A stretch of DNA of 64,000 bases, from assembly GCA_963845205.1 (NCBI GenBank), contig CAWJRC010000002.1, positions 216,825 through 280,824 of the forward strand. The letters are read 5' to 3'. The notes below the pieces were generated by a model. It was not told the DNA's origin, searched no databases, and saw nothing but the letters and a program-made list of their open reading frames with translations. The position numbers were made by a program, and so were the translations under genes. The number at the start of each line of letters is the position of its first letter. The stretch's first letter is position 1. Positions 1 through 64,000 of the stretch are shown piece after piece. This stretch comes from an uncultured archaeon (GTDB lineage: Archaea; Nanobdellota; Nanobdellia; Pacearchaeales; GW2011-AR1).

Positions 1-2156
1 ATGGCTCCATTTGGAGGGAGGGAGTAAGTTTTTCTGCATTCAGGATACTTGTCACATGCAACAAAACTTCTTCTTGTTTTTTTCGAATAAATTATTCTAA
101 GAGTTCCTTTTTTACATAAAGGACAGATATTCAATTTATTTGCTTCCTTTTCACTTTCCCAAATTTTAGTCTCTGCAGTTACAAGCTCTTTTCCTATTTC
201 TTTTTTATTTTTTTCAAAGTCTTTTGCTATCTCTGTTATAGTTCCTTTTGCTTCTTGAACAATTTTATCCTCTTTTTTTTCAAAGTCTTTTTTTGATTCC
301 AAAATTGAGTCCATTTCCTTCTCAAATTTTCTTGTCAGTTTCTCATCAATTATTATCGGGGAATATTTTTCAAGGGTTGAAATCAAAGATATCCCGAGAG
401 GAGTTGCTTCAATGCTTTTTTCTTTTATGTAACCTCTGTCGTAAAGTGTTTCAAGTATTGCTGCTCTTGTTGCCTTTGTTCCAAGATTTCTTTTTTCAAG
501 TTCTGAAACTATTGAAGCAGGAGAGTAACGTTTTGGTGGTTGAGTTTCTTTTTCCTCTGCCCTTAAATTTATTATTCTGACTTCCCCATCTATATCTGGA
601 AGTTCTGTCTCCTTTATTTTATAAGGATAAATTTCAAGCCACGCTTTTTTTCTAACTTCACTTCCCTTTACAGAGAATGTTAGATCATTGTGCTTTGCTA
701 TTATCGTCTTGTTGTCAATTATTGCATCATCACAGAAAAGGCATAAAAATCTTTTTACAATCAAATTGTAAATTTTTTCTTCTTCCTCACTTAAGGTTCC
801 ATTTTCCCCTGTAGGATAAATTGAGGGATGTGCTGAATCTGTTTTCTTTCCTTCAATAGGTTTGTCTTTTGTAATTAATTTTTCTGCCTTGAATTTTTTT
901 GCAAGTTTTTCAAGAATATCTTTATAACCTATCGAATCGGGTAGTTTTTGTGATGATGTTCTTGGATATGAAATTAATCCTGCAAGATAAAGAGACTGCG
1001 CAATCTGTAAGCTTCGTGTCGGAGTTATTCCATACAATCTGTAAGCTTCCATCTGTAAAGATGTTAAATTAAAAGGAGGATTCGGGGGAAGTGACTCTTC
1101 TTTTTTTATTGTTTCTGCTTTAACATTTTTTCCGATTAAATCTTTGAATTTGTCAAGTTCTTTTTTGTCAAATATATCCCTATTATACTTTAATTCAACT
1201 TCGTGAGAATTCTTTATAGTTATAAAAACCTGCCAATATTTCTGGGAAACAAATTCCTGAATTTTTCTTTCTTTCTGAACAATTAAATTAAGTGCAGGCC
1301 CTTGGACTCTACCAATTGACATTATTTTAAATCTTCCTGCTTCCTTTATCGCACTCATCAGAGCTCTTGATAGATTAATTCCGTAAAACCAATCGAGATA
1401 ATGTCTTGTTTCTCCTGCGATCGCCTGACCCCAGTTTATGCTTGGAGACTTTGTTTCATAAGCTGAATTTAATTCCGGCTTAGTAAGAGTTGAGAATTTC
1501 ATTCTGTTAGCATCTTTTTGTGAACATATGAATCTCATTACATTTAATCCAATTACTTCTCCCTCAATATCATAATCTGTCGCGATTGTAATACTTCCCG
1601 CATCTTTCGAGAAACTTAAAAGGGCATCGTAGTATTTTTTTGTAAAATCATTCTTCTTCACAAAATAATTAGGGACCCATTTTATGTCAAATACAGGAAA
1701 ACCTGAGCCTTTTTGCATTTGTGTTAATGTGAATAAATGTCCAACAGCACATGCGACCAGGATCTTTTTTCCATTTCTATTCACTTCATAATAAGGGATT
1801 CCATGCATATTACTTTTTTCGGATTTTCCAAGGGCATCAGCAATTTTTAGTGCTGCCTGAGGTTTTTCGGTCACAATTAATTCATATCCCTCTTTTTTAA
1901 GAGTTATTTTAGGAGGTTCATAATTATTTATCTTTTTAGAGAATATTTTCTTTCCTTTGGCAGTTTTTGTTCTTTTGCTATAGGTTTTTTTGATCTTAGT
2001 AGACCTCTTTTTTTCTTTTGTTTCTACCGCTTGTGATATTCCTGCTCCTTGTTGTTTGTACGGTTTTTCAATCGCGTATTTTACATCATTTGCATCTACA
2101 GGAAAATAACTTTCGGCTATCTTCTGTTCTTTTGGCTTTTTTATTTTACGTGGCAT
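1..2156 (-). CDS. topA: DNA topoisomerase type IA (TOPRIM, topo-IA core, C-terminal Zn ribbon); C-terminus runs off the window start
   Basis: Hand translation of the minus strand from ATG at 2156: LIVTEKPQAALKIADALG and DYDIEGEVIG (TOPRIM), GRVQGPAL, ISYPRTSSQ (catalytic Tyr motif), CPLCKKG...CDKYPEC Zn ribbon. Absent from the ORF track because there is no stop inside the window. Confidence 0.9.
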   Translation of the reverse strand, partial: MPRKIKKPKEQKIAESYFPVDANDVKYAIEKPYKQQGAGISQAVETKEKKRSTKIKKTYSKRTKTAKGKKIFSKKINNYEPPKITLKKEGYELIVTEKPQAALKIADALGKSEKSNMHGIPYYEVNRNGKKILVACAVGHLFTLTQMQKGSGFPVFDIKWVPNYFVKKNDFTKKYYDALLSFSKDAGSITIATDYDIEGEVIGLNVMRFICSQKDANRMKFSTLTKPELNSAYETKSPSINWGQAIAGETRHYLDWFYGINLSRALMSAIKEAGRFKIMSIGRVQGPALNLIVQKERKIQEFVSQKYWQVFITIKNSHEVELKYNRDIFDKKELDKFKDLIGKNVKAETIKKEESLPPNPPFNLTSLQMEAYRLYGITPTRSLQIAQSLYLAGLISYPRTSSQKLPDSIGYKDILEKLAKKFKAEKLITKDKPIEGKKTDSAHPSIYPTGENGTLSEEEEKIYNLIVKRFLCLFCDDAIIDNKTIIAKHNDLTFSVKGSEVRKKAWLEIYPYKIKETELPDIDGEVRIINLRAEEKETQPPKRYSPASIVSELEKRNLGTKATRAAILETLYDRGYIKEKSIEATPLGISLISTLEKYSPIIIDEKLTRKFEKEMDSILESKKDFEKKEDKIVQEAKGTITEIAKDFEKNKKEIGKELVTAETKIWESEKEANKLNICPLCKKGTLRIIYSKKTRRSFVACDKYPECRKTYSLPPNGA

Positions 2157-2255
2157 TATATTCCTGAAAGAACATAGTCTTTTATTTTTAAGTGTTTTGG
2201 AAAAATATAGTTTTAATATATAAGCCTTATAAGTTGTAAATTAGCAATAGCTTTT

Positions 2256-2573
2256 ATGATAAATTTTGACCTAAGATACATTGGAGTAGAAAGAATCGGC
2301 CATAGCCTTTCATTTGCTAAAAGAATTAGCTTAATCGAAAAAATAAAATCTGAAGATTTTATAATAAAATCCCCTTCATTTGATCCTGATTCTGTATATA
2401 TTTTCCCTAAGGAAAAAGATTTTTTAGTCGTAGGGTATATCTCATACAATTTTATAGAAAAAGGGGAAATAGTCTCCTCAGACACTTCTCATATCGAACT
2501 TTGGAATCTACATAAAGAGGAAGCTAAAACTTATTGTGAAAAATTAAGAGAATTATATAATTCTATTAAATAA
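2256..2573 (+). CDS. hypothetical protein
   Basis: 105-aa ORF in an otherwise uncovered interval. No recognisable motif. An antisense 90-aa ORF overlaps it. Confidence 0.35.
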   Translation: MINFDLRYIGVERIGHSLSFAKRISLIEKIKSEDFIIKSPSFDPDSVYIFPKEKDFLVVGYISYNFIEKGEIVSSDTSHIELWNLHKEEAKTYCEKLRELYNSIK

Positions 2574-2605
2574 ATTCTTATAAACTATTAATTCTTGATT
2601 AAACT

Positions 2606-3127
2606 ATGAGTGAAGGGGATGAAAGTCTGAAAAAATTTAATGAACATTATAACTTAAGTAAGAATGTTTGTAATTCTCTTTTGTTCAATTTTGACAAGGT
2701 TCTTGAAACCAGGGGTGACAGAGAATTTACTATTCCTCCGAATGATGTCTGTGAAGAAATTTTGACTAGTTCTCTAAAAGATATTGGAAAGATGAAGGGA
2801 GATTATGATAATCCTTGCATATACGCCCGGAAGTTAAAGGAATTAAAAAAAATAGAACCTAGAATTGCAGATGCTATCTACGATTCTTTTTATAGCGTTA
2901 AAGATGTGCAAAATTTTTTTGAAGGATACTTATTCTCTGGAAATTTTGATTTTGAATTTTTTTATGGATTTGGGACTTTTTTCAGATTTTATCCTAAATT
3001 AAAAATAGAAGCGGAAAAGAATATTGAAAGTTTTTTTAATGAAAAAGAGCTTAATAGTCTAAGTTTAATCGGGAAGTTGATTAAAAATTATGGAGATATT
3101 TGGTGGGAGGAAAGAAATAAATCTTAA
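2606..3127 (+). CDS. hypothetical protein
   Basis: 173-aa ORF, no recognisable motif. Convergent 4-nt overlap with the next gene. Confidence 0.45.
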   Translation: MSEGDESLKKFNEHYNLSKNVCNSLLFNFDKVLETRGDREFTIPPNDVCEEILTSSLKDIGKMKGDYDNPCIYARKLKELKKIEPRIADAIYDSFYSVKDVQNFFEGYLFSGNFDFEFFYGFGTFFRFYPKLKIEAEKNIESFFNEKELNSLSLIGKLIKNYGDIWWEERNKS

Positions 3128-3735
3128 ATCTCAAAAATTTTTTCTTTTCTTGAAACATTAATTACCCTTGTTTTTCCCATCTGTTCTTCAAGTCCGGCTG
3201 CTTCATGAATATGAGCAGTTATCAAAAAGTCAGGATGAAACTCATTTATAGCTTTTCTTACTGCTAAACTTCCCGGAAAACCTGAAAATTCTGCCTTGCT
3301 TCCTTTTGGATGCATATGTGTAACCATAATCTTTTTATGTAAATCCTTTATGCTTTCATGCCCTTTTTTAAGAAGAGAAAATAGTTCTGAATCTTTGATT
3401 TGATTTATTCCTATATCTGCTGAGCCTGCTCCGAAAATTCCCAAATCATCTTTTCTAAATGAATAACCATGAATATTCTTTGTGTTTGGATACATTTCTG
3501 TAAGGAAATCAACAGTTGCAATTGATTCGTGATTTCCAGGGATTATTAAAACCTGTTTTTTTGCCTTTACAAAAGGACCTATTAAATTTTTTAATGATTG
3601 TTCAGCGAAGGTTAAATCCCCTGCAAGTATAACTAGGTCCACATTTTCTTTTTTAGCTCTTTCAGCGAGCCTTTTTACTAATCCCGTATCACCATGAATG
3701 TCTCCTACGGCTAGGATTTTTGTTTTTTTTGCCAT
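3124..3735 (-). CDS. metallophosphoesterase (calcineurin-like, YfcE/MJ0936-like)
   Basis: GDIHGD, LAGDL, GNHE and HMHP/AHIHE motifs in the canonical order. Confidence 0.8.
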   Translation of the reverse strand: MAKKTKILAVGDIHGDTGLVKRLAERAKKENVDLVILAGDLTFAEQSLKNLIGPFVKAKKQVLIIPGNHESIATVDFLTEMYPNTKNIHGYSFRKDDLGIFGAGSADIGINQIKDSELFSLLKKGHESIKDLHKKIMVTHMHPKGSKAEFSGFPGSLAVRKAINEFHPDFLITAHIHEAAGLEEQMGKTRVINVSRKEKIFEI

Positions 3736-3850
3736 TCATTGATTAATTAATTGGAATTAATAAATATTTTTAATAGACTTTTTTAAATGTATATTAGATA
3801 TACCTATACTACAAAAGATTTAAAAGTACACCACTATCTGAATATATACA

Positions 3851-4117
3851 ATGAAAGATAACTTTGATATCTTTTTTAGAAGAAAACCGGCTTTGATGCT
3901 GGTATCTTTGAAGAAGAATACAAGAATGAGGTACGGTAGTATTTTGGCTAAGGAAGTTGATTGTACATACAGCCATGCAGTAAAGATACTGCAAACATTA
4001 GAAGACCTTAAGTTGGTTGCTTTTGAAAAAAGAGGGCGTATAAAAGTGATACAACTTACAAAAAAAGGTAAGGAAGTTGCTGATGAGATAGAGAATATCC
4101 AGCATCTTATCAAATAA
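3851..4117 (+). CDS. small winged-helix transcriptional regulator
   Basis: 88 aa. YGSILAKEVDCTYSHAVKILQTLEDLKLV...RGRIKVIQLTKKG resembles an HTH plus wing. Confidence 0.5.
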   Translation: MKDNFDIFFRRKPALMLVSLKKNTRMRYGSILAKEVDCTYSHAVKILQTLEDLKLVAFEKRGRIKVIQLTKKGKEVADEIENIQHLIK

Positions 4118-4245
4118 TTCTGATACCATCGCCCTGAAAAATTGATTTGTTTTTATATTTAGAAATTTCTTTTTTTTTGTTTTTTGTTTTTTGTTTTTTT
4201 ACCAAAAGTTTAAATATTTATTTATCTTTTATTAAAGAAGGTAAA

Positions 4246-4509
4246 ATGAAAGATTCAAAAGAGGTTTCGCTGGAATTTAAGCTTCCTGAATTTGATAAGA
4301 AAGATATCCATCTACATCTTTCAAAAAATTCTCTTTCTATAAATGCTAATAAGAAATCGGAGAAGAAAATTAAAAAGAAAGATTATTTTCACGAGGAAAG
4401 AACCGAAAGACATTTTACTTACACAACAACTTTGCCTAATATTAAGCCTAAAAAAGCAAAGATAAGTTTTGAAAAAGGGAATTTGAAAATAAAAGTTCCT
4501 AAAGCATAA
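4246..4509 (+). CDS. small heat-shock protein (Hsp20/alpha-crystallin domain), short form
   Basis: Internal Met of the 4147 ORF. LPEFDKKDIHLHLSKNSLSINA...FTYTTTLPNIKPKKAKISFEKGNLKIKVPK matches the ACD pattern. The upstream 33 codons are poly-Phe low complexity. Confidence 0.6.
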   Translation: MKDSKEVSLEFKLPEFDKKDIHLHLSKNSLSINANKKSEKKIKKKDYFHEERTERHFTYTTTLPNIKPKKAKISFEKGNLKIKVPKA

Positions 4510-4706
4510 TGGTTCTTCAATATAAACTTAAATCAGAAACAAGATGGAAAGATTATCCTGGAAAATCTAAGTTGAAGGATTCAACAGATATGTATGACTT
4601 TAGATTATTAAATGAAGCTAAGACTAAAGTCCTTGCTGAAAAAGGAAGTTATGAACAGGTAATGAAAAGATTTAGACAGATTGAGTTTTTTAAGCATAGA
4701 GGATAA
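4509..4706 (+). CDS. hypothetical protein
   Basis: 65-aa ORF. Its start overlaps the Hsp20 stop (TAATG). Confidence 0.35.
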   Translation: MVLQYKLKSETRWKDYPGKSKLKDSTDMYDFRLLNEAKTKVLAEKGSYEQVMKRFRQIEFFKHRG

Positions 4707-4745
4707 ATTTCCAAATAAGCAAATTATTAAAGAAATTTAAGAAAA

Positions 4746-5030
4746 TCACCACTTCTTCATTCTTTTTTTCTTTTCACTTCTTTTCCAAGATACAACAGCA
4801 GCTTTCGATCTTCGTGCAAGTCGTGTCAGGACAGCAGTTCTTATTTCAATTGCTTTTACAAGTTTTCTGTTCTTGTATTTTTCAGCAACCCCGTTCCCGA
4901 TTTCTTTCGCCATTTCATCTCTCTTTACCTTTGAGACGCCGGCGTCTTTCGCAGCATTGCTTATTGCATTTTTTATTTTAGAAGCGCTGAAAGTTTGTTT
5001 TTTCCCGCTTCTTTTCATGACTTGTGTCAT
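4746..5030 (-). CDS. stand-alone ATP-cone domain protein
   Basis: VMKRSGKKQTFSASKIKNAI...ATP-cone-like pattern (K-R-x-G-x-x-x-F-x-x-x-KI) followed by a basic tail. Confidence 0.6.
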   Translation of the reverse strand: MTQVMKRSGKKQTFSASKIKNAISNAAKDAGVSKVKRDEMAKEIGNGVAEKYKNRKLVKAIEIRTAVLTRLARRSKAAVVSWKRSEKKKRMKKW

Positions 5031-5090
5031 AATACAATATATATTTTATAATATATAAATTTTTTGAAAAAATATTTTGTTAAATAAAAA

Positions 5091-5165
5091 TGGCCCCGAT
5101 GGGATTTGAACCCACGACACCCAGATTAAGAGTCTGGTGCTCTAACCAGGCTGAGCTACGAGGCC
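5091..5165 (-). tRNA. tRNA-Lys (anticodon CUU)
   Basis: Hand-folded 75-nt cloverleaf: acceptor GGCCTCG/CGGGGCC, anticodon arm CCAGA-CTCTTAA-TCTGG, T arm GTGGG-TTCAAAT-CCCAT. No encoded CCA. Confidence 0.9.
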
Positions 5166-5343
5166 ATGAATAATTATTAGAAAAAGAGATTAAAAATCTT
5201 ACCTATCTGCCTTAATTTTTTATAATCTTGAATTAAAATCTTCAGATTCATTTTGAATTCTATTACTTTCTTTTTTTATGTTTAGCCCTAAGTCTTTTTT
5301 TTATTGCCATATATTTAAAGAAATCTTTTATTTATATAAGCTC

Positions 5344-5652
5344 CTACCTATATTCTCTCCAAACATGATCACACTTTGTGCATTTGAAGAATTTTGTTTC
5401 TGCCTCATCTCCTGAACGAGTTTGAACTGTCCAGAAATATGCTTTGTCATTTTTACATTTTTTACATTTTTCAACGATTATAGGGAGAGTTTCCATATCC
5501 TTCTTTACAACTTCAAGTTCAGCATTCTTATCCTCAATCTTTTCAGAAGATACTATCTTCATTTTTCCCTTTGAGGTATAACTACATCTAGGACATGCTT
5601 CTCTATCTTTCTTTGGCATAAGAACTGAGCCACATTTAGGACAAAATTCCAT
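5344..5652 (-). CDS. tfs: transcription factor S / RNA polymerase subunit M-like (TFIIS-type Zn ribbon)
   Basis: N-terminal CPKC...CPRC ribbon. C-terminal CKKC...QTRSGDEAETKFFKCTKC with the acidic DE loop typical of TFS. Confidence 0.85.
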   Translation of the reverse strand: MEFCPKCGSVLMPKKDREACPRCSYTSKGKMKIVSSEKIEDKNAELEVVKKDMETLPIIVEKCKKCKNDKAYFWTVQTRSGDEAETKFFKCTKCDHVWREYR

Positions 5653-5711
5653 CTTAATTTTTACCTCTATTTGTTATCTTTAACTTTAATATATTTTATT
5701 TAAAAACCTTT

Positions 5712-6377
5712 CTAAGTTTCTGTGCAAAAACCTCTTTCTGATTCAGGTTTTGAGCCTTCATAAAATATTAATTTTATCCATCCTAGCTCAGGGGCTACCC
5801 TAAAAACAGCTTTTCCTACTATCTGGTCGGGTTTTATTTCTCTTTCATCTACACCGCTAGGATTGTTTGAGGGAGTTAATACTTGATTATTATTGTCCCC
5901 CATTGTTGTGAATATTCTTTCCCCATCTTGTTCTGTTATGTTTATTATTCTATGAATTACTGGAGCTCCGCCACTTCCTGAATTGAATAAGATTATATCC
6001 CCTATCTTTAATTTGTTGGGATCTGCTCCAACTATAAATAAAATATCCCCTTTACTGAAACCATTCTTAAATACAAAATTCTGAAATTCTGCCTTAGTTA
6101 TGTTAAGTGCTTCATATTTGGGTTCATGATCTGAAAACCAGGTATTAAAATCCGAAAAAACATTTCCTTGGTGATACATGCTACACGATTCAACTATTGC
6201 CAATGGTAAGGCTGTTCCTGTAACTAAACTCAGGAAAGGGAAAAAAATGAATTTTATAAATACAAATAGAAAAATGAGAGAGAAAATCCACCCAGTTATG
6301 CTATTGTCTTTCCAAAGCAAAAACCAGAATTTTTTTAAGCCTTTTTTTGTTTTTTCACCTATCTTCTTTAAACTCAT
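5712..6377 (-). CDS. signal peptidase I, archaeal/eukaryal S26B type
   Basis: N-terminal TM segment, SCSM (Ser nucleophile box), GDIILF, VIHRI, GDNN motifs. Confidence 0.75.
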   Translation of the reverse strand: MSLKKIGEKTKKGLKKFWFLLWKDNSITGWIFSLIFLFVFIKFIFFPFLSLVTGTALPLAIVESCSMYHQGNVFSDFNTWFSDHEPKYEALNITKAEFQNFVFKNGFSKGDILFIVGADPNKLKIGDIILFNSGSGGAPVIHRIINITEQDGERIFTTMGDNNNQVLTPSNNPSGVDEREIKPDQIVGKAVFRVAPELGWIKLIFYEGSKPESERGFCTET

Positions 6378-6448
6378 CCAAATAATTGGAAAAGAACATT
6401 TTTAAAATGTATTATAGGAATTGGAAAAAATTATAAAATAAAGAATTA

Positions 6449-6721
6449 TTGAATGGGATGCATAAATTAACCCTCGATGATGTTGGAAAAATTTTAGAGA
6501 CAGAATTAGAAGGAAGCGACAATATCAAAATTAGTAGAGAATTTACTGAACATGAAGAACTAGAAAATGATGATTCGGATTTGTTATGGGTTTGCCCAAA
6601 AAAATTGGTTGTAATAACCCTGGAAAATGAGGGAATAAAAATTCCTAAAGAAAGTTCTTATCACTCCTGTTTTGTATGTGATGGAAAAAATTATAACTGC
6701 ACTGGGGTCGAAGAAGAATAA
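6449..6721 (+). CDS. hypothetical protein
   Basis: 90-aa acidic ORF, no motif recognised. Confidence 0.35.
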   Translation: MNGMHKLTLDDVGKILETELEGSDNIKISREFTEHEELENDDSDLLWVCPKKLVVITLENEGIKIPKESSYHSCFVCDGKNYNCTGVEEE

Positions 6722-7468
6722 TCAATTTTCATATTCATCCAAAATTTTCATTAGTTTGCTTTTTGTTTCTTTATTCCCTCTCCAAAGACTATTGAAAGCT
6801 TTTCTTTGATATTCGTCCAATTTTTCCATATCTTTTTTGATCTCAGAAAATTTGTGAAAATCAAAATTTCCATTTTCATCTTCATTTAAGATTCTGAAAC
6901 CCTTTTCATCGATTAAAGCAATTTGAGGATTGTTGTCGACATAAAGATTAATCTTTGCGACTTGGATTATAGAGTAAATAGAAAGCTCAATTGCTTGTTT
7001 CTTTGATATATCTTTTAAACATGAATCTCTTAAAATTTTTTCTGCATTTTCTTTGCCTGCACCAATAATTGTAAATTCATCTACTCGCTGTATCATCCCC
7101 CCATCAATAAATTCATATATCTGGGGTCTATTTTCTTCATATAAACTAAAAATTCCTACAAAATCTTCTTCATCTTTTTGTAAGGTAAATCCTATTTTTT
7201 TATAAGAATCTAACAATTCTTTATAAGTAATTTGTAACATTTTTCTTATCTCCTCGCTTTCATTAGAGTTTAATTTGTCCATATTTTTTTTTAAATCTTC
7301 CAAAAATTCATCTCTTAAGGGTACATGTCCACAAATCGCCATTACACCATTTTTAATATTGAATATTTTTTTCTTTAAACCATAATTTGGGTCACTATAA
7401 AATTTGCTATCAGAAGAAATTAACACACCTTTTCCATTATCATAATACATTCCTATGAGCAATGTCAT
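6722..7468 (-). CDS. proteasome-beta-like Ntn hydrolase homologue with C-terminal helical extension
   Basis: Met-Thr2 start with no propeptide (MTLLIG), SSDS and KKKIF (Asp17/Lys33-like positions), IIGAGKENAE (GSG-like). Confidence 0.4.
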   Translation of the reverse strand: MTLLIGMYYDNGKGVLISSDSKFYSDPNYGLKKKIFNIKNGVMAICGHVPLRDEFLEDLKKNMDKLNSNESEEIRKMLQITYKELLDSYKKIGFTLQKDEEDFVGIFSLYEENRPQIYEFIDGGMIQRVDEFTIIGAGKENAEKILRDSCLKDISKKQAIELSIYSIIQVAKINLYVDNNPQIALIDEKGFRILNEDENGNFDFHKFSEIKKDMEKLDEYQRKAFNSLWRGNKETKSKLMKILDEYEN

Positions 7469-7559
7469 AGGAATATTTATTTATTTTTTACTTATAACTA
7501 TTTTTATCCTTGACCATATAGATAAAAAGAATTAAAAATCTCTATATCCTGTTTTAATA

Positions 7560-8000
7560 ATGGCTAAAATGGGACCGATAACTCTGCTGATGCTTAAACA
7601 TCATGGGATAATAAACGGATTTCTAGGGGATTTTGAGAAAGTGTCTGAAGATGATCCCGATGAATTAAAAAGGACTTTTAATATTTTTAAATGGAATCTA
7701 GAAAAACATGTTTTTGTTGAAGAAAAAAATATTTTTACAATAGCAGATAAAACAAATAAATTGGAAATGATGCAGCTTAAGAATTTGCTTAAAGATCACA
7801 AGGATATTATGGTCGTTGTAGATAATATCAGTGAAGATATTAACGATGGAAGGAAACCAAATGTTAAAATTTTAAGAGATATATTATTTGCGCATGAAGG
7901 AAGAGAGATTGAAAATTTTTATCCTCTTCTTGATAACAGACTTTCTGCAGAAGATAAAAATGATCTTGTACAAAGAGTTAATGATATTGTTCTTGGATAA
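7560..8000 (+). CDS. hemerythrin-like (HHE cation-binding) domain protein
   Basis: LKHHG, NLEKHVFVEEKNIF, LLKDHKDI and AHEGREIENFYP give a repeated His/Glu helix pattern. Confidence 0.55.
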   Translation: MAKMGPITLLMLKHHGIINGFLGDFEKVSEDDPDELKRTFNIFKWNLEKHVFVEEKNIFTIADKTNKLEMMQLKNLLKDHKDIMVVVDNISEDINDGRKPNVKILRDILFAHEGREIENFYPLLDNRLSAEDKNDLVQRVNDIVLG

Positions 8001-8131
8001 TATAATCAATATTCTGAATTATAGAAATATTTAAAAAGTATATATCTTATGTGTATACATCTTGTATATACAATTAACCCCTTTCAACCTGCCGCGTTAA
8101 AAAACACGGCTGGTTAATAATCAAAATAAAA

Positions 8132-8491
8132 ATGGCAGACATATTCGACAACACAATTTTATGCAAAGAATGCAATTCAAAAATGCAAAAAGCACAATTA
8201 GTAAAGAATGGTTTTTTGTTAAGATTAATGGTTTGTCCTAAATGCGGAGAAAAGTTAATTCATCCTGTTGATGAACAGGAATACAGTAAATTTGCAAATC
8301 TAAGAAACAAGGAATTTCATGTAAAGATGAGACTTGTAGGAAACAGCTATGCTGTCTCAATTCCCAAGGAAATTGTCTCATTTATGAGGGAACAAGAGAA
8401 AATAATGAATGATATGGTAAGATTATGCTTTGAAGATATAGGAAAATTGAGCTTAAACTTTGTAGAAGAAAAACAAAAGGAGATAAAATGA
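8132..8491 (+). CDS. Zn-ribbon plus AbrB/SpoVT-like (swapped-hairpin) domain protein
   Basis: CKEC...CPKC ribbon, then RLVGNSYAVSIPKEIVSFM (AbrB-like). 4-nt ATGA overlap with cdc48. Confidence 0.55.
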   Translation: MADIFDNTILCKECNSKMQKAQLVKNGFLLRLMVCPKCGEKLIHPVDEQEYSKFANLRNKEFHVKMRLVGNSYAVSIPKEIVSFMREQEKIMNDMVRLCFEDIGKLSLNFVEEKQKEIK

Positions 8492-10797
8492 CAAAAGAAA
8501 AACAAATCAAACTTAAAGTTGTAGAAGCGATGCAGGATGATGCATATAAAGGAATTGCTAGAATAGATTCTGAGACCATGAGGGAATTAGGAATAAGAAG
8601 AGGAGATGTTATTACAATCAAAGGAAATCGGGAAACTGTTGCAATTGTTGACAGAGCCTACCCTGCTGACGCTGGTGAGGGAATAATCAGGATTGATGGA
8701 ATTCTAAGAAAAAATGCAAAAACCGGAATAGGAGATGTTGTCTCGGTTGAAAAGGCAGACATTAAAGAGGCAAAAAAAGTTATGATCGCTCCCGCACAAA
8801 AAAATATTATGGTTCAGGCAGATGCTGAAAATTTGAGGAGAGGGCTTTTGGGAAGAGCAATTCTTAAAGGAGATATTATTGTTCTTGGAGGAGTTCAAAG
8901 AAGAAGAGATTTGATGTCAGAAGAATTTGGCGGGGATATGGACGATATTTTTGGGAATCTTGGAGATATTTTAGGAGGAATGGGTCTTGGCCAATTTGGT
9001 GGAGGAGGAGTTACTCAAATTAAATTTGTAGTTGTTAATACAAATCCGGGACAGCCCGTTATAATTACAGAAAATACCGAAGTTACACTTAATCCAAAAG
9101 CAGTTGATATTAGTGATGAAAAAATTCCTGAAATAACTTACGAAGATATTGGAGGATTGTCAAATGAAATTAAAAAAATAAGAGAACTTGTTGAAATTCC
9201 TCTTAAACATCCCGAAATTTTTGAGAGATTAGGAATTGAACCTCCAAAAGGCATTTTGCTTCATGGACCACCAGGAACAGGAAAAACTTTACTTGCTAAA
9301 GCTGTTGCAAATGAATCTGAAGCTAACTTTATTTTACTTAATGGTCCTGAGATTATGTCAAAGTTTTATGGAGAATCTGAAAAAAAGATAAGAGACATTT
9401 TTGAAGAAGCAGAGAAGACAGCACCTGCAATTATTTTCATAGACGAGATTGATGCTATTGCTCCAAAAAGAGAGGAAGTTCAGGGAGAAGTTGAGAGAAG
9501 AGTTGTTTCGCAATTATTGACAATGATGGATGGTTTGAAGAGTAGAGGCAAAGTTGTTGTTATCGGAGCTACAAACAGACCGAATGCGATTGATGAAGCA
9601 TTAAGAAGACCTGGAAGATTTGATAGGGAATTAGAGATCAGCGTGCCAGGAAAAGAAGGAAGATTGCAAATTCTTAAAATTCATACAAGAAATATGCCCA
9701 TGGATAAAAAAGTAAATTTAGATGAGATCTCCTCTATAACACATGGTTTTGTCGGAGCAGATTTGGAATCTCTTACAAAAGAAGCTGCTATAATTGTTCT
9801 GAGAAAAATCTTGCCCCAAATGAAATTGGATGCAGATGAAAAAATTCCTCAAGACATACTTGAAAAATTAATTGTTAATCATACTGATTTTATTGACGCT
9901 CTAAAAACAGTACGTCCTTCTGCTATGAGGGAAGTTTTAGTTGAAACTCCTAATGTTGAATGGAATAGTGTTGGAGGATTAGATTCTGTTAAACAAGAAC
10001 TTAAAGAAGCAGTTGAATGGCCTCTTAAACATGCTGAAAGTTTTGAAAGGATGGGAATTCGACCATCAAGAGGAATTTTGCTTTATGGACCACCAGGAAC
10101 AGGTAAAACTCTTTTGGCAAAAGCAGTTGCAAAGGAGTCAGAAGCTAACTTTATTCAAATTAAAGGACCTTCATTGTTAAGCATGTGGGTTGGAAAATCA
10201 GAGGAAGGAATGAGAAAAGTTTTTGAGAGGGCAAGACAAGTTGCCCCTTGTATTATTTTCTTCGATGAGATTGACTCACTTGCAGGAAGAAGAGGACAAG
10301 AAACAGGAACAAAAGTTACAGAAAGAGTTTTGAACCAAATGCTTGCAGAAATGGATGGACTTGAAGATTTGAATGATGTTATCGTCATCGGGGCAACAAA
10401 TCGTCCTGACATGCTTGATACCGCATTATTAAGACCCGGAAGATTTGACAAGATTTTACTTGTTAATGCTTCTGAAGAAGATGGGAGATTACAAATTTTG
10501 CAAATTCATACAAAAAAAATGCCTATTGCAAAAGATGTTGACTTAAAAGAAATTGCCAAAGAAACAAATGGATATACTGGTGCTGATTTGGAAGCTGTTG
10601 CTAGAGAAGCAGCTTATTTTGCATTGAGAGAAGATATGAGTTCCAAACAAGTAAAGAAAAAACATTTTGATGAAGCTCTTAAAAAAATCAAACCTAGTGT
10701 GAATAAATCTACAATTGATTTATACAAAAAAATTGAAGAGACTTATCTTAAATCAGCTAAGGCTGCTTTGCCAATGGACAATTCTTATTTAGGGTAA
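8488..10797 (+). CDS. cdc48: Cdc48/VCP/VAT-type AAA+ ATPase (N domain plus D1 and D2)
   Basis: Two complete AAA modules: [15 protein letters not shown] twice, IIFIDEIDA and IIFFDEIDS, and two GATNRP...RPGRFD second-region-of-homology motifs. Confidence 0.95.
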
Positions 10798-10798
10798 A

Positions 10799-10996
10799 AT
10801 GGAACTTGAAGAACTTCTTGGGATGTGTTGTGTATGCGGAAAAATAAGAATTGATAATGAGAAAAATAAGTGGATAAGTGAAACAGAAAATCCTTTTTTA
10901 TACAATTCTTTAATAAAAAAATATGAAGGGAAGATAACTCATGGGTATTGTCCTGAAGATTACGCAAAGGTTATGAAAGAGATCAATAATAAATAA
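10799..10996 (+). CDS. small Cys/His protein
   Basis: 65 aa, MCCVCGKIRIDNEKNKW...THGYCPEDY. Starts 2 nt after the cdc48 stop. Confidence 0.4.
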   Translation: MELEELLGMCCVCGKIRIDNEKNKWISETENPFLYNSLIKKYEGKITHGYCPEDYAKVMKEINNK

Positions 10997-10998
10997 TT

Positions 10999-11883
10999 TT
11001 ACTCACTTGTTACAGTAATTTTATCATCTACAAGAATTGTGTTTTCTGCTTGGCTTACTATCGCATGAGATGCTTCAACTAATTGAGGATATTGATGAAT
11101 ATTTCCATTTTCTTCTAATTGTTTCAACGAAAAAAGAGCCTTTGTACCAAATTTTTTTATAATCCATCTTGAACAGAATGGGAGTGTTTGATACTCTTCT
11201 CCTATAAAGTCCAGAACTTTTCTTGCTTCAGGACTTCTTACATTTTTCCCATTTATTAAAATATAAATTCCTGAAGGTTTTCCTTCATATATCTTTCCAC
11301 TACCATTTGTCGCAAAAGGTTCAATTGCATATAAGCCTTTATCAAGTTTATCTGTTCTTGAATTTTTGATATTCATAATTGTTAATCCTGCATGAAGTTC
11401 ATATTCGTCCATCTCGTGCCCTGTTAAATTTATTATCGGAGAAAATTTGTGTGATTCAATTGTTTCCTGAACTGTTTTTCCAATTTCTCCAAGAGAACCT
11501 TTTTGTTCAACTTTCTTTATCGCGTTTTTTAGAGCTTCTTTGCTTGCTTCGATTAATTTTCTATTTTCTTCATTGTTTTCTAAATCAATAGAAAAGGCGG
11601 TGTCTGAGATCCAACCATCAACTTGGACTCCCAAATCTACTTTTAGTAATCCTTCTGCCTTTTTTTCATCATTGTAAGAAGGGGTATAATGTGCAGCAAT
11701 TTCATTTATTGAAAGATTTGTAGGAAATGCAGGTTTTCCTTTAAGTTCGATGATTTTTGATTCAATTTTTTCTGCAATTTCAAGCAAAGGAGTTCCATTT
11801 TTTATTTGTGGTTTAATCCATTCTTTTACTTTTTTTGAAATTTCACCTGCAAGGAGAATTTTTTGTTTCTGTGACGCGTTCAT
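10999..11883 (-). CDS. map: methionine aminopeptidase, type 2 (archaeal)
   Basis: AFPTNLSINEIAAHYTP, VDLGVQVDGWISDTAF, TGHEM and AIEPFATNG match the MetAP2 pita-bread fold pattern. Confidence 0.85.
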   Translation of the reverse strand: MNASQKQKILLAGEISKKVKEWIKPQIKNGTPLLEIAEKIESKIIELKGKPAFPTNLSINEIAAHYTPSYNDEKKAEGLLKVDLGVQVDGWISDTAFSIDLENNEENRKLIEASKEALKNAIKKVEQKGSLGEIGKTVQETIESHKFSPIINLTGHEMDEYELHAGLTIMNIKNSRTDKLDKGLYAIEPFATNGSGKIYEGKPSGIYILINGKNVRSPEARKVLDFIGEEYQTLPFCSRWIIKKFGTKALFSLKQLEENGNIHQYPQLVEASHAIVSQAENTILVDDKITVTSE

Positions 11884-11934
11884 TATATATTTTTGTTACT
11901 TAAGATTTAAATAATCTATGCTCACAAATAATTT

Positions 11935-12675
11935 ATGGAAAAATTACTTGAATTAGAACCAAAAGGAAAGTTCGTTTTTGTTGGTGATACCCATGGCGAT
12001 TTGGAAGCGAGCGAAATAGTTATAAATAAGTATCTAAATGTTGAAACTAAAATTTGTTTTCTAGGTGATTATGTGGACCGCGGAGAAAAAAGCAAGGAGA
12101 ATGTTGAATATCTCCTGAAAATTAAAAAAGAAAATCCCGAGAAGATTATTTTACTCCAAGGAAATCATGAAAATTATCCTATACAGAATTTTAACAATGA
12201 TAATTTTTGGGAAAGTCTTAGCTCTGATGAGACAGAGGAATATTATAATATATTCAGAGAGTTTCCGATGGTATTGTCTGTAGGAAACGTAATTGCATTA
12301 CATGGAGCGCTGCCGCAGATAAAAAATCTTAAAGAAATAAATGACATAAAAGAAAAAGATGAAAATTGGAGAGCAATTCTTGGAGGAGATTTTTTTCCTA
12401 AGTTTATTGATTGTGGAGAAGATAGCATTGATGATTCCGATTCATATTTAAGGCCAGCATATAAGCAAAATTATTTTGAAAGTATCATGGATAATATTAA
12501 TAAAAGAATATTGATAAGATCGCACCAGCCTGATGCTGAAAAAATATTGTTCGACAAACGCTGCCTAACAATTTTTACATCATCTGCTTATGGGACAGAA
12601 AGAACTATAGCAATGGTTGATTTTGGAAAAAAGATGGATACTATTGAAGATTTGGTTATTCAGAAGATTGATTAA
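11935..12675 (+). CDS. PPP-family Ser/Thr protein phosphatase (metallophosphoesterase)
   Basis: GDTHGD, GDYVDRG, GNHE and HGA motifs in the PPP order. Confidence 0.8.
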   Translation: MEKLLELEPKGKFVFVGDTHGDLEASEIVINKYLNVETKICFLGDYVDRGEKSKENVEYLLKIKKENPEKIILLQGNHENYPIQNFNNDNFWESLSSDETEEYYNIFREFPMVLSVGNVIALHGALPQIKNLKEINDIKEKDENWRAILGGDFFPKFIDCGEDSIDDSDSYLRPAYKQNYFESIMDNINKRILIRSHQPDAEKILFDKRCLTIFTSSAYGTERTIAMVDFGKKMDTIEDLVIQKID

Positions 12676-13144
12676 TTTTTTCTTCTTTGTATTTTAATCT
12701 TCTATTTTTTGGAATGAAATTTGTTATTTTGTTTTCGGAGATCTTTCCTGTTCCAAGAAAATCGTCTTTGAACTTCATAATAAAAAATCCCTTCTTACCT
12801 GTTGTAATATTCAACTCCTGCCCCATCATCCACTGTTCTGCTTGTTTTTCATCCATCTCAAAAGTATTTTTAGTAACCTGTTCTTGGAGAAGATGAACCC
12901 CTTCAATGCTAAGACGTATTCCATCGTTCTGCTCTTTTGCAAAATACAGTCCAATGCCTTCTATTCTTGCAAAATTGTCCAGATTGAAGATTTCTTTTTC
13001 TGAAATATCCCCTGAGAAAATCATAATTCTTTCTTTTCCGAATTTAGCAAGTCTCCATGGGATCTCATTTATTCCAAATTGTTCTTTAAGCTGTCTGATC
13101 AGTTTTTCTTTTTCCTGTTTGCTGAAAAATTTTAGTGGAATCAT
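12656..13144 (-). CDS. Nip7/PUA-like RNA-binding protein (tentative)
   Basis: 162 aa. C-terminal ...KKGFFIMKFKDDFLGTGKISENKITNFIPKNRRL resembles a PUA-like domain. 4-nt overlap with the upstream NSUN methyltransferase; the Nip7-Nop2 partnership is known in eukaryotes. Confidence 0.35.
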   Translation of the reverse strand: MIPLKFFSKQEKEKLIRQLKEQFGINEIPWRLAKFGKERIMIFSGDISEKEIFNLDNFARIEGIGLYFAKEQNDGIRLSIEGVHLLQEQVTKNTFEMDEKQAEQWMMGQELNITTGKKGFFIMKFKDDFLGTGKISENKITNFIPKNRRLKYKEEKINQSSE

Positions 13145-14103
13145 TTTAACTTCCTCATCTTAGTTATAAAAAATCCTTCTGTATTTTCATCCTGAGGATA
13201 AACTCTGCATGAATATTTAACATCTTCCAGATATTCTTTTTCATACCACTTTGTTATTCCTGGGCGTGTGTTTAATGGGAGATTTATTTTTTCGATCTTT
13301 ACCCTGAAATTTTTTAATGCAAAATCAATAACTTCTTCATTTTCTTCAGGAGCATGAGTGCATGTGCTGTAAATCAACTCCCCATTCGGTTTTAAGATGT
13401 TTATTGCTGAAGCAATAAGGGCTTTTTGAAGTTTTGAAAGATTTTCAATTGTTTTAATATTCCACATTTCAAAAGTCGCAGGAGTACTTCTGATTGTTCC
13501 TTCACCCGAGCATGGTGCGTCTAACAAGATTTTGTCAAAGAGGAAATTTTCTCTTTCAAACCTTTTGCATAAAGCAATTCCATCTCTTCTTGTCATTATA
13601 GTATTCATAACTCCGCATCTTTCAATATTTGATGCTAGAATTTTTACTCTTCCAAATTTTACTTCATTTGCAATTATTAATCCCGAATTTTCTAGACTTG
13701 CTGCAATCTGTGTTGTTTTGCTGCCGGGGGATGCGCACAAGTCCAGAACTCTTTCACCTTTCTTAGGATTCAGGACTAAAACAGGGAGCATGCTTGCAAT
13801 TTCCTGAATATAATAATAGCCCAGAATATGTTCTAATGCTCTTCCCAGTTCTCCTGGTGCAAGTTCATTTTCAACAATCATTATTTCTGGGTAATTTTTG
13901 AAGGGAATTTTTATTTTCCATCCTTTTTCTTCAAGACGTTTTTTCAAGTTTTCGGAATTTATCTTTAATGTGTTACATCTTATAGAACGAACTGGCCCTT
14001 TTTTTAAAATTTCCATATAAGAATCAAAATCTTTTCCGAGAAGTTTTTTCATTCTTTCAAGAAAAAGAGGTTTTGGTTCGTAATTGTTTTTTCTGGTCAT
14101 CAA
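13141..14103 (-). CDS. NOL1/NOP2/Sun-family RNA cytosine-C5 methyltransferase
   Basis: DLCASPGSKTTQ (SAM motif I), LLDAPCSGEGT (motif IV Cys), IYSTCT (motif VI Cys). Confidence 0.9.
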   Translation of the reverse strand: MMTRKNNYEPKPLFLERMKKLLGKDFDSYMEILKKGPVRSIRCNTLKINSENLKKRLEEKGWKIKIPFKNYPEIMIVENELAPGELGRALEHILGYYYIQEIASMLPVLVLNPKKGERVLDLCASPGSKTTQIAASLENSGLIIANEVKFGRVKILASNIERCGVMNTIMTRRDGIALCKRFERENFLFDKILLDAPCSGEGTIRSTPATFEMWNIKTIENLSKLQKALIASAINILKPNGELIYSTCTHAPEENEEVIDFALKNFRVKIEKINLPLNTRPGITKWYEKEYLEDVKYSCRVYPQDENTEGFFITKMRKLK

Positions 14104-16550
14104 AACTCCCCCAATGTTCTTTGCTTTTTTTCTTCAAGAATTGAATTAACATCAAAATTGAAAACCTGCATTATATTTTCAACAGCAGGGAGTATTTGGT
14201 GTTTTAGATAATATTCTATATTGTATTCCCCTTTCTCATCTGTTAGCTTTACTTTATCTCTTATCAGTTTTTTCTTGTCTTTTGTCTCAGCTATATAATA
14301 CTCAATTAAAGTTCCGGCAGAAATGGGAATTTCTCTTTCAACCATTTTTTGTGCTGCAACAACATGGGGGGAAATTGCCCTGTACTCTGAGATTGGTTTC
14401 TTTAACTGGGTTCTTATAGTCATTTTTTTCAAATCTATTTTCCTTTCTTTAACCTGTTCAACAATTCTCTTTAAATATTCTAATGCTCTCTTTTCGTTGC
14501 CTTCTTTTAATATCATAATTAAGACTTCATTCTGAACTTCTCTGGCCAATGCACACCAGTCTCTGCGAACAGTTTCAAATCCTCGAATTTTTAATTTTTC
14601 CTTATCATTTATTAACGCGTATTTTTTCTTTGCTCCGAATTCTCCTGTTCTTGTTGTAACCCAGATCCCTCTTTTGTAAAAATCTTCAAGTTCAAGTTCC
14701 ATTATTCCTGGCAGTTGGGAATTTAATTTTTTAAGAAATTCTAAAGTTTTTTCTCTTAAATTTTTATTCAAGGTAAATGCAAAACCATCAGTATCAGCGT
14801 AAATTACTGAGAAGCCTGCTTTATTTGTTTTTTCAATCGCTTCTTTTATCGCTTCCCTTGCAAATGCTGCTGTTGCTGCTGCAGCTTCTTCACAATAATA
14901 CCTTGCTCCAAAAAACCCAAGATAACCATAACTTGCATTTGCAAGAAGTTTGAATGCATTGCTCCTTGCATTTTTTATTGCATCAGGTTTTTTTCTCAAT
15001 TCCTGTTTATACTGTTTTCTTTTTTCTATAATCTCTTTTAACATTTCTGGGAAAAATCCCGGCTCTTTTGAAAAGTAAACTTTCTTTTTTTCTATTTCAA
15101 TGCTATAACTATTCTTTTCCGGCTTTTCAAGAAGGGTCGACTTTGATAAATTGTATGTCACAATAACGCTTCCATAACTGCTTGTGAAATCAAACATAGC
15201 GAGATTTTCATACAATCCTGCTTTTGGTTCAAGAACAAATGCCCCCTTGTACTTTTCCCTACTTCTTCTTTCACCTATTTCATCGTAAGATGGACGTTTT
15301 TCGGGAATTTCATTAAATTTTGGCAAGTTATGCAGAATATAATCCTCAACATTCGTAGACATCCCGTTTCTTGAAACATCAAAAACAGGTTCCTGCATGA
15401 TTCTTGTGAACTCTAGAAGATCAGGCCAGATTTTTTCGAAAATTTTATAAGTTAAGACTGAATCGTGAAGATTATACTCAAAATAATTCGTCCATTCATT
15501 ACCATCTATTTTTGAAGAATGTTTGTGCTCATGTTCTTTTTTTGATTCCCCTAAAAATTCATTTGCAACTTCATTCAGAGAAAGAGTTTCTGACTGCATG
15601 TACTGAGAATAAGCTGTCTGAATAAAACGAAGCAGGTCTATATGTACAATTCCATCAATCTTTGCTGTTGTCATTACTCCCCTTGAAAATTTAGGCTGGC
15701 TTCCGTCAAGACCAATTGACAATTTAACTTTATACTTATCTGCTCTTGCTTTAAGATAAGGAAAATCAAATCCATCAGAAAAATATCCCGTAATAAAATC
15801 GGGGGAAATTTTTTTTACATATTCAACAAACTTTTCAAGAAGCTCTGCTTCATCTTTTACATATTCTACATTTGGAATTTCTTTATATTTCTTCCAGGTT
15901 ATAACTTTTTTAAAATTTTCAGAGACGAGAGAAATCATTAAGATCTCGCCCTCTCCGATTTTGAACTCATCTGTTTCAATATCAAATGCAAGAATCTTTG
16001 GAAAAATGTCCAATTTGTCTATTTGCTTTATTGAATCTACTTTAATGCATAAGTCTACATCCAATGAAGAATCAATTCCACCAAACTCTAAGCTATTATC
16101 CAAAACTTCCCCTTCAATTTCATACCAGTTTAAGGGGTACAATTTTTTTTCAATTATATAATGACTTATGAAGCCTAGATCATAACCTCTTCTTTTTACT
16201 ATTTCAGGCATTCCCATCTGTTCTGCGATATCATGCATATCTTTGTAATTTGTAGCAAATATCTTTATTGCCTTAACATCTTTTCCGAGAAATTTTTTAT
16301 TCTGTAATTCTGTTTTTTCAACTTTAGTCTGCCTCCCCTTTACATCAAGTTGGATTTTTTCTATTTTTTCCCTAGCCTTTTCTATTTCTTTTTTGCTTAA
16401 TTTTTCCTTAAGAACTGCCCAGAAATAAACGTCACATGAGTCAATAATACAAATTCTTTTCCCTTTATTGTCTCTTCCAATTACTTTTGCGTAATTTTCC
16501 CCCTCAAAATCAAAGTAATTATAATCTATGGGGGTAAATTCTATTTTCAT
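14100..16550 (-). CDS. polB: family-B DNA polymerase
   Basis: Exo motifs FDIET and YNLHDS. Pol motifs DFTSSYGS, KLLANASYGY and IYADTDG. Confidence 0.95.
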   Translation of the reverse strand: MKIEFTPIDYNYFDFEGENYAKVIGRDNKGKRICIIDSCDVYFWAVLKEKLSKKEIEKAREKIEKIQLDVKGRQTKVEKTELQNKKFLGKDVKAIKIFATNYKDMHDIAEQMGMPEIVKRRGYDLGFISHYIIEKKLYPLNWYEIEGEVLDNSLEFGGIDSSLDVDLCIKVDSIKQIDKLDIFPKILAFDIETDEFKIGEGEILMISLVSENFKKVITWKKYKEIPNVEYVKDEAELLEKFVEYVKKISPDFITGYFSDGFDFPYLKARADKYKVKLSIGLDGSQPKFSRGVMTTAKIDGIVHIDLLRFIQTAYSQYMQSETLSLNEVANEFLGESKKEHEHKHSSKIDGNEWTNYFEYNLHDSVLTYKIFEKIWPDLLEFTRIMQEPVFDVSRNGMSTNVEDYILHNLPKFNEIPEKRPSYDEIGERRSREKYKGAFVLEPKAGLYENLAMFDFTSSYGSVIVTYNLSKSTLLEKPEKNSYSIEIEKKKVYFSKEPGFFPEMLKEIIEKRKQYKQELRKKPDAIKNARSNAFKLLANASYGYLGFFGARYYCEEAAAATAAFAREAIKEAIEKTNKAGFSVIYADTDGFAFTLNKNLREKTLEFLKKLNSQLPGIMELELEDFYKRGIWVTTRTGEFGAKKKYALINDKEKLKIRGFETVRRDWCALAREVQNEVLIMILKEGNEKRALEYLKRIVEQVKERKIDLKKMTIRTQLKKPISEYRAISPHVVAAQKMVEREIPISAGTLIEYYIAETKDKKKLIRDKVKLTDEKGEYNIEYYLKHQILPAVENIMQVFNFDVNSILEEKKQRTLGEF

Positions 16551-16625
16551 AAAAAGTAGAGGATGTTTTGTTATTTAAAACTAATCCTACACAAATCTTA
16601 AAAACTTATTTTTGATGTTTTTTTC

Positions 16626-16874
16626 ATGCCAAATTTAAATAATATAATCGGGAGAATTCCTGATGATCCGAAAGAAATCGCATTTGAAGATTTGTATTTC
16701 GGTTATAACTCTGATGAAGATCATAATGGAAGTAGGGGAATCGGTTTAGCAGATGCTGTAATTCAACGAGCAAAAAAAGCTGGAATGAGTACACAAACAT
16801 GGATAAACCTTCATAGGTTTTATTATCAAATGAGAAAAGACAAGGAAATGGAAAGATATAATTCCCATTTATAA
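16626..16874 (+). CDS. hypothetical protein
   Basis: 82-aa ORF between polB and fen1, no motif. Confidence 0.35.
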   Translation: MPNLNNIIGRIPDDPKEIAFEDLYFGYNSDEDHNGSRGIGLADAVIQRAKKAGMSTQTWINLHRFYYQMRKDKEMERYNSHL

Positions 16875-16908
16875 TAAACTATTTATAGAAGAAGCACATG
16901 TCTAATTT

Positions 16909-17949
16909 ATGGGGCTAAATATACGTGAAATTATTCCGAGAAGTGAAATTGAAATTTCTGACCTAAAAGGCAAAACAATTTGCATTGATGCATTTAATAC
17001 TCTGTACCAATTTTTGTCTTCAATAAGACAAATGGATGGAACTCCATTGATGGATAGTAAGAAAAGGATTACAAGTCATCTTTCTGGAATTTTTTATAGG
17101 AACATTGCTTTACTTGAGCAGGGAATAAGGTTGATTTATGTTTTTGACGGAAAACCTCCTGAACTAAAATACAAGACATTTATTGAAAGGGCTGGAGGAA
17201 GAGAAATTGCCCGGGAAAGATATGAAAAGGCAAGGGGCGAAGAGAATATCGAAAGTATGAAACGATACAGCAGCCAGTTAATTAGATTAAATGACGAGAT
17301 GATTAAAGAGAGCAAACAACTTTTGGAAGCAATGGGGATTGCTGTTGTACAGGCACCAAGTGAAGGAGAATCAGAAGCTGCATATCTCGCACGTACAAGA
17401 GAGAATATTTATGCTAGTGCAAGTCAGGATTATGACAGCCTGCTTTTTGCTGCTCCGAAACTAATACGAAATCTAACTCTTGCAAAAAAAAGGAAAACAA
17501 TCAGCGGATGGGTTGAAGTAAAGCCTGAAATTATTGAACTTGAAAAAGTTTTGAATTATCTTGAGATAAATCTTGATCAATTGATCTGCCTGGGAATTTT
17601 AGTAGGAACAGATTATAATCCCAAAGGAATTCCCGGAATTGGGCAGAAGAAAGCTTTGCAGATTGTTAAGAAATATAAACAACCTGTTCTGATTTTTGAA
17701 GGGATGAAAGAACAAATGGAAAATTTATCTGAAGAAGATAAATTTGACTGGAAAGAAATTTTTGCACTTTTTCATAAACCCGATGTTTCTCATGCAATTT
17801 TCAAATTTGAAAAAGTAAATGAAAAAAAGATAAGGGAAATTTTAGTTAAAGAACATGAATTTTCCGATGAAAGAGTTCAGAAACAGCTTGAAAGACTTAG
17901 AGAGATTACAGAAAAGAACAAGCAAAGTGGATTAGATAAATGGTTTTAA
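16909..17949 (+). CDS. fen: flap endonuclease 1
   Basis: IDAFNTLYQFLS, VFDGKPPELK, APSEGESEAAYL, QDYDSLLF, GTDYN..GIPGIGQKKA (H3TH) and a C-terminal PIP-like QSGLDKWF. Confidence 0.95.
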   Translation: MGLNIREIIPRSEIEISDLKGKTICIDAFNTLYQFLSSIRQMDGTPLMDSKKRITSHLSGIFYRNIALLEQGIRLIYVFDGKPPELKYKTFIERAGGREIARERYEKARGEENIESMKRYSSQLIRLNDEMIKESKQLLEAMGIAVVQAPSEGESEAAYLARTRENIYASASQDYDSLLFAAPKLIRNLTLAKKRKTISGWVEVKPEIIELEKVLNYLEINLDQLICLGILVGTDYNPKGIPGIGQKKALQIVKKYKQPVLIFEGMKEQMENLSEEDKFDWKEIFALFHKPDVSHAIFKFEKVNEKKIREILVKEHEFSDERVQKQLERLREITEKNKQSGLDKWF

Positions 17950-18789
17950 TCATCCCACTTTCTTTTTTTCATTTCTTAACTGCAAAATTCTGTCTCTTAA
18001 TTGAATTAGATAAGCACTATTATTCGGATCTTCTTTCTGGACACGATTATATTCATTTATAAGACTTTTTAATTCAGCATCTATGTTTGTGGTTAATTGT
18101 TTTGTTTCTTTTTCTACCTGTTCTTCTTCTTTTCTTTCTTCGTGAATTATTTCTCCCTGAACTTTCTGTTCCTCTTTTCTTCCTTCTTGAACTATTCTTT
18201 GATCTGTTGCTTCAGCCTGATTAACTTTCTGTTCTTCTTTTTTAATATTCCCTATGTTACTCTTTTGTTGACTATAAGGGTTGTTATTTACTAAACGTTT
18301 TTTTTTTCCGAGAAAAAATAATCCCGCTATGAGTAGACATGCCCCCAAAACAAAAAGAACTGTACCATCATACGCAAAAAAACCTAACAGAATTAATATG
18401 CCCCCAAAAATAAATAATGAACTGCCCTTTAATTTTACTATTGTAAAAATAACTCCCCCTAGTATTACAATGGGCAGTATAACGCTGAAAGTATCTGAAG
18501 AAATTCCCAGATTAAAGAAAAATCCGCTTATGTTAAATCCTGATTGATTTACTACATAAACTAAAAGGAATGCAATTACTCCCGAAATTATTCCCGAAAT
18601 ACTAGTGTTCCCCTTGAAAACTGTTCTGTTAAGGGAGAAAAATATAATTGAAAATGAAAGAATGAACACTGCGGATAATATCACTGTAGATTGATCTAAT
18701 TGATTTAATAAGTCACTTATAGTACCCTGAGCGCTTACCAAACCAGTTAATGCTATAATCAAAAAAATTCCTAACACCCCTTTTTTCAT
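17950..18789 (-). CDS. membrane protein with signal peptide, about 5 TM segments and a charged coiled-coil tail
   Basis: Hydrophobicity pattern, then an EEQKV repeat-rich C-terminus. Confidence 0.5.
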   Translation of the reverse strand: MKKGVLGIFLIIALTGLVSAQGTISDLLNQLDQSTVILSAVFILSFSIIFFSLNRTVFKGNTSISGIISGVIAFLLVYVVNQSGFNISGFFFNLGISSDTFSVILPIVILGGVIFTIVKLKGSSLFIFGGILILLGFFAYDGTVLFVLGACLLIAGLFFLGKKKRLVNNNPYSQQKSNIGNIKKEEQKVNQAEATDQRIVQEGRKEEQKVQGEIIHEERKEEEQVEKETKQLTTNIDAELKSLINEYNRVQKEDPNNSAYLIQLRDRILQLRNEKKKVG

Positions 18790-18862
18790 ATTGAAATTAA
18801 GAAGAATCTTTTTATAAACTTTATGTCGATGGATTTAATAATTATCGATATTTAATCATATA

Positions 18863-19642
18863 ATGAACGAGGTGAAATCTTTTGATGTTCTGGGAAATAT
18901 TGCACTTATAAGATTCCCTAAAAATTCCAAAACTAAAGACAAAGAGAAATTTGCTAAAAAAATTCTAAAAAATAACAAATCAATAAAGACAATTTTGGAG
19001 AAGAAAGAGAAAATAAAAGGAAGGCTTAGAAAATTATCTACACAATTTATTGCAGGAGAAAACACTAAAGAAGTATTATACCGGGAAAATAATTGTGTTT
19101 TCAGATTTAATATAGACAAGACTTATTTTTCTCCGCGTTTGAGTAATGAAAGGAAAGAAATTGCATCGAAGATAAAAAAAGGCGATTTAGTCTTGGTTAT
19201 GTTTGCAGGAGTTGCACCGTTTTCAATAGTGATCGCAAAGAATTCCAAAGCAAAAAAAATTTATTCAAATGAACTTAACAGAGAAGCAAATAAATATGCA
19301 GAATTGAACATCGCTCTGAACAAAGTTAAGGATAAAATTCAGCTAGTCTCGGGAGATGCAAAAAAGATTGCAGATAAAATTAGGGGAAAATTTGATGTAA
19401 TTGTTATGCCCCGCCCGCAATTGAAAGATACATTTTTAGAATCTGCATTTAAGCTTAGCAAGAAAGGAACAAGAATTTATTATTATGATTTCTGCAAAGA
19501 AGATAAAATTGAGGATGTTAAGGAAAAAATTTGGACAGAAGCAAAAAAAGCAAGAAAGAGTATAAAAATTCTGAATATCAAAAAGGCAGGGGAAATAGCT
19601 CCTTACAAAATAAGATTACGCGTTGACTTTCAAATCTTATAA
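18863..19642 (+). CDS. trm5: Trm5/Tyw2-type tRNA methyltransferase (Met-10+ like)
   Basis: DVLGNIALIRFP, FSPRLSNER, VLVMFAGVAPFSI and NELN match the Trm5 pattern. Confidence 0.7.
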   Translation: MNEVKSFDVLGNIALIRFPKNSKTKDKEKFAKKILKNNKSIKTILEKKEKIKGRLRKLSTQFIAGENTKEVLYRENNCVFRFNIDKTYFSPRLSNERKEIASKIKKGDLVLVMFAGVAPFSIVIAKNSKAKKIYSNELNREANKYAELNIALNKVKDKIQLVSGDAKKIADKIRGKFDVIVMPRPQLKDTFLESAFKLSKKGTRIYYYDFCKEDKIEDVKEKIWTEAKKARKSIKILNIKKAGEIAPYKIRLRVDFQIL

Positions 19643-19705
19643 TTGTCTAAACTTTTTAATAATAACAATAGTAGGATTTATAAATAATATTCTAATATTT
19701 TTTTA

Positions 19706-20116
19706 ATGGGGAAACTTACAGAAATAGCAGAAAATTTTTATAATACAATAAAAAATCTTCCAAATAAACATCCTGAAGAACTTAATCTAATTAGTTCTGG
19801 ATTTGAGGAAATTTTAGGGGAGTACAGCAAATTGATGTATACCTCTTTTATTACAACCCATAAATATTCTAAGGGAATTAAAGGAAGACTCTGTTTATGG
19901 AAAGATTATATTCTTCCAGAATGGTATAACCTTTCATTGGAAAAAAATGCTGAAGAAGAAAAATTGGAAGTTAAAATTTCAAATCATCTTTTTAAAAGCA
20001 GATTAAGCATAAATGGCAGCAATGATGTAAAATTAGATGTTTGGTCTCCAAAATTTTCTACTATCCTAAGTTCTATTTTTGGAAATCGGATAAGAGCAGA
20101 ATTGAGAAAAAAATAA
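19706..20116 (+). CDS. hypothetical protein
   Basis: 136-aa ORF, no motif. Confidence 0.4.
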   Translation: MGKLTEIAENFYNTIKNLPNKHPEELNLISSGFEEILGEYSKLMYTSFITTHKYSKGIKGRLCLWKDYILPEWYNLSLEKNAEEEKLEVKISNHLFKSRLSINGSNDVKLDVWSPKFSTILSSIFGNRIRAELRKK

Positions 20117-20181
20117 ACCTTTCTTCGAAATATACTTTCTTCTGCAATTAATTTTATAAATTGGTTATTTTTTTATAAAAT

Positions 20182-21348
20182 ATGAAAAAAAGGCTGATTA
20201 GTTCTGAATCTGTTACAGAAGGACATCCTGATAAAATTTGTGACCAGATTTCTGATGCTATTCTTGATGATTTGCTTAGACAAGATAAGGATTCAAGAGT
20301 TGCTATTGAGACCTTAGTAACAACTGGAAGCGTTCATATTGCAGGAGAAGTTACAACAAAGGGATTTTGTGATTTCCAAAAAGTTGCAAAAGATACTTTA
20401 GAAAAAATTGGTTATACTGATCCTGAATTCGGAATGGATTATGGAGATGCCGGGATTTGGAGTTCTATACATTCACAAAGCTCAGATATTGCGCAAGGAG
20501 TTAATTCTGATAATCATGAACAGGGAGCAGGAGACCAAGGAATGATGTATGGTTTTGCTTGCAATGAGACCTCTGAACTTATGCCTATGCCAATAATTCT
20601 TGCCCATAGATTAACAAGTAAACTTGCAGGAGTAAGAAAAGAGGGGATTATTCCTTACCTTGGACCAGATGGAAAATCACAAGTTACAATTGAATATGAA
20701 GGTAATGTCCCTAAACGACTTGAGGCGATTGTAATTGCACAACAACATAAAAAAGATATTTCAGAAGAAGAACTTAAAGAAAATATTTTGGAAAGAGTAA
20801 TATATCCCTTATGTGGGGATAAGATAGACAAAGATACAAAACTTCATATTAATGCAACAGGAGCATTTATTATTGGGGGACCTGAAGGAGACACGGGAGT
20901 TACAGGAAGAAAAATTATTGTTGATTCTTACGGCGGAGTTGGAAGACATGGTGGAGGAGCTTTTTCCGGAAAAGATCCAAGCAAAGTTGACAGGAGCGGA
21001 GCTTATGCTGCAAGATATATTGCAAAAAATATTGTCGCATCTGGGTTAGCAGATAAATGTGAAGTTCAGTTAAGTTACGCAATTGGAGTAGCTAAACCAA
21101 TTGGAATTAATGTTGATTGCTTTGGAACAAATAGAATTTCAGAAGAAAAAATTGAGGATCTAATACAAACTTACTTTCCGCTTAAACCTGCAGATATTAT
21201 TAATGAATTAAAATTGAAAAATCCTATCTATTTACCAACTGCAGCATATGGACATTTTGGCAGGAATCCTGAAACGAAAAATAACTTGGAATTTTTTACT
21301 TGGGAAAAAACTGATAAGGCTGGTTTATTAAAATCGTCCCTTGACTAA
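20182..21348 (+). CDS. metK: S-adenosylmethionine synthetase, bacterial/eukaryal MetK type
   Basis: [64 protein letters not shown] and [10 protein letters not shown]. Confidence 0.95.
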
Positions 21349-21351
21349 AAA

Positions 21352-22521
21352 TTACAATTTTAAGTATTCAATCTCATCTTCTTCTAATTTAAGTTCTTTC
21401 TGAATTTCAGGATTTGACTTTATAATCTGTTTTATTATCGGAAATTCATTCATGGCTCGCTTTTGGCTTACATGAACATAATGCGAATATTTTTCACATA
21501 TAGTTTTTTTCTGTATTGTTTTTTGATTGTTCATCCATATTTGAAGAATCCTAGTCGGTTTTTTGTAGCTGGTAAATCCTGTTTTTGGTTTTTTCTTTGA
21601 TGACGCAATTCCATAACTCAAAAAAATATTTTCATAAAGCAAAAATCTCCAATATTGCTGCTTGTAAATCCTTCCCTTAAAGATATCCGCTTTGCTGAGT
21701 AAATCATATGCTCTTGCAAGTTCTTCTCCGGAATATTCTGTTGGTATGTTTTCTTCAAGCCACAAGATTATATCATCAATAGACATGTTTACAGAATCAA
21801 ACATACTAAGCATATCATTTGAAGGTTTTTCCTTGAAGATTCTTCTTAATGAGTTAAAAATATCTGTTTCCTTATTTCTCTCGTCAAGAATTATAGAAAA
21901 ATAATCTTTTAATTTTGATAAAGTTTGTAGATCATTTATAGCAGCTCTTAAATCCCCTTTAGCTTTTACTGCAAGTTCCGTAAGAAAATCTTCATCAATT
22001 ACAAGATTTTCTTTTTTAGAAATTTCTGAGATTACTGATTTTATTACATTATATGTAATTTCTTTTAACTGAAGCATTTCGCATTTTTTTCTCAATGCAT
22101 TGAACTTCCTGTTCCATATATCATTGGCAGTGATTATCATCGGGTAAGTAGTTGTTCCTATTATATCCAAAAGTTCACTTAATCCCCCGTAATCATATTC
22201 AGAGATCCCATCAACTTCATCAACAAGAATTATCTTGCTTTCATTTTTCAAAGATTTTTGTTCTACTGCAGGCCTTAATATCTCCCTTAATTTTTCTTTA
22301 TTCCTTAGATCAGAAGCATTCAATTCGAAAATTTCAGAATTTATTTCGTTTGCTGCTGCATGTGCAATGCTTGTTTTTCCTGTTCCGGGCGGGCCATACA
22401 AAATTATCGCATTTTTCTTTTTGCTGAAATTTTTTATGAAATCATTTACTTTTATAACTGCCTCATCTTGTCCTTTTATTTCTTCAAGTTTTTTAGGGCG
22501 ATATTTTTCAGTCCATGTCAT
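21352..22521 (-). CDS. rfcL: replication factor C large subunit
   Basis: [34 protein letters not shown], plus a C-terminal helical domain. Confidence 0.85.
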   Translation of the reverse strand: MTWTEKYRPKKLEEIKGQDEAVIKVNDFIKNFSKKKNAIILYGPPGTGKTSIAHAAANEINSEIFELNASDLRNKEKLREILRPAVEQKSLKNESKIILVDEVDGISEYDYGGLSELLDIIGTTTYPMIITANDIWNRKFNALRKKCEMLQLKEITYNVIKSVISEISKKENLVIDEDFLTELAVKAKGDLRAAINDLQTLSKLKDYFSIILDERNKETDIFNSLRRIFKEKPSNDMLSMFDSVNMSIDDIILWLEENIPTEYSGEELARAYDLLSKADIFKGRIYKQQYWRFLLYENIFLSYGIASSKKKPKTGFTSYKKPTRILQIWMNNQKTIQKKTICEKYSHYVHVSQKRAMNEFPIIKQIIKSNPEIQKELKLEEDEIEYLKL

Positions 22522-22522
22522 C

Positions 22523-22936
22523 TTATTTAGGTAAAGAATATTTTTGTTTAATTAAATTTTTAATAGGAAGAAATAAGGGGGTTGGGAGATAACCCCAATC
22601 AAACCATCCAATTTCTTCGCATTTTTCTGGTTCCAATATTCTCGGTTCTCCAGAAATGTATTTTGCTTCTATGTAAAGAGTAATATAATGCTTTTTCTCT
22701 TTTTTAAAAAAATCATTTGTTATCGCGATCGGCTCTTTGTTAATTACATCAATTTCTAACCCTGTTTCTTCTTTTGTTTCCCTTTTTGCACATTCTTCGA
22801 AGGTTTCAAAAAATTCTAAATGACCTCCAGGAAAAGACCATTCTCCTGCACCATGCGATCCTTTTCTTTTTAAGAGCAAAACTTTATTTTCTTTTAAAAC
22901 AATAACACCTAACCCGACCTTTGGTCTATCCTCCAT
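22523..22936 (-). CDS. NUDIX hydrolase (MutT-like)
   Basis: Nudix box GGHLEFFETFEECAKRETKEETGL. Start moved to the internal Met (MEDRPKVGLG) because the longer ORF overlaps rfcS by 77 nt. Confidence 0.8.
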   Translation of the reverse strand: MEDRPKVGLGVIVLKENKVLLLKRKGSHGAGEWSFPGGHLEFFETFEECAKRETKEETGLEIDVINKEPIAITNDFFKKEKKHYITLYIEAKYISGEPRILEPEKCEEIGWFDWGYLPTPLFLPIKNLIKQKYSLPK

Positions 22937-22937
22937 T

Positions 22938-23900
22938 TTATTCCTTTCCCAAACCAGCAAGAACAAAACTTGCGAGTAGAGACTGCAACTGGATAAATGG
23001 GTCGCTTCCTTCAACTATCCTAAATTCAACTTCACCTGTTTTTTCTGTAAGCTTAACTTTAATTGTCGGTTCTACCGGAAGATTCCAAATTTCTTTTTGA
23101 ATTGCTTTTATAACATCCTGTCCTGAAATGCTCTCCTTTAACATCATATCAAGAAGTTTTTCTTTTGCTTTTTGGAAATCTCCTGAAATTGCGTAATCAA
23201 GAACAACTTTGACATCTTTAGGTTTTGTGTTTGAGATTATTGTAGCAACTAACTCGGGGGTTATTGATGGAGAAATTGAAGCTGTTGACTGGAGAATATT
23301 AATGCATCTACGGCAATCTCCTTCGCAGCCTTCGTATAAAATTTCAACTGCAGCCGGACTTGTTGTAAGCTTCTCAGCTTCAGAAATTTTGTAAATTACT
23401 TTTTCGATATCTTTCTTTTCAAGAAGCTTAAATTTAAAGATTGCACAACGAGACTGGATAGGATCAATGATTTTGCTTGAATAGTTGCAAGATAAGATAA
23501 AACGGCAGGTTGTTGAATAATTCTCCATTGTTCTTCTTAATGCTTGCTGAGCTTCTGGAGTCAAAGCATCAGCTTCATCCAAGAAAATTATTTTAAAAGG
23601 AATATTTCCAAGAGATTTTGTTCTGGCAAAATTTTTTACTTTTTCTCTTACTACATTTATTCCTCTTTCGTCAGAAGCGTTTAATTCAAGGTAATTTTCT
23701 TTCCAATTCTCCTTATATAACTCTTTTACTACAATCAGCGCTAAAGTCGATTTTCCTGTTCCTGCTGGACCTGCGAATAACATATGGGGGATGTTCATCG
23801 AATTTGTAAGAGCTTCGACTCTTTTTACGGAATTATCCTGCCCTACAATTTCAGAGAATTTAGAAGGACGATATCTTTCAGTCCATATACTGCTTGTCAT
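22938..23900 (-). CDS. rfcS: replication factor C small subunit
   Basis: WTERYRPSKFSEIVGQ, FAGPAGTGKST, IFLDEADALT, SCNYSSKIIDPIQSRC (SRC motif). Confidence 0.95.
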   Translation of the reverse strand: MTSSIWTERYRPSKFSEIVGQDNSVKRVEALTNSMNIPHMLFAGPAGTGKSTLALIVVKELYKENWKENYLELNASDERGINVVREKVKNFARTKSLGNIPFKIIFLDEADALTPEAQQALRRTMENYSTTCRFILSCNYSSKIIDPIQSRCAIFKFKLLEKKDIEKVIYKISEAEKLTTSPAAVEILYEGCEGDCRRCINILQSTASISPSITPELVATIISNTKPKDVKVVLDYAISGDFQKAKEKLLDMMLKESISGQDVIKAIQKEIWNLPVEPTIKVKLTEKTGEVEFRIVEGSDPFIQLQSLLASFVLAGLGKE

Positions 23901-23962
23901 AATAGGATATTTTCAATTTAACTTATAAAGATTATTGTGATAAATTTAGAAATTATATCTTT

Positions 23963-24079
23963 TTACTTAGCTCTTTCTTTTCTTACTTTTCTTTTATGCT
24001 TTTCCTTTCTAAGTCGCTTTCTTTGCCATTTCCATCGCATTTGCCTTTTCTTTTTCCATCTACGGCTTGATCGTTTCAT
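23963..24079 (-). CDS. rpl41e: ribosomal protein eL41 (L41e)-like 38-aa basic peptide
   Basis: Hand translation: MKRSSRRWKKKRQMRWKWQRKRLRKEKHKRKVRKERAK. The RWKKKR..R..KRK pattern is typical of eL41. Below the ORF-track size cutoff. Confidence 0.55.
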   Translation of the reverse strand: MKRSSRRWKKKRQMRWKWQRKRLRKEKHKRKVRKERAK

Positions 24080-24167
24080 ATTAGGACTAGAAAAAGTCGG
24101 TTTTTAAAGATTTTTGTCTGTGTTTTTGTATGATAATACTTTTAAAGGATAATCTTTAAAACTTTTT

Positions 24168-24440
24168 ATGGCTAAGGAAGAAGTAAAAAAAGTTTATTGC
24201 CAATATTGCGGGACAGATTTAACTGATATTGGCGGAGATATTTCCGATAAGGGTAAAATTTATTGTCCTGAACCCAGAGACGGTTTTCCTATTTTATGCC
24301 TTGAATTAAGTGTTTTTAATGATCCAAGCCAAGGAATGCTTATCGGGAATTATTTTGGTCCCAAAGAAGTACAAAGGGAAATAAAAAAGGGTAAATTAGT
24401 TCATTTTACTTTAGAAGAATCAGTTAAAAAATTATCTTAA
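24168..24440 (+). CDS. hypothetical small protein with CxxC...C Zn-ribbon-like N-terminus
   Basis: 90 aa, YCQYCGTDL...IYCPEP. Confidence 0.4.
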   Translation: MAKEEVKKVYCQYCGTDLTDIGGDISDKGKIYCPEPRDGFPILCLELSVFNDPSQGMLIGNYFGPKEVQREIKKGKLVHFTLEESVKKLS

Positions 24441-24442
24441 TT

Positions 24443-25102
24443 TTATCTGTGTCTTATAACGCCGATTCTTGGGCAATATTTATTTATTGGGCATGTAGAA
24501 CATAGGGGAGAAATCGGTTGGCATATTGTTTTTCCGAATTGTACAAAGATCGAATTGAATTCTGTCCAATATTTTTTTGGAAGAATCTTATTTAATTCAG
24601 CTTCTGTCTGTTCTGGAGTCTTTGTTTTAATCCAGCCTAGGCGGTTTGGAATTCTGTGACAATGCGTGTCTATCGGTAGAACTTTTTTCCCGAATGCAAA
24701 TGCAAGAACTATATTCGCTGTTTTTGGGCCAATTCCCTTCATGCTCATTAATTCTTCTCTTGTTTTAGGAACTTTCCCATCAAATTCTTCTATCAAAATC
24801 TTTGAAACATGTTTAAGTGTTCTTGCTTTATTTCTGTAATACCCTGAAGAATAAATTAATTTTTCTAACTTCCCTAAAGGCAAAGCTAGAATTTTTTTGG
24901 GAGTATCTGCAACGGCAAAAAGTTTTTCAGAAGCAATTTCTGTGTTTTTGTCCTGTGTCCTTAACGAAAGTAAGCAGGAAATTAATATTTTAAATGCGTC
25001 AGGATTTTTCCGCATTTTGTTTAATGTGGTTTTAGCAACTGGAAAATTCTTTTCAAGAATCTTCATTACTTCTTCTATCTTATAAGAAATATTTTTATTC
25101 AT
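24443..25102 (-). CDS. nth: endonuclease III (HhH-GPD glycosylase with 4Fe-4S cluster)
   Basis: LLSLRTQD, GIGPKTANIVL (HhH), PIDTH, and CQPISPLCSTCPINKYC (Cx6Cx2Cx5C). Confidence 0.9.
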   Translation of the reverse strand: MNKNISYKIEEVMKILEKNFPVAKTTLNKMRKNPDAFKILISCLLSLRTQDKNTEIASEKLFAVADTPKKILALPLGKLEKLIYSSGYYRNKARTLKHVSKILIEEFDGKVPKTREELMSMKGIGPKTANIVLAFAFGKKVLPIDTHCHRIPNRLGWIKTKTPEQTEAELNKILPKKYWTEFNSIFVQFGKTICQPISPLCSTCPINKYCPRIGVIRHR

Positions 25103-25668
25103 TTTTTAATAATTTCGCCGAAAGTTTCTCCAAAAATTCCTGTCGCATTTCCCTCATCGGTGTCGAGATGCAATGACAATCTGTAATTTTCGGAACTTCT
25201 TACAATAATATTATGAAAAGTAATCTCTCTTACTCCCTTAACTTTTATCGAAATTCTTTGATCATTTTTTAATTTTAATTCTTTTGCTTCCTTATTAGAA
25301 CAATGCAGATGTCTTTGTGCAATTATGCAGGGAATTTTTATTGATGATTTCGGGCCTTTGACTAAAATTTTTGTTGTATCTACAAGATCTCCCGAAACTC
25401 TTATTTTTGGCAAAGGTTTTAACTTTAAGTTATAAGAATCGGTTATTGCAATTTCGGCTTGGGAGCTTTTTCTGAATGGCCCTAGAATTCTGACATTTTT
25501 TATCTCTTTTTTTTCACCTATTAAAGTTAGCATTTCCTGCGATGCAAATTCTCCGGGCTGAGAAAGATTTTTGATTTCAGTTAAACTTTTATTTTTCCCG
25601 AATAATTTTTCAAAATCCTCTTGTGATAAATGAATATGCCTTGCCGAAATTTCTACTGGAATTTTCAT
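25099..25668 (-). CDS. pduL: PduL-type phosphate acyltransferase (phosphotransacetylase/propanoyltransferase)
   Basis: Duplicated PduL signature: VEISARHIHLSQEDFEKLFG and CIIAQRHLHCSNKEA. 4-nt overlap with nth. Confidence 0.8.
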   Translation of the reverse strand: MKIPVEISARHIHLSQEDFEKLFGKNKSLTEIKNLSQPGEFASQEMLTLIGEKKEIKNVRILGPFRKSSQAEIAITDSYNLKLKPLPKIRVSGDLVDTTKILVKGPKSSIKIPCIIAQRHLHCSNKEAKELKLKNDQRISIKVKGVREITFHNIIVRSSENYRLSLHLDTDEGNATGIFGETFGEIIKK

Positions 25669-25690
25669 TTTAACATAAATTCTTTGCAGT

Positions 25691-26740
25691 TTATAAAATT
25701 TTCAAAACTTCTTCTAACACCATTTTTTCTTCATTTGTTTTTTTGACAAAAACTTTCACCTTTGATTTTTTTGAGGAGATAATTTCTAAATTGGATTTAT
25801 TTTTATTTTTATCAATTTCAATCCCGAGAAATTTAAAATTAGAACAGATATCTTCACGTAATTTTGGAACGTTTTCCCCAATTGCTGCTGTAAAAACCAA
25901 ATTGTTTAATCCATTCAAAACTGCGATATAAGAACCAATCATTTTTACAATACTGTAAATGAAAAGATCATAGGCGAGTTTGCAATCTTTGTTTTTATTC
26001 ATCCTCAATAATATATCCCTAAAGTCATTAAATTTCGTCAGTCCTTTTAATCCAGATTTTTCTGTTAGTATTTCTTTCATATTATATCCCTTTTTTTCCA
26101 AAAAGAAGATTATTCCCGGATCTATTGTTCCTGAACGTGTCCCCATAATCAATCCTTCTAAGGGTGTAAAACCCATACTTGTGTCAAGCGGTTTTCCATT
26201 TAGGATTGCAGAAATGCTTGAACCTGAACCTAAATGGCAAGTTATTGTTTTCCCACTTAGATTTTTTGAGACATATCCATGAGATAAACCATGAAATCCA
26301 TATTTTCTTATTCTGTATTTTTTTGTTATCTCTTTGGGTATTGCGTAAATTTTAGCAACTTCAGGTATATCAAAGAAAAATGTTGTATCAAAAACTGCAT
26401 ATTGAGGCTTTTTGTAAACTTCACATAATTCAATTACTAAAAGTTGTTTTGGATTATGCAGGGGGGCCAATTCAGAATTGTTCTTTATTTCTTCCTTTAC
26501 TTCTCCTGTTATCCTACACGGTTTTTTCAAATTTCCCCCATGAACGACTCTATGTGCAATTAAGTCAATTTTTTTTGTGTTGAATCTCATGAAAATTTTT
26601 TTTACTGCTTTGTCATAATCTTCTTTTGTTTTTAATCTCTCAAAATTTCCAGAATCAATTAAATTTGAATCTTCAAAAAAACTATATTTTACGCTAGAAC
26701 TTCCCACATTGAATACAAGAATGTTCCCCCTTTTTTTCAT
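25691..26740 (-). CDS. ackA: acetate (short-chain acyl) kinase, shorter than usual at 349 aa
   Basis: VFNVGSSSVKYS, HRVVHGG, FDTTFF, YGFHGLSH, HLGSGSSISA, DTSMGFTPLEGLIMGTRSGTIDPG and FTAAIGEN. Confidence 0.9.
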   Translation of the reverse strand: MKKRGNILVFNVGSSSVKYSFFEDSNLIDSGNFERLKTKEDYDKAVKKIFMRFNTKKIDLIAHRVVHGGNLKKPCRITGEVKEEIKNNSELAPLHNPKQLLVIELCEVYKKPQYAVFDTTFFFDIPEVAKIYAIPKEITKKYRIRKYGFHGLSHGYVSKNLSGKTITCHLGSGSSISAILNGKPLDTSMGFTPLEGLIMGTRSGTIDPGIIFFLEKKGYNMKEILTEKSGLKGLTKFNDFRDILLRMNKNKDCKLAYDLFIYSIVKMIGSYIAVLNGLNNLVFTAAIGENVPKLREDICSNFKFLGIEIDKNKNKSNLEIISSKKSKVKVFVKKTNEEKMVLEEVLKIL

Positions 26741-26825
26741 AAATATTTTAATTGAATATTCTTTTTAAGCTTTGATAATTTACAAAAGCTTTTAAGTTTT
26801 AATATGCTTTTAAAATAAAGAGGCG

Positions 26826-27293
26826 ATGGGATTATTTGGAAATTTTCTGAAAGAGTACGTTGATCGTTTAGGAATTCCTATGCTTATTATCTTTACACTT
26901 TCAATTGTACAAGTTGTTCTTTCGGTTTTTTGGCAATCATTTTCTTTTATGGGCCAGATTGAAATATCTTCTAATCTTTATTTTCTTAAGTATAATCTTA
27001 TGAATCCGTTTTTTATGATTGAATTTTTTGAATTTTTTGTTGTATTTTGCTTTGGATTTTATCTTGCAAAAAAGAAATTCAAATTGAGAAATAACATTGT
27101 TGCAGGAATTGTTCTTTATTTTTCTTCTATACCCTCAATATTCTTTATTATCTTAATATTTCCTGTAGGAATACAATTGACTCTTAAATTATTCTGTATT
27201 GTAATTATTTTTGTAACCAATTTTTTATTTTTTATTTTGGCTTCTGTTTCGGGGGGAATTATTGGAAAATTATTTTTGAAACTAAAGGATTAA
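26826..27293 (+). CDS. small polytopic membrane protein
   Basis: 155 aa with 4-5 hydrophobic segments. Its stop codon TAA is the first 3 nt of the 23-bp att-like repeat. Confidence 0.5.
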   Translation: MGLFGNFLKEYVDRLGIPMLIIFTLSIVQVVLSVFWQSFSFMGQIEISSNLYFLKYNLMNPFFMIEFFEFFVVFCFGFYLAKKKFKLRNNIVAGIVLYFSSIPSIFFIILIFPVGIQLTLKLFCIVIIFVTNFLFFILASVSGGIIGKLFLKLKD

Positions 27294-27313
27294 TGCCCCC
27301 GCCGAGATTTGAA
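27291..27313. repeat. distal att-like direct repeat: copy of the tRNA-Glu 3' end (TAATGCCCCCGCCGAGATTTGAA)
   Basis: 23/23 identity with 30442-30464, same orientation, GC-rich in an AT-rich context. Confidence 0.85.
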
Positions 27314-27362
27314 AATGGGATTGAAAACCCAACCCGAGATAGTTTTGCTCATATATGGAGGA

Positions 27363-27757
27363 TTAAACCTTAGAATCCTCTACAACCTTCTTAGTAATCT
27401 TTATTGTTTCAGAACAGCATTGAACTAGCTCATTTGTTCTTGGTTTTGGAAAAGCACAAAAAACTATCTTTTTCTTTAAATGAGTTACAATATATCTAAT
27501 TGCAGGACAAAAATCTGCATTACTGCTAAAGAGCAAAGCTTTATCATACTTATTACTTAATGCGTCAAGTAAGAGATTTATTGCTAGATTAACATCTACA
27601 CCTTTTTCTGTAGACTTATAGGTATCAGAAAGTTTTATCTTTTTGTCACATTTTGGACAAGAGAGGTTATCTGCTTCTTGGACGCCACATTTATTACAAG
27701 TTATATTTATTTTGTTAAGCGGTCTTCTGACAAGATTCCCTAAATGAATTTGAATCA
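27363..27757 (-). pseudogene. NYN/LabA-like (DUF88) domain fragment with inserted Zn ribbon; N-terminus and start codon missing
   Basis: Hand translation: ...CNKCGVQEADNLSCPKC...TEKGVDVNLAINLLLDAL...LLFSSNADFCPAIRYIV...IVFCAF. The open frame has no Met and lacks the N-terminal half of the domain. Confidence 0.5.
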
Positions 27758-27760
27758 GAG

Positions 27761-28078
27761 ATGATAAAAAAAGATAAAAATAAATGGGATAAAGAAGAAA
27801 AAAAGCATTATAATCAATTAATTCTTTTCCTTAAGAAGATAACAAAAAATCCTGATAAAGACAAATCAATATTAATAATTGCTCATGGAATAACTAATAG
27901 AATAATCTTATCTTATTTTCTAGATTTAGAAATAAAAAAGTTGGTACAATTTAGACAATCTGAAGCGGGGCTTAACTCCATTTATTGGGTCGGAAAATTC
28001 AAGAATTGGAGATTGAAAATTTGGAATGATAATAATCACATTCCAAAAAGATTGAGATATAGCAAATTTAGTTATTAA
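27761..28078 (+). pseudogene. C-terminal fragment of a histidine phosphatase (phosphoglycerate-mutase family)
   Basis: ILIIAHGITNRIILSYFL...SEAGLNSIYW is the second-His (HG) half. The N-terminal RHG motif is absent. Confidence 0.5.
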
Positions 28079-28251
28079 TCTTTTTTTTGAAAAACCATTA
28101 TCGCCTTTGGAGGAAAGATATCCAGATTAACTGAATTTTCCTTGATAAATTCAGATTTTATCTGTTTCATGCCAGATTTTTCAAATATCTTTTTCCCTTC
28201 TTCCATAGTTTTATAATTGTAAAGAAGAATGCCCCCGTAAATTAAATTATC

Positions 28252-28437
28252 TTATAGACTATAACAAGGTCCTTCTCCATGACAAGGTTGATTACAGATA
28301 CAATCACAAGTATCACAAAAACAACTTTGGTCATATGTTTCGTTCTTTAAATCATATTTGGCACCAGCAAGAACTTGTGCCCCTTCTAATGATTTTAAAA
28401 TCTTTGAATCAATTTTTTTAATATTTTCTAGGCTCAT
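28252..28437 (-). CDS. Cys-rich 61-aa candidate precursor peptide
   Basis: Hydrophilic leader MSLENIKKIDSKILKSLEGAQVLAGAKYDLKNETYDQ, then SCFCDTCDCICNQPCHGEGPCYSL with 7 Cys in 24 residues. Start overlaps the stop of the upstream peptidase gene by 4 nt. Confidence 0.6.
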   Translation of the reverse strand: MSLENIKKIDSKILKSLEGAQVLAGAKYDLKNETYDQSCFCDTCDCICNQPCHGEGPCYSL

Positions 28438-29096
28438 TTCTCTCTACCTCCTTTCAATTCTATTAGAATATTTACGTTATATCCAAAAACTTTTTCAAAT
28501 AATTCAAAAAGTTCCTCTTCTTTCATATTAGAAGTAATTTGATTTAGAAATTGGATTAATTTTATATTCCCCTGTTCTTTAAAATGCTCCATAATTGCAC
28601 AGATAATCAAATGACCAACTCCATAATCATATCTTGTATCAATCCCGCCTCTTAATGTTGGTAATTTAAAATTTATTTTATTATTACATTGCTTATTACG
28701 ATGATATTCTGCAATCCCCTCATTAAACAAATGTAGATTAATAAATTTGGAATACCCATAAAATAAATGTGATAATTCATGAACGATTGCACCAAAGATA
28801 TTTTCTTTTTTGTGAAATGTATATTTTTCAATAACAGAGGGTGAAAAGATATTAACCGTAGTATTATATCCAGTCATAGCACTCATCCAATTTTCAAATT
28901 TTTTCCCAGTAAAGAATGAAAATTCTTCAGGTGAATAAATAAAACAGATTCTAATAATCGGCAAATCTCCTTCAAATATATAAAATTTTTTTATTTCCTG
29001 ATATTTTTCTTCAAGTTTTTCAAAATCAAATTCTTCAAGATAATCTTTATCTGCTTCTTCATATCTTATAAGGAATCTTCCTTTTTGGATTATCAT
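28434..29096 (-). CDS. HExxH zinc metallopeptidase (gluzincin / Peptidase_MA-like)
   Basis: AIVHELSHLFYG followed by LFNEGIAEYH (HExxH plus a downstream NEG..E third ligand). 4-nt overlaps on both sides. Confidence 0.65.
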   Translation of the reverse strand: MIIQKGRFLIRYEEADKDYLEEFDFEKLEEKYQEIKKFYIFEGDLPIIRICFIYSPEEFSFFTGKKFENWMSAMTGYNTTVNIFSPSVIEKYTFHKKENIFGAIVHELSHLFYGYSKFINLHLFNEGIAEYHRNKQCNNKINFKLPTLRGGIDTRYDYGVGHLIICAIMEHFKEQGNIKLIQFLNQITSNMKEEELFELFEKVFGYNVNILIELKGGREK

Positions 29097-30382
29097 TCTA
29101 ATAAAAATCCTCCCGCTTTTAAAATTCTTCCGAATGTTTCTGCTTTAAGTTTCAGATTTTCAGGAAAATCATTTAATCTAAAACCTGTAGACTTTATTCC
29201 TTCAACAAAGTCTTTCATTTGTTTGTTAACTAACAAAGTTTTCCCATTATATAATATGTATTTTCCTTCCTCTTCTTTTCTTGTTCCATAGAGATTTACT
29301 CTGTAGCGAATATCTTTATCCATAGAAGGAAGTTTTTTTAATGGTGTTTTTTGTTTTAGTATCTCAACCATCCTTGAGTCTTTTTTATCTATTGATTGTC
29401 CTTCTTGCAATCCTTCATATCTGCATCCCCCACCACAAGAGTTTACTTCAGCACATTCCTTGCATTCTTCAGGAACATATTTATTCTGCCTAAATAAAAC
29501 TAATCTGTCCCAAATGTCACTAAATGGTTCTTTAAACACATTCCCTTCGATGAATGGAGAATGCCCACAGGTTCTTATATCCCCGTTATAAGAAATTTGA
29601 ATTGTCCCTCTACCCGCTCCGCAACTTCTTTTGAATATTTGATCTTGTCTTAAATCTTCGGGCAGAGCACAATAAGGAATTACTTCCAAGGCATTTACTT
29701 TTATTCCAAAATCTTTTTTTAATTTTACTAAATCTCTTAAAACATTTGCCATTTCTTCATTGCTTAACTGATATCCTGAGTCTCTTCTAAATGCAGGTTT
29801 TAATGTTGGAGTTGTTGCAAAAGAATCAATACCAAAAGTTTCAACAAGAAATTTTCCTTGTGAATAGACTGAATCCTTATTGAGTTTATGAACAACCATA
29901 TTAATTGTTGGCTTAAATCCTTCTTGAATAAGAATTTCTAAATTTCCTAAAACTTTTTTTAAATTATCTTTCCCCGTAATTTGCTTAAATTTTTTACTTT
30001 GAAAATATGGCAGGGAAATTAAAAAACCCATATCTGAATTTGCATTTTTTAATTGTAAAATCTTTTCCTTACTTGCTAAGACAAGATTTGTATTCATACT
30101 GCAAGGAGCCTTTTTTTCATATAATCTTCTAGCAATTTCTATTGATGCAGGCATATTCATTAAAGGTTCTCCTCCTGTTATCACTATATCAAATGGTTTT
30201 ATCTTATCAAAAACTATATTCATTAATTCTCTTGCTGTCTCTGAAGACATTTTTTTATTAACTGGATTGTCTTCTCTCCAATAATTATAACAATAGAAAC
30301 ATCTGTGATTACAGTCTTCAGTTACTTCAATCTGAGCATTTAATGGGTATCTCAATCCTGTATTTTTATTGTAATCATCCAT
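29093..30382 (-). CDS. radical SAM enzyme with SPASM-type auxiliary cluster domain and C-terminal PqqD/RRE-like extension
   Basis: CNHRCFYC (CxxxCxxC), GGEPLMN, CGAGRGTIQISYNGDIRTCGHS, CKECAEVNSCGGGCRYEG (SPASM pattern). The last 90 aa or so (YILYNGKTLLVNKQMKDFVEGIKSTGFRLNDF...ILKAGGFL) resemble a peptide-recognition element. Confidence 0.8.
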   Translation of the reverse strand: MDDYNKNTGLRYPLNAQIEVTEDCNHRCFYCYNYWREDNPVNKKMSSETARELMNIVFDKIKPFDIVITGGEPLMNMPASIEIARRLYEKKAPCSMNTNLVLASKEKILQLKNANSDMGFLISLPYFQSKKFKQITGKDNLKKVLGNLEILIQEGFKPTINMVVHKLNKDSVYSQGKFLVETFGIDSFATTPTLKPAFRRDSGYQLSNEEMANVLRDLVKLKKDFGIKVNALEVIPYCALPEDLRQDQIFKRSCGAGRGTIQISYNGDIRTCGHSPFIEGNVFKEPFSDIWDRLVLFRQNKYVPEECKECAEVNSCGGGCRYEGLQEGQSIDKKDSRMVEILKQKTPLKKLPSMDKDIRYRVNLYGTRKEEEGKYILYNGKTLLVNKQMKDFVEGIKSTGFRLNDFPENLKLKAETFGRILKAGGFLLE

Positions 30383-30441
30383 ATGGGGATTATAATTAAT
30401 AACTTTAAAAATTCTTCTGTTGTTGTCACTTCAAAGATACT

Positions 30442-30464
30442 AATGCCCCCGCCGAGATTTGAAC
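30442..30464. repeat. proximal att-like direct repeat inside the tRNA-Glu 3' end
   Basis: Identical to 27291-27313. Covers the T-loop, the 3' T-stem, the 3' acceptor strand, the discriminator and 3 more nt. Confidence 0.85.
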
Positions 30465-30638
30465 TCGGGTTACCACCGTTCTCTAACTGCAGATTTCTCC
30501 GCAGTTCGAAGTCTGTTGACTTCTTCAAAAATGAGAGATTGCATTGAGATGCATAGATCTCTACTCTCATCGAGATTTGATCACCTCTCCATTTCGTTTT
30601 GAGAGGGTGGTGTCCTTGGCCTCTAGACTACAGGGGCA
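30445..30638 (-). tRNA. tRNA-Glu (anticodon CUC) with a 121-nt intron at the canonical 37/38 position (intron 30480-30600)
   Basis: Hand fold: acceptor GCCCCTG/CGGGGGC, D arm GTCT-AGAGGCCAA-GGAC, anticodon stem CCACC/GGTGG, T arm CCGAG-TTCAAAT-CTCGG. A bulge-helix-bulge can be drawn with CUCU/AGAG as the 4-bp helix and CAA and AAC as the bulges. Confidence 0.75.
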
Positions 30639-30675
30639 TTATTTGTACAAATCGTTTTTATTTAAAAGAGTTTGC

Positions 30676-30960
30676 TTATGAAGAATTAGGTACGATATCT
30701 TTTAATCTAAAACTATTATCAAATTTTATTGCATATTCTACTGCTTTAATGTTTACCCCATATTCTGCAAGCTTACAAATTTTGTTGTATATTATCTGGG
30801 CCTGAAATTTTTTTGTTGTGGGGCAATTTTCATTACAGCATTGTGCTTCTAAAAATGCTTGTGTAATCTCTCTTTCTATAAAACGAATAGAAGGATCATC
30901 TAAATATCTTTTTTCTTTAACTTTAATTTTTGTGATTATATTAATTAATTTTTCGGTCAT
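30676..30960 (-). CDS. hypothetical protein between the divergent tRNAs
   Basis: 94-aa ORF, no motif. Confidence 0.4.
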   Translation of the reverse strand: MTEKLINIITKIKVKEKRYLDDPSIRFIEREITQAFLEAQCCNENCPTTKKFQAQIIYNKICKLAEYGVNIKAVEYAIKFDNSFRLKDIVPNSS

Positions 30961-31042
30961 ATTTTTTTAGGGTATATTGGTATATTTAAAACTTCTTATC
31001 AAAAACTTTTAATAGTCTTTTAACAACGACTATTTAATTGAC

Positions 31043-31115
31043 AGCCCCATAGTACAGCGGTCAAGTATATCGCCCTCTGGAGGCGGTGACCCAGGTTCGA
31101 ATCCTGGTGGGGCTA
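31043..31115 (+). tRNA. tRNA-Gln (anticodon CUG)
   Basis: 73-nt hand fold: A1-U72 acceptor AGCCCCA/TGGGGCT (A1-U72 is typical of archaeal tRNA-Gln), anticodon arm TCGCC-CTCTGGA-GGCGG, T arm CCAGG-TTCGAAT-CCTGG. Confidence 0.85.
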
Positions 31116-31117
31116 TA
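31101..31117. repeat. attL core (ATCCTGGTGGGGCTATA) in the tRNA-Gln 3' end
   Basis: 17/17 identity with 55797-55813, direct orientation. Confidence 0.85.
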
Positions 31118-31202
31118 GATTATTCTGTCTCAGTTTGCAGGAACATTTTGGATACTTTTTGAGGTATAAAATAACTTATAGATTCTTTACCAAGAAAAAA
31201 TA

Positions 31203-32426
31203 ATGACTGAAGAAACAAGAAGGTTGCAGAATCCGGAAAAATATTATAAAGCCTTAGAGAAACTGAGAACAGATAAAACTTATTTATTAATTTCCAAAAA
31301 TAAGGAATTGATACTGCAATTTTTGCAGGATGCTGAAATCGGCAGAACAATATTGAAGGGACAGAAAAGAAAAATCAAACCAGGAAGGCTGCAACGCATG
31401 CTTGGACTATTGCTGAAGATGGATAATGAATGGTTCAAGAAACCTTTTAATGAAGTCTCTGAAGAAGATATGAGTCATTTTATTCTTAACCTTGAAAGAG
31501 GGATAATCAAATCTTCAAAAGGAGAACCTTATACAGGAGAGACACAATCAACAATAAAAAAATTTATCAGGAAATATTACAAATACCTGCTTGGAGAAAA
31601 AGAGAATTATCCGAAGCTAGTTCAGTTTATTGATACAAGCACAAGAATGCTTGAGATAAAGAGCCTGAGCAAGCAGGAGAATGATAAGTTGATTGAAAAC
31701 TCTTTTAAATTAATTTACAGATTTATTTTTGCAGTGCTTTATGACAGCGGAGCAAGAATTGAAGAGTTTTACAATATCAAGAAAAGTGATTTGAGCAATG
31801 AAAATGGAATCTACAAAATAAGAATCAGGATATCAAAGACAAATCCAAGAACAATAAACCTGCCACTTTATCCCAAGATAATTGAAGCATACTTAGAATC
31901 CAATAATTTTAAAGAAGATGATTTTTTATGCACAATTAATTATGGAACTTTAAGAAAATACATGAACCGTGTGGGAAAACAATTCCTCGGAAGGACTATT
32001 TCTCCACATACATTCAGACATGGATCTGCAACCTATTATGCAAATTATCTCAACAGGTATCAGCTATCCTATCGATATGGTTGGAGTGCTTCATCAAAGA
32101 TGCCAGATAGATACATAGATATGAATGGACTAATAGATGACGAAACAGTAACAAAGATTGCAGGAGAAAATTTTATCAAGACTGATAATGAAAATAAAGA
32201 ACTGAAAACAAAATTGGATGTAATTAGTTCTACAATGGCAGAATTATTAAAAAAGCAACAGGATATGGAGAGTCAGTTAGAAATAAGAAAATTGGAAGGA
32301 GAAATATTAACAGAGATGAATAATTTGCAAGTTGGGAATTCTGATGCAGCGTTAATTACATTTTTGAAAGAAAGAAAAGATGTAGTTAGCTCTCTTAAAC
32401 AAATTCTGAACTTAATTGAAAAATAG
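31203..32426 (+). CDS. int: tyrosine recombinase / integrase
   Basis: SGARIEEFYNIKKSDL (Arg I), HTFRHGSATYY (HxxR), GWSASSKMPDRYI (Trp/Tyr nucleophile region). Adjacent to attL. Confidence 0.85.
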   Translation: MTEETRRLQNPEKYYKALEKLRTDKTYLLISKNKELILQFLQDAEIGRTILKGQKRKIKPGRLQRMLGLLLKMDNEWFKKPFNEVSEEDMSHFILNLERGIIKSSKGEPYTGETQSTIKKFIRKYYKYLLGEKENYPKLVQFIDTSTRMLEIKSLSKQENDKLIENSFKLIYRFIFAVLYDSGARIEEFYNIKKSDLSNENGIYKIRIRISKTNPRTINLPLYPKIIEAYLESNNFKEDDFLCTINYGTLRKYMNRVGKQFLGRTISPHTFRHGSATYYANYLNRYQLSYRYGWSASSKMPDRYIDMNGLIDDETVTKIAGENFIKTDNENKELKTKLDVISSTMAELLKKQQDMESQLEIRKLEGEILTEMNNLQVGNSDAALITFLKERKDVVSSLKQILNLIEK

Positions 32427-32478
32427 ATACTTTTGACTTGGTAAGTTTCTATATGTTCTTGTATCTTAGAAATAATTA

Positions 32479-32616
32479 ATGGAGACATTTAACTTTCGAT
32501 TAGAGAAAGACATTCGAGATAAGCTGGACTTAATAGCCAGAAAATACCGACGGAGCAGAGCTGATGTTATACGATTAATGATTGAAGAGGAGGCTGTTAA
32601 AGATGAAGAGAAGTGA
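32479..32616 (+). CDS. ribbon-helix-helix (CopG/Arc-like) 45-aa protein
   Basis: Hand translation: METFNFRLEKDIRDKLDLIARKYRRSRADVIRLMIEEEAVKDEEK (beta strand plus two helices). Below the ORF-track cutoff. Confidence 0.55.
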   Translation: METFNFRLEKDIRDKLDLIARKYRRSRADVIRLMIEEEAVKDEEK

Positions 32617-32675
32617 ACTTAATCCGTTGATCCAGCGACTTCTTGATTTAACAAATAAATACTTGGAGATGCAAG

Positions 32676-32858
32676 ATGGAGCAAGAAGAAGCGAAGACAT
32701 ATCTCAAAAAGAAAGTTAGGCTAGTTCTAGATAATACTTATAGATTTACAGGAGAAGTAATAGAAATTACTCCTGATACTTTTTTGATTAATGATAAATT
32801 TGACAAGCAAGTTTCTCTTGCACTAAAGAATATAGTTAGCTGTGAGGTATTAGAATGA
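32676..32858 (+). CDS. hypothetical small protein
   Basis: 60 aa. 4-nt overlap with the downstream P-loop gene. Confidence 0.4.
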   Translation: MEQEEAKTYLKKKVRLVLDNTYRFTGEVIEITPDTFLINDKFDKQVSLALKNIVSCEVLE

Positions 32859-34498
32859 TATTTCCTTTGGACCCAGAAAGAAGTAAAGTCATGAGTGCTT
32901 ATATTTTTGATGAGTCTAAAGTCCTTAAAAAGAAAGTTTTTACTCAATTAAAATTAGATGATAATACTTTTGCCTATGGCATCTTATTGCCGAAAGAAAG
33001 AGAGCTTAAAGATAAAAAAGGAAATGTCGTCGGGAGAGAACAAGTTTGGTCTCCTGTATTAATAGATTCTGACAGAAATATTATAGAAGCAACAAAAGAA
33101 ATTGAATCAACATATAAAATTAAATTTGAATCAATCCCAGAATATTTTCCCCTTAGGTGGTCCCTTGAATCTATTAAAGGATATTTGGAAGGAGATGATA
33201 AAATCCCAGAATTAGAACCTCTAGAACTTTTCAATAAAATCAAAAATAAATATGAAGATAATTGTTTTTTCAAAGAACCAATATGGTATAAAATAAATTC
33301 TCTGTGGGATATTGGGACTTATTTTTTTGAGATATTTGATAATTATCCTATAAAAGAAGAAAGGGGATTACCAGGAACTGGAAAAACTAAAAGTATGAAA
33401 GTAAGTAAAAATATTTCTTTTAATGCTACAGATATAATGATAAATCCTAGTGAAGCAACACTTTTTAGAGAAACAAATGATAAGAGACCAACAAAGTTTA
33501 TAGATGAAGCAGAAAAATTATTTACTTTTAAAAAAGGTCAGATGGAATCGGATAATCGTGTTGAATTAATAAATGGTTCTTATTCTAAAGGATCGACTGT
33601 CCCGAGAATAGAAAAAGTTGGGAATAGATTTATCTGCGTTTACTATCATGTTTATTCTCCTACACGAATTGGCTCAATAAATGGACTCTTTGGAGCAACA
33701 GAATCCAGGACAATCACACAAGTTCATACCAGAAGTTTAGACAATGATCCTCGAGGAGAAAAAGAGCCACAAGACAATGATATTGAATTTAGAATTTTAA
33801 GAGATTATCTTTATCTATTCGGATTAAAATACTGGAAATTAGTTGAAGAATCTTATAGGGATAATTCTTTATATGAAAATCTTAAACTAAAGAAAAGAGA
33901 TTTACAAATTTGGAGACCTCTGCTTGCATTGGCTAAAGTTGCCAGTGATGAATGGTTTGAAGAAGTTGCAACTTTTGCTGAGAAATTGTCATTGCAACGA
34001 AAAGAGGATTTTTTGTCGGAGGAATCATGGGATTATAGAATTTTAGCCATTATCAAGGAAATGATTGAATCAGGAATTGAAATCATCAGACCTAAGATCA
34101 TTAAGGATAGATACGCACAGAAATATGTACAAGAAACAGAAAGGCCACTACATGAGAAAACAATAACTACAAGGTTGGATCATTTGGGGTTCAAAGAATT
34201 AAGACAAACTAAAGATAGGATTGGTGTGTCATATAAAATAAATAAAGAGAATTTTGAAATTATAGCAATTCCTATCTGTCCCGATTTATCATCGAATTCA
34301 TCACAATCATCACAATTCTTTGTTGATAATAAAAATTCTGTGACGAATGAAGAAAAAAATATGATGAATGGTGACAAATATGAAATTGTAAAAATAAATA
34401 GTCATGACGAATTGACGAAAAAAGATGAATATGACGAAAATCCGCAAGTTAATAATATAGAATTGAAAGGAGGTGATAAAAATGGTAATAACTCTTAA
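32855..34498 (+). CDS. P-loop NTPase, replication-helicase-like protein of mobile elements
   Basis: Walker A GLPGTGKTKS and Walker B KFIDEAE. LQIWRPLLALAKVASDEWF resembles the W-x-PLLAIA motif of DUF3631-type helicase-associated domains (from memory). No primase motif recognised. Confidence 0.55.
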   Translation: MIFPLDPERSKVMSAYIFDESKVLKKKVFTQLKLDDNTFAYGILLPKERELKDKKGNVVGREQVWSPVLIDSDRNIIEATKEIESTYKIKFESIPEYFPLRWSLESIKGYLEGDDKIPELEPLELFNKIKNKYEDNCFFKEPIWYKINSLWDIGTYFFEIFDNYPIKEERGLPGTGKTKSMKVSKNISFNATDIMINPSEATLFRETNDKRPTKFIDEAEKLFTFKKGQMESDNRVELINGSYSKGSTVPRIEKVGNRFICVYYHVYSPTRIGSINGLFGATESRTITQVHTRSLDNDPRGEKEPQDNDIEFRILRDYLYLFGLKYWKLVEESYRDNSLYENLKLKKRDLQIWRPLLALAKVASDEWFEEVATFAEKLSLQRKEDFLSEESWDYRILAIIKEMIESGIEIIRPKIIKDRYAQKYVQETERPLHEKTITTRLDHLGFKELRQTKDRIGVSYKINKENFEIIAIPICPDLSSNSSQSSQFFVDNKNSVTNEEKNMMNGDKYEIVKINSHDELTKKDEYDENPQVNNIELKGGDKNGNNS

Positions 34499-34886
34499 GC
34501 CAACAGAAGAACAGATTGCATATGCAATTAATTTGATGGAGGATTTAACCGAAGATAATATAGAAAATAATTCAGAAGAATACCAAAGAATAACTGCTTT
34601 ATCCGATGAGAAGTTGCTTGAAGAATTTCGTTATTGGAGACGTATATACTCTGGTCTTTGTCCAATAAATATTTGGGCATATGAAGGTGTAGTAGCACAC
34701 TTGATTGGTCGAGAAATAAGTAAAAGAGATTTATGGAAACAGGCGGAAGCATTGGCTAATATAAAAAATATATCTTGCAAAGAATGCCCTCTGGCTAGTG
34801 GTCAAGAAGACAGAGAAAATCCCATAGACTGCCACCCCACAGTCGGCTGTATTGCCTGGGTTGATAATGTGCCATTAAAGGAATAA
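34473..34886 (+). CDS. hypothetical protein (Cys-containing C-terminus)
   Basis: 137-aa ORF overlapping the end of the P-loop gene; CKECP...CHPTVGC. Confidence 0.4.
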   Translation: MIKMVITLKPTEEQIAYAINLMEDLTEDNIENNSEEYQRITALSDEKLLEEFRYWRRIYSGLCPINIWAYEGVVAHLIGREISKRDLWKQAEALANIKNISCKECPLASGQEDRENPIDCHPTVGCIAWVDNVPLKE

Positions 34887-34956
34887 GAGCCAAATTTTAT
34901 TTTTATTTTTTTAAATTTTTTTATATGCAATTAGAATGAGGCAAGGAAGGAAAGAA

Positions 34957-34980
34957 AAAGGTGCCAACGTTGGCACCTTT
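34957..34980. repeat. perfect 24-bp palindrome AAAGGTGCCAACGTTGGCACCTTT
   Basis: Read directly. Lies in the 114-bp gap between two element operons and is GC-rich relative to its surroundings. Confidence 0.8.
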
Positions 34981-35000
34981 AAAGGAAAAACAAGAGAAAA

Positions 35001-35267
35001 ATGCCAAAAAAATTAAATGAAAAAATGCAGGAAGAATTTCTAAACCTATTTGGGAATAAAGACCATTACTATGATATAAGGAGATCCTGCAAGGAAGCAA
35101 AGATCGGTAAATCAACCCTTTACAGATGGATGCAGAATCCGGAATTCAAGAAAGAAATAAAGAATATCAAAACGAGGAGAAGAAAAGATCCTTATTATCA
35201 CTTAAAGAGTTTTCATAACATTAGGGCTATAATGCGAATTCTAAAAATGTCTGGAAGAGGATATTAA
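35001..35267 (+). CDS. HTH DNA-binding protein
   Basis: SCKEAKIGKSTLYRWMQNPEFKKEI, the HTH pattern common in mobile-element regulators and terminase-small-like proteins. Confidence 0.5.
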   Translation: MPKKLNEKMQEEFLNLFGNKDHYYDIRRSCKEAKIGKSTLYRWMQNPEFKKEIKNIKTRRRKDPYYHLKSFHNIRAIMRILKMSGRGY

Positions 35268-35268
35268 A

Positions 35269-35505
35269 ATGTTAACACCATCAGATAGGAAAAATATAGA
35301 AAATTTCGAGAATCTTAAATCAAATCATCAGAGAGTCTTTAAGCACAGGCTCAGGATGAAATGCCTCTCTGCAATAAAAGACATTCGATATGTTCTTTCA
35401 AATTGTATCAAACTTGACATAAAGCCAGACAGGTTTATTGACATAAATGAATTAGTAGACTTGCTTGAGGATTACGATCATGCTTGTTTGTTACAGAATA
35501 TGTAA
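35269..35505 (+). CDS. hypothetical protein
   Basis: 78-aa ORF, 1 nt after the preceding stop. Confidence 0.4.
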   Translation: MLTPSDRKNIENFENLKSNHQRVFKHRLRMKCLSAIKDIRYVLSNCIKLDIKPDRFIDINELVDLLEDYDHACLLQNM

Positions 35506-35590
35506 ATATTTTAAAATTGCATATATAAAATCATAAAAATCCGGGAGACTTTCATTTTTGAATTTGCAAAAAGTGTCCCAATAAAAAATA

Positions 35591-36292
35591 ATGGAAGAAA
35601 CACAAAGTCAAAACACAAAAGTCGAGTCTACAGCACCAAACAGAGATAATACTGATTTTACATTAAAACGAGCAGATCCGTTGCCGGAGATAAATAATTA
35701 TCTTGGAGCAGTATTCAATCTGAGCCAGTTCAGGGTATTTTATCCAACAGGTGCAGAATCAGAAGAATACTGGCAGGAAAGAAACCAACTTGAGGAAATT
35801 AAAACTTATAATGAAATAGTCAATGGACTTGAATTGGATCTGAGAAATTTTGGGATGGAAATAACTTATGCAGCAAGGGCAATCATAAATGATATAGCCT
35901 TGAACATGATGCTCATTCAAAGAATAAAGGCCCAAATGCTTTACAAAAACCCTGTGAGAGACAAAGAAGTATTAAAACCAAGCGAGACTATTTCAAGACA
36001 ACAACAGTATGAGACTAAAAAGAAAAATATCTACACAATTTATGAGAAAGAATATCTGAGAGAGGCTGAAATTCATCCTGCTATCAAATTATTGCACCAG
36101 TTTGAAAAACAAATTCATCAAGGACTTAAAGATTTGGGATTACTTCCTTCCCAGACTATCGAGAGGCAGAAACTGACAATTGTAAAAAAATTAAGGCAGC
36201 AATGCGAAAATGTGTCTGCTGAACTTTCCATCAAAAAAGAAATTATAAGAAATAAAGAAGAGAGAAAAATATCTCAAGAACAAATTAATTGA
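35591..36292 (+). CDS. hypothetical helical protein
   Basis: 233-aa ORF, no motif. Confidence 0.45.
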   Translation: MEETQSQNTKVESTAPNRDNTDFTLKRADPLPEINNYLGAVFNLSQFRVFYPTGAESEEYWQERNQLEEIKTYNEIVNGLELDLRNFGMEITYAARAIINDIALNMMLIQRIKAQMLYKNPVRDKEVLKPSETISRQQQYETKKKNIYTIYEKEYLREAEIHPAIKLLHQFEKQIHQGLKDLGLLPSQTIERQKLTIVKKLRQQCENVSAELSIKKEIIRNKEERKISQEQIN

Positions 36293-36328
36293 ATTTCTCT
36301 AGATTTTTTATGAGGATAATTATTCTTA

Positions 36329-37801
36329 TCAAGAAGTTGGAAGACCATACTTCTGAGAAATAGCTTGCCATTGATAATATTGACTTTCAGATAAATATCC
36401 ATTATTTTGGTCCCCAATATTATTCAAATTTTCAAGTGTTATTGCATCATTGTATTCTTGAATTACAGAATCAAAAGAATTTCCATCTGCAATTGTTATT
36501 ATAGAATAATCATTAGATAATTTTTGAGAACAGGCAGTTGAAGGTGCCCCTATTACTGGTATGCAAGTAATATCCCCACTGAGAGGATAATTTCCACTGC
36601 TATCTGTAATTATTGAAGGTATAGTAGTCTCTATAAAACAATATCCTGTTCCTCCTAAACTATATTGAGTAGGACATTTTATTCCTACAGTCTCATGATT
36701 TTCAGCAGGATAATCAAATATCACGGCTCCATAACCCAAATCTTTTAACATTAATGCAAGAAGTTCAGATTTCTCACCGCAAACTCCCAAGTCAGTATAC
36801 AAAACTTGATATGGATATTTTGAAGTTAAGTCTGAACCTCCTCCATAAGGTATATTCTGTACAAGTGAAACAGCTATTCTAACTTGGTCATCTGCATTAT
36901 TAGTGATATTCTGAATGTCCGATACCAGTGGAGAAATAAGTTCTTGTTGGTCTTCTTGGCTTAAATCCCTTGTTATAAAATCGTTTGTTGTGGGGGTAGA
37001 TTCACCTTCATAATAAGAAATAGATTTATCCAAAGAGGCAAGATAATCATTTAATCCCCCATATACTTCATAATTTATGCTGCCTTTCTGTCCATTTAAA
37101 ACATAATTAAAAGTAATTTCTTTACCATTTGTTGCATATTGAGAAATACAAGTATCTCCTTGTGATATTTTTCCCGTCGGACATCCACAATAATTAGCAT
37201 TTTCAACTAACAAACCATTAGAACAATATAAAGGCAAAGTGTTTGAACATTCACTATAATCTGTGCCGTCAGAACAATGTTTTATTTTTTCACAATTATT
37301 TCCATTTATTTTATAATCGTAAGGACAGCGACAATGACTTGCATTATTCACAAGAGTTCCATTGGAACAATAAAGAGGCTGAGCATTAGAACACTCACTA
37401 TAAAATGTACCATCAGAACAATTTAATGGGCTGAATATATGCATTCCTCCACTTGCAAAAAAGATAATTGCAATAACAGAAATTGAAAATAATATTATGA
37501 AAAAAAAGTTAATATGAAATTTTCTTATTTTTGGAGTTTCACTTTTCTCTTCTTTATTTGATATATCCTTGTGATTTATTATTTTCTTCTCTTGACTAAA
37601 TTGTTTTGGTTTGTAGAATTCTTGTTTTATTTCTTTCTTCCATCTTTCTTGGTTCCCTTTTTTATGTTTCTCTAATCCTTCACAATTATGGTCTTCAGGC
37701 AGTCTATGTTTACCGCAAAAATGTTTATTACAATATCTGCATTTAAATGAAAAATCTTTTATTTTTCTTTTGCATTTATAACAAATATTTTCATAGCTCA
37801 T
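36329..37801 (-). CDS. AN1-type Zn-finger / TM / duplicated Cys-rich module / transglutaminase-like protein
   Basis: CYKCKRKIKDFSFKCRYCNKHFCGKHRLPEDHNC fits the AN1 consensus exactly. One TM segment. Two CSDGT.YSECSN..PLYCSNG.LV.NA..C.CP repeats. GVCGEKSELLALMLKDLGY...NHETVGI is a Cys/His transglutaminase-core-like region. Confidence 0.6.
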   Translation of the reverse strand: MSYENICYKCKRKIKDFSFKCRYCNKHFCGKHRLPEDHNCEGLEKHKKGNQERWKKEIKQEFYKPKQFSQEKKIINHKDISNKEEKSETPKIRKFHINFFFIILFSISVIAIIFFASGGMHIFSPLNCSDGTFYSECSNAQPLYCSNGTLVNNASHCRCPYDYKINGNNCEKIKHCSDGTDYSECSNTLPLYCSNGLLVENANYCGCPTGKISQGDTCISQYATNGKEITFNYVLNGQKGSINYEVYGGLNDYLASLDKSISYYEGESTPTTNDFITRDLSQEDQQELISPLVSDIQNITNNADDQVRIAVSLVQNIPYGGGSDLTSKYPYQVLYTDLGVCGEKSELLALMLKDLGYGAVIFDYPAENHETVGIKCPTQYSLGGTGYCFIETTIPSIITDSSGNYPLSGDITCIPVIGAPSTACSQKLSNDYSIITIADGNSFDSVIQEYNDAITLENLNNIGDQNNGYLSESQYYQWQAISQKYGLPTS

Positions 37802-38198
37802 TATTTTTCTTTATCTCCATATAGCAATCAATTATCGCCTTTGTTGTTCTACTTATGTTCACATTTGAATTAGATGTCCAATAAGCAATATGACTTACAT
37901 CATGATAATTTGGTTTTGGATGGCCATTTGCTTTTATTAAAAAAACTTTATGCAGATTTCTTATTTTTCTTCTTTTTCCATCATGATTATATTTGGGTTC
38001 ATTATGTGTAAATAAATATTTGCAATAATATGCTTTAAGTCTAGTCTCTTCCTTTAATTCCCTTATAGCAGCTCTACGTCTACTTTCCCATTTTTCAGCT
38101 CCTCCTCCAGGCAACAAGAATAATTTATTTCTGCTTGCAGTTACAAGAATACCTTTTGGTGTTTCAACAATTGCAGTTCCTCTTCTTCTAGTTATCAT
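37791..38198 (-). CDS. NUDIX hydrolase (small, 135 aa)
   Basis: Nudix box GGGAEKWESRRRAAIRELKEETRL. 11-nt overlaps with both neighbours. Confidence 0.7.
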   Translation of the reverse strand: MITRRRGTAIVETPKGILVTASRNKLFLLPGGGAEKWESRRRAAIRELKEETRLKAYYCKYLFTHNEPKYNHDGKRRKIRNLHKVFLIKANGHPKPNYHDVSHIAYWTSNSNVNISRTTKAIIDCYMEIKKNNEL

Positions 38199-38817
38199 TT
38201 TTCATTAAACTTACAGTTTTCCTCCAAATATCTTTGTCTAAGGCCTCTTTTCTGTTCAACATTCTTTTTTGAATAAAGTCGTATTCACAAAGAATTCTCT
38301 GATCTTTGATAAGTGTAGCTCTTAAAAGAGAATGTTTAAATTTTGGCTGTTTAATATTTTTTACATAATTTTTAATCTGTAAAAATTTCTTTTGGTCTAT
38401 TTTCATAGCTAGGGTAATATGGGGGGAATATCTTTTTTTTATTTTCAGTAATCTTGACAAATAAAAAATATCAGTCTTGTTTAAATTACTATAAGCCTTT
38501 ATTTTTTTTAATAATTCATTTCTGAATTTTAACAGTTCTTTGCTTGGATAAATTTTAATATAAACTACTCGGGAATGTTCAAACGTGCCATATCCTTCTA
38601 TTGAGAAATCAACCAAAGAATGTTTAATGCAAATTTTTTCAAAATCAGATACTAACCTTCTTTCATGTTTGGTATAAAATGGTGCAATTAAAGTAATATG
38701 GGGTATCGATCTATTTTTTGAAAATACTTGAAATTTTTTATTAATTTCCAAAATCAGTTCTTTTATCTCGCCCTTTGCCCTTCCTCGAAATCTGAACTCA
38801 ATAAAGTATTTTGTCAT
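38188..38817 (-). CDS. 2H phosphoesterase superfamily protein (LigT / cyclic phosphodiesterase-like)
   Basis: Two H-x-T-x motifs, PHITLIAPF and PHITLAMK, about 90 aa apart. Confidence 0.7.
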   Translation of the reverse strand: MTKYFIEFRFRGRAKGEIKELILEINKKFQVFSKNRSIPHITLIAPFYTKHERRLVSDFEKICIKHSLVDFSIEGYGTFEHSRVVYIKIYPSKELLKFRNELLKKIKAYSNLNKTDIFYLSRLLKIKKRYSPHITLAMKIDQKKFLQIKNYVKNIKQPKFKHSLLRATLIKDQRILCEYDFIQKRMLNRKEALDKDIWRKTVSLMKNDN

Positions 38818-39380
38818 TTTCTTAAATGCCCCTCTAATTCTTTGATTATCTCATCTTGTGTTTTATTTCCATCAATTATTATATCTGCTTGCTTTCTTTG
38901 GATCTCTTCATATTTTTTTGATTCAGGTATGACAACATTCCTAGCATAATCAAGTTCTTTAATATCATTAAACCTCTTTAATCTTCTATAAATTAAGTTC
39001 AAATCAGAAACATCAACCCAAATTTTCTTATCAAATAATTTATTTAATTCTTTGTTAACAAAAAGAAGATAGCCTTCAACAATAATCACCTTATGAGGTT
39101 TGACTTCTCTGTCAAAATTTTCTGTCCATCTATGTGTTGGGATAAAAGCTTTCTTACCTTCTTTTAACAAAGTAATAGCCTCAATAATTTTATCAAATCT
39201 TATTGATTCTGGTCTTTCCCAATTTTCTGCTTTGATTTTAAAGAATTTATCTTGGTTGATATGTAAAAGATCACCTTTATATTTTTTTTCAAGCTCTTTA
39301 ATAACTGTAGATTTTCCCGAACAACTTCTACCGCCAACCCCTATAATTAGGGGTTTTATTTTTTTTGAGAATAATACCAT
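38814..39380 (-). CDS. P-loop nucleoside kinase, nicotinamide-riboside-kinase/uridine-kinase-like
   Basis: IIGVGGRSCSGKSTV (P-loop), HINQDKFFK, VIIVEGYLLF, IYRRLKR and IIIDGNKTQDEI. The order and spacing resemble human NRK1 as I recall it. Confidence 0.6.
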   Translation of the reverse strand: MVLFSKKIKPLIIGVGGRSCSGKSTVIKELEKKYKGDLLHINQDKFFKIKAENWERPESIRFDKIIEAITLLKEGKKAFIPTHRWTENFDREVKPHKVIIVEGYLLFVNKELNKLFDKKIWVDVSDLNLIYRRLKRFNDIKELDYARNVVIPESKKYEEIQRKQADIIIDGNKTQDEIIKELEGHLRK

Positions 39381-39387
39381 TTTGATC

Positions 39388-39981
39388 TCAATCCTTAAAC
39401 AATTCTTTTGGCTTATAACTTTCCTGTGCTTCTTGGTTTATTTTATTTCCTAATGTCAAATAATGCATAAGCTTGAAACCATGAACCTTAGCAACAATAT
39501 TTCTTGGAAATCTTTGAACTCTTTCATTATAATCCTGAGCTATTTTATTGTAATGTCTTCTGAATTCTTCCAATTTATGTTCAATCCTTGAAATATTCCC
39601 AGACCCCATAATTTGCTGGTATAATTTATCAGCTTTTACTTTGGGATACTTTTCAAAGACTGCTTGAATTTTGAGAAAATTATTCTCCATTTCAACTTTG
39701 TTATTAAGGGGAGCATCCTTAGACCATCTACTTCTTGCTTCTATAGTATCTTTTATAGTCTTATACTCATGTATACTATACTTCTTAGCTACTTGGGCTA
39801 ATGAAGGAAGCATATCAATTCTTCTTTGCATTATTACATCAATGTCTGCAAAAGCTCTTTCTGCTCTTGTTCTCCAGTAGACAAATTTGTTGTAAACTTT
39901 TACCCATCCTTTACTTAAGAAAAATAAAGCTGTTGCTCCAACAGCAATTCCTCCAATCCATATTATTGTTGATATTTCCAT
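39388..39981 (-). CDS. LemA-family membrane protein
   Basis: N-terminal TM segment, then YNKFV..R.....AFADIDVIMQRRIDMLPSL...AR, the LemA pattern. Confidence 0.7.
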   Translation of the reverse strand: MEISTIIWIGGIAVGATALFFLSKGWVKVYNKFVYWRTRAERAFADIDVIMQRRIDMLPSLAQVAKKYSIHEYKTIKDTIEARSRWSKDAPLNNKVEMENNFLKIQAVFEKYPKVKADKLYQQIMGSGNISRIEHKLEEFRRHYNKIAQDYNERVQRFPRNIVAKVHGFKLMHYLTLGNKINQEAQESYKPKELFKD

Positions 39982-39986
39982 TTTTG

Positions 39987-40157
39987 TTATTCCTCAAAGT
40001 AATCTTTATTTTTTAAGTTCTTTGGCTTGATTTCTGCTTTGAAATATTTTACCATTTTTTTAATAGCTTCTTGTTTTGTATTTAAATTATTAACCAATTT
40101 ATAGATCTCCACAATTTTGTCTTCTTCCTCGCTTAAATCTATTTGTATCTTTGTCAT
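39987..40157 (-). CDS. 56-aa RHH-like small protein, first gene of the LemA-kinase-2H-NUDIX operon
   Basis: Hand translation: MTKIQIDLSEEEDKIVEIYKLVNNLNTKQEAIKKMVKYFKAEIKPKNLKNKDYFEE. Its stop is 5 nt before the LemA start. Below the ORF-track cutoff. Confidence 0.45.
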   Translation of the reverse strand: MTKIQIDLSEEEDKIVEIYKLVNNLNTKQEAIKKMVKYFKAEIKPKNLKNKDYFEE

Positions 40158-40262
40158 TTTGTATCATTATATAACATGGTAATATAAGGCATTATTTAAA
40201 TCTTTCGGTTATTACTTTTTTATGTAAAATTAACAAAATGATTTAATAGAAAAATTTATTGA

Positions 40263-41354
40263 TTAATTAAAATATCTTGTTTGAGATCCTTCATCTGCTT
40301 TTATAGTAATAGAATGGATTGGTTCATTCAATTTTGCAAATCCGAATTGACCCAGATCACAAAGTTGTCCTGCATATTTAATATAATCATAATTGTTAAT
40401 GTTTAAACATGAATCTTTTTCTGACTGACTGCTCAGATATTCTAAGTAAGGCATGACAGATGAATCTAATTGTATCTCCTCCCCCGGACCTAAGGGATTA
40501 TAAGTTTGTTTTGGAAGACGTAAAATATATTTGTCATTTATCCAAATCTCAAAATTATGCCAATCATAATTATTTCCATTTTTAATAATGATATCATTAC
40601 ATCCCTGTGCATTAAGCATATCCGTCATGGTATCATAATTATAATTGATTCCATTTATTGTACAACTATTATCTGATGCAGCTTTTCCATAACTTCCGCA
40701 TTTTTGGAATATTACATCATCACTACAATTTCCGTTCCATTCTTCCATATTTTTGTATGGTGACGGAAGTCCTTCACTAATTTGATTTTTTAAAGTAATA
40801 ATTGGATTCAGTTGATCAGTAGTTGTAGTTCCAATCTCTTGAAGAGAATTACTTCCTGTTTGATCACTCAAAGGAGTGTTTGAATTTTGATTATTATTAA
40901 CAATTTCACAATTATCAATCATTACATTCCCCAGAGTATATCCAGAAAATTTTCCTTGGACAGTTACAGATTCTCCTGTGGATAATGCTGTTAATTCATT
41001 TTCATCTGAGAAATCACAAAAAACCCCATTAAATTCATATTGTTCTCTGAGAACTATATATGGACTGCCTCCCAATATCCCCTTTCCATGTATTGTATCT
41101 AATCTTCCGGTTATTTCAATTAATTTATCCTGATATTTATTTTTTGCATTGATTTCATTGGATTTAAATTCATTCATAATATCAGCTGCATTAACTTTGA
41201 AAAAAACTGTTTCAACGGGGGGATTATTCTGTGTAGGGTTAGTTATGTTATCTGCTACATTCCATATTATAGTTAATATCACAAAGCAAATTCCTACAAT
41301 TACCCAAAACCACCATTTGGTATAAAACTTTTTATTTTTCTGTTTTTCCATCAA
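40263..41354 (-). CDS. membrane-anchored extracellular protein with OB-fold (tRNA_anti-like) N-domain
   Basis: TM segment, then ADIMNEFKSNEINAKNKYQDKLIEITGRL, typical of that secreted OB domain. The Cys-containing C-domain is unknown. Confidence 0.45.
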   Translation of the reverse strand: MMEKQKNKKFYTKWWFWVIVGICFVILTIIWNVADNITNPTQNNPPVETVFFKVNAADIMNEFKSNEINAKNKYQDKLIEITGRLDTIHGKGILGGSPYIVLREQYEFNGVFCDFSDENELTALSTGESVTVQGKFSGYTLGNVMIDNCEIVNNNQNSNTPLSDQTGSNSLQEIGTTTTDQLNPIITLKNQISEGLPSPYKNMEEWNGNCSDDVIFQKCGSYGKAASDNSCTINGINYNYDTMTDMLNAQGCNDIIIKNGNNYDWHNFEIWINDKYILRLPKQTYNPLGPGEEIQLDSSVMPYLEYLSSQSEKDSCLNINNYDYIKYAGQLCDLGQFGFAKLNEPIHSITIKADEGSQTRYFN

Positions 41355-41424
41355 TAAATGTGCCCTTTTTCTTTTTTAAAGGTTATGCTTATGTTACTCT
41401 TATGTCACCAGTTCTTTTTAATAA

Positions 41425-41667
41425 TTGTTACGCTTTGGTTACGTGGAAAATAAAGAGCTAAAATTATTAATTTTTTTGAAGAAAGGAGAACTTCGACAAG
41501 AAGTTTGGAATAAGTTAGATAAACCAAAAACTGCTACGGATATTGCTAAGGAATTAAAGAAACACCGAAGTGCAATAAGTAGAGTTCTCTTAGATATGGA
41601 AAATGCAGGATTGGTGAAATGTGTTAATCCTGAAGATAAGAGTTTCAGGCATTATGTAAAGAAATAG
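41425..41667 (+). CDS. ArsR-like winged-helix regulator
   Basis: KPKTATDIAKELKKHRSAISRVLLDMENAGLVKCV. Confidence 0.55.
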   Translation: MLRFGYVENKELKLLIFLKKGELRQEVWNKLDKPKTATDIAKELKKHRSAISRVLLDMENAGLVKCVNPEDKSFRHYVKK

Positions 41668-41675
41668 AAAAGAGA

Positions 41676-42503
41676 TTATTTTTTAGATAGTTTTTTCTTA
41701 AAATATAAAATAGCTGAAGATATTATGATTATCCCCAATATTGTTAAAAAAGAATTAAGCAGATTAATTTTAAGTCCAATGAGATTTAAGTAGAAAATAG
41801 CAAGAGGAACAATTGCAATTGATAGGGCAAATGATAAAGCAATTCTTTCAATCCAATCGATACTTCCTTTTTCTTTTTCATTGTCTTCAAAAGATCTTGT
41901 TTTTGGAAAGAAGATAAAACTGATAATAAAACCTGGAATAAAAAGAACATAAACAGAACCAAAAACTATTCTTAATGCATCCAATAAAGATAAATTAGCA
42001 AAAATTGTTATTGTTATTGAAACCAAACTTAAAATGAAAATTATTGCTAGAGCTCCTAGAAAATATAATAGAGATTTATTTTTGTAAACGTGTTTTATTT
42101 TCCTTACTTCACTTTCTTTTTCATCTTCTAAAACCAGAATAGATAATAAAATAATTAAAATTCCTGCTATAATTGAGATTAACCAAGAAAGCCAGCCTAA
42201 TTCTTCTGTCTTAAACTTTATTATAATAAATCCCAAAATTCCAAGGGCAGATACAAACCCATAATCCCACCATTTTGATTTTTTTTCTTTCTTTTCTTGA
42301 TGTTCAGAAAATATGTCTAATATTCCTGCAATAATGACTGCTAGGAGGAGATAATTAATATTAAAGTACAAAGATACTGTTGTAGGCCATATCTGCTCTA
42401 CCAGAAGCAAAATAAGATATGTTATCAGTAAGGCTTGAAATAAATGATTAATTATCTCCGCTATATGCCCTTTAAATTGAAGTTTTGGTATTTTAAATTT
42501 CAT
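41676..42503 (-). CDS. polytopic membrane protein (DUF1616-like, tentative)
   Basis: About 8 hydrophobic segments. 4-nt overlap with the upstream gene. Confidence 0.45.
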   Translation of the reverse strand: MKFKIPKLQFKGHIAEIINHLFQALLITYLILLLVEQIWPTTVSLYFNINYLLLAVIIAGILDIFSEHQEKKEKKSKWWDYGFVSALGILGFIIIKFKTEELGWLSWLISIIAGILIILLSILVLEDEKESEVRKIKHVYKNKSLLYFLGALAIIFILSLVSITITIFANLSLLDALRIVFGSVYVLFIPGFIISFIFFPKTRSFEDNEKEKGSIDWIERIALSFALSIAIVPLAIFYLNLIGLKINLLNSFLTILGIIIISSAILYFKKKLSKK

Positions 42504-44131
42504 TTTTCAAAAAACCCTTTTTTATGTACTGTTATATTTATCCAGTCTATTGGAATGTAATCGTTTTTAGTATTATTTTTATTTTGATTTAAGTGACCAA
42601 TATCTAATAACATGTTTAATTTGTTATCATTAATATATAGATTATTTTCTTCAATATTTAAAGATAGGGAAGCAATTCTCCAACCATTTTCTTCTTTTGG
42701 AGAGGTATATTCAACCAAAACATAATCTGCATTTTGTTCCAAATAATTTAAATTACTTTTATATTGCACATTTTTTCCTTCAAAAGGATTGAACCAAGAG
42801 TCTTCTGTAAAAGAAAAAAATTCTGGTCCAGTTATTGTTATATCATTTTTTTCTGATTTAATTTCATAGAAAATATCTGAAGGAGTTATACTTAAACCAG
42901 ACTTTGCATTTCTTTCAGTTATATTCAATTCTTTATTATTAACATTGATTGTTTGTAAAGAGTAATCATGAGATGTTTGAGCTGTAAGTTGTGTTGGTTT
43001 TTGAACTTTAAAATAAACTTTTGAAGATTCTTCAAAATTATTAAAATACTCCCCACTTTGAGCTAAGAAGATAGATCCGCTCAGCACAATCTTATTTTGG
43101 TTTAATCTGATCTTAGTAATTAACATATCGCCATTATTTTTTAATTCTAATTTGTAAATTCCTTCTTTTAATTCAGCTGTTTGAAGTTCTCCTTTTTGAT
43201 CATCAGTATTATTTTTATCTGTCTTTATTCCTGTTTCTCCATCATCTTTTATTGTACTAAAATCAATTAATTTATTATTTGAATCATATAATGAGATATT
43301 AAGTATGTCTGACCCGTTATACCAATTTAAATCTCTTTTCCAAACTTCAACATCAAGATAACCTTTTATATAAACATAAAATGTTTGAGTACCTCTTAAT
43401 GCAGTATTGATGGTAAATTCTTGTGGTTGATAATCTTGTATTTTAAGTTCGGGAATTGTAACATTTAGGGGGGTTGCTAATCTCACTAAAGGAGGATTTG
43501 TATAAAAATCATCTATTGTGTAATCTTTAGAATAATTATTTATTTTGAATAAGGTTAAATTATCTTTTTGAGAATAAGGATATTTTTTTATTAATTCTTC
43601 TATTGTTTTATCATAAATTGTAAAATATTGGTAAGACCATTCTTCTTGATTTTTTGCTCCAATTAAAAAATTAGAATTATCCGGGAAATTATCTTTAAAC
43701 TTAATTGATAAATTTATTTCATCTGTTCCCTTAACAGTTGGTATATCAAAATAAACTAACTGATCTGTTAAATTTCTATAAGTTATTCCCAAATCATTTA
43801 TTTTATCTGAGATTCTTCCTGCAGGAGAAAGATAGTTATCATTATTGCTTCCAATATCATAAAAATAATTAAATTTCTGAGGAATAATATTTGAATATAC
43901 TACAAATCCAATTAATACCAAAGGAATCAAAACAATAATCATAATTTTAAAAATTTTAATATGCTTTGGTTCAACAACAAAATTTTCTACTTTTTTAATT
44001 TCTCTTTCAATATTTTTTTCTATTTTCTTTAATTCTGGTTCTGTTTTGTTATTCTGTCTTTTTTTTCTTTTCATTTCTAAATAAGCATCTAATCTTTTTT
44101 CATAACTAACTCTTGGTTTCTTTTCTGTCAT
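42500..44131 (-). CDS. N-terminally anchored large extracellular protein
   Basis: Basic N-terminus, one TM segment, Asn/Tyr-rich ectodomain with many N-x-S/T sequons. Confidence 0.45.
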   Translation of the reverse strand: MTEKKPRVSYEKRLDAYLEMKRKKRQNNKTEPELKKIEKNIEREIKKVENFVVEPKHIKIFKIMIIVLIPLVLIGFVVYSNIIPQKFNYFYDIGSNNDNYLSPAGRISDKINDLGITYRNLTDQLVYFDIPTVKGTDEINLSIKFKDNFPDNSNFLIGAKNQEEWSYQYFTIYDKTIEELIKKYPYSQKDNLTLFKINNYSKDYTIDDFYTNPPLVRLATPLNVTIPELKIQDYQPQEFTINTALRGTQTFYVYIKGYLDVEVWKRDLNWYNGSDILNISLYDSNNKLIDFSTIKDDGETGIKTDKNNTDDQKGELQTAELKEGIYKLELKNNGDMLITKIRLNQNKIVLSGSIFLAQSGEYFNNFEESSKVYFKVQKPTQLTAQTSHDYSLQTINVNNKELNITERNAKSGLSITPSDIFYEIKSEKNDITITGPEFFSFTEDSWFNPFEGKNVQYKSNLNYLEQNADYVLVEYTSPKEENGWRIASLSLNIEENNLYINDNKLNMLLDIGHLNQNKNNTKNDYIPIDWINITVHKKGFFEK

Positions 44132-44132
44132 T

Positions 44133-45752
44133 TTAACAAGTATATTTGTAAATTTTATTATTTAAGTTTTGATAATAAACTTCAAAACATTCGGGGAATT
44201 TTTCCAGATTATCATTTTGTTTTTCTCCAATAAAAATGTATAAAGGTTTTTCATAAGCATCCATAAACTGCTTGATTTGATTTATATCATCTGTAGTCCA
44301 AAAGACAATCCATTCTTCCTGATTCTGTTTATTGTAATCAAATAATCCGGGAGCAATTGTTTTTCTGTTAGAATAACCCAAAAGCCAAGGAGAATATATT
44401 GAAGAAGTTGCCATAACAAAAGAATTATTTTCTGTATTTTGAATATATTGAATTGTTTGAAGCTCATTTTCATTTATCAAAGGTGTTGTGTTTCTTGCTT
44501 CATTTAATATAACAAATCCTGCCGAGAATAGCATAATAATCAAAAGTATAATTCCAAATTTCTTTTTGTTCTGAATTATTGTTGAAAACCCAATGGAAGA
44601 TAAAATAATCAATCCGATGTCTAAATGAATTATAAATCTATTAAAAAAGAAAAATTGAAAATAAACAATCATAGCAGTAACTAATGTCCAAAAGAAAATC
44701 ATATTAAATTGTTTTTTTCTGAATAATGCAAAGAATCCAAGAATTGCAAGAGGGAGATAAGCTAATACTGAAAATTGATAAGTGAAGAAATTAATAAAAG
44801 TTCCTGGAGATTCTCCTGTCTGAAGAAATCCTTGAATTACCGGCTCGAACATATCTGTTATTGCAGGAATAAATTTCCCAAGATAAAATAATCCTGCAAT
44901 TGCAACAATCAATAACCCATAACCAATATTCTTTCCTAATTGTTTAATGTTATATTTTTTATTTTTATAAGGAGAAATAAGAACATAGAAAAGATAACTT
45001 AATCCGAAAATATAAAATGTAGGACGATGCACAGCACCCAATAGTCCTCCCAGAATTATAAACATCCAGATAAAATTTTTATTTTTTTCTGATTTTTTAA
45101 GAAAGTAAATTGAAAATAAAGCCAAAGAAAGTCCAATTATATTTCTATAATACATATAAGTAAAAGTAAAAAACTGAATTAATGAAACAGAATATATCAT
45201 GAGGGCGATTATTGCCGTTTGTTTATTGAAAAATTCCTTTGTTACAAAATAAATTGCTAGTCCAAGCAGGATACAAAACCCAATTAAAAGATAAGTCAGG
45301 ATAAATTGAGATGAAAATAATAATTTAACAGGCTCCATCATGTAAAGAAATAAAGGTTCCATTGTTGGACCGGTTATTAACCAATTGTCCATATTTTTTA
45401 ATCCGCTTTCTATAGCATATTTGTAAATCCCAGCATCATAACCAAGAGGGATTGAATTGTTAATATAAGGAATTGTCCTGAATAGAATAATAAAAATTAT
45501 TGCCAAGGCAAACAGAGAATAATGAAGCTTTTTTGATTCTAAAGATTTGTTAAGTTTTGAAGATTTATCAGAATCTGACTTGTTAGAATTCAGAATGAAG
45601 ATTCCCAAAACAGCAATGATTACGGCAAATATCTGAAATTGCAGAGAATATTTCCAGAACAAGTTTAATGAAATTAACAAAACTAAAATTGCATAAACTG
45701 CCAATAGCTGATAAAAACTGCTTTGGAATACCTGCTTAATTTTTTTTAACAT
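44133..45752 (-). CDS. GT-C-fold membrane glycosyltransferase-like protein (ArnT/PMT-like)
   Basis: 539 aa with 12 or more TM segments plus a soluble C-terminal domain. Assigned by topology only. Confidence 0.45.
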   Translation of the reverse strand: MLKKIKQVFQSSFYQLLAVYAILVLLISLNLFWKYSLQFQIFAVIIAVLGIFILNSNKSDSDKSSKLNKSLESKKLHYSLFALAIIFIILFRTIPYINNSIPLGYDAGIYKYAIESGLKNMDNWLITGPTMEPLFLYMMEPVKLLFSSQFILTYLLIGFCILLGLAIYFVTKEFFNKQTAIIALMIYSVSLIQFFTFTYMYYRNIIGLSLALFSIYFLKKSEKNKNFIWMFIILGGLLGAVHRPTFYIFGLSYLFYVLISPYKNKKYNIKQLGKNIGYGLLIVAIAGLFYLGKFIPAITDMFEPVIQGFLQTGESPGTFINFFTYQFSVLAYLPLAILGFFALFRKKQFNMIFFWTLVTAMIVYFQFFFFNRFIIHLDIGLIILSSIGFSTIIQNKKKFGIILLIIMLFSAGFVILNEARNTTPLINENELQTIQYIQNTENNSFVMATSSIYSPWLLGYSNRKTIAPGLFDYNKQNQEEWIVFWTTDDINQIKQFMDAYEKPLYIFIGEKQNDNLEKFPECFEVYYQNLNNKIYKYTC

Positions 45753-46686
45753 TTTCTCCCCCTTTTGGTTTATGTTTTAACAAGATAATTGAAAAGATTG
45801 GACCGAGAGTAAACATTGTAATCATCTGAACAATTCTCCCCAAAATTGCTACTGACAAAGATTGGGCAGGAGTTATCCCCAATATCAAAGCAGAGAAAAC
45901 AGCAACAGTTTCTGCAACTCCAAGGTTACCTGGAGTTATCTGCACTAATAACAACAAAGAACTGATTGATGCCAAGAATAATGCCTTGATAAAAGAAATA
46001 TGTATTCCGAAGACATAATATTCAATTATCAGTGAAGCAGAACTTATCAACAAAGCACAGATAGTTACTATTAAGCATGTTACAATTGCTTTCTTGTTAT
46101 TTCTTATTATATGCCAGCCATTTATTACTGTTACAAATTTGTTTATGATTTTATTTTTTGATTCGTGAAATTTTGGAGAGAAAATAATTATCCCCAGCAA
46201 TGGAAGAAAAACACCAAGGAAAACAAGCAAGATAGTCAAGTTAAAAATGTCATAAATTTTCCAGATTGCAATTAAGCTTCCCAAGCCGAATAAACTGTTT
46301 ATGAAAAAAGTCATTACATACATTCCTGCAAGAACAGAAAAAAATTTTGCAAAAGAGAAAAGATGTTTTTTCTTAAGATATGTTGCTCTCACAAACATTC
46401 CACCGTAAGCAGGAGTTATCAAATTATAAAAACCAGTAACTATTGAAAGCATGTAAACTTCGATATGCTTTAATTTTGCACCAAGAGGTTCAAGAAGAGT
46501 TTTTGTCTGAAGTCCAATAAAAAAATAACTTAATAAGAATAAAGCAATAAGGGGAATTAGCCATAATGGATTAATTAATTCAATCTGCTTGAAGTCAGAT
46601 ATATGATTGTAAATATAATAAACAAAAAATCCTGCGATGAGGATTAATACAAAGATACTGATGATGGTTTTAAGTTTGAGTTTCAT
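45736..46686 (-). CDS. flippase-like membrane protein (UPF0104 / MprF-TM-like)
   Basis: 316 aa, about 8 TM segments, GNLGVAE-type motif (TPGNLGVAETV). Confidence 0.45.
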   Translation of the reverse strand: MKLKLKTIISIFVLILIAGFFVYYIYNHISDFKQIELINPLWLIPLIALFLLSYFFIGLQTKTLLEPLGAKLKHIEVYMLSIVTGFYNLITPAYGGMFVRATYLKKKHLFSFAKFFSVLAGMYVMTFFINSLFGLGSLIAIWKIYDIFNLTILLVFLGVFLPLLGIIIFSPKFHESKNKIINKFVTVINGWHIIRNNKKAIVTCLIVTICALLISSASLIIEYYVFGIHISFIKALFLASISSLLLLVQITPGNLGVAETVAVFSALILGITPAQSLSVAILGRIVQMITMFTLGPIFSIILLKHKPKGGENVKKN

Positions 46687-48310
46687 TTTTTGTGATTTTT
46701 ATAAGCTCATAATCATTGGACGGAAAATTTGAGTCAACATAAAAACTATATCCTTCTGGCAAGATAGTAGAAACATTAAAACTATAATCTGTTTTATTAA
46801 ATCTTAAATACCACTCTGGAGGCGAATGGGTACTTCTAAACAAATACATTACTTTATTTTGAGAGATTATTGAATTCAAGTTAGATTTTAAGTCATTCAT
46901 AGGGATTTCTGAGATATCAAAAAGATTGATTTGATTATTAAAATTAATCAAGCCCAAATCTAATGAATAAAATAATATGCTTCCATTAGGGATAGTTTTA
47001 TTTATATAATCCGATATTGCTTGATTGCTATTTATGTAACTTTCTCCAAAAATACTATAACCAACAAAAGGATAATCAATAGTGATAGATAATAAAGAAA
47101 TTAAAATTATAGATGATAATATTATAATCATTATTTTCTTCGGAACTTTTTTTTCTATATGACTCATTCCGATAATATAAACTAAAAAAATTGCGGGCAG
47201 AATATACCTTAAATGAGAATTTATGTGAGCAAAAGTAGTTGCATTCCCATAATCAATCATATTCCCAAAGACCAAAAAATAAACAAATAGGAATAATATA
47301 GAAAATAGAACTAATTTTTTTCTTGGCTTAATTAATATTAATGGAAATAGAAATATAATGCTGAGAAATATCAAAAAATTATATTTTGCAAAATAACCAA
47401 TATCTTTTATAAAATTATTAATGTAAGGAAATATCCCATTCTTTGGATAAAATAAGTTAAATAAAAGATTTTTCCCAGATTCTATAAAGGATATTGAAGA
47501 ATTACTCGGCTGGAAAGGAGATGTATAATAATCATGAGAGAAAAATAAAGGATTTGAATAATGCAAAATATTATAATAAAAAAATGGTAAGAGTAGTATA
47601 AATAGAATTGTGATTATCTGGATAGCAATAATAATATTTTTTTTAAATTCTATTTTATTTTTAAAGATTATAAATAAAAAAATTAGAGGACATGCGAATA
47701 TTATAGTTATTTTTGTAACAATAGCAAAAAACAAGAATAAAGTAAATAAAAGATAATTATTTTTATCAGTGAGAAATCCCCAGAAATAATAAATAAATGC
47801 AGAAAGGAAAAAAAGAAGGGGTATGTCTTCAAAAAATTGAGTGAATAAAGAGACGTAATTTAAAGTAATAAAAAAGAGTATGCTAAATATAAACGCATTA
47901 TTTTTATTAATTTTCATCCTACGATTTAAAATAAGAAAAGTGAATATTGAAGTTAAAAGTCCAAATAAAACAAAGATTAAATGAATGGATAAATTATTAG
48001 AATAAATTATAAATAGTGGAACTGAAATAAAATTTGAATAGATAAATCCTATCGGGACACTTTCGAATTTAGAATTTACTATAAACAATTGATTATGAAA
48101 ACCATAAGTATTGTATTGTTCATTTAAAGGATTCGTATAAGTTATTTCCCCTTTTTCATAAATACCATTCACAATATTCGGTATTCTGGCCCCATCCCCA
48201 AGATATTTATCAATAGGCAAAGTAGCTAGGAATAAGATAGTTGCAAATAAGACCAATATTAAGGCAACTAGGATTATCTTTTTATTAAACCATTTTTTTG
48301 TATAATTCAA
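46670..48310 (-). CDS. second GT-C-fold membrane glycosyltransferase-like protein
   Basis: 546 aa, multi-TM plus C-terminal soluble domain. Assigned by topology only. Confidence 0.45.
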   Translation of the reverse strand: MNYTKKWFNKKIILVALILVLFATILFLATLPIDKYLGDGARIPNIVNGIYEKGEITYTNPLNEQYNTYGFHNQLFIVNSKFESVPIGFIYSNFISVPLFIIYSNNLSIHLIFVLFGLLTSIFTFLILNRRMKINKNNAFIFSILFFITLNYVSLFTQFFEDIPLLFFLSAFIYYFWGFLTDKNNYLLFTLFLFFAIVTKITIIFACPLIFLFIIFKNKIEFKKNIIIAIQIITILFILLLPFFYYNILHYSNPLFFSHDYYTSPFQPSNSSISFIESGKNLLFNLFYPKNGIFPYINNFIKDIGYFAKYNFLIFLSIIFLFPLILIKPRKKLVLFSILFLFVYFLVFGNMIDYGNATTFAHINSHLRYILPAIFLVYIIGMSHIEKKVPKKIMIIILSSIILISLLSITIDYPFVGYSIFGESYINSNQAISDYINKTIPNGSILFYSLDLGLINFNNQINLFDISEIPMNDLKSNLNSIISQNKVMYLFRSTHSPPEWYLRFNKTDYSFNVSTILPEGYSFYVDSNFPSNDYELIKITKNETQT

Positions 48311-49301
48311 TATATCTTTCCCCCATTTTATGAATTGAAAATTTTTTTATTACTTTTTCTTTATTTTTTAATCCCATGTTTTCCCTTAGCCTTTTATCCT
48401 TTTTTAGTATTTTTATTTTTTCTACAAAATCATCAACATCATCTATTTTGCATAAAAAACCATTTTTTCCATTTTCAACGATTTCGGGTATAGAAGAACA
48501 ATTTGTTGAAATTACTGGTTTTCCACAAGCCATTGCTTCTGCAACAGCATAACCAAAACCCTCAAGTCTTGTTGGGAATAAAAGAGAATTGCATTTATTA
48601 TACTCTTTAATTAAATCTTCTTCACTTAATCTTCCCAGGGGTATCATATTTGATAAATTAAAGTCCTCAGGAATTTGAGTCCTCAATCCAGAAGTATAAA
48701 ACAAAACAAATTCTTTTTCTTCTAATTCTTTCATAATCTTTGGCAAAAGGTCTACTCCTTTTCTTTCAGTTAAATTTCCCACAAAAAGAAGTTTAAATCT
48801 TTTATCATTAATTTTTATTTTCATTGGTTTGAACTTGTTAGTATCAATCCCGTTATGGATAACATAAACTTCTTTATCTAATTTAAAATAATCAAGAATT
48901 GAAGTTTTTGTATAATTACTTACTGCAATTATATTGTCCGCAACATTTAATGATTTTCTCAAATTGGGTTTTATCCATAAATAATGGAAAATCTTTTGAA
49001 AGAGTGAAGTATATTTTTGATAATTTTTATCAAATACTGAATGGTGAATTGTAATAACCAATTTTTTTCCCGCAATTTTAAAATAATGACCAAATTCAGC
49101 ATTAGTATGAATTATATCATAATCATCAAAATTAATTTTTTTTAGATACATTGGTATTAGGAATGGAATTTTTTCGAGAAATGAGGGAAAATAAAATATT
49201 TCAGATTTAATAAAAGAATATTTGTTAAGGGCATTCTTTAATAAATTATAATAAACATCACTCCCAGAATTACCCTTAAGACTCACAAATGCAATTTTCA
49301 T
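48285..49301 (-). CDS. GT-B glycosyltransferase, family 4-like
   Basis: FVGNLTERKG and PTRLEGFGYAVAEAMACGKPVI (E-x7-E region). Confidence 0.8.
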   Translation of the reverse strand: MKIAFVSLKGNSGSDVYYNLLKNALNKYSFIKSEIFYFPSFLEKIPFLIPMYLKKINFDDYDIIHTNAEFGHYFKIAGKKLVITIHHSVFDKNYQKYTSLFQKIFHYLWIKPNLRKSLNVADNIIAVSNYTKTSILDYFKLDKEVYVIHNGIDTNKFKPMKIKINDKRFKLLFVGNLTERKGVDLLPKIMKELEEKEFVLFYTSGLRTQIPEDFNLSNMIPLGRLSEEDLIKEYNKCNSLLFPTRLEGFGYAVAEAMACGKPVISTNCSSIPEIVENGKNGFLCKIDDVDDFVEKIKILKKDKRLRENMGLKNKEKVIKKFSIHKMGERYIELYKKMV

Positions 49302-50476
49302 CTCAATATTTCTTTATATTTTTTAGATATAATATTCCAATCAAATTTGTCTATTAATTCTTTTTGTATTCTGATTTTGTTTCTTATTGGATTTTTAATT
49401 AATTTGATTATTTTTTCAGAAATATCTTCTGAATCTTTTTCTTTAGTTAAAAGACCATTATTCTTATTAATTATTTCCGAGATTCCACCAACATTTGAAC
49501 CAATTAGGTTACAACCACATAATCCTGCTTCTGCAAAAGTTAATCCTAATCCTTCTCTTAAACTGGGGCAAACAAATAAATCTGCTGTTGCATAATATTT
49601 CGGAAGTTTTTGATTTTGTATAACGCCTATAAAAATTATATTTTTATCTAATTTTAAATTTTTTACTTGTTCTTTCAATTCTTTTTCTAAAGTTCCTGTG
49701 CCAATTATCAGAAGTTTTGTTGTTGGAAACTCTTTTATAACTTCAGGCATTGCTTCAATTAAATATTTAATTCCTTTTTCTGGAGACAATCTTCCAACAA
49801 ATAATAAAAAAGGTCCATCTATTTTATATCTCTCTTTTATAGATAAATCTCTCTTATTTGGATTGAATAATTTAGTATCTATCCCCATGGGAATAATTTC
49901 TATTTTATTTTTTAAGGATGAATCAATAGTTCCTATTATCTTTTTCTTAAGATAATTACTAACAACAGTTATCTTTTTTGCATCTTCAAGAGTTGTTTTT
50001 TTAATACTCATAAATCCTTTTAATCCAAGAATATCACTTCCATGACTTGTTACAACATAAGGCACATCAAATTTCTTTTTTATTTTTGATGCAATCCAAC
50101 CTTGAGGAATTATCCAATGAGCATGAATTACATCTGGTTTAATTTCTTGAATTGCTTTTTTTAATGCAAAATATTCTCCAGAAAGAAAAAAAGGAACCTG
50201 AAAAAAGAATAAAGGATTTTTCTTCAGCGTTGGTAAAATTCCCCCACTTCCTGCCAGTTTCTCATATCTTTTAAAAAAATAATGAAAACGATAAACTTTC
50301 ATCTTATCCATTACTTCAAAATCTTTTGCTCCAGGATAACTTGGAACAAGAACAGAAACATCAAATGTATCAGTTAATCTTTTAGACAATTCATAAACAA
50401 AAGGAGGTAAGGTATCATTCTTCCATCGCGGAAATGTTGAAGCAAATACTAATAGCCTCTTTTTATCTTTCATCAC
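49298..50476 (-). CDS. GT-B glycosyltransferase, family 4-like
   Basis: FVGRLSPEKG and PSLREGLGLTFAEAGLCGCNLI. Confidence 0.8.
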   Translation of the reverse strand: MMKDKKRLLVFASTFPRWKNDTLPPFVYELSKRLTDTFDVSVLVPSYPGAKDFEVMDKMKVYRFHYFFKRYEKLAGSGGILPTLKKNPLFFFQVPFFLSGEYFALKKAIQEIKPDVIHAHWIIPQGWIASKIKKKFDVPYVVTSHGSDILGLKGFMSIKKTTLEDAKKITVVSNYLKKKIIGTIDSSLKNKIEIIPMGIDTKLFNPNKRDLSIKERYKIDGPFLLFVGRLSPEKGIKYLIEAMPEVIKEFPTTKLLIIGTGTLEKELKEQVKNLKLDKNIIFIGVIQNQKLPKYYATADLFVCPSLREGLGLTFAEAGLCGCNLIGSNVGGISEIINKNNGLLTKEKDSEDISEKIIKLIKNPIRNKIRIQKELIDKFDWNIISKKYKEILR

Positions 50477-51444
50477 TACTTTCCTCCTGCAAATTCCTGT
50501 TTTTTCAATTTGTATAAAACCTCTTCTGTCAGCATTCTACCTGTCTTCAAAGAGTCCCCGATTATTCCCAATGCGAATAATAAGGCAGAAGTAACTATCA
50601 GGACAGCAGATATAATCAATGATTGAATATTTCCTCCGCTAGTCTGAGTAACATAATCTAAAAACAACCATCTTAATACTAATGCAATTCCCGGCAGGAA
50701 GAATAATAAAGAAAGATAAGTGAATGTCTTCATAGGTTCATAAAGATAAAAAATTCTAATCAGATTTGTTCCTGACTTCTTCATATGCTGGAAAATATTT
50801 TTGAAAAGTCTTGATTTTCTTGTCGGAGGATTTGTTTCTATGTCAATGCTTTCTATTTTCAAATCTTTCTGAACTGCCTGCATTATTGTATCAAGAACAT
50901 ATGAAAATTTTGTAACAACGTTAATCTTTAACATTGCATCTTTTGAATATGCCCTGAATCCTGAAACAGTATCGGGAACATCCGCCCCCAAAATTTTTCT
51001 GGTAACTCCATTTCCAAACCATTGCAACATTCTCTTTAACGGAGAAAAATGTTTGACTTTCCAAGGTTTTCTGTTGCCAATAACCAAATCTGCCCTGCCC
51101 CCAATAATAGGCTTGACTAATTCAGGGATATATTTGGAAGGATATTGATTATCAGCGTCGGTATTAACAAAAATATCTGCTCCAGAATCTAAAGCAAACT
51201 GCATGCCTTCTTTGAATGCAATTCCCAAGCCTTTATTTTTTTTATGTCTTATTATTCTTGTAACCTTAAACTTTTTTGCAACTTCAATTGTTTTGTCAGT
51301 AGAACCATCATCCACAATTTGAACTTCTATCTTATCAATTCCTTTTATCTCTTTTGGCAATTCTTTTAATACCAATGGAAGAGTTTTTTCTTCATTATAG
51401 CAAGGAATATTTATTACAAGTTTCATTTTAATATAAATTATCAA
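50476..51444 (-). CDS. GT2 glycosyltransferase with C-terminal TM segments (polyprenyl-phosphate sugar synthase-like)
   Basis: IPCYNEE, VDDGSTDKT and DADNQY (DxD), plus two C-terminal TM helices. An alternative start lies at 51426. Confidence 0.8.
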   Translation of the reverse strand: MIIYIKMKLVINIPCYNEEKTLPLVLKELPKEIKGIDKIEVQIVDDGSTDKTIEVAKKFKVTRIIRHKKNKGLGIAFKEGMQFALDSGADIFVNTDADNQYPSKYIPELVKPIIGGRADLVIGNRKPWKVKHFSPLKRMLQWFGNGVTRKILGADVPDTVSGFRAYSKDAMLKINVVTKFSYVLDTIMQAVQKDLKIESIDIETNPPTRKSRLFKNIFQHMKKSGTNLIRIFYLYEPMKTFTYLSLLFFLPGIALVLRWLFLDYVTQTSGGNIQSLIISAVLIVTSALLFALGIIGDSLKTGRMLTEEVLYKLKKQEFAGGK

Positions 51445-52316
51445 ATACTTTTAAATCCATTTTTTGATGTTGCTCCTTTAATATTAAGCCAATCTCTTTT
51501 CTTTCTAAGTTTAAGATTAGTCTTCCAGACTTGTTCAAGAAGTTCAGGATGATATCCTTGCTGTTTAGATATATGAATTAAAGCATTCAAATCTTTTGGA
51601 AAACATTTTCCTCCAAAGCCGAAATCATTATCATTGCCTGGGACATTAATATTACTTCCAATCCTTTTATCCAAAAGTAAAGTATTCTTTACAACATCAT
51701 AATCAATCTTAAATTTTTTACAAATTTGATATATTTCATTAGCAATCATTATTTGAGAAGCAAGAGTTACATTAGAAGCATATTTTATCATTTCCGCAGT
51801 TCTTGTATTTGTCAGGATATATTTTGCATCAGGAAATATTTCTTGATAGACTCTTTTTATTTTTCTTGCATTATTTTCATTCTCAGCACCAATTACTACT
51901 CTGTCTGTATTTCTCATATCATTAAGAAAATTTTTCTCAGTTAGAAATTCAGGATTAAAAGCCAGATGAATATTATTATATTTTTTTTGTAATTTTGCGA
52001 TTGTTCCAGGAGTAACTGTAGAATGAACTATTACAAGAGGGTTTCTTTTTGCTTTTTTTACTGCATTCGAAATAATTTTGAGTGCATCTTCAACATAACT
52101 AGTATCTATTTCTCCACTAGGTTTCATAGGAGTAGGAACTGCTAAAAAGATTATATCTGCATTTTCTGCAAGAGGAGAGATATCCTTATATTGTTCCTGA
52201 TATTTATCATAAATATAAATAGGGAATTTGATCTCAAAAACATGATTCAGTGCTTTTCCGAGAATACCAAATCCGATTATTCCTAATTTTGTTTTTCTTA
52301 TTTCTTTATTTTTCAT
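51441..52316 (-). CDS. UDP-glucose/GDP-mannose dehydrogenase family protein, short (lacks the usual C-terminal domain)
   Basis: GIIGFGILG, VPTPM, STVTPGT, NPEFLTE and GFGGKCFPKD (catalytic Cys). Confidence 0.7.
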   Translation of the reverse strand: MKNKEIRKTKLGIIGFGILGKALNHVFEIKFPIYIYDKYQEQYKDISPLAENADIIFLAVPTPMKPSGEIDTSYVEDALKIISNAVKKAKRNPLVIVHSTVTPGTIAKLQKKYNNIHLAFNPEFLTEKNFLNDMRNTDRVVIGAENENNARKIKRVYQEIFPDAKYILTNTRTAEMIKYASNVTLASQIMIANEIYQICKKFKIDYDVVKNTLLLDKRIGSNINVPGNDNDFGFGGKCFPKDLNALIHISKQQGYHPELLEQVWKTNLKLRKKRDWLNIKGATSKNGFKSI

Positions 52317-52508
52317 TTTATTTTAATATATATTTTCTAGTATATTTAATTGTTTTTAGAAAAATTATATAACTTTTAAATCTTGTCATTTTGTTGTTCT
52401 TTTAAAGTAACATCAAAAACGGAATATTTAAAAAGGAGTATTTTATTGAATTATTATTATAAAAACATTTTTAAGTTGAAAAAACTTACAAATAATAGAT
52501 AAGACAAA

Positions 52509-53345
52509 ATGAATTCAATCAAAGAACATACAAAGAAACATGCTTCGAAAATTGTAGCATCAGTAATAACTTTGTCAATTATAACTTTACTTATTCTAGC
52601 AGGTCCTGCAGGAGCACTTGTTTTAAACTTAGATAATTTTTCAAATTCAAATCCTACTCAAGGAACTTCAGTTTCTTCAAGTTTTACAATCACAATAAAT
52701 TCAAATGAAAGAATGGGCTTTCCAAATCCAATAGGAATTTTTATGGATGGTTCAAGTTCTGCCTTATGTTCATTTTCTGTCGATGGTTCAAGTTCTGATT
52801 GTGCAAGCAAAGGAATAACAGTAAGTTTAGTTTCTAGCTCAACTGATTATGGCTACGGATGGGGTTATGGGTATGGTTATAGTTATGGCTATGGATATCA
52901 AAATGGTTACTCAAAGGGGATTCTTACATATCAAATTACCTTAGATACAAATCAATTTTCAGTTGGAACACATAGTATAAAATTAATGGTAAATACAGGA
53001 GATAGTCACATTTATTCTTCAAATGAAAAACAAATTACAATAAATGCTCGCTCTGGTGGAGGGAGCACTATTCCGAAGAATTCATCAGCAACAGCTATAA
53101 GTATAAATCAACAATTACCTGCACTAACTCCTTTAGCAAATAAAGGAACAGGAGGAGCAATAATAGACAATACTCCAAAATCTACTATAACAAATGCTTT
53201 TACAAACTTCCTTAATGGAGCAGTTACAGGAATAACTAACTTTGGAAAATCTCCTACAGGAATTACAACAATAATTATATTATTCACATCAGTTATTGGT
53301 GGGATAGTTTTCTTCAGCTTTAGAAAAGGAAAGTTTAGAAAATAA
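52509..53345 (+). CDS. surface protein with signal peptide, Gly-Tyr repeat and C-terminal TM anchor
   Basis: ILAGPAGA signal-like N-terminus, DYGYGWGYGYGYSYGYGYQNGY, and C-terminal ITTIIILFTSVIGGIVFFSF-RKGKFRK. Confidence 0.55.
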   Translation: MNSIKEHTKKHASKIVASVITLSIITLLILAGPAGALVLNLDNFSNSNPTQGTSVSSSFTITINSNERMGFPNPIGIFMDGSSSALCSFSVDGSSSDCASKGITVSLVSSSTDYGYGWGYGYGYSYGYGYQNGYSKGILTYQITLDTNQFSVGTHSIKLMVNTGDSHIYSSNEKQITINARSGGGSTIPKNSSATAISINQQLPALTPLANKGTGGAIIDNTPKSTITNAFTNFLNGAVTGITNFGKSPTGITTIIILFTSVIGGIVFFSFRKGKFRK

Positions 53346-53439
53346 TTGGAAAAAAATATAAATTAATGAGGTTATATCTTATTAGATTATTACTTCTTAA
53401 TGCAATAAATATTAAAAAGAAACTTAATAGAAAAATATC

Positions 53440-54291
53440 ATGGAATTAAAAGAGAATGCTTCTGTTAGTATTGCGCCTTTAGCAATCCAACCAGTATCTG
53501 ACTCAGAAGATTCCTTAATTAAACAACTTGAAAAAAAGAGAGGTACTAAAGTAGTCCTTTTAACAATGGATGAGAGTAGAAGTATTGATAGTTACTTTGT
53601 TTCTCAGGTTTATAATCTGATGGAACAACTTTCTTCAGAGGTTAGCTTTGATAACCTTGATGTTATCATTCACTCTGGTGGAGGTAGTGCTGATGCAGCA
53701 TATCACTTAGCAAAGATATTAAGAGGATATTGTAAAGGAAAACTTACTTTTATTGTTCCAAGATATGCAAAATCTGCTGCAACTTTATTATGTTGTTCTG
53801 GAGATGAAATTATCATGGATTTACCTTCTGAACTTGGTCCAGTAGACCCTCAAGTTATGGATTATGTTAGGGGAGTGAGGTACTCCGCTTTATCTATGGC
53901 TGAAACAATGAAATTCTTAGATAAGATAGAAAAAGAATGTAGTAATAATGAAGAATGTAATAAAGTGATAAAAGAAGCGGTAGGTAATATCCCTTTAATG
54001 GAAATCGGTGACAATTTGAGGGCACTGAATCATATAGCAGACTATTTGCATGAACTTTTAGTGGAGGGAATGTTTAAAGAAGAATATGCTAAGGACAAAG
54101 ATTCTGCTGAGCATATTATAAAAAATATTGTCTTAAATTTGGTTAGTGGCCACTATTCACATAGTAAATGTATTGATAATTCAAAAGCAAAATCGATGGG
54201 TTTAAAAATTATTCAAGCTTCTAAGGAAGAGTGGGGGATAATTTGGAAGATATTTAGTATGTTTGAACAAGAGGTGTTAATAAAAAGATGA
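53440..54291 (+). CDS. ClpP-fold serine protease (SDH/S49-like)
   Basis: IIHSGGGSADAAYHLAKILR and AKSAATLLCCSGDEIIM (Ser nucleophile context). Confidence 0.6.
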   Translation: MELKENASVSIAPLAIQPVSDSEDSLIKQLEKKRGTKVVLLTMDESRSIDSYFVSQVYNLMEQLSSEVSFDNLDVIIHSGGGSADAAYHLAKILRGYCKGKLTFIVPRYAKSAATLLCCSGDEIIMDLPSELGPVDPQVMDYVRGVRYSALSMAETMKFLDKIEKECSNNEECNKVIKEAVGNIPLMEIGDNLRALNHIADYLHELLVEGMFKEEYAKDKDSAEHIIKNIVLNLVSGHYSHSKCIDNSKAKSMGLKIIQASKEEWGIIWKIFSMFEQEVLIKR

Positions 54292-54554
54292 GTTTAATGT
54301 TAAATGAATCAAATTTTAATGGAAAGAAAGTGAATATGGATCCAAAAGAGATAGAAACTAAAGTATTTGAATTATTAAGAGATCAAAAATTGACTTTTTA
54401 CGAGATTGCCAACGAATTGGGGTTGGAAAATGGAGATAGGGAATTATTACTAAAGATATTATTAAGATTAGAAAGAGAAGGTAAAATAAAGAAAGAAAAA
54501 ATTCAAATAAATTTAGAGAGTGGCTTAAATTTAACTACCCGTTTTTTTATTTAA
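54288..54554 (+). CDS. small winged-helix protein
   Basis: LTFYEIANELGLENGDRELLLKILLRLEREGKI. 4-nt overlap with the protease gene. Confidence 0.5.
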   Translation: MSLMLNESNFNGKKVNMDPKEIETKVFELLRDQKLTFYEIANELGLENGDRELLLKILLRLEREGKIKKEKIQINLESGLNLTTRFFI

Positions 54555-54638
54555 CTAATTTTATATATTTAAAAAGGGTTTAGAAAAGATATATCCCATC
54601 ACATAAATTTTTTTGTGGATTATTCTGATTAAAAATTA

Positions 54639-54941
54639 ATGAAAGATTCAACTGGAGAATTTTTTCCTGAATGGTCTAAGAAAATACTGGAATTAACTAG
54701 TTCAAAAGAACTTTCTAATTACTATAGCCTGAATGATCTGGCATTTGAGAAACTAAAAGAATGCAAGGCTAATTTTTACGGGACAATTACTTTTGATAAA
54801 ATTTATTCTAAAATATGCAGTCAGTTCAGCATCAAGAAAGCCGAGTGCAGGAAGCTTTTGAAATATTTTGAAAGCATTGGCAAGATTGAATTCATTCCAT
54901 ATAAAGGAATAAAGATAGTGTCTAAAAAGTATACAAAATAG
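54639..54941 (+). CDS. hypothetical (possible wHTH) protein
   Basis: 100 aa, ...KAECRKLLKYFESIGKIEFIPYKG. Confidence 0.4.
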   Translation: MKDSTGEFFPEWSKKILELTSSKELSNYYSLNDLAFEKLKECKANFYGTITFDKIYSKICSQFSIKKAECRKLLKYFESIGKIEFIPYKGIKIVSKKYTK

Positions 54942-54975
54942 CACATTTTAAAAAGCAATACATTGTAGTTACATT

Positions 54976-55776
54976 ATGTATACCGATACAAGCACATTCA
55001 GAATCAGGAATGGTTACGGGGGTTTTACAATGCCAAAATCTCTGTTAACAGATCTTGGCTGGGGATCGGGGGACTTACTTGAATTTTGGGGATTAAGTGA
55101 GGTTATTAGGATTCAAAAAATCCATACCAAGGAGGAATTGCAGGAGCTTAAAAAAAAGGGAGAAGTCCAATATAATAAAGAATGGAACAAAAAAATAGCA
55201 AAGTTCGGGGGGGCTAAGGGAACCCTTGGAGTAAAAACTTTCCCGGCACCTTTAATCTCGGAATTCAAAATTAAAGATGGTCAAAAAATCTATTTCTTGC
55301 CTGAAATAAATACTTGGCTCGGTGAAGGTAAAAAATCACAGGATATTGTACTCATGGCTTTCAATAAAAGAGATTTGAATCGATTAGATAAACTTTCGGA
55401 AGAAGATAAAGAGAAAGAACAAGAAGAATGGAAAAAGAGATTAGCAGATCATTATCACCTTCATTTTTTTCATGGAAGATCTGAGATTAGCGAGAAGAAT
55501 AGCCCAAAGACAAAAAGAAAAGTTTTGAATATAGATAACACAATTAACAAAGATGCAATACTAGCTTTAAAGGCAGAGATTAAACGGGCAAAGGAAACAT
55601 TAAAAAAAGAAGTTCCTACTTGGCCAAATAAAGAAGGGAATACCAAGAGAGCTGAAAATTATATAAAAAATCTTGAAATGAAAGTAGAAGAATTGAAAAC
55701 AAATCCTAGAAGAATTTTTAAAGAAGATAAAATAAATACAATTGGAGGAAATAAAGAAAATATAAGTTCCTCATAA
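54976..55776 (+). CDS. AbrB/SpoVT-like domain protein with Lys/Glu-rich tail
   Basis: FTMPKSLLTDLGWGSGDLLEF and a second similar segment FPAPLISEFKIKDGQKIYF. Confidence 0.45.
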   Translation: MYTDTSTFRIRNGYGGFTMPKSLLTDLGWGSGDLLEFWGLSEVIRIQKIHTKEELQELKKKGEVQYNKEWNKKIAKFGGAKGTLGVKTFPAPLISEFKIKDGQKIYFLPEINTWLGEGKKSQDIVLMAFNKRDLNRLDKLSEEDKEKEQEEWKKRLADHYHLHFFHGRSEISEKNSPKTKRKVLNIDNTINKDAILALKAEIKRAKETLKKEVPTWPNKEGNTKRAENYIKNLEMKVEELKTNPRRIFKEDKINTIGGNKENISSS

Positions 55777-55796
55777 CTGAGACAAATAGTGCCGCC

Positions 55797-55813
55797 ATCC
55801 TGGTGGGGCTATA
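55797..55813. repeat. attR core (ATCCTGGTGGGGCTATA)
   Basis: Identical to 31101-31117 in the tRNA-Gln 3' end. Confidence 0.85.
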
Positions 55814-55923
55814 TTTGTTTGGGGTTATATATAACCCGCTATATTTGTTTTTGTTACAGTTTTGATAAATAGTCTTCTACCGCATTTAGAAATATTTTTA
55901 TACATCTTTTCACTTTATTAAAT

Positions 55924-56223
55924 ATGGAAATGAGCGTGATAATTGTTGTAGTTATAGCGATTATAGCTGTAATTTATTTATTATTTGCATTTAAGGGTAT
56001 GAGACATAAATTTTTTACACTTTTTTTGATAGGATTAGTTCTATTTGCATTTTTCAGTTTCACTTTTGTGTTCGGGGGTAAAAATATTCCTTTAAACAAT
56101 ATTTCTGATTTGGGAAAAGCTTCACAGATTTATCTATTATGGCTTGGGAATGTTTTTAACAATATCAAGATTGTTACAACAGATGCGATAAAAATGAATT
56201 GGAAAGGCAATAGTTCATCATAA
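55924..56223 (+). CDS. small membrane protein (2 TM segments)
   Basis: 99-aa ORF, hydrophobic segments. Confidence 0.45.
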   Translation: MEMSVIIVVVIAIIAVIYLLFAFKGMRHKFFTLFLIGLVLFAFFSFTFVFGGKNIPLNNISDLGKASQIYLLWLGNVFNNIKIVTTDAIKMNWKGNSSS

Positions 56224-56259
56224 TATTTATAAAGCATAGTTCATAATATATATTATAAA

Positions 56260-56565
56260 ATGGCAAGAAAAAAGAGGACGACAAAAAGGAAAACTCAAAG
56301 AGTTACGAGGAGAAGAACAACAAGGACAAGGAGAACTCAGAGTGTTTCTTTGAACATTAAAAACAGAATTATGATGGTTTTTAATAACCTTCTTTTATTC
56401 ATTGCACTATCTCTTGTTTCTTTTGTTTTGTACAGATATGTTCAAAATGATTTCCTGACAAATTTTTTCCTTGTGATTTCAATGGTCTTTGGTTTTGTAG
56501 CTGTTGGGTTTTTAGTGGCACTTGTTATACTACTAATTATGAAATCTGTTTCTAAAAAAAAATAA
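56260..56565 (+). CDS. small membrane protein with Arg/Thr-rich N-terminus
   Basis: MARKKRTTKRKTQRVTRRRTTRTRRTQS followed by two TM segments. Confidence 0.45.
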   Translation: MARKKRTTKRKTQRVTRRRTTRTRRTQSVSLNIKNRIMMVFNNLLLFIALSLVSFVLYRYVQNDFLTNFFLVISMVFGFVAVGFLVALVILLIMKSVSKKK

Positions 56566-57072
56566 TTTCAAAAATCTTTTTATTTCTTCAATTATTTTAT
56601 TCATATTCGGATCTGCATTAATTACTAAATCTGCATATTGATAATATAATTTTTCTCGTTCTTTGTATAATCTTTCAAAACCTTTTTCTTTTAACCTAAC
56701 AATGCCCCTGTTGTTTGGATTACGAATTCTCTGTTTAATCTTATTTAACGAAGACTTCAGAAATATTATTGCCGAAATTTTTTTCAGAAGTTTCATTGAC
56801 TTCTCTGAGTAAACCACACTTCCGCCCGGGGAGATAACAGTATCATTTATATCCTTTAATTTTAATATTTCCCTTTCTTCTATCCTGATAAAATTTCTCT
56901 CACCAAAAGAATCCAGAATTTTTTGGAGAGGTTTATTCTCATTTTTTTCTATTTTTTTGTCAAGGTCTATGAACTTATATCCTAATTTCCCTGCCAGCTT
57001 TTTTCCTATTGTGGATTTACCTGCGCCAGGCATTCCTATTAAAGTTATATTCATAATAATAGGAATACCCAA
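56533..57072 (-). CDS. AroK-type (bacterial-like) shikimate-kinase-family P-loop kinase
   Basis: LIGMPGAGKSTIGKKLA..LGYKFIDLDKKIE, GERNFIRIEE and ISPGGSVV. The likely true start is the Met at 57054. Confidence 0.6.
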   Translation of the reverse strand: MGIPIIMNITLIGMPGAGKSTIGKKLAGKLGYKFIDLDKKIEKNENKPLQKILDSFGERNFIRIEEREILKLKDINDTVISPGGSVVYSEKSMKLLKKISAIIFLKSSLNKIKQRIRNPNNRGIVRLKEKGFERLYKEREKLYYQYADLVINADPNMNKIIEEIKRFLKLFFFRNRFHN

Positions 57073-57094
57073 TCTTTGATAAATTTAATGCATA

Positions 57095-57168
57095 AGCCTC
57101 AGCTGAGGATTGAACTCAGGACCTTAACATTACCAATGTTACGCTCTTACCAACTGAGCTACTGAGGC
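57095..57168 (-). tRNA. tRNA-Thr (anticodon GGU)
   Basis: 74-nt hand fold: acceptor GCCTCAG/CTGAGGC, anticodon arm TAACA-TTGGTAA-TGTTA, T arm CTGAG-TTCAATC-CTCAG. Confidence 0.9.
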
Positions 57169-57227
57169 ATTATTATACTTAAACTGATAAAAATTAAATT
57201 TATAAACTTCCCCCTTGAGTTAAATAT

Positions 57228-57716
57228 ATGACAGAAGAATGGAATCTTACAATATTAAAAGACAAATACAGGAATTTTCAAAAACAATATAACTTGCTGC
57301 CTTTTGAAAAACTTAATGAAGATTTTCAGATAGAGAAAGTATCAGAGATAGAAACCGACTTTGTTTTGAAGGAAATTAGAGAAAATATAACAAATAAGTT
57401 TCTCAATTACCTAAGGTTTATCGAGTCGATATTAAATCCAACAAATTCACCGATGTTTGTTTTTGCTATAACAAAGACTCTTGGAACAAAAGAAAGAGAA
57501 AAATTAACTGAGTTATACAAAAAGATTGCAAAACTTGAAGTTGATTTGATTGAACTTGATTTGGAGTATTCTGAGAAAAAAGAAGCAGAAGCTATAAAAA
57601 AATATTCTGAGATGTGGCAAGAAATGAAAAAAGAATTAATGGGAATAATTAGTATAATAAAAAAGAACTGGGATAATAAAACAGAAGATGACGGGAAAGG
57701 CTGTTATCTCGGTTAA
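57228..57716 (+). CDS. hypothetical protein
   Basis: 162-aa ORF, helical, no motif. Confidence 0.45.
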   Translation: MTEEWNLTILKDKYRNFQKQYNLLPFEKLNEDFQIEKVSEIETDFVLKEIRENITNKFLNYLRFIESILNPTNSPMFVFAITKTLGTKEREKLTELYKKIAKLEVDLIELDLEYSEKKEAEAIKKYSEMWQEMKKELMGIISIIKKNWDNKTEDDGKGCYLG

Positions 57717-59342
57717 TTATTTTTGGATTTTCTTAAATATTTCTTCTAGATTAACTTCAAATAAAGCAACGGGCATTTTAATTTTCCAATTTTTCAGGAT
57801 TTTGGGATGTATTTCCCCGAGAAATCCTATATTCTTATTATCAAGCTTTATTTCTACGACTCTACCATCAATGAAATAACTGGGAAATTTATCTGGTTCT
57901 GAAATTTTAATTTCCAAATCCATTATTCTGAATAAATATTCTAAAACCTGCCTTACTTCTGTGAAGTTTGCAGGGGCAATGGCAAGTGAAAGATTCTCTG
58001 TTTCAGTTGGAGTAAAGACTTTCCCAACCTCAAAAATTTTCTGCGGATATTCCGAATCAACATTTTCTGAAAGAATTTTCAATAAATAATGAGTCAAATC
58101 TTTTCGGAGAATCGTATAATCGGTTTTTGATTCTTCAACTTCAAGAAAATTTTCATCCTGAACAGCCATTTTCTTAAACTGGTCTTTTTTGTTTGTCAGG
58201 TGATAATTTGAAATCTCCAAAATATTAAGCCCGGAAAGAATTTCAGCTATTTTCCTTTTTATTATCTCTTTTTTATTTTCTTCTCCAATAGTGGCTATTG
58301 CAGGAATTTCGGGTATAAATTTTTCATACCCATATGCAATTGCTATATCTTCAATCAAATCCACTTCATGAAGGATATCAACCCTCCAGGATGGAATTTC
58401 TACATTTCCTTTGTTATAATTAAAACCCATTTTTTCAATAAGTTCTTTTATCTGCTTTTCATCCAAATTCAATCCAAGAAGAGAATTCGCATTTTTCAAA
58501 TTTAGCTTCATTTTTTCTGATGCCAAATTAGGGGTAATCTTTTTATCCTTGTATTCTAATTCCATCTGATAAATTTTACCCCCCATATCTGCAAGAATTG
58601 TTACGAGTATATTCAGACATTTGTTCAGGGTTTCAAAATCAAATCCTGAGCATTCAACAAACACATCTGTTGTTTCTTCTGTTATTTTTCCAGTTAAATG
58701 CGAATTTATAATCGGAGGCATACTTAAAACATTATTATCTGCATCTGTGAATATGGGGAATTTTGGCTTACCTGCAAGAAGGTGAGCATATTCTCTTCCT
58801 GTTGGATGTCTCTGCAGAATCTGCAATCCGGACATTTCCCGGTCTGATTCAAGAGGGATAAATTTTATTTTATCTGGTTCAAGCGCCTTGAATGTTATCG
58901 GGAGTTTTATCTTTTCTAGAGGATAAATTCCTATCGCAAGTTTTTTTCTTTTTCTGCCTACAGTGAGATGCAGTTTTTCCTGTATATCAATTATTTCCTT
59001 AATCTTATCATCATCAAATTTCAACCCCCTTATAATTGCGCATACAGTATAAGGACGAATGTCTTTTACAGAAGAATCTACATTGACTCTATAATCTTTT
59101 TCTGGTTTGTTTATCTTATATTCTTTAAGCCCCTTTTGTTTTCCTATGAATGCTAGAAAAGATCTTTTGAATCCGTGGTAAGAAAGCAAATCTGGGCGGT
59201 TCGGAAAAACTTCAATTTCTATATTAGCATCGTCAAATTTTTCTAATGGAGTTCCAAACATTGCAATCTTATTCTGCATCTTTTCGTCTAATCTTCCAAT
59301 TTCTTTTTCAAACTTTTTTCTTGGAAAGATTACGCTTGCCAT
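57717..59342 (-). CDS. pheT: phenylalanine-tRNA ligase beta subunit (archaeal type)
   Basis: 541 aa with B3/4 and B5 domain patterns (IEVFPNRPDLLS, PPIINS, EDIAIAYGY). Sits in a cluster with pheS. Confidence 0.85.
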   Translation of the reverse strand: MASVIFPRKKFEKEIGRLDEKMQNKIAMFGTPLEKFDDANIEIEVFPNRPDLLSYHGFKRSFLAFIGKQKGLKEYKINKPEKDYRVNVDSSVKDIRPYTVCAIIRGLKFDDDKIKEIIDIQEKLHLTVGRKRKKLAIGIYPLEKIKLPITFKALEPDKIKFIPLESDREMSGLQILQRHPTGREYAHLLAGKPKFPIFTDADNNVLSMPPIINSHLTGKITEETTDVFVECSGFDFETLNKCLNILVTILADMGGKIYQMELEYKDKKITPNLASEKMKLNLKNANSLLGLNLDEKQIKELIEKMGFNYNKGNVEIPSWRVDILHEVDLIEDIAIAYGYEKFIPEIPAIATIGEENKKEIIKRKIAEILSGLNILEISNYHLTNKKDQFKKMAVQDENFLEVEESKTDYTILRKDLTHYLLKILSENVDSEYPQKIFEVGKVFTPTETENLSLAIAPANFTEVRQVLEYLFRIMDLEIKISEPDKFPSYFIDGRVVEIKLDNKNIGFLGEIHPKILKNWKIKMPVALFEVNLEEIFKKIQK

Positions 59343-59343
59343 T

Positions 59344-59946
59344 TTATCCTCTCATCCCCCTTTCTGATAATCTCAATTCAACCCCTCTAAATCTGATTTT
59401 ATTATTCATATAAGGATTTTTTAACTCATAATAGCAACCACCTTTATCTATACAAAACCCTGATTTTTCAAGAGCTCTTTGTGAAGCAATGTTATTTTCT
59501 GAGACATCTGCTTTTATTTTACAAAAATTAAAACATTCAAATAATTTTTCACAGAATAATTTTATAGCGTCTGTTGCATAACCCTTCCCCTGATGAGTTT
59601 TTCCAATCCAATAACATATTTCCGCCTCATTTTTATTATAATCAATGGTATGCATACCGATTCCTCCAACTAATTCTTCCAATCTTCTCTCTTTGCAATT
59701 ATCTTTTATCTCAATTCTTACGTCTAATTCTTTTATTATAGCCAAGTTTATATTTCTTGGCTTGGATTCGTTATATTCAGCAATTGTTTTCTCCAGCCAT
59801 CTTTTTTCTTTATTTATTGTTAACTCATTTACATTAATTTCAAGTTCCATTTGCTTTATTATCTCGGGGGCTTTGAATTCTTTCAAAAGGTTTTCTGCAT
59901 CATTAAGCTTAAATTTTCTTAGATATACAATTTTTTCTTCTTTCAT
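59344..59946 (-). CDS. GNAT-family N-acetyltransferase (RimJ/RimL-like)
   Basis: HQGKGYATDAIKLFCE...NIASQRALEKSGF. Confidence 0.75.
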   Translation of the reverse strand: MKEEKIVYLRKFKLNDAENLLKEFKAPEIIKQMELEINVNELTINKEKRWLEKTIAEYNESKPRNINLAIIKELDVRIEIKDNCKERRLEELVGGIGMHTIDYNKNEAEICYWIGKTHQGKGYATDAIKLFCEKLFECFNFCKIKADVSENNIASQRALEKSGFCIDKGGCYYELKNPYMNNKIRFRGVELRLSERGMRG

Positions 59947-60013
59947 TTTTTATAAACTCCCTCCATCCAATATTATTCTCTCTGTTTTTTCCTGTGCTTT
60001 GTTTATTTCCATT

Positions 60014-61534
60014 TTATTTCATCCAAAATTTCATTTTCCTTAATTGAGTTATATCATTTTTGTACATCTCTCTTAAATCTTTGATATTATAATAATCCAT
60101 AATCATTCTGTCAAATCCTGGGCCCCATGCAAGAACTGTCAATTTTTCTCCAAGAAGGGGGATTACAACTTCTGGCCTGAAAATTCCTGCTCCGCCAAGT
60201 TCAAACCATATCTTTTTTTCAGGATGCCAGACATCTATTTCAACGCTTGGTTCTGTGTAAGGGAAATAAGAAGGGCGGAATCTTATTTTCTCAAATCCCA
60301 TCTTTTTGAAGAATTCCTGCAGGTAGCCTAAAAGATTCCTAAAGTTCAAATCTTTACCCACTACAATTCCTTCTGACTGATTAAATTCAAATCCATGACT
60401 CCAATCAACAGTTTCATTTCTGAAACATTTTCCTATTGCGAAAAATTTTGTGGGAATATTCTTTTTATCCAAATTTGCAAGTGTATTTGCAGACAAACAA
60501 GTTGTATGTGTTCGTAAGACTAATCTTTTTGCATCTTCTTCATTCCAAGAATATTTCCAGCCCTTGCTTCCATCAACCCCTTTTTCATGACTTTCTTTTA
60601 CTGCTTTGACTAATCTTTTATCAGGTAGTTCCACTTTTTTATTTATGAAGAAAGTATCCTGCATTTCCCTTACTGGATGATCCTGCGCTGTAAATAAAGC
60701 ATCAAAATTCCAGAATGAACTCTGCAACATATTCCCATTCATTTCTTTAAAGCCCATCTCTGTCCAGACTCTTCTTGCATAGTCTGTTGCTTGATTTACA
60801 AAATGCCTTTTTCCACCATTTACAGATGGAAGAGGTGAAGTTACATCATATCTTCTGAACTTTTTTCCTTTCCATGCAGATTCTTTTTCAAGAATTTGTG
60901 GAGTTATTGCTTCAATAAGTTCGCCTATTTTTTTTGATGATCTTATTATTTCTTCCCCGAGTTTTGTCAAATTTATATCCACAATCTCAATTTCTTTTAT
61001 TTGAATTATGTTTCTTCTTCTTTCAAGAGATTTTAATGCGTATAATTGTTCGGGAGTAAGGGTATTATAATCAAGGGGGAGAGACTCGATAAAGATTTCT
61101 TCTAAGCTTTTTTTTGAAATTTCTTCTACGCTCCCTGATAAGGAAACTTTTTCGTTTTTTATTTCGATTAATGCTTTTTTCTTTAAGGCTCCGATGGATG
61201 CTTTGAATTCTTCATTTGAAAGAACACTTTCTTTTTGAGCTTCATCCAATCTTAGAATTCTCCTTTCATTTAACAAACTTAAAAGCCTTCTTTCAGGCAG
61301 CCCTTTTTTTTTGTAAAGTGCTCCATTAACCCCTATTTCAACAATTTTCTTTCTTTCATGAGAAATTGTGATTATATTCTTGTTCCCAAGGTATTCTAAA
61401 GCACGCAAAACAGAAGTTCTATCAAGTTTTGAATTTCTTACTATCTCATCGATATCTCTTTCTTTAAGAAAAGGGAGAATTTTTCTCTCATTTGGACTCA
61501 AAGATTCAATGAGTTTTTCTGTATTTTTTGCCAT
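60014..61534 (-). CDS. pheS: phenylalanine-tRNA ligase alpha subunit (archaeal, with N-terminal wHTH repeats)
   Basis: Class II motifs: HPVREMQDTFF, LRTHTT, FRNE and GAGIFRPEV...AWGPGFDR. Confidence 0.9.
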   Translation of the reverse strand: MAKNTEKLIESLSPNERKILPFLKERDIDEIVRNSKLDRTSVLRALEYLGNKNIITISHERKKIVEIGVNGALYKKKGLPERRLLSLLNERRILRLDEAQKESVLSNEEFKASIGALKKKALIEIKNEKVSLSGSVEEISKKSLEEIFIESLPLDYNTLTPEQLYALKSLERRRNIIQIKEIEIVDINLTKLGEEIIRSSKKIGELIEAITPQILEKESAWKGKKFRRYDVTSPLPSVNGGKRHFVNQATDYARRVWTEMGFKEMNGNMLQSSFWNFDALFTAQDHPVREMQDTFFINKKVELPDKRLVKAVKESHEKGVDGSKGWKYSWNEEDAKRLVLRTHTTCLSANTLANLDKKNIPTKFFAIGKCFRNETVDWSHGFEFNQSEGIVVGKDLNFRNLLGYLQEFFKKMGFEKIRFRPSYFPYTEPSVEIDVWHPEKKIWFELGGAGIFRPEVVIPLLGEKLTVLAWGPGFDRMIMDYYNIKDLREMYKNDITQLRKMKFWMK

Positions 61535-61639
61535 GTTATTCCTAAATAAGTTGTATTAAAAAAGATTTGGTTTACATCGTTATCAAAGCGTTCAATAGAT
61601 TATACCAATCTTTTTAAACGCTTAATAAATTTTAATTAA

Positions 61640-61900
61640 ATGTTAAATCAAGATGAACTTGATCATTTAAGAAAAAATTTAGAAGACCGATTAATCAAAA
61701 AAAAGAAAGAACTCTCCCCTCATTCAGTATATGACTTTCTTGATAGATTCTATGAAAAATCACGTGCAAGCATTTGCAAAAGTACAATGAAGGAGAGTAT
61801 AGACGTTTCTAATGACCTTTTGAAATATCTTTCTTCTGAATTTAAGCTAGAATATAAGAAATTGGATCTGAAAGAAATCTTTGGTCATAAAATAATCTAA
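61640..61900 (+). CDS. hypothetical protein
   Basis: 86-aa ORF. Confidence 0.35.
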   Translation: MLNQDELDHLRKNLEDRLIKKKKELSPHSVYDFLDRFYEKSRASICKSTMKESIDVSNDLLKYLSSEFKLEYKKLDLKEIFGHKII

Positions 61901-61902
61901 TT

Positions 61903-62346
61903 CTACAAATCTACGACCATCCAAGTAGGCATCCCTAAAACTAGACCAAGAGCTTTTAAATCAAACGTATTCCTATTTTTTTCCCCAAAGAATCCCATTT
62001 TTAATTTATTCTTATTGCATATTTTTATATTTTGGGAGATACGTGCAAGAATTAGTGCTTTTTGTTTTTCCTCTGAGTCTATAATTTCGTCGAGATTTAT
62101 TCCAATGACCACATTCTTTTTCTTTGCAACTTTTGCCATAACGTGATTAAGCCCAGAATTTCTTTGTTTTTGAAAATCTTTTCTTCCTTCCTGATTCAGA
62201 AGCAAAACATCAATTTTTTCTTTTTCAAGAATTTTTCTATTCAGTTCATCATCTTCAGAAGAGAAAATTATTTTTTCACCTGAGTTTTGCTTTATGAGTT
62301 TTCTTGCCTTATCAAAGTTATTTTCCTGAATTAAAATCTGTTCCAT
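61903..62346 (-). CDS. RNase P protein component 3 (Rpp30)-like, short (tentative)
   Basis: Pattern ...DVLLL...GLNHVMAKVAKKKNVVIGINLDEI...ISQNIKICNKNKLKMGFFGEKNRNTFDLKALGLVLGM resembles the C-terminal two-thirds of the Rpp30 barrel. Confidence 0.35.
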   Translation of the reverse strand: MEQILIQENNFDKARKLIKQNSGEKIIFSSEDDELNRKILEKEKIDVLLLNQEGRKDFQKQRNSGLNHVMAKVAKKKNVVIGINLDEIIDSEEKQKALILARISQNIKICNKNKLKMGFFGEKNRNTFDLKALGLVLGMPTWMVVDL

Positions 62347-62387
62347 AGATAAATCAATAAAAAGGAATTTATATTTTTATTGAATTC

Positions 62388-62849
62388 TTATAAATACTTA
62401 TTCAACAATTCTGAATTTTTGGATTTGGCTTCTTCTATTGATGGAAGTTCTCTAATCTTTCTATAGTTGTTTATTATTTCTTTTCCCTTACCCGTCAATT
62501 TCTTTCCGTACATGCTTATTTCTGGAGAAAATTTTTCATATTCTGTCATCCCGAATTTTATATCCGGAGAATCTGGCTTATTAAAATCATCGTAAGGGGT
62601 ATAGTGAGTGACATCTAAAGAAACTTTTTCTAATTCGTCAAGCATCTTTTTTGTTTGATAGTATAGTAATCTTTCCTCTTTTTCGGTGTTATCATTAATT
62701 TTAATGTTGCTGTCAAATGCATTATTAAGATCGTGATAGTTCCTTTCTACTAACTCTAATACAAAATTTACAGTTTTCTTTTTAATTCCAGCTTCCCTTT
62801 CGATTGCATTATATTCTTCTTTGAGAATTTCTTCTAAAACCATACACAA
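62388..62849 (-). CDS. hypothetical protein
   Basis: 153-aa ORF. Confidence 0.4.
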   Translation of the reverse strand: MCMVLEEILKEEYNAIEREAGIKKKTVNFVLELVERNYHDLNNAFDSNIKINDNTEKEERLLYYQTKKMLDELEKVSLDVTHYTPYDDFNKPDSPDIKFGMTEYEKFSPEISMYGKKLTGKGKEIINNYRKIRELPSIEEAKSKNSELLNKYL

Positions 62850-62886
62850 AATAAATTTAGTGTCTTTTTAAAAATTGTTGTAATAT

Positions 62887-63579
62887 TCATAAATTACCAA
62901 TTACTGTTCCCTTAAACTTTTTAAAATTAAGCAAGTTATCTAATTGTTTCATGTCTTCTCCGAGAATATATGTTGTTATTCTATTTTTCATAATCATCTT
63001 CGCAGCAGTTTGATCCAGAACAAAATGCTGTCCGGGCTTATATTTTATTTTGTCAACTATTTTATTGAAATTTTTCCATGAGATTTCTGGAATGAATTTC
63101 GCGTCTTTATGCTCTTTTGGATTTTTATTATATAATCCTGCAACATCTGTTAAATTAATGAATGAACAACCAAAAACTTCCGCAATTTCTGCTGTTGTTG
63201 AATCTGATGTTTGATGGGGTTTGTATTCCAATGCTCCGCAAAAGACAACGTCATATTTTTTTACATACTCTTTAAGTTCCTTCATTTTATGAGGAATTCC
63301 TCTTTCCTGATCTTGATGGAAAAAATATGACATAAATCTCGCATTCATTCTTGTCGCTGAGATTCCGGCAAAGCTCTGAAATGTTTCATTCATTCCGATT
63401 TCTCTCAATGCATAAATGTATTTTCTTGCAATGCCCCCTCCACCGCACACAATGACAAATTTGTATTTGTTTACATTTTTTAGAATTGTTTGCCTGAACT
63501 CTTTAAGATATTTTATATTTATATCATTGGGAATTATGAGGCTTCCGCCAAGGCTAATTGTAATCACCTTCTTTTTCAT
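62887..63579 (-). CDS. pyrH: UMP kinase (archaeal PyrH, amino-acid-kinase fold)
   Basis: VITISLGGSLI, VIVCGGGGIAR, TDVAGLYNKNP. Confidence 0.8.
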   Translation of the reverse strand: MKKKVITISLGGSLIIPNDINIKYLKEFRQTILKNVNKYKFVIVCGGGGIARKYIYALREIGMNETFQSFAGISATRMNARFMSYFFHQDQERGIPHKMKELKEYVKKYDVVFCGALEYKPHQTSDSTTAEIAEVFGCSFINLTDVAGLYNKNPKEHKDAKFIPEISWKNFNKIVDKIKYKPGQHFVLDQTAAKMIMKNRITTYILGEDMKQLDNLLNFKKFKGTVIGNL

Positions 63580-63629
63580 ATGGATTTTACGTAGACAAAA
63601 TTTAAAAAACTATTGAATATTATTTTTAT

Positions 63630-64000
63630 ATGCAATCTAAGAAACTTAGCCTTGAAGAAGTACTGATCCAGGTTGGATTACGAATAGCAAAACGAGGAGA
63701 AGGAGCGCTTTTTGTTGTCGGAGAAGTGCCTTACAAAACACTGGTCAAACAAACAGTTCCGCCGTTTAATATCATAGAAAACCCAAAACTTCTTGAATCT
63801 TTAGCATTAATCGACGGTGCGGTTATAATCGACAAAAAGGGTTTTCTTAAGGCATACGGAGTTATGATAAAGAGCAAAAAAGTTTTTAAGAATTACGGGA
63901 CAAGGCACAGTGCTGCCTTAAGTGCTGCAGTGGGAGATAATCTTGTTGTAATTGTTTCTGAAGAAGACAGGAAAGTGAAAATTTTGAAAAATGGAAAGTT
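63630..64000 (+). CDS. DisA_N/DAC-domain protein (diadenylate cyclase), 3' end outside the window
   Basis: Hand translation from ATG at 63630: ...RGEGALFVVG...IDGAVIIDKKG...GTRHSAALS...VVIVSEEDRKV, the DGA and RHR-like DAC motifs. Confidence 0.7.
   Translation, partial: MQSKKLSLEEVLIQVGLRIAKRGEGALFVVGEVPYKTLVKQTVPPFNIIENPKLLESLALIDGAVIIDKKGFLKAYGVMIKSKKVFKNYGTRHSAALSAAVGDNLVVIVSEEDRKVKILKNGK

What the first reader, a model, noticed from the sequence alone, without database searches (positions are those of the whole stretch)
28252..30382. Candidate archaeal RiPP system: radical-SAM/SPASM maturase, HExxH peptidase and a 7-Cys 61-aa peptide
Three minus-strand genes are chained by 4-nt overlaps (29093-29096 and 28434-28437).

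1. A 429-aa radical SAM enzyme with CNHRCFYC, a SPASM-type auxiliary Cys cluster (CKECAEVNSCGGGCRYEG), and an unusual C-terminal extension of about 90 aa that resembles a PqqD/RRE leader-binding domain.
2. A 220-aa gluzincin (HELSH...NEGIAEY) that could act as leader peptidase.
3. A 61-aa peptide with a hydrophilic leader and the core SCFCDTCDCICNQPCHGEGPCYSL.

This architecture recalls SCIFF/ranthipeptide/sactipeptide systems, where a radical SAM enzyme forms thioether crosslinks. The peptide, the peptidase partner and the C-terminal RRE placement do not match any family I recognise. The cassette is in a horizontally acquired islet of an apparently small archaeal genome. It may encode a secreted or antimicrobial peptide, or a redox or metal-binding peptide.
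Basis: partly seen in the sequence, partly recalled or inferred. Interest (0 to 1): 0.8.

Follow-up and report, generated by a model that had tools for sequence, protein, structure and literature searches.

The report
Archaeal radical-SAM modified-peptide gene cassette
Three overlapping genes on a small tRNA-flanked islet of a tiny symbiotic archaeon (DPANN, Woesearchaeota-like) look like a kit for making a cross-linked, cysteine-rich peptide, and the same uncharacterised kit turns up in many ultra-small archaea and bacteria and in gut anaerobes.

Summary
Three intact minus-strand genes with 4-nt overlaps encode a radical SAM/SPASM enzyme (429 aa), an HExxH...E zinc peptidase (220 aa) and a 61-aa peptide with 7 Cys.

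The RiPP reading is supported:
- The small ORF is under purifying selection (dN/dS 0.07-0.38).
- 36 of 49 related loci have a Cys-rich ORF directly after the enzyme or its peptidase, against 3.8% at random positions.
- Nine archaeal precursors share a leader motif (L-x2-L-x2-A-x-[VI]-L) but have different cores.
- The enzyme's C-terminal 75 aa folds as strands followed by helices. It matches N-terminal PqqD-type RREs in a profile comparison (P=1e-4; controls give nothing).
- The peptidase is a stand-alone MA-clan gluzincin. It sits beside the enzyme in 24 fetched loci (21 different).

It spans DPANN archaea, Patescibacteria, rumen Bacteroidales and gut Clostridia. Cores are 33% Cys and 19% Asp. 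No NCBIfam model covers enzyme or peptide, and I found no paper on the family.

The cassette lies between exact 23-nt repeats of the 3' end of an intron-containing tRNA-Glu.

The chemistry is inferred, not shown; thioether cross-links are the likeliest. I rate it a new variant of a known kind, of moderate to high interest.

The parts
29093..30382 (-). Radical SAM/SPASM peptide maturase, 429 aa. The radical SAM cluster motif is C24-x3-C28-x2-C31. Seven Cys are conserved in the SPASM part (C238, C254, C272, C307, C310, C316, C320), plus the nearly invariant D335.
   Evidence: ORF. Pfam Radical_SAM, Fer4_12 and SPASM above cutoff. Invariant columns. AF2 model pLDDT 94.7. Foldseek top hits are SuiB, CteB, anSME, SkfB and TigE. 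Best single-sequence PDB hit is CteB, E=5.5e-11.
29096..29320 (-). C-terminal RRE-like winged-helix domain of the maturase (about residues 355-429). It is the proposed binding site for the leader peptide.
   Evidence: AF2 secondary structure is E360-362, E366-369, E374-378, E382-386, then H387-396 and H408-423. The domain is conserved across the whole family, with R368 and E370 nearly invariant. hhalign against N-terminal PqqD-type RREs of distant homologues gives score 27.3 over 70 columns, P=1e-4, against 8.3 or less for reversed and shuffled controls. It occurs as a stand-alone 84-aa ORF in L088-L090. Pfam PqqD itself is not hit.
28434..29096 (-). Stand-alone MA-clan gluzincin metallopeptidase, 220 aa (H106-E107-x2-H110, E126). 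It is the proposed leader peptidase.
   Evidence: H106, E107, H110 and E126 are invariant in 29 homologues. AF2 pLDDT 94.6. Foldseek matches the M1 aminopeptidase F3 and M9 collagenase catalytic domains at E about 6e-4. An iterated HMM finds it next to the rSAM gene in 24 fetched loci, 21 of them different. Some relatives reach the Pfam Peptidase_MA_2 or BSP cutoff. The window protein itself stays below cutoff.
28252..28437 (-). Precursor peptide, 61 aa. The leader is about residues 1-36 and carries the motif L14-x2-L17-x2-A20-x-V22-L23. The core is about residues 37-61, QSCFCDTCDCICNQPCHGEGPCYSL, with 7 Cys.
   Evidence: ORF. Ten homologues with an invariant CNQPCHGEGPCY. dN/dS 0.07-0.38. The leader motif is shared with precursors that have different cores. 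The leader/core boundary is inferred, not determined.
30441..30463 (.). Left copy of the exact 23-nt direct repeat TAATGCCCCCGCCGAGATTTGAA. It covers the 3' end of tRNA-Glu and looks like an att site.
   Evidence: two exact copies, 0 expected in shuffles.
27291..27313 (.). Right copy of the 23-nt repeat. Together the two copies bound a 3.15-kb islet (27314-30440).
30443..30638 (-). tRNA-Glu(CUC) with a 121-nt intron. It is the probable integration target.
   Evidence: ARAGORN run with the intron option. Sequence read. Default ARAGORN and Rfam both miss it.
27363..28078 (.). Other cargo of the islet, all gene fragments: a truncated NYN-domain gene (27363-27749, minus strand) and a truncated histidine-phosphatase gene (27761-28078, plus strand).
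   Evidence: Pfam NYN matches profile positions 71-144 of 145 only. His_Phos_1 matches positions 129-193 of 194 only.

Best explanation
This is a three-gene RiPP (ribosomally synthesised, post-translationally modified peptide) cassette.

1. **Recognition.** The 61-aa precursor is recognised through its leader (motif L-x2-L-x2-A-x-[VI]-L) by the RRE-like domain. Unusually, that domain is fused to the C-terminus of the radical SAM/SPASM enzyme.
2. **Cross-linking.** The enzyme cleaves SAM reductively and abstracts hydrogen atoms from acceptor residues in the core. It joins them to Cys sulfurs as thioether cross-links. These could be sactionine links to the Gly54/Gly56 alpha-carbons, as in StsA/BlaA, and/or links to the beta- or gamma-carbons of Asp, Asn or Glu, as made by PapB and QhpD.
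3. **Leader removal.** The co-translated 220-aa gluzincin then removes the leader, leaving a compact, heavily cross-linked peptide of about 25 residues.
4. **Mobility.** The cassette travels as a self-contained module. Here it sits on a 3.15-kb islet inserted at a tRNA-Glu.

Shown: gene content, domain identities, conservation of the triad, the leader/core pattern, and the islet boundaries. Inferred: leader binding to the C-terminal domain, thioether chemistry and which carbons are attacked, the cleavage site, and the biological role. The role could be antagonism, signalling or metal binding. No exporter is encoded.
For: - **Enzyme class:** searches place it as an rSAM/SPASM enzyme nearest to the peptide and protein maturases SuiB, CteB, SkfB, anSME and TigE. 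No cofactor-biosynthesis or anSME equivalog is reached.
- **Precursor is a real, selected gene:**
- **Co-occurrence:** 36 of 49 family loci carry a Cys-rich ORF directly downstream, against 3.8% at random anchors (listing).
- **RiPP-type leader/core pattern:** nine archaeal precursors share the leader motif while their cores diverge. Two tandem triads in L091 show the same thing.
- **RRE-like domain:**
- **Peptidase:** catalytic residues invariant and MA-clan fold. It is adjacent to the rSAM gene in 24 fetched loci (21 different) in varying order and orientation.
- **Core composition:** C 33% and D 19%. The residue after Cys is Asp in 110 of about 220 cases. This fits the Cys-Asp thioethers made by PapB and QhpD (PMC8326336).
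- **Window core motif:** C46-x-C48-x5-G54-x-G56 resembles the CxCx4GxG and CxCxCx4GxGxG sactionine motifs of BlaA and StsA (PMC10288494).
Against: - No chemistry has been observed.
- The enzyme falls far below the cutoffs for PapB (78 against 340), SCIFF (51 against 425) and StsB (58 against 625). Sequence does not settle the type of bond.
- Pfam PqqD does not hit the C-terminal domain. The hhalign probability is only 57%.
- The window peptidase is below every Pfam cutoff.
- No exporter or immunity gene is in the cassette.
- In two relatives the rSAM gene is deleted (L088-L090) or broken (L093) while the peptidase and precursor stay intact. Modification by this enzyme may therefore be dispensable, or the cassette may be prone to decay.
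- The islet also carries gene fragments.
Confidence: 0.6

Rival explanations
1. It is a RiPP cassette, but the radical SAM enzyme performs chemistry other than thioether formation. Candidates are carbon-carbon or ether cross-links, epimerisation, Cys or Asp side-chain oxidation as anSME does, or a bond type not yet described that is specific to Cys-Asp pairs.
For: No thioether-maturase equivalog is reached. SPASM enzymes with similar scores carry out many different reactions: SuiB makes C-C bonds, TigE makes cyclopropyl groups, and PqqE and MftC do other chemistry. A CD dipeptide in 38 of 42 cores is not the spacing used by the known PapB (CX3D) or StsB substrates.
Against: The cores are one-third Cys. 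Every characterised rSAM/SPASM system with Cys-rich cores (SCIFF, PapA, QhpC, the sactipeptides, StsA) forms thioethers (PMC8326336; PMC10288494). The best single-sequence PDB hit is the thioether synthase CteB.
Confidence: 0.22
2. In this genome the cassette is a decaying, non-functional passenger of a degraded integrated element. The genes are intact by chance of recency and no product is made.
For: The islet has no integrase and holds truncated NYN and His_Phos_1 genes. Relatives show loss or breakage of the rSAM gene.
Against: All three window ORFs are full length and retain every invariant catalytic residue. The precursor has dN/dS 0.07-0.38. The 4-nt overlaps are preserved. An A/T-rich TATA-like stretch lies about 20-30 nt upstream of the rSAM start codon; this was read by eye.
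Confidence: 0.1
3. The small protein is an unmodified metal-binding or iron-sulfur-handling peptide of the metallothionein type. The neighbouring rSAM and peptidase genes would then have unrelated housekeeping roles.
For: Seven Cys plus His, Asp and Glu in 25 residues would bind metals. In two relatives the peptide persists without an intact rSAM gene.
Against: Linkage between the enzyme and hypervariable Cys-rich ORFs holds across phyla. The leader is conserved while the core varies. The enzyme carries an RRE-like domain. The genes are translationally coupled by 4-nt overlaps.
Confidence: 0.05

Closest known systems
Ranthipeptide systems: PapA/PapB (freyrasin), SCIFF CteA/CteB, and the QhpD/QhpC thioether maturase
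   Same: All use an rSAM/SPASM enzyme on a short Cys-rich substrate. Cys-Asp pairs dominate the cores, as in PapA and QhpC. CteB is the best single-sequence PDB hit. PapB is the second-best NCBIfam hit.
   Different: Scores are far below the family cutoffs (PapB 78 against 340, SCIFF 51 against 425). The RRE-like domain is C-terminal rather than N-terminal; CteB and SuiB carry it N-terminally (PMC8326336), as do the distant homologues. The cores have CxC and CD repeats rather than CX3D or the SCIFF pattern. There is a dedicated MA-clan peptidase.
StsA/StsB/StsC and BlaA/BlaB hairpin sactipeptides (PMC10288494)
   Same: The StsA and BlaA cores (CxCxCx4GxGxG and CxCx4GxG) resemble the window's C44xC46xC48-x5-G54xG56. 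StsB needs an RRE (StsC) for full activity. [quoted passage not shown]
   Different: StsB scores 58 bits against a cutoff of 625. The RRE is a separate protein in the Sts system. Most members of the wider family have no GxG after the Cys cluster.
Leader removal by M1-type zinc peptidases in class III lanthipeptides (AplP-like). This is recalled from my own knowledge and was not checked here.
   Same: A gluzincin of the MA clan is used as the RiPP leader peptidase.
   Different: AplP-like enzymes are large multidomain M1 aminopeptidases and are not encoded in the cluster. Here the peptidase is a minimal 220-aa catalytic domain, translationally coupled to the maturase and the precursor, and it has no GxMEN exopeptidase motif (sequence).
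Proteusin epimerases (PoyD family), which have a C-terminal RRE
   Same: A radical SAM RiPP enzyme with the RRE at the C-terminus (PMC8326336).
   Different: Those enzymes have no SPASM auxiliary clusters, and they epimerise residues in long nitrile-hydratase-like precursors.

Membership tests
Radical SAM superfamily | CX3CX2C cluster motif and a Pfam PF04055 match above the gathering score | tested here: met
   C24-x3-C28-x2-C31. PF04055 scores 69.1 bits against a cutoff of 29.5.
SPASM subgroup | C-terminal auxiliary-cluster domain with the CX2CX5CX3C motif and the upstream Cys...G-x4-C | tested here: met
   PF13186 scores 32.9 bits against a cutoff of 21.5. C254, G267, C272, C307, C316 and C320 are invariant and C310 is conserved in 90% or more of 98 sequences. 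There is no conserved eighth Cys; the nearly invariant D335 is a candidate ligand (inference).
SCIFF maturase / SCIFF precursor (TIGR03974 and its precursor model) | NCBIfam equivalog score above cutoff for the enzyme, and a hit to the precursor model | tested here: not met
   51.3 bits against a cutoff of 425. The precursor matches no NCBIfam family.
PapB-family ranthipeptide maturase (NF047865) | Equivalog score of at least 340, and CX3D-repeat precursors | tested here: not met
   77.8 bits. The window core has one CX3D (C41...D45). 27 of 42 family cores contain C...D.
StsB-family sactisynthase (NF045574) | Score of at least 625, and a CxCxCx4GxGxG core | tested here: not met
   58.2 bits. 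The core motif is only similar (CxCxC-x5-GxG).
Anaerobic sulfatase maturase, and the NirJ/AhbC/AhbD and MoaA cofactor enzymes | Equivalog score above cutoff, and no dedicated peptide substrate gene | tested here: not met
   anSME 46.6 against 349, NirJ2 84.4 against 500, AhbD 72.2 against 500, MoaA 67.7 against 325. A conserved adjacent precursor is present.
RRE / PqqD-like leader-binding domain | About 80-90 aa with three strands and three helices, detectable homology to PqqD-type domains, and binding of the leader as an added strand | tested here: inconclusive
   The topology fits (definition taken from PMC11002830). hhalign against N-terminal PqqD-type RREs gives P=1e-4 and probability 57%, with controls negative. 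Pfam PF05402 is not hit in any of 35 members. Leader binding cannot be tested with these tools.
MA-clan gluzincin (Peptidase_MA_2 / BSP / M1-like) | HExxH plus a downstream Glu as third zinc ligand, and a thermolysin-like catalytic fold | tested here: met
   H106, E107, H110 and E126 are invariant. Foldseek matches M1 and M9 catalytic domains with probability 1.0. Family members L026 and P0204 exceed the PF13485 cutoff, and L017, L041, P0223 and P0253 exceed the PF04450 (BSP) cutoff. The window protein itself is below cutoff, so membership holds at clan level only.
RiPP biosynthetic gene cluster (general definition) | A gene-encoded precursor with a leader and a core next to its modifying enzyme, with the modification demonstrated | not testable with these tools
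   The genetic features are met. The modification itself needs expression and mass spectrometry.

The most novel reading that the evidence does not exclude
The cassette stands for a widespread, undescribed RiPP class ('CD-repeat' peptides). It would be defined by three parts: an rSAM/SPASM enzyme with a C-terminal RRE, a minimal MA-clan leader peptidase, and cores built of Cys-Asp repeats. Its enzyme would install a cross-link pattern not yet seen, for example ladders of very short Cys-to-neighbouring-Asp thioether rings, or a new kind of bond. The class is concentrated in ultra-small episymbionts (DPANN archaea, Patescibacteria) and in gut and rumen anaerobes. The products might therefore mediate symbiont-host or community interactions.
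Probability: 0.25. Interest if true: 0.8.

Novelty: new variant of a known kind. Interest (0 to 1): 0.6.

Why it matters
Radical SAM RiPPs are a productive source of new peptide chemistry and new bioactive scaffolds. This family is absent from NCBIfam, and I found no paper describing it.

It has an unusual domain order, with the RRE placed after the SPASM domain, and it has its own minimal zinc peptidase. Its very Cys- and Asp-rich cores predict extremely dense cross-linking.

DPANN archaea and Patescibacteria have strongly reduced genomes. A three-gene cassette that they keep and exchange is a concrete candidate for molecules acting at the symbiont-host interface, and almost no such molecules are known. 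The cassette is only about 2.1 kb, so it can be tested directly by heterologous expression.

Tried and rejected
- **Pfam and NCBIfam on the peptide and on six related precursors:** no family matched. They are therefore not known SCIFF, PapA, CefA, ACGX or similar precursors.
- **Pfam PqqD on 35 C-terminal domains:** no hit, only scattered weak winged-helix matches. A profile search of the same domains against PDB sequences gave nothing significant. The only suggestive row was the N-terminal region of TigE at E=1.3.
- **Foldseek of the whole rSAM model:** this aligned only the core, about 355 columns, so it says nothing about the C-terminal domain.
- **'Catalytic site proximity' positions from PMC10288494:** the window enzyme reads Y32, T69, N97, S123, G273, H274. 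CteB reads F, F, T, S, H, Q and StsB reads Y, T, I, S, K, L. This does not decide between sacti- and ranthi-type chemistry.
- **Sigma-70 promoter and terminator scan:** uninformative for an archaeon.
- **Scan of viral contigs for the enzyme:** none found.
- **PADLOC:** only generic similarity of the rSAM core to viperins, so this is not a known defence system.
- **Repeat of the tRNA-Gln 3' end** that might delimit the neighbouring integrase element: none found.
- **The 20-nt tRNA-Glu repeat in the 92 related loci fetched up to that point:** absent, so the insertion site is not shared.
- **Eight literature searches** (DPANN, Woesearchaeota, Patescibacteria or Saccharibacteria combined with RiPP, ranthipeptide or radical SAM; C-terminal RRE; Cys-rich precursors): no description of this family.
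Full report
**1. The observation**

One search lists three minus-strand ORFs at exactly the reported coordinates: 30382-29093 (429 aa), 29096-28434 (220 aa) and 28437-28252 (61 aa). Each stop codon overlaps the next start codon by 4 nt. All quoted motifs are present. Pfam places the first protein in Radical_SAM (69.1 bits), Fer4_12 and SPASM (32.9 bits), all above the gathering scores.

The 220-aa protein gets only sub-threshold BSP and M1 peptidase matches. The 61-aa peptide matches nothing.

**2. The small ORF is a real gene**

The protein database holds ten homologues of the peptide (51-100% identity). The C-terminus CNQPCHGEGPCY is invariant or nearly so, and the N-terminal half varies more. 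Codon-level comparison with four orthologous loci gives dN/dS of 0.07-0.38.

**3. The triad recurs**

The same gene order, rSAM then a peptidase of about 220 aa then a peptide of about 60 aa, appears next to rSAM homologues of 70%, 48% and 41% identity. The surrounding genes are different each time (L001, L003, L006). It also appears twice in tandem in L091.

The cores differ from one cassette to the next:
- window: ...CDTCDCICNQPCHGEGPCYSL
- L003: ...GCDCICHTPCDFG followed by a long tail
- L006: ...TCDNICDDFCNDCPGD...
- L091a: ...YCNVCQQCDVCKISCNSLPRP

The N-terminal parts share L-x2-L-x2-A-x-[VI]-L. A conserved leader combined with a variable core is the classical signature of a RiPP.

**4. 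The family is much wider than archaea**

A scan of one genome per GTDB species returned 80 loci. I analysed them with scripts.

Enzymes of 415-490 aa with the same C-terminal domain occur in:
- Woese-, Pace- and Nanoarchaeota
- many Patescibacteria, including Saccharibacteria
- rumen Bacteroidales
- gut Clostridia
- a few Gammaproteobacteria, Myxococcales and Anaerolineae

A Cys-rich ORF of 30-95 aa starts directly after the enzyme, or after its peptidase, in 36 of 49 testable loci. The rate at random anchors in the same loci is 3.8%. Several of the 'negatives' do have an obvious precursor that failed my strict filter (L003, L006, L021) or one upstream (L007, L037).

Across 42 precursors the cores are 33% Cys and 19% Asp. 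Asp follows Cys in about half of all cases, and the Cys-to-Cys spacing is mostly 2 or 3. Examples:
- NCFGCDSCDSGDCDSCDSCDCDCDSNW (Bacteroidales)
- CFSCDGSCHCECDGGGDCDWG (Clostridia)
- ACYCNCGCACHVTG (Patescibacteria)
- YSCDAVCDNCHCATF (Pacearchaeota)

No NCBIfam model reaches its cutoff for four diverse enzymes or six precursors or for the window proteins.

**5. The enzyme**

The best NCBIfam scores are NirJ2 84 (cutoff 500), PapB 78 (cutoff 340), AhbD 72, GeoRSP 68 and MoaA 68. SCIFF scores 51, StsB 58 and anSME 47. All are far below their cutoffs.

The family profile's best PDB matches are SkfB, TigE, PqqE, SuiB, anSME and CteB. The single sequence is closest to CteB.

The AF2 model is confident (pLDDT 94.7, pTM 0.92). 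Foldseek ranks SuiB, CteB, anSME, SkfB and TigE first.

C238, C254, C272, C307, C316 and C320 are invariant in the SPASM part, and C310 is nearly so. The usual eighth Cys is missing. The nearly invariant D335 may take its place; this is an inference.

**6. The C-terminal domain**

Residues about 355-429 are predicted as four short strands followed by helices 387-396 and 408-423, with a short turn between them. This matches the canonical RRE description of three strands plus three helices (PMC11002830). The domain is present throughout the family, with R368 and E370 nearly invariant.

Sequence searches fail to name it. Pfam PqqD is not hit in any of 35 members, and the PDB sequence search is not significant.

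More distant homologues carry a Pfam-detectable PqqD domain at the N-terminus (P0115 residues 19-83; P0113; L074). A profile of those N-terminal domains aligns with the C-terminal-domain profile over 70 columns in the right register. The score is 27.3, P=1e-4, probability 57%. Reversed and 20 column-shuffled controls score 8.3 or less over 1-11 columns.

In three assemblies (L088-L090) the whole catalytic part of the enzyme is gone. What remains is an 84-aa ORF corresponding exactly to this domain, in front of an intact peptidase and precursor. This shows the domain is an autonomous unit.

I conclude that it is RRE-like. It is placed after the SPASM domain, not before the rSAM core as in SuiB, CteB and the distant homologues. 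C-terminal RREs are known in the non-SPASM proteusin epimerases (PMC8326336).

**7. The peptidase**

H106, E107, H110 and E126 are invariant in 29 homologues. The AF2 model (pLDDT 94.6) matches the catalytic domains of M1 aminopeptidases (tricorn factor F3, ERAP, APN) and M9 collagenases. The profile also finds M1 aminopeptidase active-site regions weakly by sequence.

A single-sequence search found the partner only in the close DPANN clade. An iterated HMM finds it within about 1 kb of the rSAM gene in 24 fetched loci, 21 of them different once identical copies are removed. These include Patescibacteria, Clostridia (on the opposite strand), a gammaproteobacterium and other DPANN lineages. In the Nanoarchaeia and Pacearchaeota loci L021 and L017 the order is rSAM, peptide, peptidase.

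Some members pass the Peptidase_MA_2 or BSP cutoffs. In a library of 1.84 billion representatives the family has only 388 members at E of 1e-3 or better. Almost all are 190-250 aa. Rumen Bacteroidales loci lack it and often carry two tandem precursors.

**8. The islet**

An exact 23-nt direct repeat, TAATGCCCCCGCCGAGATTTGAA, lies at 27291-27313 and at 30441-30463. Zero copies are expected by chance. The left copy is the 3' end of a tRNA-Glu(CUC) gene with a 121-nt intron at 30443-30638 on the minus strand. Default ARAGORN and Rfam miss this gene, and ARAGORN with introns allowed finds it.

The 3.15-kb interval contains only the triad plus truncated NYN and histidine-phosphatase genes. There is no integrase inside. 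A tyrosine-recombinase gene sits about 750 nt away, beyond a divergent tRNA-Gln.

G+C content is not distinctive, at 0.28-0.29 against about 0.30 elsewhere. None of the related loci fetched at that point shares the repeat, and the contexts of the seven related cassette places examined all differ. The cassette therefore moves as a module. It was not found in viral contigs.

**9. Mechanism**

The most likely sequence of events is:
1. the leader docks on the C-terminal RRE-like domain;
2. the enzyme abstracts hydrogen atoms using SAM and forms thioethers between core Cys residues and acceptor carbons;
3. the gluzincin removes the leader.

Two precedents bear on which carbons are attacked. PapB and QhpD link Cys to the Asp beta-carbon, and QhpD also links Cys to the Glu gamma-carbon (PMC8326336). 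That fits the family-wide Cys/Asp composition. StsB and BlaB link Cys to Gly alpha-carbons in CxCxCx4GxGxG and CxCx4GxG cores, forming hairpins (PMC10288494). That fits the window's invariant C46-x-C48-x5-G54-x-G56.

Sequence cannot decide between them. The six active-site-proximal positions are not diagnostic. Non-thioether chemistry remains possible.

**10. Caveats**

Nothing here is experimental. The rSAM gene is deleted in L088-L090. In L093 it is broken into 309-aa and 105-aa ORFs that lack the CX2CX5CX3C stretch. In both cases the peptidase and precursor stay intact, and another rSAM/SPASM gene lies nearby. This could mean decay, or takeover by another enzyme. No exporter or immunity gene is linked. 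PADLOC shows only generic similarity of the rSAM core to viperins.

**11. Verdict**

The cassette belongs to a broad, cross-domain, uncurated family of rSAM/SPASM RiPP systems with three unusual features: a C-terminal RRE-like domain, a minimal MA-clan peptidase, and Cys-Asp-rich cores. I rate it a new variant of a known kind, with interest 0.6.

Noticed in passing
window 30443-30638 (-): tRNA-Glu(CUC) gene with a 121-nt intron in the anticodon loop. Default ARAGORN and Rfam do not report it. ARAGORN with introns allowed does.
   Followed up: yes
window 31043-34498 (+): tRNA-Gln(CUG) is followed directly by a Phage_integrase-family ORF (31203-32426) and a 547-aa DUF3631-like ORF (32855-34498). 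This is probably a second integrated element next to the islet. I found no repeat of the tRNA-Gln 3' end that would mark its far border.
   Followed up: partly
window 27363-28078: Two truncated genes lie inside the islet. One is the C-terminal half of a NYN-domain protein with a zinc ribbon (27363-27749, minus strand). The other is the last third of a histidine phosphatase (27761-28078, plus strand).
   Followed up: yes
L088 6088-7192 (same in L089, L090): In a Woesearchaeota lineage the rSAM gene is reduced to an 84-aa stand-alone ORF equal to its C-terminal RRE-like domain. The peptidase and the 63-aa precursor that follow are intact.
   Followed up: partly
L093 4063-6186: The rSAM gene is split into 309-aa and 105-aa ORFs and the CX2CX5CX3C stretch is missing. 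The peptidase and a precursor 85% identical to the window's are intact. Another rSAM/SPASM gene (445 aa, with an N-terminal extension) lies 1.4 kb upstream.
   Followed up: partly
L091 345-7055: Two complete triads sit 2.4 kb apart in one genome. Their leaders are similar (…LLENLAKAEVL… and …ILESLEGAKIL…) but their cores are unrelated.
   Followed up: partly
L088 12625-13925: A second, different system: a 67-aa precursor ending NCYDCDSCNSCGSGDCNSCCEVVDD lies directly upstream of a 361-aa rSAM/SPASM enzyme that has no C-terminal domain.
   Followed up: no
L012-L016, L019, L020, L049 (rumen Bacteroidales): These loci often carry two tandem precursors with a shared leader motif (…V/I-x-YDFSNL-x-LQENSK-x-NCF…) and no MA peptidase. 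Membrane or lipoprotein-like ORFs follow instead.
   Followed up: no
P0204, P0223, P0253: Rare longer relatives of the peptidase. One is fused to a GNAT acetyltransferase domain. Two are about twice the usual length (422-424 aa); P0223 matches the peptidase profile in two stretches.
   Followed up: partly
window 30676-30960 (-): A 94-aa ORF lies between the two tRNA genes. It has no Pfam match and contains a CCNENC motif. Whether it is a gene is unknown.
   Followed up: no

Follow-up and report, generated by a model that had tools for sequence, protein, structure and literature searches.

In bacteria, LemA genes are paired with genes for TPM-domain phosphatases. In the minimal cell syn3A, a LemA-family gene is required for normal division (PMC9483919). 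Appr>p is a known substrate of 2H enzymes, and 2H and Nudix enzymes are found in RNA-repair neighbourhoods (PMC9503650). The same survey of NAD-ADPr networks mentions neither LemA nor a kinase of the Udk/NRK type. A gene set that joins such enzymes to LemA is present in the window, the 64,000-nucleotide stretch of archaeal DNA analysed here. The sequence-only reading of this DNA did not know the combination as a described system, and our literature search likewise found no published description of it.

The genes had been read as a tightly packed operon on the minus strand, and the ORF calls reproduced all coordinates, gaps and overlaps: six ORFs, separated by 5–7-nt gaps or sharing 4–11-nt overlaps. 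The proposed LemA, kinase, 2H, NUDIX and AN1 domains were each backed by Pfam. A small ORF of 56 amino acids (39987-40157; its homologues are named 'DUF2683 family protein' by NCBI) is followed after 5 nt by the gene for a LemA-family protein (39388-39981; Pfam LemA, 1.2e-29) and, after another 7 nt, by the kinase gene (38814-39380; Pfam PRK/Udk, 1.2e-13). The latter overlaps the 2H phosphoesterase gene (38188-38817; PF13563, 2_5_RNA_ligase2, 7.5e-18) by 4 nt, which in turn shares 11 nt with the gene of a minimal, 135-amino-acid NUDIX hydrolase (37791-38198; Pfam NUDIX, 3.8e-10). The AN1 protein (36329-37801; Pfam zf-AN1, 1.8e-10) has an AN1 zinc finger, a single transmembrane (TM) helix (residues 92-110), a Cys-rich extracellular region and a weak match to Transglut_core (8.9e-4, under Pfam's cutoff). 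Despite its 11-nt overlap with the NUDIX gene, it is loosely associated with the operon: homologues occur in 5 of the 80 loci of an unbiased sample, on either side of the module, and lie close to it only in a few loci (L037, L061, L065, L070).

The gene arrangement recurs far beyond chance. Small ORF and LemA lie side by side in 75 of 80 species-level genomes; NUDIX, 2H or a calcineurin-type metallophosphoesterase (MPE) accompanies the pair in 39 genomes and the kinase in 7. Roughly half of the modules gain NUDIX and/or 2H, some fused to MPE, and only about 10% gain the kinase; about half carry none of the enzymes and have genes for unrelated membrane proteins downstream. For 65 distinct kinase genes, scored only where the contig extends far enough, LemA lies upstream in 24/33 cases; on the downstream side, 2H occurs in 34/45 and NUDIX in 28/38. 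Relatives of the module are embedded among genes for ribosomal proteins and RNA polymerase, or for tRNA synthetases, RNase HII and endonuclease V; others adjoin DnaK/DnaJ/GrpE or AlaRS/archease. One relative lies in a complete Woesearchaeota chromosome (CP060219.1), and further ones are found in true Dehalococcoidales bacteria, with conserved RuvA/MoeA flanks. Identity at four-fold sites (0.35-0.47, against a chance level of ~0.33) shows that synonymous positions are saturated, whereas the proteins of small ORF, LemA and kinase are still 70-95% identical, compared to 43-48% for other shared genes. This indicates ancient genes under strong constraint, and the operon is old, strongly conserved and chromosomal in tiny symbiotic (DPANN) archaea and some bacteria. 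The sequence-only reading had placed it on a mobile element. As a general property this fails, as the genes are conserved on the chromosomes of element-free relatives, the distribution that the reading itself had named as speaking against it. Some settings do point to elements: in the window, 3.9 kb separate the operon from an integrase/DUF3631 block that adjoins tRNA-Gln; in L085 the operon sits between a DUF3631 block and, on the other side, recombinases; in L082 and L084 its neighbours include restriction-modification, TIR and GmrSD genes; and tyrosine recombinases occur in 13 of the 80 loci.

A candidate archaeal core promoter (40193..40208, minus strand) is located 35 nt upstream of the ATG of the small ORF. 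It consists of a BRE-like element, CCGAAAGA (40201-40208), and a TATA box, TTTAAATA (40193-40200). The consensus AA.CgAAAgg TTTAtATA is kept across 27 distinct loci, and its match to the archaeal consensus suggests a working promoter. Downstream of the TATA box and ahead of the start codon lies a candidate operator (40160..40186, minus strand) of three 7-nt half-sites with 3-nt spacers: TATATTA (40180-40186), TGTTATA (40170-40176) and TGATACA (40160-40166). The pattern TATAACA-N3-TGTTATA-N3-TGTTATA precedes the small ORF in archaeal loci as well as in Dehalococcoidales bacteria, where a TTGACA -35 box replaces BRE/TATA. The best inverted-repeat arm averages 6.9 nt upstream of the small ORF compared to 4.2 nt in shuffles. 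Small ORF and operator always co-occur, and this cross-domain conserved three-half-site operator is new. The small ORF is the best conserved gene of the operon (69-96% identity, bacterial copies included), and its family comprises 1,175 clusters in the protein collection. It had been labelled RHH-like; searches of Pfam and PDB gave no significant match, just faint VapB/DUF6290 similarity, leaving the sequence pattern and the conserved operator as the basis for this label. Since the operator upstream of its ORF is conserved in both domains, the 56-amino-acid protein is probably a dimeric DNA-binding autoregulator of the operon, possibly RHH-like.

LemA has a single N-terminal TM helix (residues 3-21) followed by a helical domain. 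Across 35 family members, the net charge is -0.7 before the helix and +2.5 after it. This gives an N-out/C-in topology, with the helical domain in the cytoplasm.

The kinase carries all the motifs quoted for it earlier, GVGGRSCSGKST, INQDKFFK and IIVEGYLLF. Its label as NRK-like did not hold: in profile searches UCK1 scored 71 bits, ahead of PRK (60), Udk (58) and NRK1 (51), and the best fold match to the structure model (pLDDT 88.8) was UCK2 (TM 0.83), with NRK1 at rank 44 (TM 0.71, rmsd 7.1 A). The model also carries the UCK-type beta-hairpin. A plain uridine kinase can likewise be rejected: the base-reading residues Y112 and H117 of UCK2 are not conserved, and the score against the NCBIfam udk equivalog model is 81 bits (cutoff, 180). 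By sequence and model, the kinase belongs to a distinct subfamily of Udk/UCK-fold P-loop kinases, with the signature GRSCSGKS, D44, W54-E55, R61, D63, W85-T86-E87, F89-D90, R132-R133 and VIPxSKxYExxQ.

Catalytic residues are retained in the kinase, 2H and NUDIX alike. The two HxTx motifs ascribed to the 2H protein are present as PHITLI and PHITLA; across 26 homologues, H133 is invariant and H40 nearly so. Bacillus subtilis YjcG (2d4g) was the top profile match (5.5e-10) and the best fold match to the model (pLDDT 89.1), with viral 2'-5' phosphodiesterases far lower, at ranks 39-48. The protein thus belongs to a YjcG-like branch; as YjcG has no established substrate, the match assigns no function. 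The NUDIX box, described before as almost canonical, indeed deviates once: the window copy, G-x5-E-x7-REL-x-EE-x-R-L, has R in place of the penultimate G (G53R), and the family consensus is fully canonical. Profile searches matched 3f13 (2.7e-24), the Ap4A hydrolase 3i7u (1.1e-9) and ADP-ribose pyrophosphatases (~5e-6), with weak matches to the Nudix part of NadM fusions and to RNA pyrophosphohydrolases. This places the enzyme in a 3f13-like subfamily, 3f13 being itself an uncharacterised structure. Among relatives, 2H-MPE and NUDIX-MPE fusions occur, as does MPE in place of 2H, which ties the phosphoesterases functionally to one another.

Our preferred reading, to which we give an even chance, is that this conserved chromosomal operon, which is not element cargo, serves housekeeping salvage of nucleotides or ribosyl phosphates at the membrane. 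Its invariant core is the 56-amino-acid putative autoregulator, which would bind the three 7-bp half-sites over the transcription start, and the membrane-anchored LemA. In about half of the genomes, this core is joined by soluble phosphoesterases for nucleotide-type substrates, namely a NUDIX pyrophosphohydrolase and a YjcG-like 2H cyclic phosphodiesterase, with MPE sometimes fused to, or substituting for, them; in the sub-clade that includes the window, the Udk-fold kinase is inserted between LemA and 2H. Perhaps physically tethered to LemA, the enzymes would regenerate usable 5'-nucleotides from nucleotide or ribosyl-phosphate breakdown products on the cytoplasmic side of the membrane. The putative pathway would begin with NUDIX splitting nucleoside-diphosphate-X compounds, continue with 2H (and MPE where present) opening and removing cyclic or 2'/3' phosphates, and end with the kinase phosphorylating the 5'-OH of a ribonucleoside other than simply uridine or cytidine. 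The hosts would be organisms unable to make their own nucleotides and cofactors, and many DPANN genomes lack purine, pyrimidine and vitamin pathways (PMC6349945). Cytidylate kinase adjoins LemA-2H in L090, and an AMP/thymidine-phosphorylase-type gene adjoins the cassette in L087. However, the kinase is absent from about 90% of modules and lacks the UCK base-reading residues, so that kinase-centred salvage cannot cover the whole family. Dehalococcoidia are not usually regarded as nucleotide auxotrophs, which also counts against salvage.

A chromosome-encoded module specific to NAD+/ADP-ribose, for housekeeping or the handling of NAD-derived signals, is unlikely. NUDIX would cleave ADP-ribose or NAD, and the phosphate acceptor of the kinase would be nicotinamide riboside or a different ribosyl compound derived from NAD. 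The sequence-only reading had proposed this chemistry for a mobile element, and it has gained some independent support. Among signature-bearing kinase relatives, both fusions to recognisable enzymatic domains are NAD/ADPr-related: an ARH3-like ADP-ribosylglycohydrolase (L014; PF03747, 7.8e-42; ARH3, 1.9e-20) and a TIR domain (P0337; 6e-19, kinase signature kept), though each was seen once. The 2H activity on Appr>p (PMC9503650), a kinase base pocket that is not Udk-like and the weak NadM-type NUDIX matches are consistent with this chemistry. Against it, the kinase is nearer to UCK than to NRK1 and missing from most modules, the NUDIX profile is nearer to Ap4A/MutT-type enzymes than to ADP-ribose pyrophosphatases, and macro domain, Tpt1/KptA, NMNAT and NAMPT are absent in or beside the cassettes examined.

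The near-universal pairing of small regulator and LemA, with variable genes downstream, would also fit a functional unit of these two alone, serving membrane homeostasis or stress, with the enzymes as unrelated promoter users. Because about half of the modules are enzyme-free, with unrelated membrane proteins behind LemA, the enzymes may have hitch-hiked behind a promoter that is already well regulated; insertions of small multi-TM ORFs 3' of LemA are frequent, and the syn3A division phenotype (PMC9483919) agrees with a role for LemA itself. We nevertheless consider this quite improbable: archaea and bacteria alike combine LemA with the same two or three families of phosphoesterase, whose genes come in either order and also as fusions with each other, and such recurrence would be difficult to understand if no functional link existed.

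RNA-end normalisation for decay or repair, perhaps organised at the membrane by LemA, is very doubtful. Ends with a 5'-triphosphate or cap would be brought to 5'-monophosphate by NUDIX, those with a 2',3'-cyclic phosphate to 3'-OH by 2H and MPE, and the kinase would phosphorylate 5'-OH ends; combined, the four activities suffice to bring any end to 5'-P/3'-OH. The RNA-repair neighbourhoods of 2H and Nudix (PMC9503650), the weak NUDIX similarity to RNA pyrophosphohydrolases, the MPE fusions to 2H or NUDIX and a module in which a different NUDIX adjoins RNase J (L091) argue for it. However, the kinase model is a closed UCK nucleoside-kinase fold with a beta-hairpin, not a Clp1/Pnk-type polynucleotide kinase, the NUDIX is nearer to Ap4A hydrolases than to RppH, and repair partners such as an RNA ligase (RtcB, Rnl) or Hen1 are missing from the linked genes.

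Finally, mobile-element cargo against host defence, rebuilding NAD after NADase attack or destroying cyclic or 2'-5' signals, is highly improbable despite the element-like settings above and largely refuted by distribution: most loci lack a recombinase and many are surrounded by core genes, no att repeat was found connecting the operon to the window's element, synonymous sites are saturated, purifying selection is very strong, scans of IMG/VR viral contigs gave no relatives of the module's families, GenBank phages gave only Udk-like proteins at 25-34% identity, PADLOC (a defence-system library) gave no convincing match, the defining enzymes of known NAD-reconstitution pathways are absent, and the 2H does not group with the viral 2'-5' phosphodiesterases.

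Compared to known systems, the module shares 2H and Nudix domains with phage NAD-reconstitution and ADPr systems (NARP1/NARP2; networks in PMC9503650), but it lacks Adps/Namat, Nampt/Nmnat, macro, KptA and sirtuin and was not found on phages. With Udk/UCK (PF00485), the kinase shares the fold, the P-loop, the catalytic Asp (D44, UCK2 D62), the EG-motif Glu that binds Mg (E102), an acidic residue at the site of ribose binding (E55, UCK2 D84) and the lid arginines R132 and R133. It differs in having H/K in place of Y112 and a variable residue in place of H117, in its own invariant W54-E55, W85-T86-E87, F89-D90 and SKxYExxQ, and in lacking the UCK insertion after QDxF. NRK1/NMRK1 is of near-equal size (199 against 188 amino acids), aligns without that insertion and has the P-loop, the catalytic Asp in QDxFF and IIEGxLLF in common with the kinase, yet UCK fits better by profile and fold, including the beta-hairpin. 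YjcG (PDB 2d4g) is the best match to 2H by both measures and has both HxT motifs; identity is only ~18%, and 2H has additional invariant residues peculiar to its family (R9, R166, E178-Y179-D180) and a helical tail at the C terminus. As in the bacterial LemA-TPM pairs, the LemA gene adjoins phosphoesterase genes; here, however, NUDIX, 2H and MPE enzymes of the cytoplasm, in some modules along with the kinase, take the place of TPM-domain proteins, and the module is headed by a dedicated small regulator and a conserved operator.

Six closely packed genes lie on the minus strand between positions 36329 and 40157 of the window. The first encodes a 56-amino-acid (aa) protein (39987-40157) with no Pfam hit and is followed, after gaps of 5 and 7 nt, respectively, by genes for a LemA protein (39388-39981; Pfam LemA, 1.2e-29) and a kinase (38814-39380; Pfam PRK/Udk, 1.2e-13). 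The next three overlap their predecessors by 4, 11, and 11 nt and encode a YjcG-like 2H phosphoesterase (38188-38817; Pfam 2_5_RNA_ligase2, 7.5e-18), a NUDIX protein (37791-38198; Pfam NUDIX, 3.8e-10), and an AN1 protein (36329-37801; zf-AN1, 1.8e-10, with a sub-threshold transglutaminase-like match). The sequence-only reading had placed all of these ORFs exactly, tight packing included, and every kinase, 2H, and NUDIX motif that it quoted was found. All parts of the operon are members of known families; a description of the small ORF/LemA/kinase/2H/NUDIX gene set was not found in the literature. The newly useful points are an operator shared across domains and the link between LemA and phosphoesterases.

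The interpretation to which we give an even chance is that of a chromosomal, autoregulated, LemA-anchored operon whose enzymes would process nucleotide or ribosyl-phosphate breakdown products and turn them back to use. Such salvage fits organisms without nucleotide and cofactor biosynthesis (PMC6349945), as well as the neighbors of the cytidylate kinase and AMP phosphorylase type and the very strong constraint on the module.

Kinase-anchored loci were collected from species-level genomes and metagenomes (81 in total), and counts were taken over 65 distinct kinase genes. The gene order small ORF-LemA-kinase-2H-NUDIX recurs among them. On contigs reaching far enough, LemA and the small ORF are found upstream of the kinase in 24 of 33 and 22 of 29 cases, and 2H and NUDIX downstream in 34 of 45 and 28 of 38. 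Protein identity between the window and other genomes is 69 to 96% for the small ORF, 59 to 84% for LemA, and 52 to 82% for the kinase; other shared genes are less conserved (Endonuclease III, 48%; another protein, 43%), and 2H diverges at an ordinary rate (35 to 56%). Four-fold degenerate sites in conserved codons are 35 to 47% identical, compared with approximately 33% expected from composition, and synonymous sites are thus saturated. The high protein identity therefore reflects long-term purifying selection, and recent horizontal spread is ruled out as its cause. NUDIX identity to the window copy does not track kinase identity (88% versus 71% in locus L052; 54% versus 78% in L001), a pattern that suggests either two separate lineages of NUDIX or recombination inside the cassette.

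The module also occurs in bacteria. Several loci labeled Dehalococcoidales are truly bacterial, with a G+C content of 42 to 50% and flanks conserved between genomes: MoeA, MoCF, and OYE upstream and RuvA downstream (L134, L137, L138, L139, and L155). Their operon reads small ORF-LemA-NUDIX(-MPE)-2H, where MPE is a calcineurin-type metallophosphoesterase, and its small ORF and LemA are 69 to 80% and 52 to 56% identical to those of the window. The occurrence of the operon there, with conserved flanks, points to an old transfer between archaea and bacteria, followed by vertical inheritance.

In 27 distinct archaeal loci, the small ORF is preceded by a BRE-like CGAAAG element, a TATA box (TTTA[AT]ATA), and an AT-rich repeat element of three 7-nt half-sites with 3-nt spacers and a 10-nt periodicity (TATAACA-N3-TGTTATA-N3-TGTTATA). 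In the window, the BRE-like element is located at 40201-40208, the TATA box at 40193-40200, and the half-sites at 40180-40186, 40170-40176, and 40160-40166. The bacterial loci carry the same repeat element upstream of the small ORF, behind a TTGACA -35 box instead of BRE/TATA. Since archaeal and bacterial modules have the predicted operator in common but differ in their core promoter, a module-encoded protein would be expected to bind it, with the 56-aa protein as the obvious candidate. The earlier label of this protein as RHH-like was not borne out by any significant RHH or DUF2683 model or structure match: among 16 members, no Pfam hit falls below an E value of 0.01 (best, DUF6290 at 0.014 and VapB at 0.065), and a search of the small ORF against the PDB returned no hit. 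Its homologs carry the NCBI name DUF2683, for which current Pfam gives no match and the one paper mentioning it offers no usable fold. A bacterial promoter and terminator scan was set aside as uninformative for an archaeon.

The kinase had been called NRK-like, but both profile and fold are nearer to UCK than to NRK1. A single-sequence search places UCK1 (2.3e-10) and NRK1 (1.2e-8) at about equal distance, whereas the family profile ranks UCK1 (71 bits), UCK2 (66), phosphoribulokinase (60), and bacterial Udk (58) before NRK1 (51). For the AlphaFold model (pLDDT of 88.8), the top Foldseek hits are UCK2, UCK1, and Thermus thermophilus Udk (TM scores of 0.83 to 0.84), with NRK1 at rank 44 (TM score of 0.71; root mean square deviation of 7.1 Å). 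Across 18 homologs, the P-loop (G14-x-x-G17-RSCS-G22-K23-S24), D44, and E102 show little or no variation, the P-loop Lys, D44, and E102 aligning with UCK2 K33, D62, and E135. The ribose-binding acid E55 (UCK2 D84) and the lid arginines are conserved as well. The pyrimidine-reading UCK2 residues Tyr112 and His117 are not kept: the first aligns with H83, where the family has H/K, and the second with N88, which varies (N/V/E/K/I). The equivalog scores lie far below their cutoffs (NF004018, 81.4 bits versus 180; TIGR00235, 77.6 versus 220.3). Taken together, the Udk fold, the unconserved pyrimidine readers, and these scores mark the kinase as a distinct Udk-fold subfamily; an exhaustive search returned 37 representative proteins with an E value of <1e-30. 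Relatives of the kinase fused to domains of the guanylate kinase, Cmk-like, dNK, or tandem PRK type had at first seemed to support salvage and were rejected after residue mapping, as they have canonical Udk residues and not the subfamily signature.

Signature-bearing kinases do occur in other fusions. In one locus (L014:1717-3234), the kinase part, 74% identical to that of the window, is fused to an ARH3-like ADP-ribosylglycohydrolase (PF03747, 7.8e-42); this fusion was seen once, and no LemA, 2H, or NUDIX homolog was detected at its locus. Among the representative-library proteins, P0337 combines a TIR_2 domain, a proline-rich linker, the kinase, and a conserved C-terminal domain of ~130 aa without a family, and P0330 shares the kinase and C-terminal domain behind a different N terminus. 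Proteins of the P0337 type could be conflict-system proteins using this type of kinase. The ARH3-like and TIR fusions are only indirect hints at a nicotinamide-riboside/NAD link for the kinase, and they keep alive an NAD/ADP-ribose-specific version of the operon's function, which we consider unlikely.

The kinase is also not part of the core of the module. The small protein family comprises 1,175 clusters versus 166 for the kinase. An unbiased sample was anchored on the small ORF (80 loci fetched of 117 species-level genomes having the family). LemA is adjacent in 75 of these 80 loci; 39 have a NUDIX/2H/metallophosphoesterase cluster, 13 a tyrosine recombinase, just 7 the kinase, and 5 an AN1 protein. 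When the count is limited to the 58 loci with at least 3.5 kb of downstream sequence, 2H appears in 25, NUDIX in 24, the kinase in 6, and all three in 4; the complete chromosome CP060219.1 has small ORF-LemA-NUDIX-2H. These counts define the core as small ORF plus LemA, with NUDIX and 2H as usual partners, and the kinase is an insertion within a sub-clade that includes the window. In enzyme-free modules, unrelated membrane proteins come after LemA. Unannotated proteins of 215 to 231 aa following LemA in L091 and L093 were tested as divergent 2H or kinase and are neither. That the operon is a regulator-LemA unit carrying its enzymes as mere passengers is, in our estimation, quite unlikely.

The LemA protein itself is a clear family member (PF04011, 103.5 bits versus a cutoff of 26.2) with a single N-terminal transmembrane (TM) helix at residues 3 to 21. 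Its N-out/C-in charge bias places the helical domain, by prediction, in the cytoplasm on the enzyme side of the membrane. No biochemical function is assigned to LemA in the literature; syn3A requires seven genes for normal division, one of which belongs to the LemA family (PMC9483919). LemA also matches phrog_1383, annotated as "virion structural protein" (6.5e-20), a match treated as reflecting phage-carried LemA homologs and as no evidence on this locus. Many cassettes contain small (62 to 128 aa), very hydrophobic, family-less multi-TM ORFs, often right behind LemA, between LemA and kinase or between kinase and 2H (e.g., L042:3452-3817, L003:7125-7505, L017:9489-9740, L039:9757-9999, and L002:1649-1885); the window cassette has none inserted.

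Both HxT motifs previously noted in 2H are present and conserved in the family as two PHITL motifs, with H40 nearly invariant and H133 invariant, and the fold matches 2H structures. Its nearest relative by profile and fold is Bacillus subtilis YjcG (2d4g), itself uncharacterized, and distant relatives in methanogens have no conserved partners. Viral 2'-5' phosphodiesterases come far down the list, with structures of the MHV ns2 and VP3 type at ranks 39 to 48 (E > 1e-3). For NUDIX (Pfam, 40.3 bits versus a cutoff of 21.1), the description of its box as almost canonical proved apt: the family consensus is the canonical GX5EX7REUXEEXGU, from which the window copy (G32-x5-E38-x7-R46-E47-L48-x-E50-E51-x-R53-L54) deviates by G53R. 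In a profile search, the nearest structure is the uncharacterized 3f13 (2.7e-24); Ap4A/Ap6A hydrolases come next (Ap4A hydrolase, 1.1e-9), with ADP-ribose pyrophosphatases lower (~5e-6). The MPE, weakly PdeM-like with the motifs DLHLxH...RPF...GDL...GxHD...GHxHN, is fused to 2H (L068:3198-4604 and the 2H ORF of L074) or to NUDIX (L134:6783-7793 and L133:3422-4303), or stands alone in place of 2H (L065:10621-11169 and L153:6726-7310). These arrangements indicate that the three phosphoesterase activities are functionally linked. Normalization of RNA ends by the operon enzymes is highly doubtful, with the closed nucleoside-kinase fold speaking against it.

The window belongs to a 374,879-bp contig, with nearest homologs labeled Woesearchaeota, Pacearchaeota, or Nanoarchaeota, and its G+C content is flat (25 to 34%). 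Downstream of the operon lie a tRNA-Gln (31043-31115), a 407-aa tyrosine integrase (31203-32426), a 547-aa DUF3631 protein (32855-34498), and, up to 36292, small HTH proteins and several unassigned ORFs; one 88-aa HTH protein resembles terminase small subunits (PHROGs, ~1e-6). The region 31043-36292 is plausibly an integrated element of ~5 kb. A tRNA-Gln duplicate or att repeat was sought among repeats, by a mismatch-tolerant search with both tRNA halves, and as exact words of at least 11 nt on both sides, and none was found that would mark the right end of the element with respect to the AN1 gene and the operon. Nothing connects the operon with the element. A DUF3631 homolog (28% identical) also adjoins the cassette in L001 and L085. 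Upstream of the operon are a membrane-anchored tRNA_anti-like protein, an ArsR-type HTH protein, and a long envelope/glycosylation cluster (41676-52316, minus strand), which has the lowest G+C content of the window (25 to 28%) and encodes a DUF1616 membrane protein, two PMT_2/EpsG-like proteins, an LPG_synthase_TM protein, two GT4 glycosyltransferases, and further ORFs. Positions 24443-30382 hold Endonuclease III, a phosphate propanoyltransferase-type (PTAC) gene with acetate kinase, and a radical SAM/SPASM gene overlapping that of a 220-aa protein with a weak BSP-peptidase match; the latter two could be a peptide-maturation pair.

Across genomes, the flanks of the kinase-anchored loci are unlike in nearly every case. 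Several belong to the core genome: in one locus, the module stands between the RNA polymerase subunit N gene and the S9/L13/S11/S4/S13 ribosomal operon; another has tRNA synthetases, endonuclease V, RNase HII, and dCTP deaminase, and separate loci have DnaK-DnaJ-GrpE, AlaRS with archease, or MutS with V-ATPase. Variable DNA borders the module in L082 (integrase, type I restriction-modification genes, TIR protein, and Rep), L084 (GmrSD and restriction-modification genes), and L085 (a DUF3631 block and recombinases). Most cassettes lack neighboring integrase, DUF3631, and AN1 genes, with an integrase homolog in just 5 of the 32 kinase-anchored loci reaching far enough. Integrase nearness had seemed enriched in the kinase-anchored sample, all within ~5.5 kb, and was rejected as a module property on the unbiased sample (6/80 by tblastn; 13/80 by clustering). 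With element genes absent from most loci, core-gene contexts instead, and no att repeat, the claim of mobile-element cargo is abandoned. Elsewhere in the fetched loci, LAGLIDADG homing-endonuclease ORFs sit inside DPANN core operons (a ribosomal-protein operon and the dnaK/grpE interval; L012:14418-15167, L084:5542-6477, and L009:11535-11825). ARAGORN also called a 90-nt tRNA with anticodon UUA, which would read the UAA stop codon (L065:3583-3672), and a 97-nt tRNA whose anticodon was called as four bases (L009:15240-15336); introns in these tRNAs, or a suppressor tRNA, may explain the calls.

IMG/VR viral contigs yielded no member of the kinase or 2H families, and Udk-like proteins of GenBank phages are just 25 to 34% identical to the kinase. 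Matches in PADLOC-DB 2.0 were limited to a generic NUDIX one (PDC-S07, 2.3e-5) and a P-loop one (5e-4); LemA, 2H, and the small ORF had none, and PHROGs showed no meaningful phage membership for the operon proteins. Anti-defense cargo is contradicted by distribution, age, and context and is extremely improbable; the anti-defense island was a false lead, now removed.

A further reading, which we regard as a long shot, takes the small-regulator-LemA module as a cross-domain, membrane-anchored platform that deals with nucleotide signals of NAD-derived or cyclic-phosphate type. LemA would serve as the sensor of membrane or envelope state, and NUDIX, 2H, and MPE, joined by the kinase in modules that have it, would synthesize or break down a ribosyl-phosphate messenger, for example, a derivative of ADP-ribose. 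If true, this would provide the first biochemical role for LemA, which is among the most widespread membrane proteins of prokaryotes without a known function, and the kinase subfamily, also in its TIR- and ARH3-like-fused forms, would be a new class acting on NAD-derived ribosides. For DPANN biology, the module is a strongly constrained gene set with a probable place in the scavenging metabolism on which these symbionts rely. A compact, probably autoregulated LemA operon common to archaea and bacteria, with recurrent phosphoesterase partners and a precise predicted operator, offers experimental handles, and the kinase subfamily, with its Udk fold, non-Udk pocket, and ARH3-like/TIR fusions, is a worthwhile target for substrate finding.

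The operon can be set against several known systems. The suggested analogy with phage NAD reconstitution is not supported: NARP1 and NARP2 are defined by a PRPP-synthetase-like Adps with Namat, or by Nampt with Nmnat, and the operon has neither pair, all four domains being absent from the six proteins and the annotated neighborhoods. The closest relatives of 2H sit outside the viral/eukaryotic 2'-5' phosphodiesterase branch (MHV ns2, rotavirus VP3, and AKAP7-like proteins), and the closest characterized relatives of NUDIX lie outside the ADP-ribose pyrophosphatase subgroup. With Udk/UCK, the kinase shares the fold, the P-loop, the catalytic Asp, and the EG-motif Glu, and it differs from them in the residues that read the pyrimidine.
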